From NCBI GenBank assembly GCA_973895155.1, contig OZ316891.1, positions 1,355,324 through 1,419,323 on the forward strand: a stretch of 64,000 bases of DNA. Direction: 5' to 3'. Made by a program: the position numbers and the translations under genes. Positions 1 through 64,000 of the stretch are shown piece by piece; positions within the stretch are counted from its first letter, which is position 1; each line of letters starts with the position of its first letter. Below the pieces are notes generated by a model. That model worked only from the letters and a program-made list of their open reading frames with translations. It made no database searches and was not told the origin of the DNA. This DNA is from Marsupella aquatica. Taxonomy: Eukaryota > Plantae > Marchantiophyta.

Positions 1-17
1 AAATATTAGTGCCATAC

Positions 18-3000
18 CTTTTCAGTATATGAACAGCCATTGGTACCCGTTTGGTTTCATAAGAATCCTGTGGAGCGGGAGGTGCAGAAACATGCCCAAC
101 AATATGACTTAGGCGCACAAATCCACCCTCCAAGAGCTCACCTTCACAGCGGTTCTCCACAAGTGACCATACTTCTGGCGATAAAATTACATTCCCTGCA
201 CACAAATGTTAAAATCCATAACATAGTATTATACCGTGAACGTCGTCGTAGGCCTGGGTAGCTAGCTCCCTTGATCAAGAAGAGAAGAGAGGAACATCTG
301 ACATGAAGGAACTTCATTTGTTCGAACGGGAACATGTCTAAGGATGCGGGACCTCCTACCTTTGAAGACAAAGGGTAAACAAAAGAGTTCCACAACTTCT
401 TAAAATCCAAATCCAAAAGTCAAATTAAAATGGCACCAGAGTTTGCATGCTCTTCACAGCAGCGTAGTTGTTCCATAGGTTGCCGAAAGTGCTTCGGCTC
501 ACTTCCAATGGGTACAGGCATGTCTGCCATGAAATATTCCCAGCGGGGCAGCCCAGAAGGCATTTGCAGCCCACCTCCAACACTAAGCATACATACCTGG
601 TACAAAACTTGAGGTAAGAGGAGATCCTTACTGCCAATGAAAACAGCAAAGGAAACGGCGCTTGCACTTTTGTGGAAAGTTAGTCAGGAATGCTATTTAT
701 GGGGTAGGAAATGTGAATTATTTTGGAAACAATTGGCCATTGTACCTTTCCAGCCCCAATGAGGACTTTCAAAGCCAGAGTAAGGGATGCATCAGGGACA
801 GCATCCGAAGAACTTGATCGTTGAAGAATAGCTCTGAGAACGGAATCTCTCTTGCTGCTCTTGAGACGGCTCTTTCTGTGAGTTGGAGAAGCTCCATGGT
901 GACTTAGAGAACCTCTGGCATCCTTGGAATGAATCTGTGCACCTGAATACTTTCTCTGCGGTCTGCCATTGGCTAGTGGGCTCGCATCCCTGGAGGAAAT
1001 CTGATCTGGCTCGTGATTAGTGCGAGAGGCTCTTAAGGTTCTCAGCACAGTTACTAGCTGTGACATGGTCAGAGGTTTTGATAGGAGGTCGTCCATACCA
1101 GCAGCAAGGCATTCTTTTTTTAGCTGGTCATCAACCTTAGTGCTAACCTGAATGACAATGAATGGATCACATGTATGATTGTGAACAGCTAACATGAATG
1201 CCAAGCAAATGAATGACATGTATCATAGGGAAAACACACACAAGCTTCAACCAGGTCCAGGCAGCTCATGGTCAATCCTCAAGAATATAGATAAAATCTC
1301 CGATATGGTTTCTTTTCTACGGTTTTCGAGATTCAAAAGTCAAGTAAGAAGGGATTATATAAAGAATTTATAAACACATACCCCAACGATTGGAGTTTTA
1401 GATCTGCCTTCACTTTGCCAGCACCAAGAAACCCACAGATTCCAAATAGAGTTAGTTTCAGCATTACTGCTTCAAAAACTACCCACTCTTAAGTACGTTT
1501 AATTATCGAAAGTTTCTTTGTTTTCCTCTTATATTTTAGAGGTCAAATTTTGGATAGCAATTGTCATGCAGAAAGTGAAGTATGCTTATGACTTGAAAGT
1601 GGATTCTACAGAAGGTAAATTTCTTTCCACTCGAGTAATCGCACTAAAACCTCGATCATGCGTAAGAATAGCATGTCATATAGAGATCCATTTCTGTTGA
1701 AGTTTCCAGGGTTTGTTTAGGGAAATGCAAAGCAGATTTCTCAAAGTGGAGCCTTACCTCGAGGAACGAAATCTCGCTCCTCAGCCAACTTATCGCTATG
1801 CATGCACAGAATGCAGCTTTCAGTGGACTTAAGCGTTAGAGAAAAAAATAATTGCTGGGCTTACCACTCCGACGAATAATGTGGGTCGCTCTAATCCCAT
1901 CCAGCACTGGCATGTACACATCCATAAAGATTGCATCAAAATTTTGCTTGGAATTAGCTTTGACTGCCTCTCGGCCATTAGCAGCTAGCACCACCTGCAT
2001 CCGAAATAGCACAGGACTTAACTTCGACCCTTCGATTCCAGAAAATGAATAAAAAAGATAAAACGCTTGTGTCGAAGTCCAATGAAGACATTTTGTAGCG
2101 TTTGCCTCTCAGATATTCAGTTATCTATGCTAACATGCTTCAAATCCCTCTCATGGATCTGTCTGAGAATTACTGAATCGAGCCATAGAATCTGAAAGGT
2201 GAATTTCTGATACTTTTATAGAAACTGAAATTACATATGATTGTACTTTTCCTGAGACTAGAACTAAGTACCTCGCAGTTCAGCTTCGATAGCATTTTGC
2301 TTAGAACGACACAGTTAAGCATAATATCATCCACAACGAGAATATGCACCACTTTTTCACTTCCTTTTTTGTCTCTTAACCCTCGCGAACTTAAGGACCG
2401 AGAAACCAGAGACTGCCTTGGTTTGGAATCTTTCAAATCCTTGTCGTCATGTACCGTGCTCTCAAATGCCGTGTTTCCGTAGCCCCCGAGCTATTATCCA
2501 TCCGAAGCAGCCAACAGGACTGTTTATTAGACAAACAGGGCTTGTAGCTCTGCTAGCGATATTAAATGAGGGTAAACCAGCCCAAGATGACTTCTGATCA
2601 GGGTTCACGTTACGTTTGAACTGTAATTTCCTCCAGTACTTCAAGATACTAAAGCCAAAAATAAATCGCAAAGATGTGGTCATTTAAACTATCACTGAGT
2701 CTCAAAGGCGGATAACGTTAAAGGCCAGCACATTTATCGCACTGACTTCTTTCTCCTGCTAAACAGAGCTTTACTACAAGAACGAAAAGTTCACCTCTGG
2801 GGTGTAAGCACCAAGACTTGAGATGAGATCGAATCCACATGCAACCGCTCGAAGAGCACAAGATGCCTGACTCTGTAGGGATCAGAAGCCGTGTGAATGG
2901 CAAATATAACTGGAGTGTTCGCAGCTCTTAACGCAGTTTCTGTCTAGTAGGTGAGGTAAGCATGTTTGAAGATGAATTGCTGAACTGACCAAGAACAAAC

Positions 3001-5836
3001 CACTCTACCTGTCCTTCGTTTGGAAGACAGATGTAAAACTGCTTACATCAAACCAAGGTTGACAATAAGTGGACTGAAATGAATGAAATCTCTCGTTGTT
3101 TTTGAAGTGAGAAGAAGGGAAACAATGCTTGAAGGTTGTTGTTTTTCACAGAGAGCTTCCACATGAGAGCGCATTTCTGATCAAGTAATCAGAGAAGGAA
3201 AGCAATTGCCAAATTGCGCGACACATAACTTGAGGACCTTTGGATAGTGGTTGGAAAGAGATACCTCATTGCTTGCCTTTTGAACTGGAAAGCAGACAAT
3301 TATTGAGTCACCGGCAAACTGTGCAGAAAGAAACAAGAGTCATAAATGAAGACGAAAGAATTGATTGGAATCCATTTACTAACGTTGAAGCGATAGAACC
3401 TCACCAAATGAGAGTTTTGTCAAGGCTTATTTTATAGAGAGATGCTTAAAGGATTCACACTATGACGGACAAAACTCGTTCACGCTGATGACTACGAGGA
3501 GAGCATTAACTTTGACCTTGGAGGCTACATGACTTTTTTATCATTCCAGCAGTCTTCTGTGACTCTCATTACTTGCAGAGAATCGTGCACAAAGCCATTG
3601 AAGATGCCTATGAATTCCTTCACAAGGAGCGTTGCGAAGGGTGGTCTCAATGACGACAAGTGGGTTAGATTCAGGATATCTGGTGATGGATGGAATGACT
3701 ACTGGAGCACTGTTTGTTAAACTTGGAACGTGAATTGTTACTTTACGTGCCACAGAAGCATTGATTCAACAAGACCCCGAAGAAGTAGAATTCTGACCTG
3801 CAATGGACAAATGATTCATTCTTCAAACACAAAGATTTGGTGAAACAGCTGGAAATGCTCCACAAAGTGAGGAGCTCAAAGGCCTCTTCAATGTCGGATT
3901 GCATTGGATCTCATTAGCAAAGAACGATGTCGACTGATGTGATGAAACAAAACTCATGTACCTACAGTTCAAGGTCGATAAAAGGTCAATTTTGGTGATC
4001 TCTCGTCAAGGCATGCTTTCGAATATCATCTTTCACTTGTGGATACAGCTGAAACAAAGTAACCAGCTCAAGCCTTTAAAAAACTAGGAGCTTCAACAAC
4101 ACTGGCTTGTTCAACTCACTTTGCTTGAGGTGTATACAAAAGCGAAAGATGATTTGGGGGAACGAAATCTCTGTCGTCACTATATTGTATGAAGCAAAAA
4201 CAAATTCTTCTTCGAGTGAAGCAAAGAAGAGGAGTACGTAAAATGAGGCTAGGCTACCTTGATAGTATCACCACCATGTTCAATAACCAGCTCTATTGCC
4301 TGCGGAACACGATATCAGTGAAGAAATTTGGTACTGAGAACTGGTGTTAACTGGTCCTATTTACAGTGACAAAAGCAAGGAACCCCTTGCATACGTTGAG
4401 CATGCCAAAAGACAAGTACAAAGGCCACAACCAGCTCGAAGTTCTAATTCTCAGTCTTGATCGGAGAAAGGTCTTGCTCTTTGCGCTGGAGATAATTACT
4501 CGCGATTGCAGATTTTGCTCCTTGGAAAAGTATGGACTGGCGACAAGTATGACAGACCCATCAAAACCACTGTCATATTTAAGTGCTTGTTCTTTAAGGC
4601 TGGACCAGATTGATACACAATTGTAAGCAAGTACTTGAAATACGTCCACCTCATCAAAATAGTTGTTCATGCAGCCTGTCAGCTCTTCCACAAGCTCATT
4701 ACCCCGCTTTGATGTAAGGGCTCTCTCTGTTAAAGTTGTAAACCCAGTGATGTCAGCAATCATTACTGCTCCCGTTACACACTGTATGCTTGGGCTCTCG
4801 CCCAACGGAATGTCTGCAGTGGCCCAACTATTTGGTCAATGAAATCAAAAGAGCCTTGAATTTCATTGCTCAAATGTTTGTCGCTCTCTACTTCTAGTTA
4901 TTCTCACTCATTCTACTGCAATACAAGTTCATGCACTCGCTTCCTAGAATTCTCAGTACATACTAAATTTGCAATAGGTGAGTTCCATCAGTGGTCTATG
5001 CTTTCCCGTTTCTCTGAGTTGTATTGTCAAATTAAAAATCAAAGCGGTGGTCCATGTCTACTATTCGACAAGTCTTAAAACTGATTTGTTTTACGTCGTT
5101 TCTAGTAATCGAGTTGGAAGAACATTCTAAGACTTGGAGAATAATCAAGGACGCACTGGGATGTCGATTCTGAAGGACAAATCTTCCAACCTTTCAATGA
5201 CCTTCGAGTTGTTCTATCGTCATGGCCACTATGTACTTTGTTTAGTAGAGCTAACTACCTATTGCATCAAGAGCTACCATACTCACTTGGGTCATAAAGA
5301 GCCGTGTCAGTCAGCATTTGAGGAATATAGGGGGACAATACTTGTAGTCTCTTCGTAGCTTCCTCTTCGGTATCTAAATCTACTGGGCCTGTAAATGCCC
5401 CATGCGTTGCAAAGTCCTGCCAATCCTCCCAACGAGGGGCCTCCACAAAAGTTCCCCAATCAGATTGCTCGGCCTCATCTGTTGCTTGATCGGTGGCTGA
5501 TGATGCCAACTCCTCATCGAGAACATCAGCTTCTGCAGCTAAAGCGTGTGCAAGTAAACCGCCTGGATCGGACATCCGACGTGATCTCATCTGCTCAAAT
5601 TCTGGAGTGACAGGAGTTTCTTCGAGCTCTGTTTGAAAACGCACTACGGATGGTGCACTGCGCCTAGAGGCTCGCTTTTCTGTTGGAGTTATTATTTGCA
5701 GCTCTCCGAGAGGTCTGTACGATTTTGGATCTTTGATAAGGAAAGTACCAGATGAGTTCTCCTTCACCACAGGAAGACCATGTTGAGAACTATCCCCGCT
5801 ACTTTCAGCCATGATTTCTTTATTATCCTTGTTCAT
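18..5836 (-). CDS. Soluble adenylyl/guanylyl cyclase, sAC/ADCY10-like class III, with an inserted response-regulator receiver domain. Multi-exon and partial: continues beyond position 1.
   Basis: GT-AG exons read by hand: 5287-5836, 4650-4813 (GAVMIADITGFTTLTE...EELTGCMNNYFDE), 4258-4299 (AIELVIEHGGDTIK), 3265-3318 (FAGDSIIVCF), 2795-2872 (CALRAVACGFDLISSLGAY), 2272-2490, 1865-1994, small exon(s) at about 1381-1800 (uncertain), 746-1147 (...LTLALKVLIGAGK), 437-596 (VCMLSVGG...RWEYF...QPMEQLRCCEEHANS), 18-195 (GNVILSPEVWSLV). These motifs follow the order of the sAC C1 domain. Confidence 0.85.
1040..2350 (-). other. CheY-like receiver (REC) domain encoded over several exons inside the cyclase gene
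   Basis: HILVVDDIMLNCVVLSKMLSKLNCE / VVLAANGREAV...FDAIFMDVYMPVLDGIRATHIIRR / KTPIVG / VSTK...ECLAAGMDDLLSKP. The acidic DD pocket, phospho-acceptor Asp, Ser/Thr and Lys-Pro are all present. Confidence 0.9.
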
Positions 5837-6349
5837 GGAAACTGAGATTGGATTTTCTTCTTCCTCTACTGAGAAAGCTGGCAGAAAAGCTGCAACCCTA
5901 ATTTTGAAAAAGAAGTCACATCCGGTGCCAAAACTGCTGAATGAAAATTACTTCGCTCTCCCAACGCAGTTATTTCTCATCTCCCAACATTATTTCTCAA
6001 CTCGTTCAAACTCTAATTACACCCAAACATGAAAAGATTGACTCTCTCACGGCCCCGCTAATGTGCTGTCATTCAAATGCGATCGCTTTCATTTTCTCCC
6101 CTCCATTGCTGTCCCATACGCCTGGTCATTTACCCCCATCAGAATTCCCGTTTTGACCAGGTCAAATCAGCCGAAGAAGTAGAAAGATCTTGGCTTGTGC
6201 AGTGGTGTTCTGTATTTTCTTCTGTTCGTATTTCCTCCTTTCACGTTAGCAACCAATTTTGCTTTGTTGTACTTTCTATCCAAAATGGGCGAATTGGGAT
6301 TCCTAGTCGTAGGACCCCTCCCGGCTTCTGCACAAAGGTTTGATTACTT

Positions 6350-6965
6350 ATCCAATTTTGCCAGGTGCTGTGGTCATCAGCAGAACGCAAATCTTCAATT
6401 ACTGGAAATTCTAACGCGAATTCAAACGAGATGAGATGATCTGTCCAAAGGCAAATGTCGGGACCCAAAAGGACAACGAGGGAGGATTGCAATTAGGATT
6501 GGAATTCGAGTTGTGCGATCTCTCCAGGCTTCTCCAGAGAACTTTAATTGTCTTTATAGATTCACCGGCGAGGTAGTCATAAGCACAATGCAAATCTTCA
6601 CTCACAAAATTCTTGACGCGAACCCAAACTGAACGAGATGATCATTCTGCCAAGGCCGGATCTCAGGACCAAAGACACAACAGGGAGGATGGCATCGGGA
6701 TTACAATTCCAATCGTAGGATCTCCAATCGTAGGTTGTATTAAATTTCGCCGGGTGCCGTGGTCATCAGCAGAGCTGAAATGTTCAATTACGGAATTCCC
6801 GATACGAATCCAGACTAGAAGAAACGATCATTCTGCCAACTCCTGCAGATCTCAGGATCAACAAGGCAACGACTGAAGATCAATTACGGAATTCCTGATG
6901 CGAATCCAAACGAGATGAAATGATCATTCTGCCAAAGTCGGATCTCAGGATCGACAACGCAACGA
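6350..6965. repeat. Degenerate tandem repeat of about 4 units (110-210 bp) upstream of the cyclase gene
   Basis: Recurring core caattacggaattcc...gcgaatccaaacgagatg...gatcattctgccaa...ggatctcagga near 6395, 6600, 6785 and 6880. Confidence 0.7.
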
Positions 6966-7379
6966 GAGAAAATAATAATAGTTACAGTTACAAGTCCCCG
7001 GGCTGCGAAAATTGGCAACAGAGGTATTACGGTAACCGTTGCTGTACGCCTCGATAGGATGCTAATACTGTAACGTACACTGATTTTCGCTCGATCAACG
7101 TAAACAGGCCTTCACAATACAAATCTACAACTACTGTATAATGCCCAATCCCGCCAAATTTAGTCAGTCTTCCCTTTACAAAAACAGTTCTGGGAGAGAA
7201 TGATCAACAGCTGGTGAATTCTTTTGCACTTTCTCTCTAACAGATCAATGCAGAAAGGGGCTAATTGGCCTACAAAAACAGTTTCTGGGCGGGAATGATC
7301 AACAGCCGTTGGATTCTTTTGTACATTTACCCTAACCGTTCGATGCAGAAAGGGGACCCTTGAATGCAAAAAAGGGGCA

Positions 7380-8450
7380 CGGCAGGGGTACTCCATCGTC
7401 ACGTCGGGCCTGAGGCAGGGGTATGCCTGACTCCCTCCCTCATAATTGACGTACGCCATGCTGCCCAGTGCCCAGGAGTGGAGCCGGTACACAACCTGAC
7501 CAGACAGTGCCCACGACTCCTGCCAGGCCCTCGCTTTCTCACTCACCCAATTGTGCAATTGTGCAACGCACAGACATGGTGCTCGTGTATCAATAGATTG
7601 TGAATGTTTGGAGTACAAGCGGAATTGAGTGCAAGGTCTGAAAAGTCTGTGAGAAAGATTTGGAACATCTACTTTGTATAAGAATATGCACCCCATGTGA
7701 TTCCATGATAAATTGAAGCAGCCAAAGGTCTGAAACTATTCATGACAACAAGGTCTATGTGCACTCTGTTGTCTGTTGAAAACCCAGCTGAAGATGATCC
7801 TCCTAAACATATTGGGGGTAGGGGATCTCAAAGACACTCCCCTAAATTGGGACAATAGGGGGTGCCAATGGTGGGCCTCAAAGACATCCAAAAGGTAGAC
7901 CTGTCTCACTAATTGCATATCAAAATGTGACAATATATGCTGCCTTAACCAGCTTGAAGATATTGTGCACTATATCTGGAGTTGCCCCATTTCTTCATCT
8001 GTTTGGCAATAGGTACAATTCATCCTGCGCTGCACCTCTCCCACCCGATGTACTGCCATCTGCCTTCAGCCGGCTCACATCTTTGTGGGTGCCCCCATCC
8101 CGGATGATTGGGACGCTCCCCTGAAACTCTGGCATACTCTCCGGGCCATTGTCTCTTGGATCCTGTGGAAGGATTGGAGCTCACATTTCATTGAGCTTAC
8201 TCGGTCCAGTGACCGGGCGGTCATCCAGAAATCGTGGCACTGTCAAGGGATCTACATACGTAGAGATTGGGCCAAACAACAATTTAAAATTGGGGCCAGT
8301 AAAACCTCTTTAGGTGATGCCATCTCTTACATGATGGTCAATTATGGTTCATGGGATGGACTCTATGAAATCCATGAAGATCTCTTGCAAGTGCCACCGG
8401 TGCCTCCTTGCACCCCATGATGTAGAGTGTTTGTCAGGAGTAGAAGCTTC
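7380..8450 (+). mobile_element. Degenerate non-LTR retrotransposon (LINE) fragment, ORF2 C-terminal region
   Basis: ORF 8085-8420 (LWHTLRAIVSWILWKDWSSHF...WHCQGIYIRRDW) resembles the Trp-rich 'W.IWK.RN..F' tail of plant L1-like ORF2. Upstream frames are broken. Confidence 0.55.
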
Positions 8451-9595
8451 ACTGCAAGCTAGATAGATATTGTTTTAGGCTATATCATGGACCCACTGTT
8501 TGGTGCCCTGCCGGCACCTCTCCACTGGCCGGTCTTTGGAGTTCTGTCGCTCCTTCTGTCTTTGGAGTTCAGTCGCTCCTTCTGCAGTAGTTGAATGTCT
8601 TGTTGAGTGTCTATATCCAGTCATAGTTTCTCATCTTACTCACGGTGTGGCGCCACGGATCTGTTGAACTGTGTGCTAACATACGTTTGGGGTGTCAGAG
8701 CGGTTGTTTCTAGATCATGGAACTTAAATTGGTGGTAAAGCTCCAGCAAGGACTGTCCTGCATGTGATCAGCATGTCAGAAGCAACAATTGATTTTGGGG
8801 AATACCTTTCATCCCTGGTGCTCAATTCTTGATCAGAGAATCCAAATTGTCAGCTCCACTTTCCCCATCAGAACAGGGGAGGAATTTCAATTCAATCCGG
8901 GAAAGAAAAAACAATGTCACCGTACTGACCAGGGCAACAGACATTCTTGCTCACCCATGTCCTAAGACAAGGAAGACAAGAGTCCAGAGCTGCTCCTGCT
9001 CCGAAGTACTCACGATTTATTCAAGGAAACAGAAATCTAGAGCATTAAACTGCCCCGGATCTGGACGTTGATGTCCCCACCTGAAACACATTTCTATGTA
9101 GGCCAAAATATTCAGGTCTTAATAAAAACAAAATGTTCCACAGCATGGAACTTTGCTTACAAAGCCCTATTGCAGGACCTTCTCTCAAAAGTCACGCTAC
9201 CGAATCCTCAGGGTCATACTGCAGCACCTAAAGAAGTGCCCATCCCAAATGGGTAACTCCTTTCCTATTGTGCAGGTGTCATACCTTCTGGAGATTAGGC
9301 TTCGCGCTACACTAAATCCCGAATTGTCTCCACCAACTACTTGCTCTCCAAAACGCAAGTACTCAAAAATCTCTAACGAACTTATCGTACCCACAATCTG
9401 ACATGAAAAGTTTGGGTAAAAGTGTGCGTAGCAATAAGAACATGGCGTGGTCAATGTTCGCGAGGGTTTTTCATGGGTTTAAACTATTATGCTGGCCTAT
9501 GTGGGGCAGGTTTATTGATGAAGATGGTAGCGCACATTATACCCAGACTTTATGAATTTTCAAAACCAAACAATGTGATTTAAACTATTTCAATT

Positions 9596-12500
9596 CTATC
9601 TGGTCCGCAAGAAACCTCTGACTTCTGAGAGAAAAGTGTACAGGTTCTCTCTGAACCTGCGTCTGTTGTTACGGTCTAGTGACGATGACACATGATTGGA
9701 ATTCAACAGCACATGAAAGGCTGTGGCTAAACGGCTCTGTAAAAGTGCATTCTGCTGCCCATCCAGAAGTTCTTGTGCCAGTTTCTGCAGAGAAACGGTC
9801 ACAAACAAGCTGTCAGGCTCTTCCCCGCGACAAAAACATCTGCGATGATCATACCCATAAGCACGGGCTCTTTTGCAAAAACTTTTACCAATTTCCTTGT
9901 CATTTCTTTCTAAATTTATTTATTATCAATCAATATCTCAGTCATAAGCACAGGAAAAAAAACTTCCAAAATCCTGCTGACCTGATAAAGAGCTGTACTG
10001 CAAAGAATCAATGGCAACAAAGCGTCGGCAGCCGGCTCCACCAACTCATTGCTGGTGCCACAAAAAGATTCAGTGCATCAGCTGAGGAGAAGCCATTTCC
10101 AAATTAAAAGAAGGAACTCCAAGATTACCCTTTCTCTGACACAAAAAACTAACCATCAGAAGATGGCCATTAAACAAGCCTATCACACTCATATTCAGGA
10201 ATGCGTTAAATGCAATCAAAAAGCCTAGAACAGTACCTGTAGTCCTCAAAGAGAAGGAATTGCATGACGGAGCGTAGAAAGTGGGCAAGAACCCCTTCCT
10301 TTAGGATACCGTCAGGGCCTGGGCTTGTAACAGCGTGTACGCCAAGACCTTCCTGAGCCCTACATGTGGCTTGATAGTGATAGAATGCAACCGCATTCAG
10401 TGCTGTGAGTGACATATTGACAACCTCCACATCCTGCTTCACAAGAACGAGCAGAACTTCTGTTAACAGAATTAAAAGTTCATGCACTTCGAATACATAG
10501 TTAAAGATTGAGTTCGAAACGTGAGTATAAATGGGACGCAAATGAGTTAGACCATTACCTGATGACGTAGACCAAAATCTAGAGTGTCAACAATTCGCCC
10601 AAAACCCTCTTGAGAAAGCTTGGCAACTTTCTCTGGGTATACTTCCAGCATGTGTGCGAGAAGAGTAAAATACTGCAAAGTTAAGGGCAAAACAGACTAC
10701 ATAAGAAGCTTGCTAACGTTTATTTTAATCCCCAAAGCCACTTTTTTCCGAAACCATCAATGATAGAATTTCAGCTAGTATCCAAGTATTCCATAAACAC
10801 TATATGCTTCAATAGCAGAATTATGATAATTATCACTTCAATGTACGGATTCCGAACCAGGAGATTACGAGCAGAATTGCCATTTATACCTGACGGCATA
10901 GTTTTGGATACTTCAGTAAATCCACCGACATGAGAGGAGTAATGATATGCAATCCTAAATAGACTACCTGCACGATACAGTATGATGACATTTTTAACAC
11001 AGCTGAATAACAGTTCAGATTAAAAACGCTTTCCAGCTGTGAAGTACAAAAACCATTGAAATGTTCCAGGAACCAAATGCTCGATCTCAGCTGTGTTCCA
11101 GCAGATGTAGGGAAGACTAATTCCGATCAAGTGTAAACAGCTATATGGTCCAGCGAAAACTGAGTAGGTAGTTGTACTTACTTGGGCAACATCTGGATTT
11201 TCTACTTCACCGTTTGCGTCACAAGCAAAATCGATCTGCATAATGAAAAAAAATTAAAAGTAAAATTTGGAGCTGCCAGCAAAGTGATATAGAAACGACA
11301 GGTCGAAACCCTAGCAATGCCGTGTATTCCGTAAAGCGAGCAATCCCTAAAACAGCTTTGATCAGGTACTTGCCGGCTTACCAAGTCCTTCGAACTCAGG
11401 TTAGTGAGGAGTTGCAGCAAAGCACGAAGGTCCTTGTACTTCTCTTTTTGAGTTTCACTTAGAAGATTCATGGACTTGCTTATTGATACCTGTAACAAAA
11501 GTAGCCAACTCCGAACACTCAATTGCCACTGACTAATATCTGCTGAAGCCAAACTCAGGCTGACAAGTTCAGTTGGAGAATTGTATACATCTGGGCGACC
11601 TCCATTTGTGTGTACATCACGGTTTCCATGTTCTCATCAATTTATGTGGGATTTTAACTGGATTTTTAGTTCAAAAGTCCTTTTAAATAATTTTAAAATA
11701 AGATTATTTAGAGTAGTAAAACTTACGTGAAACTTCTGAAACCAATTAAAAATCTTATAAAAATTACATCAAAGACCACAGATCCCCAACAAATACTGCC
11801 CTTACATGACAACTCAAACAACACGGTTCGAGCTCATATACTGGCTTTAAGTAGCATCTATATGTTCTACCAGGGCTCAGTGGCCCACCCCATAGATTGG
11901 ATGCATTGCTTTTATATTTTCAAGAGAACACACCTTGCCTATGTTATGTGCTGAGTAGATTTCCAGCAGCCGAACACAGAACTGAAAAAGAACTGTAGTA
12001 TCCTTGGCCTCCAAAAAGGCGACTTGCCCATCCACCCAGTCAACCACATACTTCAGCAACAGATATACCACAGATGACTGCACCAAAATAAAATCACCAC
12101 CTTAGGAAACTCAGAAGAACCCACAACGATCTAGATGTTAAATGACATCAAACTACACGTTCCCAACTTGGAGTCATGTGAAACTAGTCACTGAAAAATC
12201 CGGTTCTTGGACCCAAACTAACGTAAACCAGCAATGAATTCTAAGCCGTTCTACTACTCTAGTTTCTGTGTTCCCGACAGATGATGAACAATTGAAAATT
12301 AATTCTAAGCAAGCTTCAAGCAGGAAATTGTAAGTAATTAAGTATTGATGCAGTTAGAGTATACCTGATGCTTGTAAGTTTGCAAAAGGATCAACAAGGG
12401 TTCCATCACGGCAGACCCTACTTCAAAGATAGCCTTTTGGCTTCGCGGGAGTGTAGCTCTCGCAGCACCTCTCAGTCTTTCTATTAAGCAGCTGACCTGT

Positions 12501-15500
12501 TCATAATAACCTTGGATCAATTTCATAGTCACTTTAATGACCATGTAATGGATTATGCTTTTCATGAACACATATCTCGTTGGATTTATGTTTGAAGACT
12601 GGAGAAATGTAAAATTGATGCTGGTTGGGTAAACAAAAGAAAAGATCCCAAAACGACCCCAAAGAAATGGGATGAGGCGATTACCAAACAGTCAAGATCA
12701 AAACAGGGTTTAATTTTCAATTACACAGCCTAATATTTCTCAGACATGCCCGACTCCTCTTAAAAATCTGAGTGCTATTAAACTGAATCCGGGACAAAAA
12801 ACAAAGTAAGAGCGCTAACCTGTAGTATGACATCTGGTTGCTGTGCAAATGTTTGGAAATCATCTCTCTTTGAGAGGCCAGCCACACTAACTGTGATCGG
12901 ACCTAGAAGATCTCGTACATATCTGGCAATAACAGAACGACAAATAAATTTTCTATATTTAACAGGTAAAGTAACCGCAGAGAAAACCTAGGACAACCTC
13001 AAGACCACTACTTTTTATCCTGCAAGAAAACCAAAGGGCGACGAATCTTACTGATTGGTAGCATCGCCGCTACTCATGCCAGCAGCAGATCGACAGAGCG
13101 CCTCTGAAAGCGCCCGCTGCAAAACACAAACGTGTAGGGTCAATTAACTCTGAGCTATCTTCTAAATCCAGATCACATGACCAGATTCGAGCTCCCAGAG
13201 CCTTGAGTCTCGAAGATTTGTGGACTACAGGTTATTTCGCGTGGTCAAAGAAAAGAGTGTTTCAAACAAGGGATCCAACCTGAATCGGAGCTGCAAGTAC
13301 TGACAATGTTGGCTGCTGATATGCAAACGCATGTGCCAGCTCCTGCCAAGCTTCCTGGGATAACATAGTTCTGTGAGATGACGAGACGATTTACCACAAA
13401 TATGGTATACAGAAAACCATGAAGATGAACTATAACCATAGTCTAACCATACTGCTATGCAACCGAAATATCAACCAGAAAAAAACCATAAAAGAAGGTA
13501 AAGAGGGAAGCTCACCATTGTCACTAGATGCACACAGATATTCCTTCTCCTGACAAGTGAAGGAAGCAACTGGAAGCAAACTATCTCCTGAAAAGTCAAT
13601 TTAACCACTGTGAGCAAGCTGTTCTTCTTCATCGCTTCAAAAGGAGAGTCAAACAACAGGGTAAATCTGAACAGCTTCCATTTCCCTGTTCAGCTAGAAA
13701 GAGCACCCAAATACAACCAAAACCATCTTGTGATATCTAGTGTGCCGACACTGTCCATTCCATATGTAGGACTCCCTCCGTCCCAAAGTGCCCTTAACAT
13801 TTGCGAGTGATTTATGTCCCAACCAGCATATCCTCTTAGACTAAAGTTCCAACGTAAAAATGAAATGATGGGTGCAAACTATTCAGACTCAATCTCAACA
13901 GCAAAAACTTATTATATCAAATCACAACTTTTTGTTTTCAAGAGATTTCTAGCATTTAACTCCTTTGTCCATATTGCGAGAGTGAAAAGTTCTTTAATCT
14001 ATTTATGGCATATTGAACTTAACAAGGATTGTAAGTATGGATGATTAGGCAGTATATTCTTGTATGTGTTTACTTTTTTGGAAATAGAGATTGGCATTTC
14101 GGAACCGAGGGATTATTAACGATTCACACCTGGCTGGTTTCTATCAGGCTCGAAGGACAGAGGATGACGCCAAGAGGTCAAAGCTTTGATCCTTTCATAC
14201 TCACTACTAGGTTACCCCAATGACAGCCAGATTAAGAAAGATTGCATACTTGCAAATTGCGCTCTCCTGACCAGGCAGTCAAAGCAGTGAGAGCCACTCG
14301 TACAAGAGTCTCGAGGACACTCTTCCCTCCACCCTCCTCTCCAAACGCCACCACAAGAGAATTTCTCCCATCATATTGAGTACCTGCTATACGAATCTGC
14401 TGCTGTTCATCTTCATGAGGTGTGGAATTTGGACCCCGCCCCGCGTCTGCTGGCATTAGATATGTATCAACCCATCTCCCAAAAAACCAGACGACTGCCT
14501 GCATTAAAAGAGGCAAATTCGAGTTGGTCCAAAGTTCATGTAATGGCGACGGAGGGTAGACACCTAACTAAGCATCTTGGCTACCAAAACCATTTCTTAA
14601 CGTAGACGAGGCAAGCGTTGGTCCGTTGACTAAAAGGAAATCATCAAGGATGTCATAAAAACAAAATTTCCTGGAGAATGGAACGTACTTCCATGAGACG
14701 GGGGCTGAAAACATCTCTGCTGCTTGTATCCAGTGTCTGACACGCTAACTCAATACACGCCCTGCATAAAATCCCGAATACACATTTCATCGCAACAATG
14801 CGGCCCTGTCAGGTATTATAGCAGATATTCGAAACTAGCAAAAAAGACTTCTTCTACTCCCATTTTCTGACTTAATTAATTTTCGTGCAAAAACTCCAAA
14901 TTTCCAACTTTTACCACCCTTCTACTTTACGAATTTTTCTTCAAGCGTCCACTCACCGAGAAAGAGAAACAGCTGGGTGATTGGCCGGATCTCCAGTTCC
15001 AGATATCAAAGCCGAGATGGACTCAGGCACCTGTTAGAAACAAAGATAACAAATATTGAAACGACTTCTCCCTTCAGGGGCCCAAATTCAGGCAGGATGA
15101 GGGATTGAGTAAGGCATGACTGTCGATGTATTGACGCCCTTGAGATGGACGAGAAGGGACGGACATCAAAATTCCTCTCAAATGTGGCTTTAAAACTAGT
15201 AAAAGTTCACGAATATTCAAAATCAGGTCTAAACAGGAAAATAAAGTTTGATCACTGAAAATTTCCGTACATTACTGTTTTAACATCAGTATATATATAC
15301 TGATGATGAAAAAGTACATAACCTAAATTCAAATTTCGTGTTTAGTATGGGTGTTCGATCCTCTTGAAGGCAAACAACAACATTTATCTAAGCCTGTTTC
15401 AATACCAAGTCATATATAATACTATTTGACATTCAAGTATGACAAGAAGTACCCATCCGCAATCTGTGCTGCCAATATATCACTGCAAAGATTGTATGAA

Positions 15501-18500
15501 GCTGGCATTACCAGTGGTGTTTCTCCTTCACCCGAGTCTGCTAGTACGTGTCCAGACATAAGGAGGAGCCAGTGTAGCTCCTCCAGAACGGACGTTGGAT
15601 CTCCTCTTCCACCAACGCACTACACAGTTTTCCACCAGTGCATGTTTGAGATAGACGAAGGGCAAAGCAAAGTCCTTTGGAGCAACACAAACTCCCAGAA
15701 TGCATTTAAACGGCTCAAGACTTGCTCTTTGATTACAGCTTTACTTGATTACTTGCATTTCTACTTATCCATAATCGTTGCAATTGTATTCCTACCCAGA
15801 ATCTGCACCTTCATGAAGACCCTAAATCAGAAATGCATTGCCCAAATTGCACCAGGTGCTCTGTACCTGGTGCAGCCAAGAGCAGCGCTCTGAGACCAGC
15901 ATAGTAAGCAATGGTATAGTTGCAGATGGGGCAGCTCTTGCTACCAAGGCAATAGCACCTAAACGCTCATCTCTTGCTGCATGAAAGAGGTACCCAAAGT
16001 CAGTAAGAGCAATCACGAACCTAAAAGTGTTTTTCACGGTGTCCAATTGAGGGTAGCTAGGCTACGTTTGGTTCTCTTTCTCTCATAAGCTTGGGCCAAC
16101 ATCGAAGACCCATTCCCCCCCACCCTTATCACGCATGTCCTTCGAAACTAGGTTGTCAACTTCAGACCTTCTAAACATTAGATTGTCTTACGAACAAATT
16201 TTAAGGAAAAAACGATAGCTTCATCGCACGGTGATTACAATAGATCAGGATTGACTAACCAGCGGATTAATGCTAATTCAAATCCCTACCCTGCTCCGCT
16301 CCAAACTAGGCAAGCGGGGCCACTTGCAGATGAACTACAAAGCAATCTCCCTAATCTGCTACATTACTATGGACTCACCTATACCCTCCTATGGACTCAC
16401 CCATACTCTCCTATGAAACTGATGACCCTAAGAACCTACGGCTGAAATGCACGTTGTTTGAGGTCAGCTAGCTTTCGTGACTGTCGACAAATTCCCTGAC
16501 AGGCTCAACTCTCAATTCTCCTTCCTGGTCCTTGGAAATTCCCTTCATCATTTGTTTATCTAGTTCCGACTTCAGATCTCTATCTCACCTGCTATGACAG
16601 CCCCCAGCAGTTCTGTGTCATCACTTTCATCATGGGCAGATGCAGCAGCAGCTACACGCAGAAAGAACGATTGTCAGTATTGGAGACGGAGCAAAGGAAA
16701 AATTTAGAACCACAGTATGCTGACGATCACTGGTCACAAACTTGAGATTCCATGTACCTTTAATTTGTGTCTGCACATAGGAATGGAAAACAGCTGCGGC
16801 AGCATCTATTCCATTGGAAGGGAATGGTATCCTTTTACTGAAATCTGCAGGCTGAACTCCAGACAATCAGTAAGACCAGAAGTTATTAAAACTTTCTATC
16901 AATCAATGCTGATTCCTCCCGCTTAAAAGTCAACAACTCCACTGAGCAGAAAAACGATGGAGACTAATCATGGTCAATTTAAGAATATGAAATTATGCAG
17001 GCTCACTTGTAGAAGTACAGTCCAGCTGTCGAGCAAAATATCAAGAGCTTCACTTGTCCATGTCTCCTCATCACTCCCCTCAGCTACACTAGCCTTTATA
17101 ATCTGACAAGTCAGTGAGGCCAGAAGGTTCAATGTACCCACGGACCTGCGATGAACAAGAAAAGGTTTTCAAAACAGACGTTTTTTTCTAAACCTATCAC
17201 CCGTTTTTTGTCACGCAAGTCGACAAGAAATATAAGTATTGCATCACCCTAGGTTGTGCCAGTCCTTTGTCCAAAATTATCAACAAACCTTGCATTCGAC
17301 CTCAGGAGTTGGTCAAAGGTGGACGGCGGAAGGAGACTTGCAATGCCCACAAGGGCACGACAACCATCCAGAAGCTCACTGGAAAAGAGCCACACTAACA
17401 GTCAATCTTAGTTGCTTTGAGCTCCATCTCATAGGATGTAGCAAAAAATTGTTGTAATGAGAATAGATTACATCTCCTGACTCATTTCAATGCAAGTGTA
17501 AGCAATGCTGAGCTACCTTTCACTTGTGCCAGATTTGACCGCAGGCACAACAAGGTCTGGAGGGTCTAGCCAGAGGCTGATACCAGAGAGTAAACGCTGC
17601 AGGTGGAGCTCTTGTGTAGTATCACCCTCTGTTCAAGATACAGTCCATCTCAGGCAAGCAGCTTTAAGGTGTGTGAAGAAAACACTGTTTGAAGAACAAC
17701 ACCCTTCATGACTGTTCATAAGCAACTGAGTATCTCATTGAACAACTAGTACAGACCTTCTCATTTATTCATTGGTCGGTTTTAATTCGAGAATTGTGTA
17801 TAGCAGTCAACGTGGATGAGTTGTGAACTGACCAGTAGGAAATATATTTCCACTCAGTGAGCAAAGTTGCACAATAAGCTGCCTAGCTGAAACTGCCAGT
17901 GGCGAGTCAATCCATCCACTAGCTCCCGGACCACTTTGCCGAAATCGAGCATAAAGTTCAAGCACCCAGCCGATACGGTTGGGCGGTAACAATAAATCAT
18001 GCCAAGCTGGCCCTGGCTGAGACATGTTCCAAACAACCCATGTCAACCAAGGTACTCGCAAATGTTCAGCTTCATACATGTACTAACAGGATTATAGAAC
18101 ATCTGGTGGTAATCAGATCAAGTTGAAAACGAGGATTCTCAGCAGACCTCAGGCTGTAAAGGACATCAAGCCTACGCAAATCAGTTTTGTTCCAGGACAT
18201 CTCACCGGCAGTAGTTTAAATCCAACAAACACTCTTTACAAATTTTTCAAACGGGACACTAAATTGTTTTTCAAGAGAATGTCAGCTTCACCTGGACCAC
18301 AGATGCATGCTCCCCTGGACGCTTCACACTTTCACGTCCTATGGAGGATGTGAAAGCATTTGATCTGTTTCTACCCACAATAAGTATCCCACCTGGCCCA
18401 CGAATCAGTGTCCCTTGAAATTCCCAATTCAAGATCTGGGACATCAAATGTAAAGCTGCAGCACAGACATTGACATCTTGAGGAGTCCCAACCCCTTGCA

Positions 18501-21500
18501 GTGCTTTTTCAGCTGATGTGACCGCTGCGTCTTGTGACCATGAGTAGAATTGCTGCCCCGAACCATCATAGAAGAAGCCATATGGCAGGGTCAAGTTTTA
18601 TAATCATAAGTTAACAGAGGGAAGCAGTGAAGCTGATCATCCCCAAATCCAACTACGTCCAACTCTATTTACATAGATTTAAAATTTACACTTTCCAAGG
18701 CATTCTATCCTTTCTTTCTGTATAATTCCTCGACCTTTACAACTAACGGTGTTTTCACACAGGAAGTACCTTACCTGCAAATATTCCAGCTCTAGTGAAG
18801 CTCGACAATGTTCGTGGAATTCAGCAGGCAGGCCCATTGCACTGGCTGTAGATGGTGAGAATTCCGAAACCTGCAGCATTGCAACAGCACCAATGAATTA
18901 ATTAGCAGAAACCATCCAGACGTAGGTTTCTTTAGCAATGTGAACCCACCGAGAATCCCAGAAAGAGGACAAAGACTTTTATGCAAAAACGGAGGGAAAA
19001 CGAACCCCCCCAAAAAGTGACATCAAAAAATCAAAATCTCGTTACTGTAACGATCATTCAATTTAGCAAGCCCAATCATCAAAACGTCCAGATACACGAC
19101 CAGACCAAAGACCTACGATTCCACATACCAGAGATTCTAGAAGGGCAATGCCTGATCTTTGAGCTGCAGGTCCATGTGTTCCAACTACAGCCACCCTAAC
19201 CTGCACAGCTACCCTCCAACTGTCAGAAATGTTGCTTGCAGGCACACATATCATTGCACGACATCTGCAAGTTCCCAACCCCCAACTGAGCCGTTCATAG
19301 AACTGATCTACTGTCATTGAAACTTTTGACTGGAGGAATATTGTATCAATCCTAATTCGATATTGAAAGCCTCCCAAATAAAACAGATCGCGGGAATGCA
19401 GCAAAAGTCCATAGGAAAGAAATATACCTCGTTAAAGAATGACTCCTTCTCTGAAGCTACAGAGTCCAACCTGCAAAAGGCTTTCAGCAAAAGTAAGAGT
19501 CTGTCGAAGTGATCATCCTCAAAAGTAGCTGATGCTTATGTGCAACCTACCCAATAGTACTTAGACCTAAAGCTGAGTTAATCTAATGGAACGAAACTTT
19601 AACAAGTGCCTGTGCTTTCTTTGCAAAGCTTGTTCAAGGTTCAGATCATCAATGTCAAAAAATAGGAGAAGAAAGTAAAGCACACCATCCTCGCTTCAAC
19701 AGAACAGCTGCCACCGCAAGAACCTTTGCCTGTACAAATGCTTCTGCTGCATCAGCTCTTGCCATAACGTAATGCAGACAATATCTGCAAAGAATTCCAT
19801 GAAGAAAAGATTTGGGTAAGCCATCAAAATGGAGGACTGACTTATTAGCAGCTCGGACAAATTGAAACTGAGAGGATAAAGCATCGCAGTTTCCAATTCA
19901 TATCAACTGGACGAGAAAGCAAAAGGAAGTCATACGTGCGGAGGCTGTTCTTATCATTTGCCGAGAGCAAAGTCCACTCTCTCACAGCTGCTTCTTGCAT
20001 TGTAGCAGCTGCCTGGAACCTTGCAGTTGCCATCTGTGAATGCTCTGTCACAATTTTTTCTTCCCAGTGTTAAGACATTCAGATAAAGATGAAAAATGTT
20101 CCAGATGGGAATGAATGTCCAGTATGTTATAGTACACAAGGTTTATATATATACCTAGAGTAATTGAGACTAAGTTTATTACGTTGTCTCCAAGTTTTTA
20201 CTTCCTAAAAACGACTCGTTGTTATTAGGGCAAGATTCTTCTTTGAAATGAGCCCCATATTCAGGCAAAATTGTGTTAAGGAGAAGGTGAAGTACTGGCG
20301 CTGACAAAGAAAGCAACAAGGCGCAACTGATTTTGTGCATCATTCAATGAACATGTTTATTCCTTTCTCAGCAAAATTTAGTTGAAAGAGCCGGCACTAC
20401 GGATACGTACCAAGTATATACTGACAAGCTTGTATGGGTTGCGATGACCTTCGAAAGGCAAGCAAGGTTGCTTCTGCGGAGGCCCTACTGCTAGGGTCCT
20501 GCTACGTATATTTAGCTCTGGTTAGTAGACATTGAATGCAGAAAATAAGGCGAATCGCTACTGACTTTCCTACAAACAGTGAGTTTGATGAAGAAGAAGA
20601 AAAAATCATATAAAGAGTCAATCCTCCGTATCTCATGGCTGACTCGTTCACGTCTGCTACTACAACACTCAAAAATCTGCTGCACAATGATGACTTGTTA
20701 ACAAACCCAAATATTTTTATCATTATTGCATTGATTAGGCTCAGTATTTATCCCAAGAAGTTGAAATCAATTTACAAGTAGTTTACATGTCACCCACCAA
20801 ACCATGAAAGACGCACTGGCCAATGGTCGTGAATTTCCAGCCGAAGAGCTTTATCATTTGGCCCTGAACTTCTAGAATTCCCGTATTCATGTCTAGAATT
20901 CCCGAATGATAAACGCAGGGAATTGTCATACTAGGAACCCTAAACGGAAAACTAACTCCCACGGGAGTCCAAAACCCATCGTTTCACAACAGACGTCAGA
21001 GATGCTTCCCCAGATGGTGACAATTCCAACGCAGCAGTTATGACAAGCCAGACCGAGGCAAGGGAAGTTGAATGTTGGCAAAAGAGGGCGAGGACGAGCA
21101 CTGATTTCAGGATGTAGAGGTTGCTGTGGTGGGACTATTGACAACTTGCGGACTCTGGGGGTCTCTGAGTGCATATGTCATGGTTTCAAAGAGAGGGTGA
21201 GAACAAGTCTTAAAGTCCTGAGATTTAAGTCTGCAAAAGGTGCATCGACTTGCCAACTTTTGCAGTGCTTGTTGATCGTCAAGGCAGAAAAACCTCTATT
21301 TTCACGGCTGAAAATGTTCACAAAATTCATCAAGCTGTGCATTTCGCGAATCATGATCCAAACCTGTAATAATGGAGGGGGACTGATCTATACCTGCAGC
21401 CCAGCACAAGCTTGCTCCACAGCTTGAATAGTTGCCATCAGACGCTCCATGTCGCTACTGATTCCCCCTTGCGGCTGTCCCTGCTGCTGCCACGAATTTT

Positions 21501-21513
21501 GCTCCATTCCCAT
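9596..21513 (-). CDS. XPO4: Exportin-4 (importin-beta family karyopherin), many exons
   Basis: Start MGMEQNSWQQQ...TIQAVEQACAGLQ. Internal exons include ARFQAAATMQEAAVREW, YCLHYVMARA...LLKRGW, SEFSPSTASAMGLPAEFHEHCRASLE and LLKYPKLCRQYF. C-terminus SSLDRNNRRRFRENLYTFLSEVRGFLRTR* (stop at 9596). These match plant exportin-4. Confidence 0.92.
13772..14113. mobile_element. Degenerate Stowaway-like (Tc1/mariner) MITE in an XPO4 intron
   Basis: Left end ctccctccgtcccaaa is the canonical Stowaway TIR start. Right end tttcggaaccgaggga is an imperfect inverse. The interior is AT-rich and there is no clean TA target duplication. Confidence 0.4.
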
Positions 21514-22414
21514 CTCTTTCAAGAACTCTCTGAAAAGCTACGCGTCTGATGAGGACATGTAAGAGTCTTCTGACTGCCACACATTTTATTCGAAACAATG
21601 CCGCCACTTAATCACACGTTTACACTCACCTTGAACACTTCAAACTCTGTTATTCCTATTTCCCGCTTCCCAGCAGTCGACTATACTTGTGATACCGTAG
21701 CTAATCCAGTCCCTGCTGCTACTCTACTCCCAACTCCCCCGCATTACTCTAGCTACAGGTCGAAATCCATTCCTCACAACAGCACGCTTTCCGAGTGGCA
21801 TCAAAGTCAGTCACTGAGCCTAGCAGCCAGTCAAGCATCTGGCTCGAATTTCCTCATCATCAAACCATGCACCTCCTTCTTACGGCCCCACAAGCAAGAG
21901 CACCTCATAAGCAGGTTGCCCTCTTTTGAATCGGTACAACAAAACCTCCATTTTTTCTCCCCCAGGTCCAAAACCTCGCCCTCCTCAAAACCTGTCCGCA
22001 TCACCACTTTCCCCTTCCCTTCCCTTCACCTCACCCCACTCCACTTCACTTCACCCTTCTTGATAGCCTCAATATCCTCTCCTCCCTCCCCTCCCTCCAA
22101 ACTTCCGCCTCCCTTTCCTACTCATCAAACCTGTTCTCATGCTGCAGCCGACAACAGCCGAGAGGAAGTCGAATTGAAATTCGGGAACCAGAGGCAAACA
22201 GACTGCAGCAACCTTTCTATCGGCTTGCCCACTCACTCAAAACAGTTTTCAGTGAGGTCCCCAGCTCCGCCCGAGTGGACTGGTGCCCGTCCGTTCAACA
22301 GTCCCGATCATGCCATCTCCCTCCTCCTCGTCTCTCCTCCGACAGACAGGTCGAGATCATCCAGACAATCCTCAAATGCTCATGCACCAAAAAGAGTCAG
22401 ACGCGATGGAGGCA

Positions 22415-22530
22415 GAGCAAAGCAGCAGAGAGAAACAGAGCAGCAGAACAGAATAGAACAGAACAGAGAAGAAGAGAAGAGACGAGAGGAGAGGAGAGGA
22501 GAAACAGAGCAACGAGGCGAAACAAGAGGA
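22415..22530. repeat. GA/CT-rich low-complexity tract in the XPO4 promoter or 5'UTR region
   Basis: Runs of agaac, agagg and gaga units, pyrimidine-rich on the XPO4 sense strand. Confidence 0.6.
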
Positions 22531-25139
22531 AATGCTATGCTACTGTATGAGTAGAGTGGGGCTCCGTATTGGCCCTTTTCACACGGGCTGCATATATGAC
22601 AACAATTATCCGGGGTCGGAAAGCCGCTGTCCCTTTCCCGACTACCCGCACGGCGACAAAGCGGAACCCACGGCGGACGTAAATAGAAAAGTTACTGTCA
22701 GTCCAGTTCGCCCTCTCGTTCGTGTCCCGTGGTGTACGGGCCAGTGGCAAAGAGTGATCTGCGGGGCCCACCGTTCGAGTGGAATTTATGGTGGGGCAGT
22801 AAACTTGTTGTTATCTCCTGGCCCATTCCTAAGGGAGGGGGCAGCGGTTCAAGTTTCATGGAGAAGTGAAGGGTGTCTGGCCCCTCTCCTCAAGACACCC
22901 TTCACTTCTCCGGGGCCCAGGCACCCTTCTTTTCTCCGATGGAACTTGAATCCTTGGGGCCTTCACAGGAATGATCGGATGGACATCTCCTCTTTTTCAA
23001 TGGTTGGATTAGATTCTGAAAAAAAGTGTATTTATCCCCAATAACCAACAATGGGTTGCTTTTGGCTTTAGAAGAGGAGTGGCAGTGGCAAACTTTAAGC
23101 AACCACCCATCCTACAGTAGTTGGCAGTCAGGGGACCCGGGAGAAACTGTCCCCTCTCTATAGTCTTTTGGCCAAACTTAGATAACCTTGGAGGTGATAT
23201 TTTGGTTTGTCATCTGGATCCCAACTGTTTGCAATAAATGTCTTTCCGACACTGGTGCCTCCCTTTGTAATTCCTGTCAGGAAGAAAGGTTAAATACCGG
23301 TGTGTAACCTTTTCTGCTAGGTGCTATCACTTCCATAACCCTGTGCCTGGAAAGTCTTACCCGATAATCTTTTTCCCAGGCAAATATTACGTATGATAAT
23401 GACTGTTTGGGTTGGGGTTTGTCTGAAACATGTTCCCACAAAGCTCAGAAAAACTTCCCGGCTGCTGTCGGTCAGCATTCCCTCATTTCTAGGTCACAGG
23501 GTTACAAACTGGTAATCCCAGACCAAACAGTCATTACCCTATACATTTCAGGTCTGGAGCCCAACTTTCAGCTCTCCGACTCATCCCTTTGTTCTCATGT
23601 GGAAAAAAGGAGAACGGCCCTCTGGTTGTTCTTGAAGAGCCAGCCTTTGTTACAGCCTTTTTGTGGGAAGTAGGCATCTTGACAATTGCCACCTCACAAG
23701 AGGAAGGGATTTCTCAGGTCTTGTCTATATGCATGTTAATCTCGGCCATGCTGAGTGAAAGACGGGGATATGCGTTGGCATTATTTGCACCCAAATCCCT
23801 AGCAAGACAAGTGACAAGAATGAGGACATTCTTGGAACCCATTCATTCACAGGGCCATTTCCTCTGTGTAGGTTGAAATGCATGGTTCGACTTGTTTTGC
23901 TTGAAACAATACCCCTGTGGAACGACAGTGGATGGTCAGACATACCTATGTTGCTGAGAACCATCAGACAGTAGCTAGTAAGGGTTGTTGAGGAAAGGAT
24001 GAATTGTTTCTTTAAATTCCCCTATTAAAGACCCTGTTGCACAAGTTCCCAAGGTTAAAACATTCAGAAGAAATGCTTCTTGGCTGGCGATGGCAATAAG
24101 ATTCAACCTGTCAATTGTGTACGTTGTCACCACTTATGTGGCATGTGTCTGCCACTTAATCCCGTTAGACTTGCTGCCATTCCAAGGTTTCAAACCACAA
24201 TTGGGCCTCCATTACTACTTTAATTTTTGTTCATCATAGGGATATTAATTGTGTAGCTTGTCTAGAGACTATATTCCACCTGGCCAGTTCAGCTGGAGTT
24301 GAGCTGGACCACCAGGCCCAGCTCAAGTGGTTAGATTTATAGTGAAACGTTTAGCAGCTCATCGTGGGGGCCAAATGTAAATGACTAGCTAGAGGAAACA
24401 TGTGTTACACATGAACTCTATCCCTTGTCTCTATTTTTAGCACTTTATGTTCACTTACCTGCCTAATACAGATTTATGGTCCACTTGCTTTTTTTTGGTA
24501 GTGTAATTTTTCTCTTAGCAAGCTGTTTTTGTGTTTTTTCGTATCAAAAGATAAAATGTCATTTGGGTGAAAACAGGCTTTTGAACTCCTTCTATGCTGA
24601 TGGGATTCTTTGCTTTCTCAACTCTTATGCACAAGTAGCACAAAGTCTTGCCAGTCTTTCTGATAAAATTGGCGGACACGGTGAAAACAATACAGTAAAG
24701 AATGTGGGGGAATGGATGTGTATATTTTAGTGTTTTGTCTAACAATTGTGTCCATGAATCCTCGCATGAATCTCCCCAAGAGATATACATTCTTGAAGTC
24801 TGAGACAAATGTAACAAGATTCACCCCAAAGTATTCAAGCTCTTCTATGGGCCCAAAATCAATAATGTTCAGTTGATGCAAAGTTGATGCTGGAATGGAC
24901 CACAACATTTGAGCCTAGTAAACTGCTGGACAAAGCCATTTTGACACCCATTTATGCAAAAGAAAAGCATTTATGCAAAAGAAAAGCTCAGTGCCTTGCT
25001 GGTTTTGTCCACTGTGGTCCGTTGAATAGACTTGAAATACTGTTGTCTTCACCTAACAAAACAGGATAAAAAAAGTGGTACCTAAATAAGAAGTAATGTT
25101 TCAAAACATTTCATGCAGGTTGCAACAGTCCATCCAACC

Positions 25140-25870
25140 ATCTTGCAAAACATGTGGTCTATGGGCACTTTAGTGAATTTTGATTATCTTCTCCAACATT
25201 GTCATCTAGGGGAACAATAGTGAAATACGACTATGTTCCCAAACATTGTAGTCTTGGGAACTCATGTTTGGGAACTCAAGTGCAATCATACTATCTTGTC
25301 AAACATTGTGGTCTATGCCAACTTCAGGTGAAATCAGACTACCTTGCCAAACATTGTGGTTTTATGGGAACTTTAGTGAAATCCAACTATCTTGTCAATC
25401 ATTGTGGTCTCTGGATGAAATCGTTTAGTGAAATCCTAGTGTCTTGTCAAACATTCTGGTCCGCAACTGCACCTATACAAGCTCTTATTATAAAGTGCAG
25501 AGTTTCAGTGATGAGTGCTCCACCTTTTATGGTGAGTACTCTCTTCACCCCAGGACAAGGATGAGCAATAGCAAGACAAGGAATGGGGTTTTTATATGAG
25601 CAGGTGGTTTAAGTGGAATACTCTTTTTGCCCTGGTTCCTAGAGCTTATTTGGCTCTTTGGTTGCCTCCCTTTGATTGGGCATTTAGCGTCTGGGATCAT
25701 GTCTCCACGTTGGGCGCCCCTTGTTTTTCCAATTTGATATATTTAATGTGTAGTCTACGGGAACTTCAGTACCATCACACTATTTTGTCGAACACTGTGA
25801 TCTATGGGAACTTATTTCATTGTAATCAGACTATATGGTCGAACATAGTGATCTATGCGAGCTTTAGTGA
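25140..25870. repeat. Degenerate ~47-bp minisatellite, about 7 units plus 2-3 units, interrupted by about 290 bp of unrelated sequence
   Basis: Consensus aaacattgtggtctatgggaactttagtgaaatc.gactatcttgtc repeats over 25147-25460 and again over about 25745-25870. Confidence 0.8.
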
Positions 25871-26079
25871 AGCGCTGTGCACATGCACAGAAAACATTCA
25901 AATTTGAGGGAGGAGGTGACGGTTGGGGGAGGGATTGAATTGTCGATTAAATCAGGAGAAGTAGCAGGGGTTACACTTCTCCAGTAGTGAAGGTAGCGCG
26001 TGTGCGGTTTCTGCTGAGTGAGGCTTTCGGGTGCAGTAGCTAGAGGATGGGACGCAATTGAGAAAGTAGTGGAGTAACG

Positions 26080-29000
26080 ATGGACGACGACCAAACTGGT
26101 GCAGAAAATGATGGAGCAGGCGACGCTCTCTCCTTTTCACTTCTGTTGGACAAGAGTCTTCCTTCCCTGGTCTGGAAATCCTACCGGCCTGCCTGCATTT
26201 TCCTGCGAATGTGTTCATAGAGAAGTTTGAGCCGTGTCAAGAAATCTGAATCCATGTTATATCTTTGATGCCTTGGCAAGCCTGCCTTTCTGCTCTTGAT
26301 CCTTCGAGAATGTGATGCTAAAACATTGGGTTTAAGGTTCAGGGTTTAAGGTTCAGGGTTTAAGGTTCAGGGTTTAACGTTTTAGGCGTTGTTTTGTCAA
26401 TGTCTCTTGGGATGGAACTGAATGGTTATTTTTTCACACATGCATTCTTCGATTTGGCTATGTTGCTTGAGATAGATGCATTCGAGGTCAGGGTTTATAG
26501 ATTATGCTGATATTACAATTCTGGGTGGAGGAGTAGGATGTGTGCTCTTATACCTGTCGTGCTTTCAGGTTGAAATAGCAGCATGGAACCCTGGAAAGGA
26601 TTTACTAGCTATGGTCACAAACGATCATCAGCTTGTCGTTCACCGTTTAAATTGGCAGAGGCTCTGGGCCGTGACGCCAGGTAACATGTCTGCCGTGGTC
26701 GAGTAGGCTGTTACCGAACTTTCAAATAAATGTTATGAAAATATTAATTGTTTTGCTCGCATTAAATGTATTGGGGCCTATCTGTCTGTGACAGACCTGA
26801 AAGTGACGGCAATCTGTTGGCGTCCCGATGGAAAAGCCCTGGCTGTGGGACACATCAATGGCAGCATCGCAATTCATGACGTGGAGGTTATATTTCACAG
26901 CTTTCATACAATTTGTCAAACTACCAATTTCTTTTCTTTCGCAAAGTCGTAGTACTATGGGCATCCAATTTGGACAAAAGAAGGTCTCCATGGAGGGCAG
27001 TGTAGGTGCGCAGTGACAGCGTTGCCCTTCTTCCGGCTTTCGATGGATAGTGGAGCTGATTATTGCAATTCTTAAGGACAGTAAATCTCTGAGACATTTT
27101 TGCAACTATGTGTGCCGTTTCCCCCTTAGAATGGAGATGTCTTGCGCAAAAATCGGACTCACGAGGTGGCTGTGAAGTGCCTGTACTGGGCCGAAGAAAG
27201 TCAAACCATAATGGTGGGTCTGGTTCTGGATCCCTAGTTTTCACCTTTTTCCAATTCCTGGTTTCCAGTTTTTTGAAGCAAATCAGAAAGTGAACAGAAC
27301 TGAAGATTTTTATTTGAGTAAAACTGTTAATTACCATCAAGATTGCGAGCAATGGAATTCAATCGTGGCAGCTTTCGAACCTTAAATGCCGACTTGAGAT
27401 TTGTCTTGTGTCAAGGGAAGTGAAGACAACGTGTTTATTTATGAGGACCGCACTCTTCGGTTTTTCCCTCCTCCACCCAAGGCACCTCCCATGCCAGGCA
27501 CTGCACCTTCATTTGACATGTCCAATGTGCTTGGGTCCAATATGGAAGATCTAGAAGGCAACAGTCTGAAGGGGACAACAAGAGATATTAAGCATCGACT
27601 TGATATTCTCTGTAGTGGAGATAGGGATGGCCTGATCTGCTTGAGTGCATTTGGGGTGTTTCCTATAGGCAAGCTGGTAAGTTCGAGACCAATTCAACCT
27701 TTCATAGGAAATGAAAGTTTTGTTAAGTTGTTAAAGTATGTCCGTTTTGTTTTGTTTTTCCTTTGCAATGCTTGGCCTTTTCACTTTCCCGAATGATCCT
27801 AGTCTTGTTATGATCTCAATGTCTAGACGTGCGTACGTTCTAAAGTTGGTGTGGCCGTTATTCATTAGTGGTTGGAGGTCAGGTCTAAGAGTTGGATCAC
27901 CTGAGGTTGAATGTCACTGGATGAATGATAGAAATTTGAAATGTAGTGGGAATTCTTACCGGTTCTATGCATTCGCTAATAGATATTTTGGACGTCCATA
28001 ACCGATAAAGTAGCGACTTGGGAGTTGTGGGATTTTGATATGTCTTGTTGATCTGTTCCTTTCATGATTAGACCCTATGGACAAAGGTCGGACTATTGAG
28101 AAGTGAGTATGATGAATAATTTGTTGCTTTACAATTTGCCTTGAAGGGAATGCGTGATCTCACAATCATGGAGCTTGGTACAGATGATAATTCCAAGCGC
28201 TCCTCATGTCAGCTTCTTGATGCATGTGCCCTTCAGGTTTGCCTTCCTCTTTCTCTTACCAGCAGGTCCTTTTTGTTTTTTCCTCCATTCGGTATGGACT
28301 TCAAAATTCATTCACATTTAAACCTATGGGTAGTATTTTGTTCATTATACATTTTCACTTCCATTGGGGTATAATAACAATAGTTTTCTCTGTATAAATC
28401 TTGGTTTGTAATGCTAACAAATGTGAGTTTAAAGCGAATGCATGCCTGTGGTTAAATAAAAATATACGGACCATATGTAAGACACCTCCGCTCAGAAAAG
28501 GTCCTGGGAACTTGTTCTTACTTGGTTTGAGGGCTGGAAAAGCAGGTCTCTCTTTCGAATGATCTTCGACACATGACGGTTGTCTGCAGTGGAAGAAGTA
28601 CCTCTGAAGGTGGGCATGCGTTGGAAGGGACTAGAGATTCAGGGATCTACTGCATCTCTGTTAATACAGCTCTTCTTGGCAATAGGTCGGTTAACTGTGT
28701 TATTGCCTTGACTTTTTGGTTATTGTCATGGATTACCTGCTCAAGAGTTCTTTTCTGAACTGGTACTGGTTTGTGGGACAGGCCATGCTATCCTCTGCAA
28801 TTCATATTTCAGAATAAATTTCTTAAATTGTTGAATGATAATGGATAATCTCTGGTATGAATGTCAACTATGGACGGATGGACTAAGATAACTTCTAATC
28901 TTGTTATGGAAAACCAGTTTGTGGTGTAATCAGTCTGCTTTTAGTGATTTCAAGCCCTCTCTCTCTCTTCTATTTCAGGCGCAAAGAGCTTCGTCAAGTT

Positions 29001-32000
29001 GCTCTGCAAGCATCAAGTGTAGAAGAGCTTGTGGATGTACTGCAGACGTCATTAATCGTGATGGAGAAGCATTGGTCCGAGGCAATTGACTCTTTCAAAG
29101 ATAAGATCAATGGATTTTCAAGGCTAATTTCTGAGCATGGTACTCTTGGAAGCCCTCTATACCTGCTCTTATTGTTTTGAAAATACTGACGCGTTATCTC
29201 TGGAATCCTCCGCCAGACTTCTGGAATGAATGTCATCTCTCACCTCCTTAATGTTTGCCTTAGATGATCTTAGACTGATGCGTTACTGTATGTATTCAGG
29301 CTCAAATGCTACTCCTAAAGATGAATTTCTGGGTGTACTAACTTGGGGATATGCAAGCCCAGCGCTTCAGCAGTTTCTTGCGGTTTCCCTGGGAGAAGCG
29401 GTGAGATTCTCGAGTAGTAGATTAGACCATTGAAAAGAGCCTTCTTACATGTACTCGACGGATGACGGTTGTTTCACCCTATGCTTGATAAGGATCTGAG
29501 GATTGCCAGTGATCGCAACTTGGGGAGGTCTATACTGTAACATTCATGCGAAGGACTGTTTGATCTCAAAGTGCGGTGTATTCCTTACCAGGGGCTGAAG
29601 CGACTTTCTAAAAGCATAGATACTGCTGCCATGGAGCTCCACAACATTATTTCCGAGCACATGCAGGCAAGTCCTAAGAGTACCTTAGAGTAATTTCTCG
29701 TTTGTGTGTGGTTGGTCCTTTGGCCAGATGACGTCCTTGGCCACTTTAAGTTGATTTGTACGTTAATGCCGGTGCCTGCCTCCTTGATCTACATCAGCCA
29801 GCAGCTGAAGTTGTAACATTCCGGTTAGGTGAACTGAGAGGTCTTTCTCGATGGAAAGCTCGACTTGGTTGTGTGGGTCTTGAAGAAGCTCTCTTGGACG
29901 GGGCTCTAGAGCATGCAGGGATGCTCCTCGTGCAGTTGGAGCGGCTTCTTCACATAATCTCAGATACCACTGGTGGAGTAAGTCCCTTGTGCGCAATCTA
30001 AGGTTGTTTTCGGTGACGACTTCATTGTCTGTTTCTCGTTTTTTGGTGTCATTTTAGAAATGGAGCCAAGTTTGCTTATAGGTTTTGAGGATCCCAGCCT
30101 TGGAACTTGGTGACCATCACGAATTTCACCTCCAAGGGCGTTACTGGGGTAGAGAATTAGTCCTGACAATGCTGTATCATCTTGATTGTCTTGAACTAAC
30201 TGAGATTTGTATGCAGTTTCGGCCCTTCTTTGTATGGCTTGTGAAGGTACTGCGGCAAGTGAATCGAGAGTCACTGCCCCAGTCAGAACAGCTACCTAAT
30301 GTTGATAGGTAGGAATATCTCACTGTTTCGATGACTATCAAAAGATAATGTGAATGAGAGATCACATGAGATCTTAACGATGCAGTTCCAGAAAATGCAT
30401 GGGTAAGCAGTGGGTGTGGTTCGCACCCCTGCGTATGTACGTATAACCCCATGGACTTGATGATATGTTGCAATATGTTCTGATTACTTTGAAGACGGCA
30501 CATACCGATATGAAGTACGGGGCTGAGGGATCTGCTTTTGTTTATAACCGAGTTTTTTAATGTTCAACAGTATGGCTGTTGCGACCTTTTTACAAAAGGA
30601 TTTTGAAACGGATCAGATAGGTGGGCATCTCCGCAATTCAATGGACGTATCCTTGGAGGTTTCACGGCAAGTCCTCTATCGTTCCGCGTAAAATAGGATA
30701 GCTCATTCAAACAATTTAACATGGCATCAGAATCCGTCAGGTTTTCCAAAGAAATTGGTGTTTACCAGAGTGATTAATTCATTGCAAGAAGTGGGGAAGA
30801 GTTAGAGTTTAAATGTTTCTGTACAGTTCTGGAGACATGGGTGTCTTATTTTTCAAGTTTTGTGCATAAAAATCATTCAGCTAAATGGCCTCGGCAATCT
30901 TCTGATGCTTTAAAATGTTTTCGTTCCTTTAGTTTGTGTGGAAGGTAGCCTTAGTATCTAGGTTAAGCTAATCCTCTGGACTCAGTTACAATCTTCTCTT
31001 GTATTGCAACTCTACCATTTGCATTGATTAACGTAGGTTGTTAACACCCAATTTTTAGTTTGAGTTGGGGGTATCTTATCTTTCTTACACGCCGTCCAAC
31101 AAAAATCACAATATGAAATTCCAGTGAGCTAGTGGAGATGATGGAGGAAGTTGCCATAATGGGAGGTTACAAGGACACAAAATTTCTGCAGCGTACTCTC
31201 GCTCAAGAAGTTAATTTGCTTGCTCAAAGGTGTGGTCTACATAACCTTGTGGGTGAAGATATGCGTCACTATTTGATGGCTTTCACTTCAAACTGATTGA
31301 AATCAGAGGTGGTCTGGTGCCCAGTCTTGTGTTGGACGTTACCTAGGAGGTCATACTTAATACCTCGTTGGATCAGTTCCCTTGCTTGTCCATAAATTAT
31401 CACTAGTTATCATTGCTATGTATCGATACCACATCACGAGTGTTTTCTGCCTCTTGCAGTTGTCAGGAAGCCTTCACAAAGCCATTAAAGGTTGTGTCAC
31501 CACAGCTTGGTTCACCCCACATGATTTCGTTAGGGGAGATGGGTTTCTCCCCAAATCGACCAATGTCTTTGACATATTTTGAGGTTGGGATGGAAATACC
31601 AGGGGTCCTTGTCCAATCGTTATATAAATTCATGGAATGCTTGCCCTCGAGTATCTCTTGAATTGTCTATGACTAGAAAATAAACAAGGAAAAAAACCAT
31701 TTATTTTCTGAGCTGCTTATGGTCAGTCCAAGCCGTACAGAAAGTCCAAGGGCGTAGTATGATTTTTCTTGCTTCACACATCAATTTGAGTTGTTAGTCA
31801 TAACGTCCATATTCTGGCTTCGTCCGTTATGAATTTCTTGCCTGTTGCATGATCTTATTTTGGAGCATGTTTAAGCTGTGGTAGTGATGTACATCTGTGC
31901 CTCAAATTCAGGCGAAGCAAGACAACGATACCGAACTGGAGTCGGAAGACCGGTTACCTTTGGTAGAGTACGTCTGCTTTCACAATTCTGGGTTAGAGGA

Positions 32001-33219
32001 CCAGAGTGTGGTGGGCATACTGCGAGGGTTTGGATCAGGCAATGGAGCGGGTGATGGGAATAAAGGCTCCCTTGCAGAGGCTCTCAGCCTGCATCTTGAT
32101 GAAAGTCTGCGTTGCCTTGACTTGGCTCTATACAAAGTTAGTCCGTCTACTTCGTCTATGAATCTTGGAGTTTTCTTCTTGGAGTTATTTCGTCCAATAT
32201 TAGACTTACTGTAACAATAACTGCTTGTCGGCCAACTTAAGTGATGCCTGAAATGCTGTTGTCCTTGCGTTCTGCCACAATTAGATGTGACGGTGGCTAG
32301 AAAACGATCTTATTCGTTGATGTTTTTTGTTTCCGTCATGGATGCAGAAAAGACAGCTTCTTTTACTGGTTACAGACAGAAGTCACGACTCAGAAGAAGG
32401 GTCGGGACAAGCCTGGCTTATGCTCTTGCCGCTGGATGATCTTCTGTTTCACGAGTTGACTTTAGCAACCTTCACTACGAGGAACCCACTGCACCTTCGC
32501 TCATCCAGTGTAAGTACTCTCTTGATGGAATATTGAGCTTCCCATGTGAGGCATGGTTGGGTCACTATCTCCCAAATTCTTAAAGTTCAGAATATTGGCT
32601 GCGGACCTCTTCCTTAAGTTCTGTGAGACGTGGGTGGCATCGGGTCTATTCTATCTTCCGGGTTTTGGAAGTAATTTGCATTAGTGTTAGTGTCTAGAAA
32701 TTATGGCTGGCATACCCTTAAATTTTTGATTAGGAATGTTAAGACGATGATCCATTGTGACGATCAATTTTTGTGCAGGAAGCCGGAGCAGATATAGGCC
32801 TAACGGACGGTAAAGTGCGGGAACTTCCCTTGGCTGATGTGGTAGTTCCACTGGCTGTAAGTGGTATGTGCTGTTCTTTCTTTTCATGCCCTTTAGTTCT
32901 TATCTCCCAGGATGTACGTAATATTTTGTCTGGGCTTTGTGAAAGTTGCGGTAACCGGTCATGTAACTACCACACATTTGCTATTTCTATAAATTGGTCA
33001 CAAGGTAGATGAAAGCGTACATTTTCAAACGTCAATGGGCTTCTAAACTAATTCTGAAACGGGTTTTCTTGTGAGGCACTGAAGTCATTTCTGACATTCT
33101 GAAATCTCCGCCTGATAACAGCATCTAGGGGCCTGGCCTGTGTGTTCACGAGCCAAAGGCGTATGCTGCTATTTGACCTTGAAGAAGATGAAGACGTAAA
33201 AGGTGAAGATCTGGACTAA
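26080..33219 (+). CDS. APC4: Anaphase-promoting complex subunit 4, multi-exon
   Basis: MDDDQTG...[12 protein letters not shown]|[17 protein letters not shown]...[10 protein letters not shown]; [13 protein letters not shown]; [23 protein letters not shown]; [20 protein letters not shown]; [30 protein letters not shown]...* (TAA 33217-33219). Confidence 0.93.
26328..26377 (+). repeat. Telomere-like 14-bp tandem repeat (GGGTTTAAGGTTCA) x3.5 in APC4 intron 1
   Basis: Alternating TTTAAGG and TTCAGGG, each a one-mismatch variant of the plant telomere unit TTTAGGG. Confidence 0.75.
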
Positions 33220-34299
33220 GGTTTCATCCATTTTTGCCGATCAGCACACTTCCCGCCGGTGATCACAAGTGTCCAGATTTTGTTAAATGGAACCTCTTGT
33301 GAGCGGAATCAATTTGCAAGCAAGGTGAAGGCCAGATGAAGGGCAGTTTGCTCAAGACTTATTCCCTTCTCAGATTCAACCCACTGAGGGAATTTTCAAG
33401 ATCTCTTGTGAGTCTATTTCTACTGCATGCTGTCAAGGACAGTCAGAAGCATGTAAGGTGGCTCAATTTTGGAGTATCGTTATACAAAGCCCCAGGGCGG
33501 CTCTTATCAATGGATAATGATTCAACACTCAACATCTACCGCAAGGCTTGTCTACGCCAATTTTCCTAGCGCATTACACAGCCCCAGAGTGTCTCTTGTC
33601 AAAGGGATATTGACCCTAAGCTCAACATCTACGGCAGGGCTGGTCTTCGCCAGCGGACATATGCTGGCCAATCTTCGTTTGCTTCTTCCGTTTGTGTCAC
33701 GTAAAAGTGCAAACATGGATTCAAATTGGCTGGTGGTGGCGTACTCGAGTCTTACGGTATTTAAGTTGGTTTTGGTGGATCTTGTTGGTCCCTGAAAGAT
33801 CTTCATAACCATTATTGTCCTGGAGTCGAAAGTTTAGATGTTAATTCTATAAGAAGGATTTGATCGCTGCATGTAGATTCAATTAGGGATGCCTAGGACG
33901 TGGATTCACGTCACAATGTTGTTTTTCAGGATACAAACTTCAATAAATGCACAGATCCAAGTCCGGGGGGAGACGAGCACAATATCTCTACTTCACGAGT
34001 TGAAGAACCACAAACCTCGTAGCAGTGTCCACATCTGCGACATGTCTGGCAACTAAAGCCGACTACCTAGCACTGTTTTGATACTGCAAGTCTGCAAGAC
34101 ATCTACTGTACGTTCCCCTCGTTGGAAATGGTAGGAGACCCACCTCTCTACGGAGGCCCTAGTAGTGACGACATCATAAATCACTGGTGCGGAGTGTAGT
34201 GTGAGGATAGGCCCACGCTTTCTAAGGGGTAAGTAGATTGGCGATGGTCTGAGATTGATTTGCCCGTTTTCAGCTCAAGTCGCCACAATACCATTGTAG

Positions 34300-34428
34300 G
34301 TGATGATACTTCCAATCGGATAGAAAGAGAGTTCATATTTCAAATAGAAAGGTCGTCAGTATCATTCCATACATGACGGTGATGATACTTCCAATCGGAT
34401 AGCAAGAGAGTTCATATTTCAAATAGAT
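34300..34428. repeat. Short direct duplication of about 50 bp with a period of about 79 bp
   Basis: gtgatgatacttccaatcggatag.aagagagttcatatttcaaataga occurs twice. Confidence 0.85.
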
Positions 34429-35144
34429 CAGGTGCAAGATTGAAGTTAGGTCGTCAATATCATTCCGTAAGCGCTCCAATGCACGATGCATGGTTTGAGA
34501 TACAGCTCCTCGATCATAGCACGAATTACTAGTGGTCCTAATCAAAGCAGTCAGAGATTGAAGTCGTAACAAAATTCCATAACCACAACTGCATTTTCTT
34601 GCCAAACACAACGGTGCGGCTTCAGCGACTGAACGAGGATTGTCCGGCCGCTAGGTCTTCTACAGTTAAGCCGTTTGAAGGAAGTTAGCACCGTTATATA
34701 GAAGCTCAAACAGATTACTATTTTACAGAGAAATGACTTTCAATTCGAAGTTAAATGACATTTCCTTCCAATAGAAGGAAGCTTTTATATTCCGAGTAAA
34801 AGTGGAATAGACACAGACATGCATAGATAACCTCAGTGGATCAAGTTTCCGAATGCACATGGAAGACCGGTTCCATACTATTAATTCGCCAAAGGACCAC
34901 ATCAAAAGCAAAAACCCGTAATCACACTCGAACCATTCTCGACATCCTCAATTCCCTGCCTTCAGCTCTACATTAATGCACAGCTCAGATATTCAAAATA
35001 GACTAACTCGGAGTGCCGAGCTGATGGACGAGGAAAAGTATACGGGTGTAAATCCACTTTTGACTGGCATCGCAAAAGTACTTTATCCAATCTCTCCCAA
35101 AACAAGGTATACAATATTATGAAAATCTTTTGCTGTGACCTATC

Positions 35145-35924
35145 CTAATCCTCCTCTTCAATCACCTTCGTACCCAAGTTCGAGAAACCCTCAGGAGGAG
35201 CCTCAGCGGCAGTGACGTAGGAGTAAAGCTCCTCCTTCGCGTCCTCATCGTCGTTCCGCTTCCTGGCGATGCGGATGCGGATCCTTGTGGGAACGTTCCT
35301 AACGCCTCTGCTCCAGATGTGCTTATTCAATTTCACATCAAGTCTCACGTCGCTTGTTCCCATTGCTTTTTGGGCAAACTTGCGGATCTCCTTCACGGCC
35401 TTTGGAGCCATCTTCTTGAAAGTACTGAGCACAGAAATCAAACCCAGCCATTACTCGCAATCAACGACTGCGTTTCCTCAGACAACCCAGTCAAACCAAA
35501 CCACACACGGGACAACTCACCGAACAAAAACCCAGAGAGACAAACTACCAGACGAACAAATCTTTTTCACAGCCTTCGGAGCCGTCTCCTTGAAACGACT
35601 GAGCATGAACCTAAGCGAACAAAACCCAATCACCCGATGAACGACTGCGTTCATCAAACATCCCAATCAAACCAAACCATTCACCGGACAGCGAAATCAA
35701 CGAATAAACGGAGATAACAGACGGATGGCGTCCTTCGTGAGTGTTCCCGGTCCCAATAATGTTCGACTCTCTACGACTCTGTAAAGTGTTCATTTCAAGG
35801 CAAAACCAGACAACCAGGTTCACGAAGCGCGACTTTCTTACCATCCATGGAGTCTCTTGTGGAGGTTCACGGTGTACTCTCGCGTGACGACCTCATCCTT
35901 GCGGCTCTTGCCCTTCTCCACCAT
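35145..35924 (-). CDS. RPL31: 60S ribosomal protein L31 (eL31), 2 coding exons: 35842-35924 and 35145-35424
   Basis: [28 protein letters not shown]|[68 protein letters not shown]...*. Confidence 0.97.
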
Positions 35925-36083
35925 GGCTGCGGCTTCCGGCAACGATGGCAGCACTGTAATTCCCGAGTGTGAAGCGAGCGCTCGCGGAGACTGAGGCGAG
36001 AGAAAGAGAGAGCAAACCGAGAGGCAACGCTAAGAGTGCACCAAAACTGCAGCGAGAAGTATCGCTACTGCTCCGCCGGCCTC

Positions 36084-37605
36084 TTCATGCTCTAGGGTTT
36101 CTTGTCGACCCTCTCTCGGGCCTGTCCGCCGGTCTCCCCACGGTCTAGGGTTTCTTGCGGTCCGGGACCCCTGGATCCTTCTCTCCTCTCCAGAAATTTA
36201 CGCCATTGGACCTGGACACAAATACAATACAATACAACACAATACAATACAAGGTGTAGAATTACTTGCATAGCACATTCTACGCTTCTGATACACAACG
36301 ACATATAAACTCAATATTCATGCATGAATGAAGTATTAAACCAGTAATAGAAATGAAATGTTTGTAATTTCTTTCATAGCACATTGTACCCCTATTTCAT
36401 CCAAAGCTTACATGTAAAAATACATTTGACAATTGATTGAAAGCGGATCCCTGTCAACCTTAGGCCCAACTCGCATGTATGCAGACCTGAAGCATTTGGC
36501 CCTATGCACTTGCACAATTGTTGCGGAAAAGTTAGATCTTGTTTCTCCTATGTGTGATGATGTCTTTGCCCATGGATTCCCACATATGCAGGACATTTTG
36601 TTTTATCAAACATGCAAATGACGGGACCTTGCCCTTGGTTTTGCAGGTTTATGGCATAAGCCCTTAGTGCCTGAAGTTGAGGTAGATCCATAGTATTCTC
36701 AATGAATCCTTCAATGCCATGTCTGAAGTAGAGGGCTGCTTACATGTGAGTTGGGCCTTTTTTAATGTTTTTAAGGGCAGCAGTGCGCCCGTTTATTCCA
36801 AAGGCCACCGCGGCGAAAACCAGCAGGGCACAAAAACAAACAACAAACCCAAAGGGCCAAAGCACACATGAACCACACTGAAATGGGCAAATCCACCCAA
36901 AGGAAACCACTAACACCCCCAACAAAGAATTACATGCAAGAACAAGGGCCAACCACCCAACAGAAGTCAAGAGCTCTGAAACAAAGCACCTCCCAAAAGA
37001 GGAGTTGGCTGACCCCAAGCAACAGCAAGTCAGACTCCCTAGAAATGGGACAAAAGGGAGAGCATGGTCATCGCATCATTCTCCTGGGCAATCATAGTAG
37101 TGAGATCACTGAGTGTACGACTCAACCGTCGAGCCTTTTGTACACTGGTAGTACATTGAAGCGTAGCATGAACAATTACTGCAGCTCCATGGAGAATGAG
37201 ATGCAATGGGAACCGAGCAGAGTTAGCTCGAAAAGTGCATTGGCAACTCTCCAACCAGATGCTACGAATCATCATGTGAATAAGAAGAAGGAAGCCAGGG
37301 TTGCGTCTTTGAGACCTAATCGCAATATCAAGCTTGCCAAAGAAAGAGCAGCCTGCAGCCTTGCCCAAACTAGTGCCCACTGATGTGTCCTCAAGTTGCA
37401 TCCATAGTGGGCGAAGCTGACAACAATCATAGAACATATATGGACCAGCCTTATTCTTGTCCATGCTGGGTTCTTGTCGTCCCTCCTTGTTGGTTTGACC
37501 TCTCTCGAGCCTGCCTGCCGCCCTCTTGATGGTTTATGTTTTCTTGTGGTTCTGGACCCCTGGATCATTGTCTTCCTCTCCAAAATCTTACCTAGTTCAA
37601 GCTGA
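36084..37605. repeat. Diverged direct repeats of about 130 bp (36084-36215 and about 37462-37605) bracketing about 1.25 kb
   Basis: ccctctctcgggcctgtccgcc...gtttcttgcggtccgggacccctggatccttctctcctctccagaaattta versus cctctctcgagcctgcctgcc...ttttcttgtggttctggacccctggatcattgtcttcctctccaaaatctta. Confidence 0.7.
36092..36153 (-). promoter_or_regulatory. Two telo-boxes (AAACCCTAG) upstream of RPL31
   Basis: ctagggttt at 36092-36100 and 36145-36153. Telo-boxes are established elements of plant ribosomal-protein promoters. Confidence 0.65.
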
Positions 37606-38602
37606 AAGCTCAAATGGACGCAGAAGTTGACATGCTCAGATGGGGTGAAGTACAAATGACCATACTTGCCAAATCATTTATGTCAATTAGCAATATTTCC
37701 AGTCCCCAACTCCTTCCCCAACTCCATCTGTGCTTTTTATTTTCCTTTCATCTGGTCATTGGAAAGTTTTGAGAAACACATTATCTTCAAATTTGTAGTG
37801 GCATAAAAACTTTTAGCCAAATCAGCTTGAGACAACAAAGTTATGGCTGAAAACTCTTTTGATGGAGTTTAGGATTCTACTATTGATGCACCTCAATTGT
37901 ACAGAAATAATACTCAAAAAAGAACTCTTGACAAACTTAATGTACTGTCAGGTCATTGTGCACACCGCCACCATCATCAACATCTGATTACCAAGCCACT
38001 CCCCCACTTCCCTCTCACTATCTGGCTCATCTCCAACTCATGGAAAATGACAATTTCAAATATATGTCCAGAATTAGTGAAATCACTGATATTACTTTAG
38101 CCTTTCAAAAGTATAGCACAATTTCCCTACATAGTTCTTTAGATTTCAGTTTTTACTTTGACAATAATGTAAACCTATTAAATCAATCAATTATGGTTTA
38201 TGTAAAAAAACATTAAGAATATTCCTATATATGCATCCTAAATCTTTCCCAAGTTTCAGAAAAGTACCTAAAATATTTCTTAGGGAACCTAATGGTTGCT
38301 GGGGTAACCCTATGATGACATGTAACATGAATTTGACCAATAATGGGAATTTTCAGTGAATTCTTCGTGTATTCTGTCCATGCAATGGTCTTGTTGTCCC
38401 ACCTTGTGGCCTGACATCTCTCAGGCATGTCCACCGGCCTCTCGATGGTTCCATAATCAGGTTCCCTGCAAGCAATTGTGAATGCAATATTCCAGAACAT
38501 CCACCAGAAAAAAGTATAGAAAATCAAAAGTAGAGGAGCTGTAAACAAAAAATGTAGCATGAGTGAAGCAAGGGTGTACTTGTCAGAAAAAATTACATTC
38601 AA

Positions 38603-39076
38603 GGTCTAGAGGTTTCACTCTAGACCATAGGCTGCAGTTATATGAATCTCCAAGCACCAAAGGCAGCCAAGATCAAACAAGCCCTAAGAAAGTACTTTTG
38701 GGATCAAGAAAAGCTCATGATTATTATGATTCATGTTGTCCATTTCCTTTACCCCAATTCATGGAAGGAACCCAAACATGCCCTTTATGTGATGCAAAAT
38801 TTTAGACCTTGACTGTGAGGGCTTAACTCAAGTTGAGGTCCCAGGTGAAAAAAGGGGATTGGGGGCAAAATGAGTCTCTGAAAATGGCAACTGAAAACCT
38901 CATCCGGATTGGTGACTAGGCGAGTGACTAGGTAATGGGCTTGAATGTACTCATCCTTATTAATGTTCAAAGAACAAGCATTCAGGCTCTACAAGATAAT
39001 TGCAATGATATGTTACTAAAAGTGTCAACTGAAGCCTACTCTTGAGAACCTAGGTCTAGAGTGAAGCCTCTAGACC
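38603..39076. mobile_element. MITE-like element with ~28-bp terminal inverted repeats that are themselves hairpins
   Basis: Left ggtctagaggtttcactctagaccatagg (38603-38631). Right cctaggtctagagtgaagcctctagacc (39049-39076) is a near-perfect reverse complement. No clear TSD. Confidence 0.65.
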
Positions 39077-40732
39077 GGAACTCCGAATACTTACAAAATT
39101 GATAATGAGGTTCAATAAGATCAAAAATTTTAAATGAGGATGGACAAAATTGACATTGACTCTAAATAAAGATAAAACTGAAATAAGGATTGACAAAAAA
39201 CAAGGATGAGGCAAAAATTAACCAAAATAACATATAAATTTTATGATGCAAGATTTTTTTCATGTCTATGTAGGTTCAAGGAATGGGTCATGGGGCTAGT
39301 AGCTTTTCACATTGTAAAAGGAGCTCCCTGCACATGTGTGAATTGAACTACATACTCTTCAAGTTGAAAGCGCATCGGATAAGCCCCCTGTTCTGCTTGT
39401 TTGAGCATGACAAGATACACATATGGCACCCTCAATTGATTCTGAAGAGCATCCAAGCTACCATCTCACTAGGTCAATGTCGCAAAACAGGAGTAGTGTT
39501 ATGGAATATAATTTAATGTTTTATTTGTGTCAACTGATGTTCTGGTGAGGTACATCTGAACACCTTGCCAATATTCGTGTCTGTCCGGGCTTATCTTTCA
39601 TGAACTTTCCGTTAAAAACAACAACTTTCCCGTGTGCTTGTCATGTGATCCACGCTTAACACGGCTCGATGCTCTGCATCGGGAGGATCGAGACCGTAGA
39701 TTATAACGGCAGGAAAGTGATCGCCGGCGTTTCAATGTCGGAGATAAATCCCGGTGCCACATCGCCCCTCTGCCGTCTCCGCCCTCTCTGTCCTCATTGG
39801 CTCGGTGGGGCCAGGCGGGGCCAGGTGGGAGACGAGGGCCGGGCAAGGTCCGACACGACAGAGCCCTAAAGTCTTTCGTTCTCGTCCTCTGCATTCGTCA
39901 GGTTTTGTCTCCACGAGAAGATTGGAGAAGAGGAGCATTTGCAGGTTTTCTCCTCTGCGTCACGCGAAGAAATTTTCACTCGATTTTCGTTCTGAAAGAT
40001 GATGATGTGTGCAGCTCCTGCTCCTGCTGCTGGTGCGGGATGGGATTGATCGAGCAGCACGGAAAGAGCGCGCGTCCGGAAAGCTAAATGTCTCTCGGAA
40101 TCCGCCGAAGCTCGCGGTGGTGAAAGTTTGACGCAGTGGGTTGCGAAGAGGAAGGTGCGGGCTAAGGAGAAGAGTCGTCGACGATGGATTTAATTGTTGC
40201 TGAATTTCGGCCGCTGCTTGGAGCTATCGGGGAGCTACGTTCTTGGGACGATACTGGGTACTGCTACTCAGTCAGGAGGAGGTGATCGGGAGCCGAGGAG
40301 CGGGGAGGCAATTCAATTGACTCTATTTGTTTGGCCAGCGAGTGAGGTCTTGGGAGGAGGTTTTGTGATGATCGGGTGAAGAAGGAGAACGAGAAGAGGA
40401 AGCAGGGGAGGATGGACGGACGGCCGGCTTGTTTGGAGTGTAGTTGTGGAATTTTACTGCTTCGTCGCGCTACTGTAGGTTGACGATTGAGGAGGAAGCA
40501 GTGAACTAGTACTATTTGATTCGGCAGGTACCGATGATTGGACCGAGAATTGAGTGGAGGAGGTGGAGGACGCGGAGGAGAGAAGAGAGTTCAGACGACG
40601 AATTGCTGTGAGACATGGTGAAGGTAGACTTGTAGTATTACTTAGGGTGGTATTGGTTTTGAGGACTCGGTATCAAGGAACGGAAACAGTAACAGAGGAA
40701 CACACATATAGAGTGTTCCAGGGAGGGAGGGA

Positions 40733-41695
40733 ATGATTGCAGCGACCAGCAAGAGCCGCGGTTGGAGTAGTACTAGTAGTAGCAGTAGAGCGGGGAGGAG
40801 GATGCAGCAGCAAGAGGAGTTGGAGGATGATAATCTATCATGGCCCGAGGAGGTGTTGAAAGCCGTCTTCCCTCTGTTGGCAGGGCAGGATTTGGGAGCA
40901 TGCGTGTGCGTTTGTAAGCAGTGGAGGGATGTCGCCAGCGATGATTACCTCTGGAAGCAGCTTTGTGCCAGAAGATGGCCGTCTGTCCTCTGCACCAGCA
41001 GCACCAGCACCAGCAGCAGTAATTGGAGTGGTAGCAGTGGGGGTTCAACAGGGCCACAGCAGCAGCAGCAGCAGAAGAAGGGGCCGATGATGGCAGCAGG
41101 GGGAGCCTCACGGCCCTACTTCAGCTTGTTTTCCAGTTTCTGCAAACCGGCACGGAAGCAGAGGATGCCGTTACCGAAGTTGAGGTTTGAGGATTTGGAT
41201 TTTTACGTGGACATCTGGTGTGACTCGCAGCCCTTGTATTCCACCGTGGTGCATGGGCCGTTGGTGCTGTCCAGAATTCTGAACCCTCCCAAAGGAATAA
41301 GCCAGACGTTGCAGGATCATCTCATGAACGAGAGCTACAAGCTCACGGTGCCGGTGTCGCCGAGCTTTTCCGTGAAATTGGCGGAACCGCCCAAGGTGTC
41401 GATGCTGGTGCGGCGCCGGGACGACCAGCGGGTGGCATGCATCATGGATATGTCAAGTTTCGACTATTTGGACGGTCATGGGAATCTTGCTCACGCTTTC
41501 GAGTATCTTCAAATATCCCCGCTCTATCCCTTTGTGTCACCTATCAGAGCTTGGGTGGCTCTGCTTCTGCTGGACTCCGAGGAGAAGGAGGGACAGGAGG
41601 TTTTTGGAATTGAGCTGGATTTCGTCGATGCTGCCAACAGTGAGAGGGAGGTGCTCTGCTTGCTGGAAATCTTGGATTGGAAGTCCATCTCGTAA
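40733..41695 (+). CDS. Intronless F-box protein (At5g39250-like family)
   Basis: 320-aa ORF with F-box motif WPEEVLKAVFPLLAGQDLGACVCVCKQWRDVASDDYLWKQLCARRWPS, followed by PKLRFEDLDFYVDIW and C-terminal FGIELDFVDAANSEREVLCLLEILDWK. Confidence 0.9.
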   Translation: MIAATSKSRGWSSTSSSSRAGRRMQQQEELEDDNLSWPEEVLKAVFPLLAGQDLGACVCVCKQWRDVASDDYLWKQLCARRWPSVLCTSSTSTSSSNWSGSSGGSTGPQQQQQQKKGPMMAAGGASRPYFSLFSSFCKPARKQRMPLPKLRFEDLDFYVDIWCDSQPLYSTVVHGPLVLSRILNPPKGISQTLQDHLMNESYKLTVPVSPSFSVKLAEPPKVSMLVRRRDDQRVACIMDMSSFDYLDGHGNLAHAFEYLQISPLYPFVSPIRAWVALLLLDSEEKEGQEVFGIELDFVDAANSEREVLCLLEILDWKSIS

Positions 41696-42491
41696 TCGAG
41701 CTCAAAATCTCTAAATGGAGTGCTGGCCTTGAAGAGGAAGCCCATGTTTCTGGATGGAGAAGTCCTCTTGATTGGGATGCCCCTCCCGTGATGGAACTTA
41801 GAATGCCCGTTTGAGTTCCTCTTTGGGGCTTCTTATCTTTGGATGAATCCAAAATACCTGGATAAGTTCCTTTTCGAAGACGAAGTCTGTCTTATAATCG
41901 AGATTGAGGTCCTTCTGAAGAGGAGTCCCATCTTGGCATGGAGCTTGGAATCTCTGGATTATGTCCTCTTAAGAGGAAATCCTTCTCGTAATTGAGCGTA
42001 GGATTTCTGGACGAATGCTCTTCAAAATGAAGGTCAACAGGGAATTGAACTCGGAATCTCTGGGTGAGGAAGATCAAACGGCAAGGACATGCATGTGGCA
42101 CGGAAGCACGTTCTATGCAGTGACCATGCCGGGTTGGTCCCCTTGTTCACGCGAGCTCAGACGGGGATATTGAAGACGACGGTTTACATCCAACGGGAGC
42201 GATAATCAAAGTACGCAGAGATATTGCAGCTCTCGTCTCCCTTTCGGATCAGTTTGCCATGTACAGAAAATTGTTCGTTTTGTACGTAATGTTAAAATCG
42301 GTTTTAAGACATAAAAGTTCAAATGGTTGTGAATGGAGAATGTTATTTGCAATGGAAGACATGAATGTGAGCAGTGACTGGAGAGGTGTTTGAGATGTAT
42401 AGGGTTTTGCTTCTCGATCACAAGCTTGTCTAATGTTCTTGCCAGCTTTCGTTCTTGCTCTGAATTGGCCTTCGTGGGGTTGATTTTTTGA

Positions 42492-42995
42492 GTAATCCAT
42501 GAGTTGGATGAGTTTTGTCATCCTTTTGTGTTACCAGGCTGGTTGAGGTTAAATTACTTGTTAAAAAAGTACCGAGCGTTCAGCGGTAACTTCATGCCAA
42601 TTCATCACTTGCCTGACTTCCGCTGTCGCAATCCTATTGTCTATGCAGGAAAGAGAACTAATTCGTTAAGAGCTCAGAAACATCTTTCAAACCAAGTGTT
42701 TGAGGTTTTTCCAGCTTTCAACTTCACTTAGCTTGTGTTGGTAATCCATGAGTTGGATGAGTTTTGTCATCCTTTTGTGTTACCAGGCTGGTTGAGGTTA
42801 AATTACTTGTTAAAAAAGTACCGAGCGTTCTGCGGTAACTTCATGCCAATTCATCACTTGCCTGACTTCCGCTGTCGCAATCCTATTGTCTATGCAGGAA
42901 AGAGAACTAATTCGTTAAGAGCTCAGAAACATCTTTGAAACTACGTGTTTGAGGTTTTTCCAGCTTTCAACTTCACTTAGCTTGTGTTGGTAATC
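42492..42995. repeat. Near-perfect tandem duplication of a 249-bp unit
   Basis: Unit starts gtaatccatgagttggatgag at 42492 and 42741 with only a few mismatches. Microhomology gtaatc at the junctions (42492, 42741, 42990). Confidence 0.95.
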
Positions 42996-44260
42996 GTGCG
43001 GGCATGGTCCACACACGGAAACAACTATAGAGCTTCGTTAATGCCAGAGGAGTCCTCGGTATAGAATTGGATCACGGTTTTGGAGCGCTTGAGTGACCGC
43101 GGGACGAGCGTGAGGATTAGAAGTAAAGGAATATATCACCTTTAAGAATCTTTCAAAGAGAGTTGAATGAAGCTTTTCCGAAACATAAGCATCTAGAGCA
43201 CACTAAATGCACGGCCAGGGGACTGGTTCCACCAAGTAGTCAGCTAGTCTGAGTGGTAATTTCTTACACAACTGCTTAAAATGTCATCCTGAGTAGTGTC
43301 TTGACCAGCTAGGTGTCCCTTGCTTGCAAAGTGGGTCTTAAGTGGATTTACTCCACTTTTGTCTGGTGTTAACCCTACAAGGCTTTTGAGTCTCTACAAT
43401 GGAGCTGCAACACTTTTGTTCTGCAAACTAGCCAGCACGAGAGGATGATCAGACGAAAGAAATCCCAACACCAAGAAATACAGCGGTCGTCTATTGTTAT
43501 TGTTGGTTTATACCTACATGCTTCGAATGAGCAGAGCTACCAATCGGATTCCCTTTCAAAAGTGAGAACCACCATCATTGAATGTAAATGTGATTACTAA
43601 CAGAGACCTGCAACTACTGTAGTATTCTCAGTGTGGAAGGAGATGGATTGATAGTCACAAATGTGAGAAAGTCGAGGGCTCAGTAAGAGTAGAATTCCCA
43701 CTCCACTGCCAACGATATTGTCGACAGCTCAAGAGTTGAAGCTCAAGTGGACTGCTCCCAGCTTGTTCATTGGAAGCATCGTGGTGTACTACAATAGGAA
43801 AGCGTTCTGCAGGCAACAGGAGAAGACGGCAGCCGGAGCAATATCTAATCAAATGCCTTCACAACACTTTAGCCAGTTGCCAGTTTCTTGAGGAAGAGGA
43901 CTACGAGGTTAATGATATAGTTATTCCTTCTAGCACGCTTTCAGAAAGTTTGGCAGGCCTCACATTGTGAATGAGGGAGGGCATCATTTCTCACTGCCTC
44001 CCCCCACAAGGTCTTGAGCTCTAGGGGCCATGGGTATATTCAAGTTGAATGTATTTTACTCCCATTTGAGCGAACATCTACAAACCATACTCCATTACTG
44101 CCACATTACCTTTAGCGCCCTCATTTTCCACCAAAATATTGTGGAAGTTCAATTGTGATGAGTGTAGGGATCGTTCACTGCCAAAGAGCACGAGGGCAGG
44201 AGACCCAACCAAGGGAGGAAAACAAACGAAAAACACCTGAAAACGAAGTATTTGGCGACG

Positions 44261-44266
44261 AAAAAA
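44261..44266 (-). terminator. Pol III oligo-T terminator of tRNA-Leu
   Basis: T6 run immediately 3' of the tRNA on the minus strand. Confidence 0.75.
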
Positions 44267-44267
44267 T

Positions 44268-44348
44268 TGTCAACAGTGGGATTCGAACCCACGCCCTTTC
44301 GGACCAGTACCTGAAACTGGCGCCTTAGACCAACTCGGCCATATTGAC
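44268..44348 (-). tRNA. trnL-CAG: tRNA-Leu(CAG)
   Basis: GTCAATATGGCCGAGTTGGTCTAAGGCGCCAGTTTCAGGTACTGGTCCGAAAGGGCGTGGGTTCGAATCCCACTGTTGACA. It has an acceptor stem, A-box, anticodon loop TT-CAG-GT, long variable arm and GTTCGAATCC B-box. Confidence 0.96.
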
Positions 44349-47300
44349 TGTATGTCAATGCAATTGACACGTAAAATTACATATAGATTAGATTTTCTTA
44401 AAACTCTGGATAATGTACATGACCTGGGAAACTTCTTTCTGTTTGTATTTGTTAATATGCTGAACCCTGCGGTTCAGTTCCATCGACTCCAAGAATATTG
44501 TATCAGCGTGATGTATTCCCTAGATGCTTATGGTAGATTCTGTTTGTCACGGGAAAAGTTGCATATTCTGGTCACGTATTCTGGTCATACTGGGCCTGTC
44601 GTCGTTCAGGACTCTTATCGATCTCTCAGGTAGCAAAGATTGATTATAAGATTTCAATTGAGAATCAACTGAGGCTAATTTGCACAGTTTGTCAGCCCAG
44701 GTTAGTAACTTTGTGCAAGTCCGGGGTGTTTTATTCGGCATAATCAGTGTCGTTGATGACAGGGGGCAATCGTCGTCCCCTGTTTAAGCTGTACTTCACA
44801 AATTGTCTGTTCAGTCTGTGATGGTTACATATGCCATTACTTCTCTATAATCATACTCTAACTCTTTTGTCATCCTGTGAATGAGACCAGATTTACAGTT
44901 TACAGAAGGCATCGTATTTTTCAGGTTGGTCTGAACTAAGGTCAGCAAATGGTAGTTCACGTGCTTACGAAATACTGGACATGGAGGAAATTGTGTTTCA
45001 TTGAACATTTGGCGAGAATGTTGAACAAGCAGGCAATCCAATCGGACCCTAAACTCCAGGCTAACTGACATTTGACGCTCAAATGTAAGTTTCTTTGGTT
45101 TCATTTTGGATTTGTCCTGATCGAGCTGTCAGTCCAACCACAAAGCCTACTTGGAAAGCCAGGCAGAGGAATCGATCGGCTGCATAACTAGAAGTTTGAT
45201 CAGATACGAAATCGAATTTGAGTATCACGAAGAAAAAACCAAGAAACTCGAACAATCAATTTTGAGATTAAGTGGTGCAAATTTCAAGATTCTTCGAATA
45301 CATATGATTTAAGTCTACCGTCATCTTCATTGTACCGGATAGCACTTGAGAGAATAGAATTCGACAGTTATTGAGCAGAGTCCAGTGTCACTACGGATAA
45401 AACTTGAGAGTGAGATGCGACCCTATGACCTATCCAAGGTCGGATAACAAGAAACATTGGACAAGAAGCCCCAGCCCTGAGGAGTCCTGATTGTCTTATT
45501 ACGGTGCAAGCTGCAACAGATTGATGCACAGATTGTCCAATTACTATCCAAGTTGGGGCAACACTGTTGGAAAGATCAAATGGACAAAATATGAATTACA
45601 TACAGAATTCTCCAAAACAAGTAGAATTGAGCAGCTACATGCGAGGAAATGGCTGGAAAAATGTTGAACATTTTTGTTAACGAGGATAGATTATCCTTGA
45701 ACGAGGCCGATCTTAGCACAGGTCAGCAGGAATAAAAATGAAATCCCTCGAAGAGTGTAGTGCCGGCACAATCATCTTGATCTGCACAGCACGACTTTAG
45801 ATTGAGCTACCAGAAAGAATTAGTTGATCGCTTGCTTCTTTGGTAAATCCTTAAGGCTGGACCAATTGAAGTGATTTACAGCGATCCTTCACTGAATATT
45901 TCTTTACAGAAACAAATCTGATGTACCTATTTGCTGGAGATCGTCTAGCAATTAGACTCAGTCTCCCAAGGACATTTCTGACCCTATTTCTGATAAGTCG
46001 AATTGGCGAGTCAGAAATGTAAACCACCACATTCTGATGGTGCTCACACATAGGAGGGTACAATGTGTTTAACATATTCTAGTTGGCACTGGCAATTCTG
46101 CCCAAACTGGATACTTTCTTGAAATGGTAACAATGTTCCTAATTGCTAGAAAATCTCCCGCAGACAACTCCATCAGAATCAGACTAGATGTGTTGGATCC
46201 TCCTTCTCGAACAAATTTTCTATCAGGTGTCTGACCACGAAGAATGGAATTGTGCTGGAGGTGAGTTTGCCAACGACAAAATATTCAAATTATATACCAT
46301 CGGTTTGGATACAAGAGTCCCAAGGAAATAAGAAATGATTCACAGGTGAAATATAGTAGTTATAAACACTCAGGAAATACCCTCGCTGAAACGAAGCCCG
46401 GTGATTCTTGGCGTAGTTACTGTTACCTATTTATTCTTTTTAATGCCGCATTCCCAAATTCCGGCGCAACCAAAAACTTGTGATAAGTTGAGTGCAACAT
46501 ATCAGCCGTCTGAGGCTGTCCTGAAAGAACAGAATAACATAAGTTGATGGGAACTGAGGTGTAGAATTTGCTCGAGAGTGTGTTGGCAGCAAATCTGGAA
46601 ATATTCGCGCCATTCAATGGAGATAAAGAATCTCTCCCGAAGAGAACTATCTAAAATTGGGAAACAGAACTACCTCCAAGTCTACAGGGTGCCGGAATAC
46701 GACTGTAGGCCACAGTCGACTGGCTTCGAGACGTGGACTCTGTCAGCTTGCAACCTACAAATCGCTGGTTATTAACAAGACAACGGGATGTTGAATTCTA
46801 AAGTCCCGGTCGAGATGCTTTTCTTCACCCAGATAGAAGATTTGGAGCATATCAAGCTCGTAAACTGCACTGGGCTCACGCACTGAATTCAATCTAAAAT
46901 TACTGTCTCATGCGGTGCAAGTCTAATAGTCCACATTCTCTGGCTTCTTTTGAGCGTATCCAAGAGCCAGAAAATGGGAAGTCGTAGCAATCTCGCCCTG
47001 CTCTGTCGTCCGCTCTCACAGAAGAGCGCTGAAATTTGCTTCTCCAATTTGAAAAAACAATCATGGCAGAGAACAGGTGACATTGGCCAGTCCAAATCAA
47101 TACATGGCTGTTACATTCGTCAGAGTGGAAACCAGACAACTACGAGGATTGGAAAAAGGCAACAAGCCCAAGACGAAGACTGGCAAAATGACAAGTCTTA
47201 CGAGATCTCCATCCCAACTTTTGTTCTCCAAACCTTTGAAGCTCGGATGGGATCACAAAATGCTCTTTGTATGAAAGTTAATCTTTTAACTCTAAATCTA

Positions 47301-47570
47301 TATTATACTATCATGCTGTTTAAATGCATGTTTTGTAGATGGTAAGCTTAAAAACTCCTATTCTAACAAAACTTTTGGGATGGAGAATCAGAACTTTGAG
47401 CTCCAAAGACCAGAGCTGCATTATATGTCGAGCCCAACCCGGAGACACGATCCCATAGGCAGGAGACCCAAAGACCAGAGATGCAGTCCTACATGAAATG
47501 CAATTAATTGGTGTTACTTCAAGCCTGTGTGTCGAGAATGTTTTCCCAATTGTGACCTTCGGGAGAACCC

Positions 47571-48830
47571 TTAGCGGCAAGGAGGCTCTAAAGTGTCTGA
47601 AGGTTCTTCATCATCAGATGTGCCCGAATCTGGATCACTCAATTTTGTTTCAAAAACGATCTCATCTCTTCCTAAAAACACCCATCGAATGCCCCTGCCA
47701 TTGTAGTAGTACAGATCTACAAATGCCTCAAACTTGTCACAACAATGCCATACACAAGCCCGCACCAAAATGTCGTTGAGGTCAAGCTCTAATCTAGGCC
47801 GCCACCACATTAGACAACACTTGTGGTCCTTCTGAGAGGGGAACAGGCCATTCCAGGGGCCCCGAATGATCAAGTCCCCTCTTTGAGGTATGCATTGTAG
47901 ATCACATGTGTTGGGTTTGATAGCTGTCCTATATCTAACAGGCACTATTTTGTAGTTAGATTGGATCTTGTTACATGGATCTTCCAAGTAACCATATGTA
48001 TCCAATGCTCCTTTCAAGTTCCACTGGTGGTCTGTATTCAGGAGAAATAGCTTAATTCGCTTGCGTGTTCGCAATGTGCAATCTCTAAACTTGAGTATCC
48101 GCAACACCATTAGGCCTCCATCCATCTCAAGTCCATAGGAATTATTTACAAATCCAACATATCCTTTGGGATCCAAGTTTCGCAGAAAAATGGTATTTAT
48201 ACACGGTTTGACATAAATGTCTCCTCGACGTGGCCTGAATCTTGGAAGTATATCTCCAACATTCTTACCCTGGGGTCGTCGAGGATGCTTGCAAGTGTAA
48301 ATTTTTCTCCCAGGGAAAAGTAAGCTCCCTCCTACCTCAGCGAGCTTGCCTGCACGTCTATGGTTCGATGCCTTTCCTGCTTGTAGCACCCAGTCCCTAT
48401 TGAAGGTGCAAAGTCCTTGCTCATGATCTCTTAAGCATGGGTGTGATGCCCAAGTACTTCCTATTTTATCCAAGCTTCTACTTTCCTTTCCACTTGGGTT
48501 TACATGAGGAGGCCAACAAGGTCTCCAGATTTCTCGAGGAGTGCACCCTGAAGGTTGTGGACCTTCATTGGGCAAGCAAGGACGATAGTAAGAGTCATTC
48601 AACTTTGTCCCCACTACGTCTTGAGTGACATGCCTGGCTAACGGGTCCTTGCAATTTCCAAATACAAAGTTGGTGTCCAAGGTGGGTGGAGGTGGTTCAT
48701 ATGGCAAGGGAGCCACATTCAACTCTGCATGCTTCCAATTGTTATTGATGGTAACATCAACTATGTACTTATTAGCATCAATTTTCTTATCTAGATCCAT
48801 CCCTTGGCAGGCTGAAACTTTGGATTGCAA
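47571..48830 (-). CDS. Uncharacterised 419-codon open reading frame, possibly transposon- or virus-derived; true start uncertain
   Basis: 1.26-kb uninterrupted ORF in otherwise stop-rich DNA with no recognisable domain. It starts at TTG or a downstream ATG and may have upstream spliced exons near 48970-49010. Confidence 0.45.
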   Translation of the reverse strand: MQSKVSACQGMDLDKKIDANKYIVDVTINNNWKHAELNVAPLPYEPPPPTLDTNFVFGNCKDPLARHVTQDVVGTKLNDSYYRPCLPNEGPQPSGCTPREIWRPCWPPHVNPSGKESRSLDKIGSTWASHPCLRDHEQGLCTFNRDWVLQAGKASNHRRAGKLAEVGGSLLFPGRKIYTCKHPRRPQGKNVGDILPRFRPRRGDIYVKPCINTIFLRNLDPKGYVGFVNNSYGLEMDGGLMVLRILKFRDCTLRTRKRIKLFLLNTDHQWNLKGALDTYGYLEDPCNKIQSNYKIVPVRYRTAIKPNTCDLQCIPQRGDLIIRGPWNGLFPSQKDHKCCLMWWRPRLELDLNDILVRACVWHCCDKFEAFVDLYYYNGRGIRWVFLGRDEIVFETKLSDPDSGTSDDEEPSDTLEPPCR

Positions 48831-49905
48831 TTCCTTTCAAACCAAAGCAAACAATAAGACCTCCATAGCTCTCTCCAAATTGATTTGGTCACCTTGAGCA
48901 AATAGTGGTCATGTACACAATAAAGAATTGCCATGCTAGAGTTATCATGCTAACATATGCAAAGAGGTGACTCACTTGGTCAGGCTCCATCTACATAGAA
49001 GAGTCTCATGATTCATATTCAATCTGTTTCTTTTTTTCAAAATCATGATTGAACAATATGCCCCTAAACCCAGAAATTGTTGAATATGCAAGACTTTGGA
49101 TGTTGTGCACAAGTTCAAATTGTAATCCACTATGAAAAGGCACAACCTTTCCTTAAAAATGCATACCTTTTGAAACTATCACATTGAGTTGCCATTTGCA
49201 TCTTCTTATCTAAAAATGGATTAAATTGTTGTGGAATGTGTTCAAAGCATTTTGGGTTGACTCAATAATGCTTCCAAAATATACAGGTCAGGCGCGCATC
49301 TCAAATTATAGGTGCATTGTGAAACTGTAGATATGGATCACATTTATTATACTAGCAGGGCAAGAGTTACAAAGATATTCAAAGCTACGGACATTTTGTG
49401 GAGGCACTGCAGATTGTGTTTTATTCAAGATAGGCTTATGTTTGGGGTATACTTAGATCTATTTGTACAAGGCCATGATGAAAAATAGTTGGAAGCAGGG
49501 TTTTGTGTCTAATGTGCCTTTTCATGGGGCTCTTGTTTTGCTTTTATTCCCACAAAATGAACCAAATTAGTCTAATGTACCTTTTAAGCAACAGCTTCAT
49601 CAACTATTGACACAACCAACCTTATTTCTTAGGTTAGTTCTTAGGTTATTTCTGAGTTTCACAATCTCCCCAAAATATCTTGTTATACAGCATTTTAAGT
49701 ACTTTGCCACTAAAAGATGTTCTAATTGACACTATTGCCACCATTGTTTTTACATTTACTAATATGCCACGGTTTTGTATATGGATGTATATGGATGACA
49801 AGTTCACCAACACAACCAGGAAAACTAGATCAAAAACTGTGGCATATTAGTTTGTAAATATAATGAAAACAATGTTATTGTAAACTCAAACATCTTTAGT
49901 GACAA

Positions 49906-50051
49906 AAGCTGTTTTCTTAGAAGTGGCACAATATTTCCTAAATAATTATTTCCGGTTTGTGCAAACCCAGATGGCACTAAGCTGTTTCTTAGAAGTGGCA
50001 CAATATTTCCTAAATAATTATTTCCTGTTTGTGCAAACCCAGATGGCACTA
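49906..50051. repeat. Tandem duplication, ~73-bp unit x2
   Basis: aagctgttt(t)cttagaagtggcacaatatttcctaaataattatttcc.gtttgtgcaaacccagatggcacta occurs twice. Confidence 0.95.
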
Positions 50052-51382
50052 CTGCGTCCCTTCTCCCAAGACAAGACTATTGTAGACGAGAGAGCTTCGG
50101 ACGAGCTTCATTTAGACTTTCAACGCTGAATTGATGTGAGTCTTGATTTCGCGAAACTAAGGTGTCATTCGCGAATTGAGCCGAAGAATCGGTTCTTCAG
50201 TTTGGAGGACTTTCGCATGCCTTGAATCCGAGTATATGACTACGAATTCATCACGAGACATACTGTTGCTCCTCTTTCCAGTGAAGGATTACATGAAGGT
50301 TGAGGCTTGGTTATGCATGCTTCATTCTTGGAAGGAGGTGGTGCATGAGTCGTACTAATTGTTCACAGGAATCGATGGTGTAACAGTTGTTCCAAGAATC
50401 GGCAGTCGGAATGCGCTTCTCGATCGAGTATAGTGTTATTGATCATGCATAGCTCGATTCAGTTTTTCCGGTGGAGTTCTTGATTGTCATTCGGCCGACG
50501 ATTGGGAACCGTAAAGCTTCACGTTCTGTGTTGATCATCTTCCACGTTCTCTTGCTAGCTTCTTGGTCCCACGTTGCCGATTCAGACATTGAACGATATT
50601 GACTCTTCGAGTGCGCTCACGGTTGATCCTGTGTGGAGAAAGAGTACTGTCTCTTGCTTGATGACAAGTAAAAACACGATTGAAAGCACCGGCCCCTCGG
50701 AAGCCTTCAAACCTTTAAAAGTAACCGACCGCTGGGGACTGTAAATCGTTCAGCAGTCAGGATTCTGTCCGTAATCTTCTACTTTCATGCCGATCAGCGT
50801 CGGCGTGGATGGAGGAATCGAAAATGGCGAAAATGAGCCATACAAGGTTTCCAGAAAGATGATTTAATGCGGCTGATATTTGTCATAGCCTGTCCAACGG
50901 TCCATAGCTAGTAGGCCTGCCCCTTCGATTCAATCATGCGCTAGATTCCAGTCCTTTAGGCTTCGCCAACACAACTGTATAATGATTTACTAGTAAGGAG
51001 AATTGGCGGAAGGCGAGAATTCGAGATGCCGACCGGGATGCCGACAGAACTTGAAAGTACAAACATGTTGCTCTTTAGGAGGGAGTGAGGACGGACAGTA
51101 TGCAGCGTGAAGTGATTTTCAGCAATAACGAAAAACCGGATAGGACTGTGCAACTCTATGAAAGAGTGCTTGATCTTTGATGGAGGTCCGTATTTTGACT
51201 AAGTTGTAATCGCCATCGGTTTTGAGACTTTGAGCATACTTGTCAAGACGACGAAACTTTCAAGACTGGTGGACTCTTGTTGATCTATCTCCGGGAAAGT
51301 GGTGTACTTATCTCCAGGGTTGGCGATTATTACTCATCATTCAAGACGACCACACCTGTTCATCGAACAAGTGGTGGACAGC

Positions 51383-54357
51383 ATGGCCGAGCATCTTGCC
51401 TCCATATTTGGAACCGAGAAAGATCGAGTGAACTGCCCCTTTTATTTCAAGATTGGAGTTTGTCGCCACGGGGATAGATGTTCCCGCTTGCATAACCGTC
51501 CCACCGCTAGTCAGACATTGCTTCTGGCCAACATGTATCAGTCGCCTGACGCAGGGTTCCATGGTGGTGTTGATCAGCACGGAAATATCCAACAGTTCGA
51601 TCCGCGTAAGCTACAGGAGCATTTTGAGGTGAACATCATTCTTGTGGAGTTCCTCACATTATCAGACCTGTCTGCGATACATGCATCTCGTAATTGATGG
51701 TTCATGCATGCGCGCTGTAAACCTCGTTAGTATTGGTCTCTGCGCTGTGGCCCTCGTTTTGACTGACCTTGCGGTTCTTCATGAATAGAAAATATTCTCA
51801 CTTCGTTTGTTTATTTGCTTGTCTCGAGTCTGGAGTTGTGTATACTTAAAAACCGTTCACGTCCGGAACGGTGACATGGACGCTTCCAATCACGCTTCCA
51901 ATCGACTTCGATCTTCAAATACATGAATCCCACATATTTGATAGGAATTCAATTGAAAAGCGAGTCTAAATTCTAAACTGTGAGAGTGGAACTGCAAGCA
52001 GTATGCACTGACCGGCCCATTCTCCAGAACTTCTTACTAACCATATATGCACTAGACTGAAATATTTTTTACTGAAAAGCCTGCCTAGCGCAGTGTTAGC
52101 TATCCAATATGTAAGGTGTCTCAGCACATATTAATTAGATATATCACATCAGGAGGATGAAATTTGATTCATGGCTGCCGTCCAGTGTATATCTCTCTGG
52201 ACGCGTTTGCTTGAGGAAGAATCATATGTTTTTGTTGTCAGGAGTGGTTAAGATTTTTTCCCGCCAATCATCTATAAATCTTTTCTTCAAGGGCGAGGCT
52301 TCATGAGGTTAGGGCAGTGCTGATAGAGCTTCTCTAACGATCTTGTTAGCTTCTCGTTCCGATGCCTTGCAACGCTCTTGATTACTCTTTCTCTCCTGTA
52401 CTAAGGACTTTTACGAAGACATCTTCGAAGAGCTAAGCAAGCATGGCGAAATCGAGAACCTGAATGTGTGTGACAATCTCGCCGACCACATGGTAGGTCG
52501 CCCTCCAGGAGAAAAACTGTTCTCGATTTCGAGTCCTTTGTGGACCAGCGATTTCTCATTGTGCTGTCGTTTCTGTAGCGAACTCAAAAAGGAACAGGCA
52601 AATGTTGGAGTTTGACACATTTCAACCATGTTTTCGCAGATCGGCAATGTATACGTTAAGTTCCACGAGGAGGAACATGCGGCTGCTGCTCTGAATTCTT
52701 TAAATGGCCGCTTCTATGCTGGTAGGTTTAATTGTTGCATGTCGATGGGGATTCTTTTTCCGTTGTACGATCTCTCCGTTTACTTATTTCTTGACTCTGC
52801 GTTCGCCGTTGCTGCCCTTCCCAACCTACTCAAGGACATAACAAGTTACTTTCGATAGGTGCCAATCAGGCTGTTACAGTGTTACAGTGTAGTGATGCAC
52901 ATATTTGACGGCAGTGCCACCTCAGCGACCTGTGCGTCAAAGGAATATTGACAGTACCTGATTGATTATATGCCATTATATGCATGCCCTGCCCTCGGTC
53001 CCAAGTTCTTGGTTTCTGGAGCCTCAGTCCTGTTGTCATTCCTGGTGTCAATTGGCCTTCTATGTCCTTCAATCCTAAACAATTATTAGTTTGCTGGATC
53101 GATTTGCTTTCTGGCCAAATGAGCATCCTGTCCAATTTCATATGTGTTCGCTTCGCTTTTATCCGCCAAGGCGCTTTCGTGTTTAAAAGAGTCCGATAAC
53201 AAGATGATAATTTTTTTGCACGAGAGCAGGTTGAGTTATCATTCAGGTCTGGTCTGAGAGCGTCCAGTCTCTTGTAACGGCAGTTCAGTTGTACCTAGCC
53301 TTCCGCCATAGAAGTGTAGGACAATCTACTATAATTGGTGAAATTCAGAAGTACAGTATATGCACTTTCTAATATGTCTTACACGAGGATGGTGTATCTT
53401 TGTTAACTTGAAATCCGGTTCGACTTGCGAGATTATTCCAGGTCGTCCGATGATATGTGACTTCTCACCGGTTACCGACTTCCGAGAAGCTACGTGCAGA
53501 CAATATGAAGAGAATACTTGCAATCGTGGAGGATACTGCAACTTCATGCACTTGAAGAAAATTTCTAGGTGATCCTTCTCTTCTCTTGGATTTCGTTGAA
53601 ATCGTCAAGTACATTCAATGCGCGCACTCGAAGAAAGTCTCATGGTGAGTTTGTTTGTATCAATTATACGATATCACTTGAGTCTAACAACAAAAGAAAA
53701 ATTGCAAGGGAGTCCCTCATCAGGTCACGCTTCTAAACACTGGAGGTCAGCTCGTAAGCGAGCTGCCAAGTGCCGAACTATGAAACTGTTGTGTTAATCC
53801 GCAGAGAACTACGAAGAAAGCTGTTTGGAAGCTATCGGAGGAGGAGCCGCAGTAGAAGTCACTCACCGTACGGACGGGGTGAAGCGCGTGGGCCTCCCAG
53901 TCCTCGGAGATTTGGAGATAGGTAAGTCAATACAGAACCCGAATTTTAAGAAATTGAGTATATTGCGTTCTTACCTTCAGTCGTCACTGAGATTAATTAC
54001 AAAGCTGAAAACTACTCATGCAGAGATTTCTTTGAGCCAAGAAGGGGACGTGGCGGAGGACGAGGTTTTGGAGGGCGGGGTTTTGGCCGACGATTCAATG
54101 ACTTTGAAGGGGACCGCAGAGGAGGAGGACCATGGAGAAGGAGAGCGAGAAGCAGAAGTAAAAGCAGGAGCAGGAGTCCAGTTCAACGTCGCGCGAGGAG
54201 TCCTAGCCGTGAAGGCAGCGCAGAGCGACGCGCGAAGATAGAGCAGTGGAATCGTGAAAGAGAAGAACGCCAAGCTGCTGCTACTGCCGATCAGGCTCCT
54301 GGATTTGTACCTTCTTCCGCGGGTGGTTATGGATTGCCTCCACAATTGCAGAACTAG
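51383..54357 (+). CDS. U2AF35: Splicing factor U2AF small subunit (U2AF35), paralog 1. Exons 51383-51628, 52406-52492, 52640-52721, 53442-53568, 53805-53921, 54024-54357.
   Basis: [37 protein letters not shown] (CCCH zinc finger 1), [40 protein letters not shown], zinc finger 2 [31 protein letters not shown], then an RS tail ...[16 protein letters not shown]. Confidence 0.97.
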
Positions 54358-55371
54358 TGGTTTGCACTGGTCATCTGAATCATATTCTTTGCAGAAGTCG
54401 CTATCTACTACCAAAGGAGTCGCGTGCATGTCTTCCAGCTAACCGAGTCATGTTGCACCGCAATTTAGGTCCAAATCCCAGCTGAAAGGTAGGATGGCCT
54501 GGAACGATCAAAGAGGGTAGGAGGGATGAGTTTTCTAAGACAGTAAGGATGTCATACTACTGACCACGAAAAATCCTGAGCTTGTGCGCAGGTCTCAGGT
54601 ATGAAATGCTGTGCACTGCATGTACAATGTCTTCTACGGCGGCCTAGCCATCCATGGATTTTGAATTGAACCTACTTTGATTTTGAGATCAGTAAGCCAG
54701 ATGACCTGCTCTTGGTGAGCTTATATGTTCTCTGGTGATTTTCACCATCTGGTGAGCAGTCTCACACAGCTCCACGCGGGTGTCCTGCATGTAGCCACCA
54801 AGGAGGTCGATCAACCTTAGTTGTTTTTCACTCCCTTTGCATCGACAGGTGCAGGTGAGGAGCAGCTGGATCTGTCAATGTCTCCTACGTATGATGGATA
54901 GCTTGTTTCGAAACGGCCGAACCAACAATTCCTAAGGCTCTTGCAGATTGCTGTCCCACATTCGATCAGCTTGACGTTTAATGTCCTCGTTCGTGCAGGA
55001 GCAAAGAAAAAATCGGTCTCAATGAAGTCAAAAGTCTAGTCAGAAATGGTCGTGGTTGTTGGAAATTTGAATTCCGCACCATATTTGCAATGTTGCTTGT
55101 TCCTTTCGTCTTCGAGGGTCACCTCCAATTTTCGCGTAGCAGTGGTCTCATTTTAGAAGGAGAGTAGGTGTGTAGAGAGGTAAAATCTCTCACGAGGACA
55201 TTCTCCCAAATGTTTGATTTCTTTTCGTCTTTAGTTTAGTGTTTTTGGGGGGAGGGGGGAGGAGAGGGAACGCCTTTGATGAATGCGGTTTACAATGCAT
55301 TCAAAATATGATTTTGATTTAGAAAAAATGTAGATGGATCTGGGCATGGTGTCTGTTGTACTATGGTGACA

Positions 55372-55499
55372 GCCACACCCTTCTCTCAACCTTTTTGCCT
55401 GTTCTCGTCTGTCGTTTTATGATTGGGTAATTAACCGCCACACCCTTCTCTCAACCTTTTGGCCTGTTCTCGTCTGTCTTTTTATGCTTGGGTAATGAA
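55372..55499. repeat. Tandem duplication, 64-bp unit x2
   Basis: gccacacccttctctcaaccttttt.cctgttctcgtctgtc.ttttatg.ttgggtaat occurs twice. Confidence 0.9.
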
Positions 55500-55807
55500 C
55501 CAAATTTGATGGCAAGTATTTGCCATTTTTGGGGTGTTCTAAACTCTTGTTAACATCCCCTTCTAGACATAGCCTCCCATACACAGTGGCTATATTTTGA
55601 TATTGGTTGTCTGGTTATATTTATCACACACCTATATTACATAGAGAACTCAAGTTGAAACGTTTTGTTCTTTGGTCATGCCACATATATAATATTGGTA
55701 GTGTGGTATATATAACGCGTGTATATGGGGGCTCTAATGTCTAGAGAGAAGGATGATATAAAGAATTGGAAGGCCACTAAATGACAAATGCTTGCCATTA
55801 AATTTGG
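55500..55807. mobile_element. Fold-back MITE with long (about 90 bp) imperfect terminal inverted repeats
   Basis: ccaaatttgatggcaagtatttgccattt... is the inverse of ...aaatgacaaatgcttgccattaaatttgg. The inner arms tctagacat...cccatac and tatggg...atgtctaga also pair. Confidence 0.7.
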
Positions 55808-55972
55808 ATTGTGTTTGTTGCATCTGGGGAGGTCTGTATGCCTTCAATACTTCATTAGTATTCAGGGTACCATAAAACCTTATTTAAATTGAGCTCTCTG
55901 CCCTTAGCTTGTCTAAAATCTAACCGTGCACTAGAAGGAAATTGTATGAGTCACAATAACTATTACTGATAT

Positions 55973-56413
55973 TGTTATCGTGTGCATACACATCGCTACA
56001 CAACATATATCACTTGTTACATACATCCAAACATAGTCACACTGCCACATCACAAACACAAGAGAATTGAATACAAGTGGAACTCATGGTCACATATGCC
56101 CAAAACCCACAATAATCTCAATAGAATCGAACCACGATCAACGCCAAAATGCAATCAATCCCGTCCGATCCGATCACACGCATATATCAAGCCAATGCAC
56201 CTTGCACTCAAGGAATTCACCCTACATAGATAGAGCTCTCAGCCACCATAGCCACCACCCGAGCTCTCCTCTCCAAGGCTCAACATCGAAAGATAACCTT
56301 TCAATGTCTCACAATAGAGAACTACCCTCTCACACATATCTAACATAACCTTATCGGCTCATATAGCACACATACTAAACATACGAATCTAGATAGTATG
56401 ATACACTCTAACA
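55973..56413. mobile_element. Possible solo LTR
   Basis: About 440-bp A/C-skewed segment bounded by TGTTA...TAACA. No matching 5-bp TSD was seen. Confidence 0.35.
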
Positions 56414-57049
56414 CTACCTAGAATGGTGTGACATTGCGCAAACACAACGCAATGGCCTTGTATTTCGTATTCAAGTTTTGACTATGTATATTCATTTTTT
56501 GTATTTGTTAAGCGTTGTGTTTGAAAATGGGTGCTATGTTCATATATTGACAATGTGTTTGAATTTGTGCTCAATATAGAATAGTTTAGTGTCTGAATTT
56601 GTGCTCAAAATAGAAATAGTTTAGTGTCACATCTAAACCCTAAACAACTCCACACAATCTCAATATTTGGACACGGTAATATGACATTGTGTTTGAAGAA
56701 AAAATATTTTTCCTTACGGAGACCTAAAAAAATACATTGGGAAACACAACGCTCTGGGAGTGTGTTCAGGGGAAGACGGTAGGCCCAAGCACTGGTACCA
56801 CACTTCATTATGGAGCCTAAGGTCTTGGGTTGGTTTATTGTGATAGCGGTAAACATGAAATGAACTAGTAAGAACTCACTTCTAGAAAAATCTTCATGCG
56901 AACCAAACATTAAGAAGTTTTAAGTACCAAAGTAGTTGGTCCAATGGAACAATTATGTCCATTGTAGTACATACCCACACCATGTTGCATGCTACGTGAC
57001 TGTTAGCTTGCATCTCCGATTTCTATGTGCAATGCATGAGTTGTTGAAC

Positions 57050-57570
57050 ATCACCACAACAACTTTATTTTGCTTTGACATATTTTTCTTATCCACCAAT
57101 TTTTTTATATCAATATTTTTATCTTTTTCTCACTTTGACATCATTATCTCACAACAACATCTTTCTCTCATTTTTATATTTTTTTTCACCTAGCAATATT
57201 TTTTCTCCTCACCATCTCTTTTTCACCTTGACTTCTTTGTCTCACCTCAACATCTCTTTTTCTCATTGCATGACACCTATTTTCACCTCAACACATGACC
57301 TTTCTCTCACCTTTATATTTTTATCTCATCACAACATCGTTTCCTTATCTTCATATATTTTTCTCATATCATTATCTTTTCTCTCCATGATTTTTTTGCT
57401 CAACTTTTTTTATTTTGACATTTTTTTTCATTTCAAGTTCTTTTTCTCACCTCAACATTTGTTTTGGCCACATCATCTTTTGTGCAACTTTTGTTTTAAA
57501 AACTTTTTCACAACCACATCTTGGGCAACATTACATATTTTCCACTACTCCATCTTTTGTGCAACACAAG
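57050..57570. repeat. T/C-rich low-complexity region with recurring tttctcacctcaacat motifs, probably a TE remnant
   Basis: Strong pyrimidine bias and repeated ctcac/caacat units. Confidence 0.55.
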
Positions 57571-58493
57571 GGTATTAGGCTAGTTCAAAGATAACCCAAT
57601 GACCAGAGGCCACTTCGAGAAACTGGATTTTGATAGGATGTACTAGTAAGGATCTGAAATCCTGCAACCACCATCAAGGTTGCATTGATTATTGGGGTGT
57701 ACTGTCACCATCCCTGAGGTGTTACCCTGTGCGTGGAGGACTTTGATGATCCCTGATGTACAGCCCTGCAAATCATATGGCTTGGGTGGTCTCTGGGCTA
57801 GCATGCACAAGGCACAAGTAAACCTTTTCATTCTCGTTTCAATACTTCAGTTTCATTTGAATTCATTCATCACAACAGAAAGCTTCATGGAGTCTGTGTT
57901 CCACGTTGCAATTTTTGGTGCTCCAGGTATCAGAGGGAGGCTGCTATTCATTCACGCACTTACGTGTCCATGAGCATCTGCACTATCTCACTTGTCAGAA
58001 TTGAGATACTGCCCAGTCAGTCCTGATTAAGCTCTTGGCTCCAAGGGAAAATGGAATGTTTTTGACCAGTCCATGAGGATCCTTAGATCTTCCACAATCA
58101 TGCGGTACACACCCTCCAACACCCAGTTTGACCTTGCGCATCAAACTGGGGGATTTTCCCCATCAAACCATAAATACACCCGATCTCCCATCAGGATGGG
58201 TTCAGGAGGGATTTGGGAGGAGTTCAGGAAGCCCAGGAGGCATTTCAGTAGGGGTTCAAGTGGGGTTGGGGTGGGGGTCGAGAGGCTGGGGAGCGGTTCA
58301 GGAGGCCAGGTCCAGGGTAGGTTTGGGTGGGCTGGGGCAGGGTCCAGGCAGGTTGGGAGCCGGGTCAAGAGTCTGGGGACCAGGGGAGTCGGGGAATATC
58401 GAAGAATATGTCAAACTGGCCATTTTTTACGTGATCGAAAAATATATGTCAAATGTTTTGGGACCATCATTTGAAGGTTCTACTTGCCCGGGA

Positions 58494-58690
58494 TGCCGTA
58501 AAATTGCCAGTCAGGTCAAACCTGGCTAAAACAGGAGGCTTCTCCATTCACAGCTGTGTGCCGTAAAATTGCCAGTCAGGTCAAACCTGGCTCCAACAGG
58601 AGGCTTCTCCATTCACAGCTGTGTGCCGTAAAATTGCCAGTCAGGTCAAACCTGGCTCCAACAGGGGGCTTCTCCATTCACAGCTGTGTG
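58494..58690. repeat. Tandem repeat, 65-bp unit x3
   Basis: tgccgtaaaattgccagtcaggtcaaacctggct..aacagg.ggcttctccattcacagctgtg at 58494, 58559 and 58624. Confidence 0.95.
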
Positions 58691-60239
58691 GGTCCTCATT
58701 AAGTTCCTAGCTTGATATTGCTATTTCTCCATTTCTGGGCTACTCTGCACTTTCCTCAAAAGAAGAGAGAAGATCAAATTAATAGAGACTCCGTTGCTCT
58801 GTTTAGTGTAGGTTACCGCGTTTGAACTCCATAAACTCGAGTGTCCAACCCGCCCTGACAAACCTCCAATTGGGATTCCACACCAATATGGAAATGTCTG
58901 TCGAAGGTCCTGTCATGCTGCTAATTAATTTCTCTCTGATCGGTGCTTGTTAGTCATCTGCACTATGCATGATAAACAGCTGTCCAGTACATTCTCCATA
59001 ATTCATCAGGCAAATGGACTGTCCGATTTTCCAAAGAATATCGCAGAAATCATATGGAGTAACTGCTTTCACACCAGATAGTGCACCTTCCCTACGATTG
59101 ATGCAGGAGTCGAAACCTTTTCAACGCAAACATTAGACATTCCTCAGCTTATTTAGCACTGATGTAACTCCTCATTCATCTTTTCGGTTGCCACCTTGTA
59201 CAACCATGAAGGATAAACGAAAGATGACCCCCCAAAGCAAACACTAACGGAGATGGCGTATCTACTTCTCATCTGCAACACGAGTTTCTCACCTGAACAA
59301 CTAAGCAGGCCAAGATTGCCCGGACTCTCATCGTGAGGATCTTGAGACCATGGTGCCACAAATCATGCCAAATTCTGGAAATGAAACCTAGCGTCCACGA
59401 AGTAGTTGACTGACATTAAAGCTCAAACTACCAGCCATCTTTACAATCCGGCAATTATCTCATTTGGATAAGTGCCCTGTATGCACCTGCACAGACAGCA
59501 ACAACTCCTGCAATAACAATGGCCTCAGAAGGATCTGGACAACTGTCTCCAAGAGCCGAACTGAATCGAAGACACCACCTGCTCAGACAAACGAAGACCG
59601 CGCCTTGTTTTGACCTGCACCTGCTGCTCGTCACCTTCACCTGTAAGTCCAAAGGGCATGTCAACTACAAAGACCTGCATAGGGCTACGGGCTACCTGCA
59701 CCTGCAGGGAAACTCATCCGCGTCTGTGAGACTGGTCAACAGCTGGTTGTGTAAAGCTCATATTAGTTCGTTCTTACAGCTCGAAGCCTATCAATCCATG
59801 AGTTTGAATAAATTCCTGTTCCAGCAGAAGGGCAGCAGTATCCTCCCACTCACAGATCGCAAACACAATGCATGTGCAATTCAATGGCAGACTAAACTGC
59901 CCCTGCAGCAAATGTTGAACATGTAGTACAAACTGTAGCATCTATACCTGAGACCTGCGCACAAGCTCAGGGTCTGTCAGTACCGTAGCAAATCATTCCT
60001 TGCCATTCCTGCTTCGGGTTGTTCTTTGTACGGCTTGCTGGATTCCAGATTGATGTGCGGGTTTGTGGGCTCTATTATCTACGTCAGGACAACCCGACTC
60101 AAAACCTAGTGTGTGCTGCTTGTAGCTACAGTGAGACTCTCCTATGAACTTTCAGGACATGGCCTAATACAACCCAAAAACTCCAGGTGAAGTGTTGGGT
60201 ATTTGAAAGGGTCGTGTATTACAAACCACAAAAGCAGTA

Positions 60240-62415
60240 CTAGTCCTCGTATGATCCAGAAGCACCGTTGGCATCACCGGCAGGAGGTGCAGCCTCGGCA
60301 GCTTGCCGAGCTTCTCTCTCCCGATTCCATTGCTCAATCTTTGCTCGTCGCTCCGCACTGCCCTCACGAGCGGGACTTCTCTCTCTTCTTTGATATGGAC
60401 TCCTACTTCTGCTCCTGTCTCTCCGGCTTCTTCCACCTCCTCGGCGATCGTCACCACCTCTTCTGTCATCGTAGCGGCGGTCATCCCTATCGTCATTGAA
60501 TCGTCGCCCGTATCCGCGACCACCCCCTCGTCCACCACCCCTTCCCCTCCTCGGCTCAAAAGAATCCCTGACATCGAAAGACCGTTAGTCTCAGCTCCTC
60601 AATCCCACAGAAGTTGATGATACCACATTGAAGACAATAAAATGTATTCATCGACCTCTTCAGAGCAACCCACCTGTCAATAAACCTCCGAGGGCTAGGT
60701 GGCCCACGTGCTTCACCTCGACCATAAGGCGAGTGACTTCTGCTTCGGCTGCGTCTCCTGTAATTTCCAAATAGCTTCCTCCGCAGTTCCCTGAGATCAT
60801 GTTGTTCACGGTCAGAACAACTCCACACACCCATCATGATCTCAAACTTGTCCAATTTGGTAGACTGAAACGGAACGTAGAAATGAAGTAATCGCAGGAA
60901 GCGAAATCACCTTGAAATTTTCTTCAAATGCATAAAATTGCAGTAACCTCCCCTGTTGCAGGTGTTTTCTTCATATTGCCTGCACGTGGCTTCTCTAAAG
61001 TCGGTAACAGGAGAGAAATCCCCAATGATAGGACGACCTGAAATTGGTCCGAAACCCACAACACATCAGCTAAGAAATTTCGAAAAACAAAGGCAATTCA
61101 GACAGTGGGAGCACGTTTTCCAATGACGAATAGAACCTTGCTAATCTTAAAATATTAACTCAACGTCTCGAGAAATTTTAGGCAATTCAGACAAAGGACA
61201 CAGCATGCACAAACCGTCAGCGAAATATGATAAACGTACCTGCATAAAATCGACCGTTGAGGGCATTCAGCGCGGCAGCGGCATGCTCCTCCTCGCGGAA
61301 CTTCACATACACATTTCCGATCTGCATCACCAGTAGAACGTCACAGCAAGTCATACACTACTAGAACAGGTTTGACAGCTGAATGAACACTACACCATCT
61401 AATAATCCAGTGTAAAAAGGTCGACCGAATTGTGGCCCGTGACGGAGCATCGACTCACCATGTGATCCGCAAGATTGTCGCAGACATTCAAGTTCTCAAT
61501 CTCACCGTACTTGCTGAGTTCTTCAAAAATGTCCTCGTAAAAGTCCTGCACACAGAGAGAGAGAAACCAGATGTACAAACATCGTGAAGAGCGGGACAAA
61601 AAGCGTACCCCGAAAACAGACGAAACGGAACAATGAACCTCCACCTCGAGATCATGGGAATGAATGAATAATTTTGAAGGTCGAGCCTCCAAAAGCATCA
61701 CTCTTGTAAATATGTAACCCCGGGTCCCTTCACTTCTATTCAAGTATTTCAAGCTTGTTCCAGACTTTTTGACAAGCAGCAGGAGGCACGGACACGAGTT
61801 GCATCCTGTCTAGACAAACTACCACACAGCGAGGAGCTGCCTCCCGGGTGCTCTAAGTCCCATTGTGGTTGTCGGGCCCCTGACCAATTGCCGGGACGGG
61901 AATCCATGCACTACTTCGCCACTTGCGGTCAGTGTACAGAGCAGGAGTAAATTTGAAAACCCTAAAAAGTTGAAGAAGCTCGTTGGTCACTAAACAGTAC
62001 AACTCATTCTTCGCATCGAACACTGGTTAATGTAATGGATGACAGACATTAGTACAGACCAGTATTGGTCAAGTTTACAGCACCGTGAACTAACAAACCA
62101 CCCAGAAGAGAAGAGTATTTCAAACAGGTCTGCTGGCCAGTCTACAACCTCCTCAAAAGTGACACTCACCTCAAAATGCTCCTGGAGCTTGCGGGGGTCA
62201 GACTGCTGGATATTTCCGTGCTGATCAACTCCGCCGTGAAATCCTGCGTCGGGGGACTGGTACATATTTGCCAGTAGCAACGTCTGACTCGCAGTGGGAC
62301 GGTTGTGCAGTCGGGAGCATCTGTCTCCATGCCGACACACTCCAATCTTGAAGTAAAACGGGCAATTCACTCGATCCTTCTCCGTGCCAAATATGGAGGC
62401 CAAATGCTCTGCCAT
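60240..62415 (-). CDS. U2AF35: Splicing factor U2AF small subunit (U2AF35), paralog 2. Exons 62170-62415, 61459-61545, 61240-61321, 60911-61037, 60674-60790, 60240-60567.
   Basis: Same CCCH-UHM-CCCH-RS architecture and identical intron positions to paralog 1. Ends ...[33 protein letters not shown]. Confidence 0.97.
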
Positions 62416-64000
62416 GGTTGCAGCAGACTTACAACGCCGTCGAATCCCTTCGCCACGAAACTTTTCCTCCCCTTTCTATTCCACCTCCCTTTCCGAAACG
62501 AAACGAGCCAAAACAACACCAAAAACCCTCACTCTCCCACTCGATCAACAACACGTTCACGACCGAACGCCAAACGCCGAACTTAATCCTAAACGCGCTC
62601 CACAAAATCACCACAGTGCTAGAACCATCACGGCATCGCCGCCCACTACTTCAAAGTCCTTCTCCTAAAAGCTGGTGACGAAAACCTTGACACCAAGAGG
62701 ACAAGCGGAGCTCTCCCGAGCTGGAAGGAAATTTCCCAAATGTCGGCGGAGGTGCCGCACCGTGAATCTGCCGTCCTTGGCGATCGCCCTGGACCTTGGT
62801 GCTTTCCTCCCGCTGACGGTGGTGCTCGCACTCCTCGACCTCAGCGATGTCCACTCTCTCCTTCAGTCCTTCGCATTCGCCTTCGTCTTCGCGTTGCTCT
62901 GAAGGGGGCGAAAAGCGTTTCGATGTCTATCTAGTTCGGTTACCCTAATATGATCGAGGAACGAGACCCCATCAATCGCGGGCCAATATGGGCTGGCTGG
63001 AATACCGGGCCCGATATTCTGCTGATTATCGGGACCACGAGGGATTTGCTTGACAGTTCCCAAAAATGAATTTATGTTACTTTATGATAGTATCTTCAAA
63101 TTTTGGGTACATTATTGATTCAAGGTCAATGAAAGATCCGGATCATTAAGGGTGTCATCAAGGTCATTCAACGAACCAGATCATTCAGGGGTGTCATCAA
63201 TATTTAGGGGTGTCATAAATAACTAGTTTCATTTACTTAATTAAATCACTCTTGGGACCAGCCATTTTTCCCTTGTGTTTTAACATTTAGCCAATTTGAC
63301 TACGATTTACAAGCCCAGATCTGGCTATGGGGCATTTATGTCGATTATATTTCATTTCTGAGTATGTAGAGTACTTATATTTCATTTCTGAGTATTGTAG
63401 AGTACTACTCGCTAACACTCCCCATAGTGCATTAGGTGGTGGCAAATGAAAGAGTTTTTTAAATTTCAGTCTAAGGATATGAGTCTGTCTCTTTTTAATA
63501 TAAATGATAGGCTATTTTTTACCTACAAAAAATGGCTGACCAGGAACCCCACCAAACGAGCCAATATGGGTCTGGTACTTGACCCTTTGTGAAACCCACA
63601 TTGGGGTGACTATAATAGGTATGAAACCTGCACTGACTACACAATTAGGCTTTGGTATGCTTTGAATGATGATGTGAGAGCACTACAGTTGGTCAGTATT
63701 GGGCTGGCTGGGAGTGAATATAGGTGGATCAGCCTGTGGACTCATGAGGGGGTCTCAAATATGGCCCATAGGGAGTCTCAGGGCAGGTTGGGTAAAACTT
63801 TGGAGGGACACACACTTGTGTTTCAGGATTTCACCACTTCATGCCGGCCAGTTCAACCCCCTCCCCACCCCCTGGCGCCCACCACGGTCTGGCTATTACA
63901 GGACCCAAAGGAAACTCAAAAGTTTGTGCACCAATCAAACTCACCTACGGGCCACATTACGGGCACTAGCCCTTACTATCTCACGTAAGAGTGAAACACG

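Follow-up and report, generated by a model that had tools for sequence, protein, structure and literature searches.

Cyanobacterial CyaC, Dictyostelium AcrA/ACB and archaeal REC-cyclases carry a phosphorelay receiver (REC) next to a single cyclase domain. For human soluble adenylyl cyclase (sAC, ADCY10), known in animals as a sperm enzyme, we assume the roles of Asp47, Lys95, Asp99, Arg176, Thr405, Asn412 and Arg416, with Lys95 and Arg176 presumably forming the bicarbonate site. In Marchantia, loss of MpCAPE leaves total cAMP unchanged, and the antheridiophores and sperm of Mpcape mutants contain as much cAMP as the wild type, which points to another enzyme, according to the part of PMC11032487 on these mutants. 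A further sequence, Mapoly0178s0022, was called an adenylyl cyclase in an antheridium transcriptome study, yet was said to lack catalytic residues; the passage on this gene also sets it apart from CAPE (PMC5159850). Its family was grouped with algal sequences in the relevant section of PMC8115329. Mapoly0178s0022 is the 3′ half of the gene described here, so this half is already in print (PMC5159850, PMC8115329); in their accounts of it, these papers mention no REC, no link to Mapoly0178s0021 and no splicing block.

We analyzed the corresponding locus in a 64,000-nucleotide stretch of Marsupella aquatica DNA, here called the window. We propose, with a probability of about 0.6, that bryophytes carry one gene for an sAC-type C1-C2-STAND-TPR protein with a hybrid-kinase-type REC in the α3-β4 loop of C1, and that this protein likely makes cAMP, limited by splicing and tuned by its receiver.

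Eleven exons of the gene in the window

On the minus strand of the window, 11 exons, every one of them GT-AG, give 667 codons without a stop. The gene model extends past the left window edge, and two X1 contigs (spliced contigs of a relative) extend beyond position 17. The exons are as follows.

Exon 1, 5836-5287, minus strand: N-terminal extension (aa 1-183) and first helix of the cyclase core.
Exon 2, 4813-4650, minus strand: C1 β1-α2 with ADITG; Asp204 (4754-4752) corresponds to human sAC Asp47.
Exon 3, 4299-4258, minus strand: GGDTIK; Lys252 corresponds to human Lys95.
Exon 4, 3318-3265, minus strand: FAGDSIIVCFP; Asp256 (3309-3307) corresponds to human Asp99, the second metal ligand.
Exon 5, 2872-2795, minus strand: C1 helix α3 (ALRAVACGFDL...YTP), the final C1 element ahead of the insertion.
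Exon 6, 2490-2272, minus strand: N-linker of about 49 aa and REC β1-α1 with VVDD (Asp350, Asp351).
Exon 7, 1994-1865, minus strand: middle of REC, with the phospho-acceptor Asp394 (FMDVYMP, 1922-1920).
Exon 8, 1407-1382, minus strand: 26-nt micro-exon (G-RSKTPIVG), required for the frame.
Exon 9, 1147-746, minus strand: REC β4-α5 (Ser423, Lys445), Ser-rich C-linker of about 84 aa and C1 β4 (LALKVLIGAG).
Exon 10, 596-437, minus strand: C1 β4-β5 and α4 (VGG, RWEYF, MEQLR).
Exon 11, 195-18, minus strand: end of C1 (VILSPEVW) and linker toward C2.

The motifs of the original prediction, from ADITG to VILSPEVW, are all found on this strand in the order it gave, and their arrangement is not due to chance. 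It had joined 1865-1994 directly to 746-1147; the REC exons are indeed spliced to C1 exons, but this particular join is out of frame. The prediction overlooked exon 8, and omitting this micro-exon leads to a stop at codon 414. An X1 spliced contig with a micro-exon-like loose end at 1148 supports exon 8, and Sphagnum has a counterpart in the same place, a 35-nt micro-exon (L001 15411-15445).

Exon 1 is 78% identical to C. fissa CAM6112266, and exon 2 matches the C. fissa protein at 100% identity. Exon 1 carries an RRMS motif, which we take to be a PKA-type site, and a WxxWxxF motif; both are present in all five named N-terminal halves examined. X1 contains the exon 1-exon 2 and exon 9-exon 10 joints and the joints of exons 2 and 10. 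Exons 3, 4 and 5 have identical lengths in liverwort and moss (42, 54 and 78 nt; Sphagnum exon 5 has a GC donor), and every shared intron phase agrees between the two.

The receiver insertion in C1 and the catalytic residues

A complete REC with its linkers, about 250 aa in all, separates helix α3 from strand β4 in C1. The position of REC inside C1, as originally predicted, is borne out by a C1 profile derived from 12 bacterial proteins of the sAC-like kind, which splits around the insert: window aa 162-294 match profile positions 4-129 and aa 540-640 match positions 135-218 (E 3e-30 and 1e-8). Exon 5 thus matches bacterial α3, at positions up to 129. When the insert is removed in silico, the two matches merge into one domain with an E value of 8.5e-42. 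Sphagnum C1 is split likewise (positions 28-129 and 136-311). The distance from α3 to β4 is 216-249 aa in the window, Sphagnum and Marchantia; the loop spans a short 8-17 residues in all 41 aligned bacterial C1 domains (30 loci plus the 11 of 18 proteins that aligned). The insertion is common to Marchantia and Sphagnum, and in Riccia REC directly precedes the second half of C1. As predicted, the flanking linkers are rich in Ser (17-22%) and Arg (9-13%). In an AlphaFold model of the Marchantia core, the regions flanking the insert are predicted with confidence, and the model superposes on human sAC with a target TM of 0.73-0.77 over about 738 columns; its REC part has low confidence because of the lack of alignment depth.

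The receiver had been described as intact, and all five canonical residues are present in the window. PF00072 is detected on single window exons with E values of 6.8e-8 (exon 7) and 0.003, and covers 1-110 of its 111 positions in the Marchantia ortholog (E 4e-23) and in Riccia (E 5e-26). There is an appreciable chance, short of even, that the protein is an active sAC-type cyclase in which REC is an atypical (pseudo-)receiver, docking or autoinhibitory, rather than a phosphorylation switch. The β4 Thr/Ser, Ser423 in the window, is Cys in the other three of four sequences (Marchantia, Riccia and Sphagnum). In Sphagnum, VVDD is also changed to VADG, with Gly replacing the second Asp of the acidic pocket. 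The REC sequence is nonetheless conserved, while the linkers are long and variable: Sphagnum L001 and L003 differ by no amino acid in the REC-core exons 7 and 8 and by eight in exon 9, most of which we read as within the linker. In organism C, 16 exonic variants are found among the variants listed (40 of 307 rows), and seven of eight are synonymous outside the C-linker versus two of eight inside it. Against a pseudo-receiver, the phospho-Asp and the β5 Lys are kept in all four bryophyte sequences, and the nearest solved structures to REC by sequence, RcsC and SLN1, are working hybrid-kinase receivers. No kinase domain is found among the Pfam matches of the Marchantia protein.

The protein belongs to the sAC family, as predicted; its best PDB sequence matches and top 24 fold matches are human sAC. 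In the tree, the plant sequences cluster together on a long branch (100/100), and no bacterial sister group is resolved. C1 lies in the window and C2 does not; the tandem C1-C2 is demonstrated by orthologs, with C2 in Marchantia, Sphagnum and Chara (the Riccia model is without part of C2). The C2 domain and STAND/TPR tail predicted beyond the left edge are indeed found in the Marchantia and Sphagnum orthologs. AAA_16 and TPR occur in proteins P0047 and P0025, beyond the window, and Marchantia, Riccia and Chara share a Walker A-like GxxGxGK motif. The metal-binding Asp204 and Asp256 of the window both have equivalents in Sphagnum; this count rests on the window and Sphagnum, the Marchantia FAGD codons lying outside both protein models. 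Thr405, Asn412 and Arg416 equivalents are present in Marchantia, Riccia and Chara (INLSARL), and those of Thr and Asn in Sphagnum. The Lys95 and Arg176 equivalents are also present, the latter, Arg600 of exon 10, in a weakly aligned segment.

The adenine-reading pair is altered. The Thr405 equivalent is kept, and the Lys334 equivalent is Gln in all three plant C2 domains (Marchantia, Sphagnum and Chara); of 30 bacterial loci, 29 have Lys or Arg at this position. Judged by sequence, this Gln lowers the case for an adenylyl-specific enzyme, not for descent from the family, and it may change the enzyme's activity or its preference for ATP. A guanylyl or dual-specificity cyclase nevertheless seems unlikely. 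Guanylyl cyclases typically carry a Glu/Cys pair, which is absent here, and the retained Thr405 equivalent and the closest folds, those of human sAC, also point to an adenylyl cyclase. On the other side is a mycobacterial cyclase with a Gln-Asn pair and guanylyl side activity, which is reportedly Rv0386. The part of bioRxiv 2024.03.06.583649 on this enzyme names it Rv2488c.

Transcripts carrying a stop-bearing segment of intron 3

Two features lie between exons 3 and 4.

Alternative (poison-type) exon, 3798..3961, minus strand: 164 nt within intron 3, stop-bearing.
Imperfect inverted repeat, 4025..4153, no strand assigned: arms of 50 nt, located in the 296-nt intron that separates exon 3 from the alternative exon.

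The alternative exon starts GTACAT and reads VHEFCFITSVD; it has a stop at codon 16 and changes the frame. An X1 contig includes it with both of its joints spliced (3958/4255 and 3318/3798), and of the 7119 33-mers in the window that begin with GT, no other matches the Marchantia tail as well. Conserved, included in transcripts and carrying a premature stop, it has the features of a poison exon; in Marchantia the segment may be used as a separate exon or as a retained intron. The 296-nt intron folds at z -2.63, and 3 of 200 shuffles fold equally well. The original prediction had overlooked both this conserved segment and the replacement of Lys by Gln at the base-specificity site.

REC and C1 belong to one transcript, as had been proposed: they are spliced together in X1 and in Marchantia isoform P0047, which begins at a Met within exon 4. 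The transcript and protein records searched contain no fully productive transcript, and the exon 3-exon 4 junction is absent from every named protein model found. One X1 contig across exons 1-7 contains the stop exon and, by its length, skips exons 5-6; exon 4 is spliced to exon 7 in an X1 contig. The named models from Sphagnum leave out exons 4-5 and end after exon 6; two others run into intron 3. Exon 4 in the window has no Met, so its conservation requires an in-frame join to exon 3.

The Marchantia gene is annotated as two, Mp3g24340 (Mapoly0178s0021) and Mp3g24330 (Mapoly0178s0022), and the Riccia gene is split likewise (004568 and 004567). In the databases, the split falls at the stop-bearing segment, which liverworts share as a conserved element. 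Once the two halves are put back together, the metal-binding aspartates would be regained. It is quite improbable that two products now exist, one a short N-terminal protein with VHxxxFIxSVD at its end, the other a REC-C1b-C2-STAND-TPR scaffold devoid of catalytic activity. The peptide does end the annotated N-terminal half in all four liverwort annotations (C. fissa, M. polymorpha, M. paleacea and Riccia), conserved beyond chance, the Marchantia 3′ ORF has the exon 4 Met, and no X1 contig contains a productive join. However, the X1 contig spanning exons 1 to 7 indicates one transcription unit, FAGD and both metal ligands are kept from liverwort to moss although the 3′ product would start later, the window lacks the exon 4 Met, and the peptide has no clear conservation in Sphagnum. 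That REC is a separate nested gene, a possibility raised in the original prediction, or that the locus is a decaying pseudogene, is largely refuted and very hard to credit: exons 6-8 or 6-9 are skippable in frame and unproductive transcripts dominate those found, but exon 9 encodes both the end of REC and C1 β4, splicing links the REC exons to those of C1, the liverwort and Sphagnum loci retain intact frames and splice sites, and the REC and C1 codons are constrained.

Proposed function and comparison with known systems

We suggest that, in a single bryophyte sAC-REC gene, exon 3 would be joined directly to exon 4 to give GGDTIK-FAGD, and the C1 fold would close around the looped-out insert. 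As in human sAC, one active site would then form, with both metal-binding Asp residues of C1 opposite the Thr, Asn and Arg of C2, and the rejoined gene likely encodes an enzyme that makes cAMP. Most transcripts would be unproductive, through the stop exon, retention of intron 3, or skipping of exons 4-5 or 5-6, which is probably why pipelines split the gene. Production of cAMP is likely confined to cells that splice out the stop-bearing segment; productive splicing would probably occur in one cell type, most likely late spermatids. The receiver, on flexible linkers of 40-85 aa, could dock back on the enzyme and change catalysis. Tentatively, at somewhat below even odds, this would occur through His-Asp phosphorylation of Asp394; we give a slightly smaller chance to phosphorylation-independent binding by the receiver. 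Further inputs may be bicarbonate, at the Lys95 and Arg176 equivalents, and PKA, at the RRMS site.

Since Mpcape mutants have normal sperm cAMP, the sAC-REC gene is a candidate for the missing cyclase, and its product could account for the unexplained cAMP in liverwort sperm. That it supplies the bulk of CAPE-independent cAMP in Marchantia antheridia and sperm is possible, if not quite an even bet. Neither Marchantia half is among the rows listed in early-antheridium lists (1,916 and 9,911 rows, PMC11371191), and MpCAPE is present there. Heuristic, weak searches gave no named match from Physcomitrium, hornworts, lycophytes or ferns; the family's range may not track flagellated sperm.

Among the closest known sequences are Marchantia Mapoly0178s0022 (Mp3g24330, CUFF.20439), named "Adenylate cyclase type 10" in UniRef, and Chara GBG71085.1, compared here by its C2 and tail. 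Like human ADCY10 (PDB 4CLF and relatives), the bryophyte protein has a tandem C1-C2 core, equivalents of the catalytic residues, a P-loop/TPR tail and no transmembrane family among its Pfam matches. Unlike ADCY10, it has the linker-REC-linker insert, Gln at the Lys334 position and an N-terminal extension of 160-230 aa, and its gene has the conserved stop-bearing segment. The nearest non-plant matches are bacterial class III cyclase-STAND(AAA_16)-TPR proteins (e.g., Anaerolineae/Chloroflexota and Actinomycetota), which share the domain order and the VGG...RWE and EYT..G..VNL.ARL motifs but differ in the short α3-β4 loop and in PF00072, precomputed in 0 of 18. MpCAPE is also a class III cyclase of plants with motile sperm, according to the sections of PMC5159850 and PMC8115329 that cover it; it differs in having one AC domain, a PDE and membrane spans, and falls in a separate clade. 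The prediction that the present architecture is not that of CAPE agrees with the absence of a PDE family from P0008 and P0047. The Atlas feature matches are Nitrososphaerota REC-cyclase clusters. Like those archaeal clusters, CyaC and AcrA/ACB, the bryophyte protein combines a receiver and a class III cyclase in one chain; unlike them, its REC interrupts the fold of a two-domain sAC.

Gene model and split annotation

A minus-strand gene at 5836-18 is read in the window as 11 exons, all with GT-AG ends, and its spliced translation gives 667 codons with no stop. The original prediction had the motifs and the exons right, but its reading frame breaks at a stop at codon 414 unless a 26-nt micro-exon at 1407-1382 is included. 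With this correction its overall observation was confirmed: the 11-exon frame is open, and the cyclase C1 profile appears in two pieces around a receiver (REC) domain. We then looked at joints between exons. Spliced contigs from a sequencing run of a relative (X1), which we counted as RNA solely for its GT-AG joints, support joints 1-2, 2-3, 9-10, and 10-11 and have a micro-exon-like loose end at 1148 (pieces listed, 11 records). Among the X1 pieces listed (11 records), joints 3-4, 4-5, 5-6, and 6-7 were not seen; P0047, an annotated Marchantia isoform, joins exons 4-5-6-7-8-9-10 in frame. We put the probability that this is a single gene giving a full-length protein in some cells at roughly 0.85.

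Upstream of the cyclase start, a degenerate unit is present in three to four copies at 6349-6963, with spacings of about 96, 186, and 202 nt, and a second repeat at 7188-7355 has two copies of 73 nt. No Rfam match was found in window 1-9000.

Stop-bearing exon and other genes in the window

3961-3798, minus: stop-bearing exon of 164 nt in intron 3 of the cyclase gene, encoding the VHxxxFIxSVD peptide, with the stop at codon 16
about 10-21 kb, minus: long multi-exon gene, no Pfam match on pieces tried
27398-32214, plus: APC4-like gene
35145-35450, minus: RPL31 frame
40712-41695, plus: F-box gene
44268-44348, minus: tRNA-Leu(CAG)
47571-48836: 421-aa frame, no Pfam match on pieces tried
51284-54357, plus: CCCH zinc-finger gene with RS/G-rich tail, zf-CCCH match
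60240-62475, minus: CCCH zinc-finger gene with RS/G-rich tail, zf-CCCH match

The two CCCH genes are near-identical and convergent, about 6 kb apart, and can be recognised as U2AF small-subunit (U2AF35) paralogs.

In all four liverwort genomes seen, the N-terminal half of the cyclase is annotated as a gene of its own, 244-262 aa long, and all of these halves end in VHxxxFIxSVD or a near variant directly after GGDxIK. The annotation break lies between the two metal-binding aspartates, and this is why the cyclase was overlooked. One X1 contig, whose joints were assigned to it through shared depth, includes the stop exon and, from its length of 663 nt, appears to leave out exons 5-6 after it. Among 7119 GT-starting 33-mers in the window, only the one encoding the stop-exon peptide matches the Marchantia tail with so high a score, so the element is conserved across the two large liverwort classes. 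Sphagnum records around exon 4 are likewise unproductive. At the nucleotide level, the post-junction element shows no significant similarity between liverwort and Sphagnum (6/120 donor pairs are as alike), and for this reason we make no claim of it in mosses. The stop exon starts with GTACAT, so that a donor arises anew once exon 3 is spliced to it; splicing in L001, a metagenome locus close to the Sphagnum protein, also uses this hexamer as a donor. Recursive splicing may apply at the stop exon. Separately, a hairpin of exon 3 with the post-junction element was unsupported (z -1.34 and -0.45).

Receiver domain inside C1

Against the window protein, a profile made from 12 bacterial sAC-like proteins gives two matches (positions 4-129 and 135-218), with about 245 residues between. 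When the insert is removed, the same profile matches as one domain. The α3-β4 loop measures 8-17 residues in all 41 bacterial C1 domains (the 30 best loci of a search matching 103/301 genomes, plus 11/18 proteins), and the receiver family PF00072 was present in 0/18 bacterial hits. For folding we used alignment A4, which placed bacterial α3 correctly; A2 and A3 put it wrongly into REC. In the resulting AlphaFold model of the Marchantia core, mean pLDDT is 65.9; the insert lies below 50, with confident structure on either side of it. The model's top 24 structure matches are human sAC entries, with target TM 0.73-0.77. This model is without exon 4 and has an extra 27-aa segment absent from P0047; REC is unfolded in it, and the model is hence silent on REC docking. 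The split match, the single domain after excision, and the confident flanks bear out the predicted insertion: the receiver in C1 is real.

We found orthologs in Marchantia polymorpha, M. paleacea, Riccia, and Sphagnum, and a C2-STAND homolog in Chara. Exons 2 and 1 are 100% and 78% identical to a Calypogeia fissa protein, respectively, and on this basis we read the window as DNA of a leafy liverwort resembling Calypogeia. The C2 domain and STAND/TPR tail expected beyond the window are indeed found in orthologs: the 1286-aa Marchantia model OAE24229.1 has REC at 298-408, Guanylate_cyc at 727-814, and AAA_16, and P0047 has TPR in addition. Three of six metagenome loci (L001, L003, and L005), 94-99% identical to the Sphagnum protein, were examined and keep exon content and order through STAND; exons 3-5 of L001 equal those of the window in length, and shared intron phases agree. 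A representative search gave nine matches, of which P0072 and P0074 were dropped as repetitive false matches; a homolog search with exon 10 as query gave no match. No donor lineage of the plant gene can be named from our midpoint-rooted tree of 44 rows (Sphagnum row 37% filled), which leaves out the window, Riccia, protein records P0008 and P0027, and six single-domain bacterial proteins and has no animal, fungal, or chlorophyte rows.

Several records have features of their own. Sphagnum exon 5 (L001 12877-12954) has a GC donor, and exons 4-5 are skipped in annotated Sphagnum proteins. The Chara record P0026 (CBR_g8385) carries a retrotransposon RT-RNaseH-integrase stretch mid-STAND, and its model is without C1a. 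The Logan and JGI fragments P0077 and P0078 are more distant clade members; in P0078 the exon 10-11 boundary is read through, with no intron there.

Predicted catalysis, possible gating, and a possible role in sperm cAMP

By alignment to human numbering, the window holds equivalents of sAC Asp47, Lys95, Asp99, and, in a weakly aligned segment, Arg176, and C2 of the orthologs those of Thr405, Asn412, and Arg416; we take the roles of these residues, and of Lys334, to be as in the human enzyme. At the Lys334 position, Marchantia, Sphagnum, and Chara have Gln, and 29/30 bacterial loci have Lys or Arg. Since the catalytic equivalents are kept but Lys334 is replaced, catalysis is predicted as likely, with an uncertain base preference. 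The precedent is a mycobacterial cyclase with a Gln-Asn pair that shows GC side activity (bioRxiv 2024.03.06.583649). Overall, the protein is probably an active nucleotide cyclase.

The receiver is of the hybrid kinase type, with RcsC and SLN1 nearest among solved structures. All five canonical residues are present in the window (Asp350, Asp351, Asp394, Ser423, and Lys445), and the phospho-Asp and Lys are retained in 4/4 REC sequences. On small counts, codons of the REC core are constrained and the C-linker is drifting. Of the original interpretation, a receiver inside an sAC-type C1 stands, and phospho-gating of the predicted cyclase is plausible at somewhat below even odds. Nearly as likely, REC is an atypical receiver: its Thr/Ser site is Cys in Marchantia, Riccia, and Sphagnum, and the Sphagnum sequence reads VADG.

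In the N-terminal extension (window 5287-5836 and orthologs), which otherwise diverges, RRMS and WxxWxxF are kept in 5/5 proteins, and in Marchantia and Riccia the STAND insert carries RR[VI]SF and RRSS as well; orthologs covered were P0001-P0003, P0006, P0007, P0025, and P0047. To our eye these resemble PKA sites or a phosphatase-docking motif, a hint of possible feedback control.

The Marchantia 3′ half, MARPO_0178s0022, is Mp3g24330. According to PMC5159850, Higo et al. 2016 annotated this half (Mapoly0178s0022) as an AC, but it is without several catalytic residues and testing is called for; PMC8115329 groups it with streptophyte and green algal sequences. The text of the latter gives Mp7g08500.1, but its Table S1 entry is Mapoly0178s0022.1, and in a separate data set Mp7g08500 corresponds to the AC-PDE fusion CAPE; the text identifier therefore looks like a slip. 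CAPE is the sole characterised class III cyclase in Marchantia. Its knockout is reported to leave cAMP unchanged in antheridiophores and sperm, and the authors infer another enzyme but do not name this locus (PMC11032487). Our gene is a tentative candidate for the main source of sperm cAMP. Both halves are absent from the rows listed of the early-antheridium lists (PMC11371191), whose scope excludes late spermatids; this counts against a simple antheridial story. The terms searched had no match in supplementary data of PMC11032487, PMC6290024, or PMC7363739, and other supplements may have expression data; nothing bearing on the gene was found in the passages searched of PMC9516144, PMC12249641, PMC11171877, and PMC3085406. 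Literature searches found no mention of Mp3g24340 (the Marchantia N-terminal half) or Mp3g24330, and one paper for Mapoly0178s0022. It seems unlikely, though worth stating, that the bryophyte sAC is the main sperm cAMP source, held off until late spermiogenesis by a liverwort-wide poison/recursive-splicing element and switched by a His-Asp phosphorelay via REC in the C1 α3-β4 loop. If true, a land plant would have two-component signalling directly coupled to sperm swimming driven by cAMP/PKA.

It has long been asked whether land plants make cAMP, and how; the rejoined gene is a concrete candidate for the missing Marchantia cyclase, directly testable in a model plant. The sAC-type family and the Marchantia 3′ half were already known; the literature searched had no mention of the embedded receiver, the rejoined active site, or the conserved splicing block. 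Neither that literature nor the 41 bacterial relatives had a receiver within the catalytic fold of a two-domain sAC. In animal membrane cyclases, the α3-β4 region of C1 is the site of G-protein action; REC in an sAC fold would be a new wiring of phosphorelay input to cyclic-nucleotide output.
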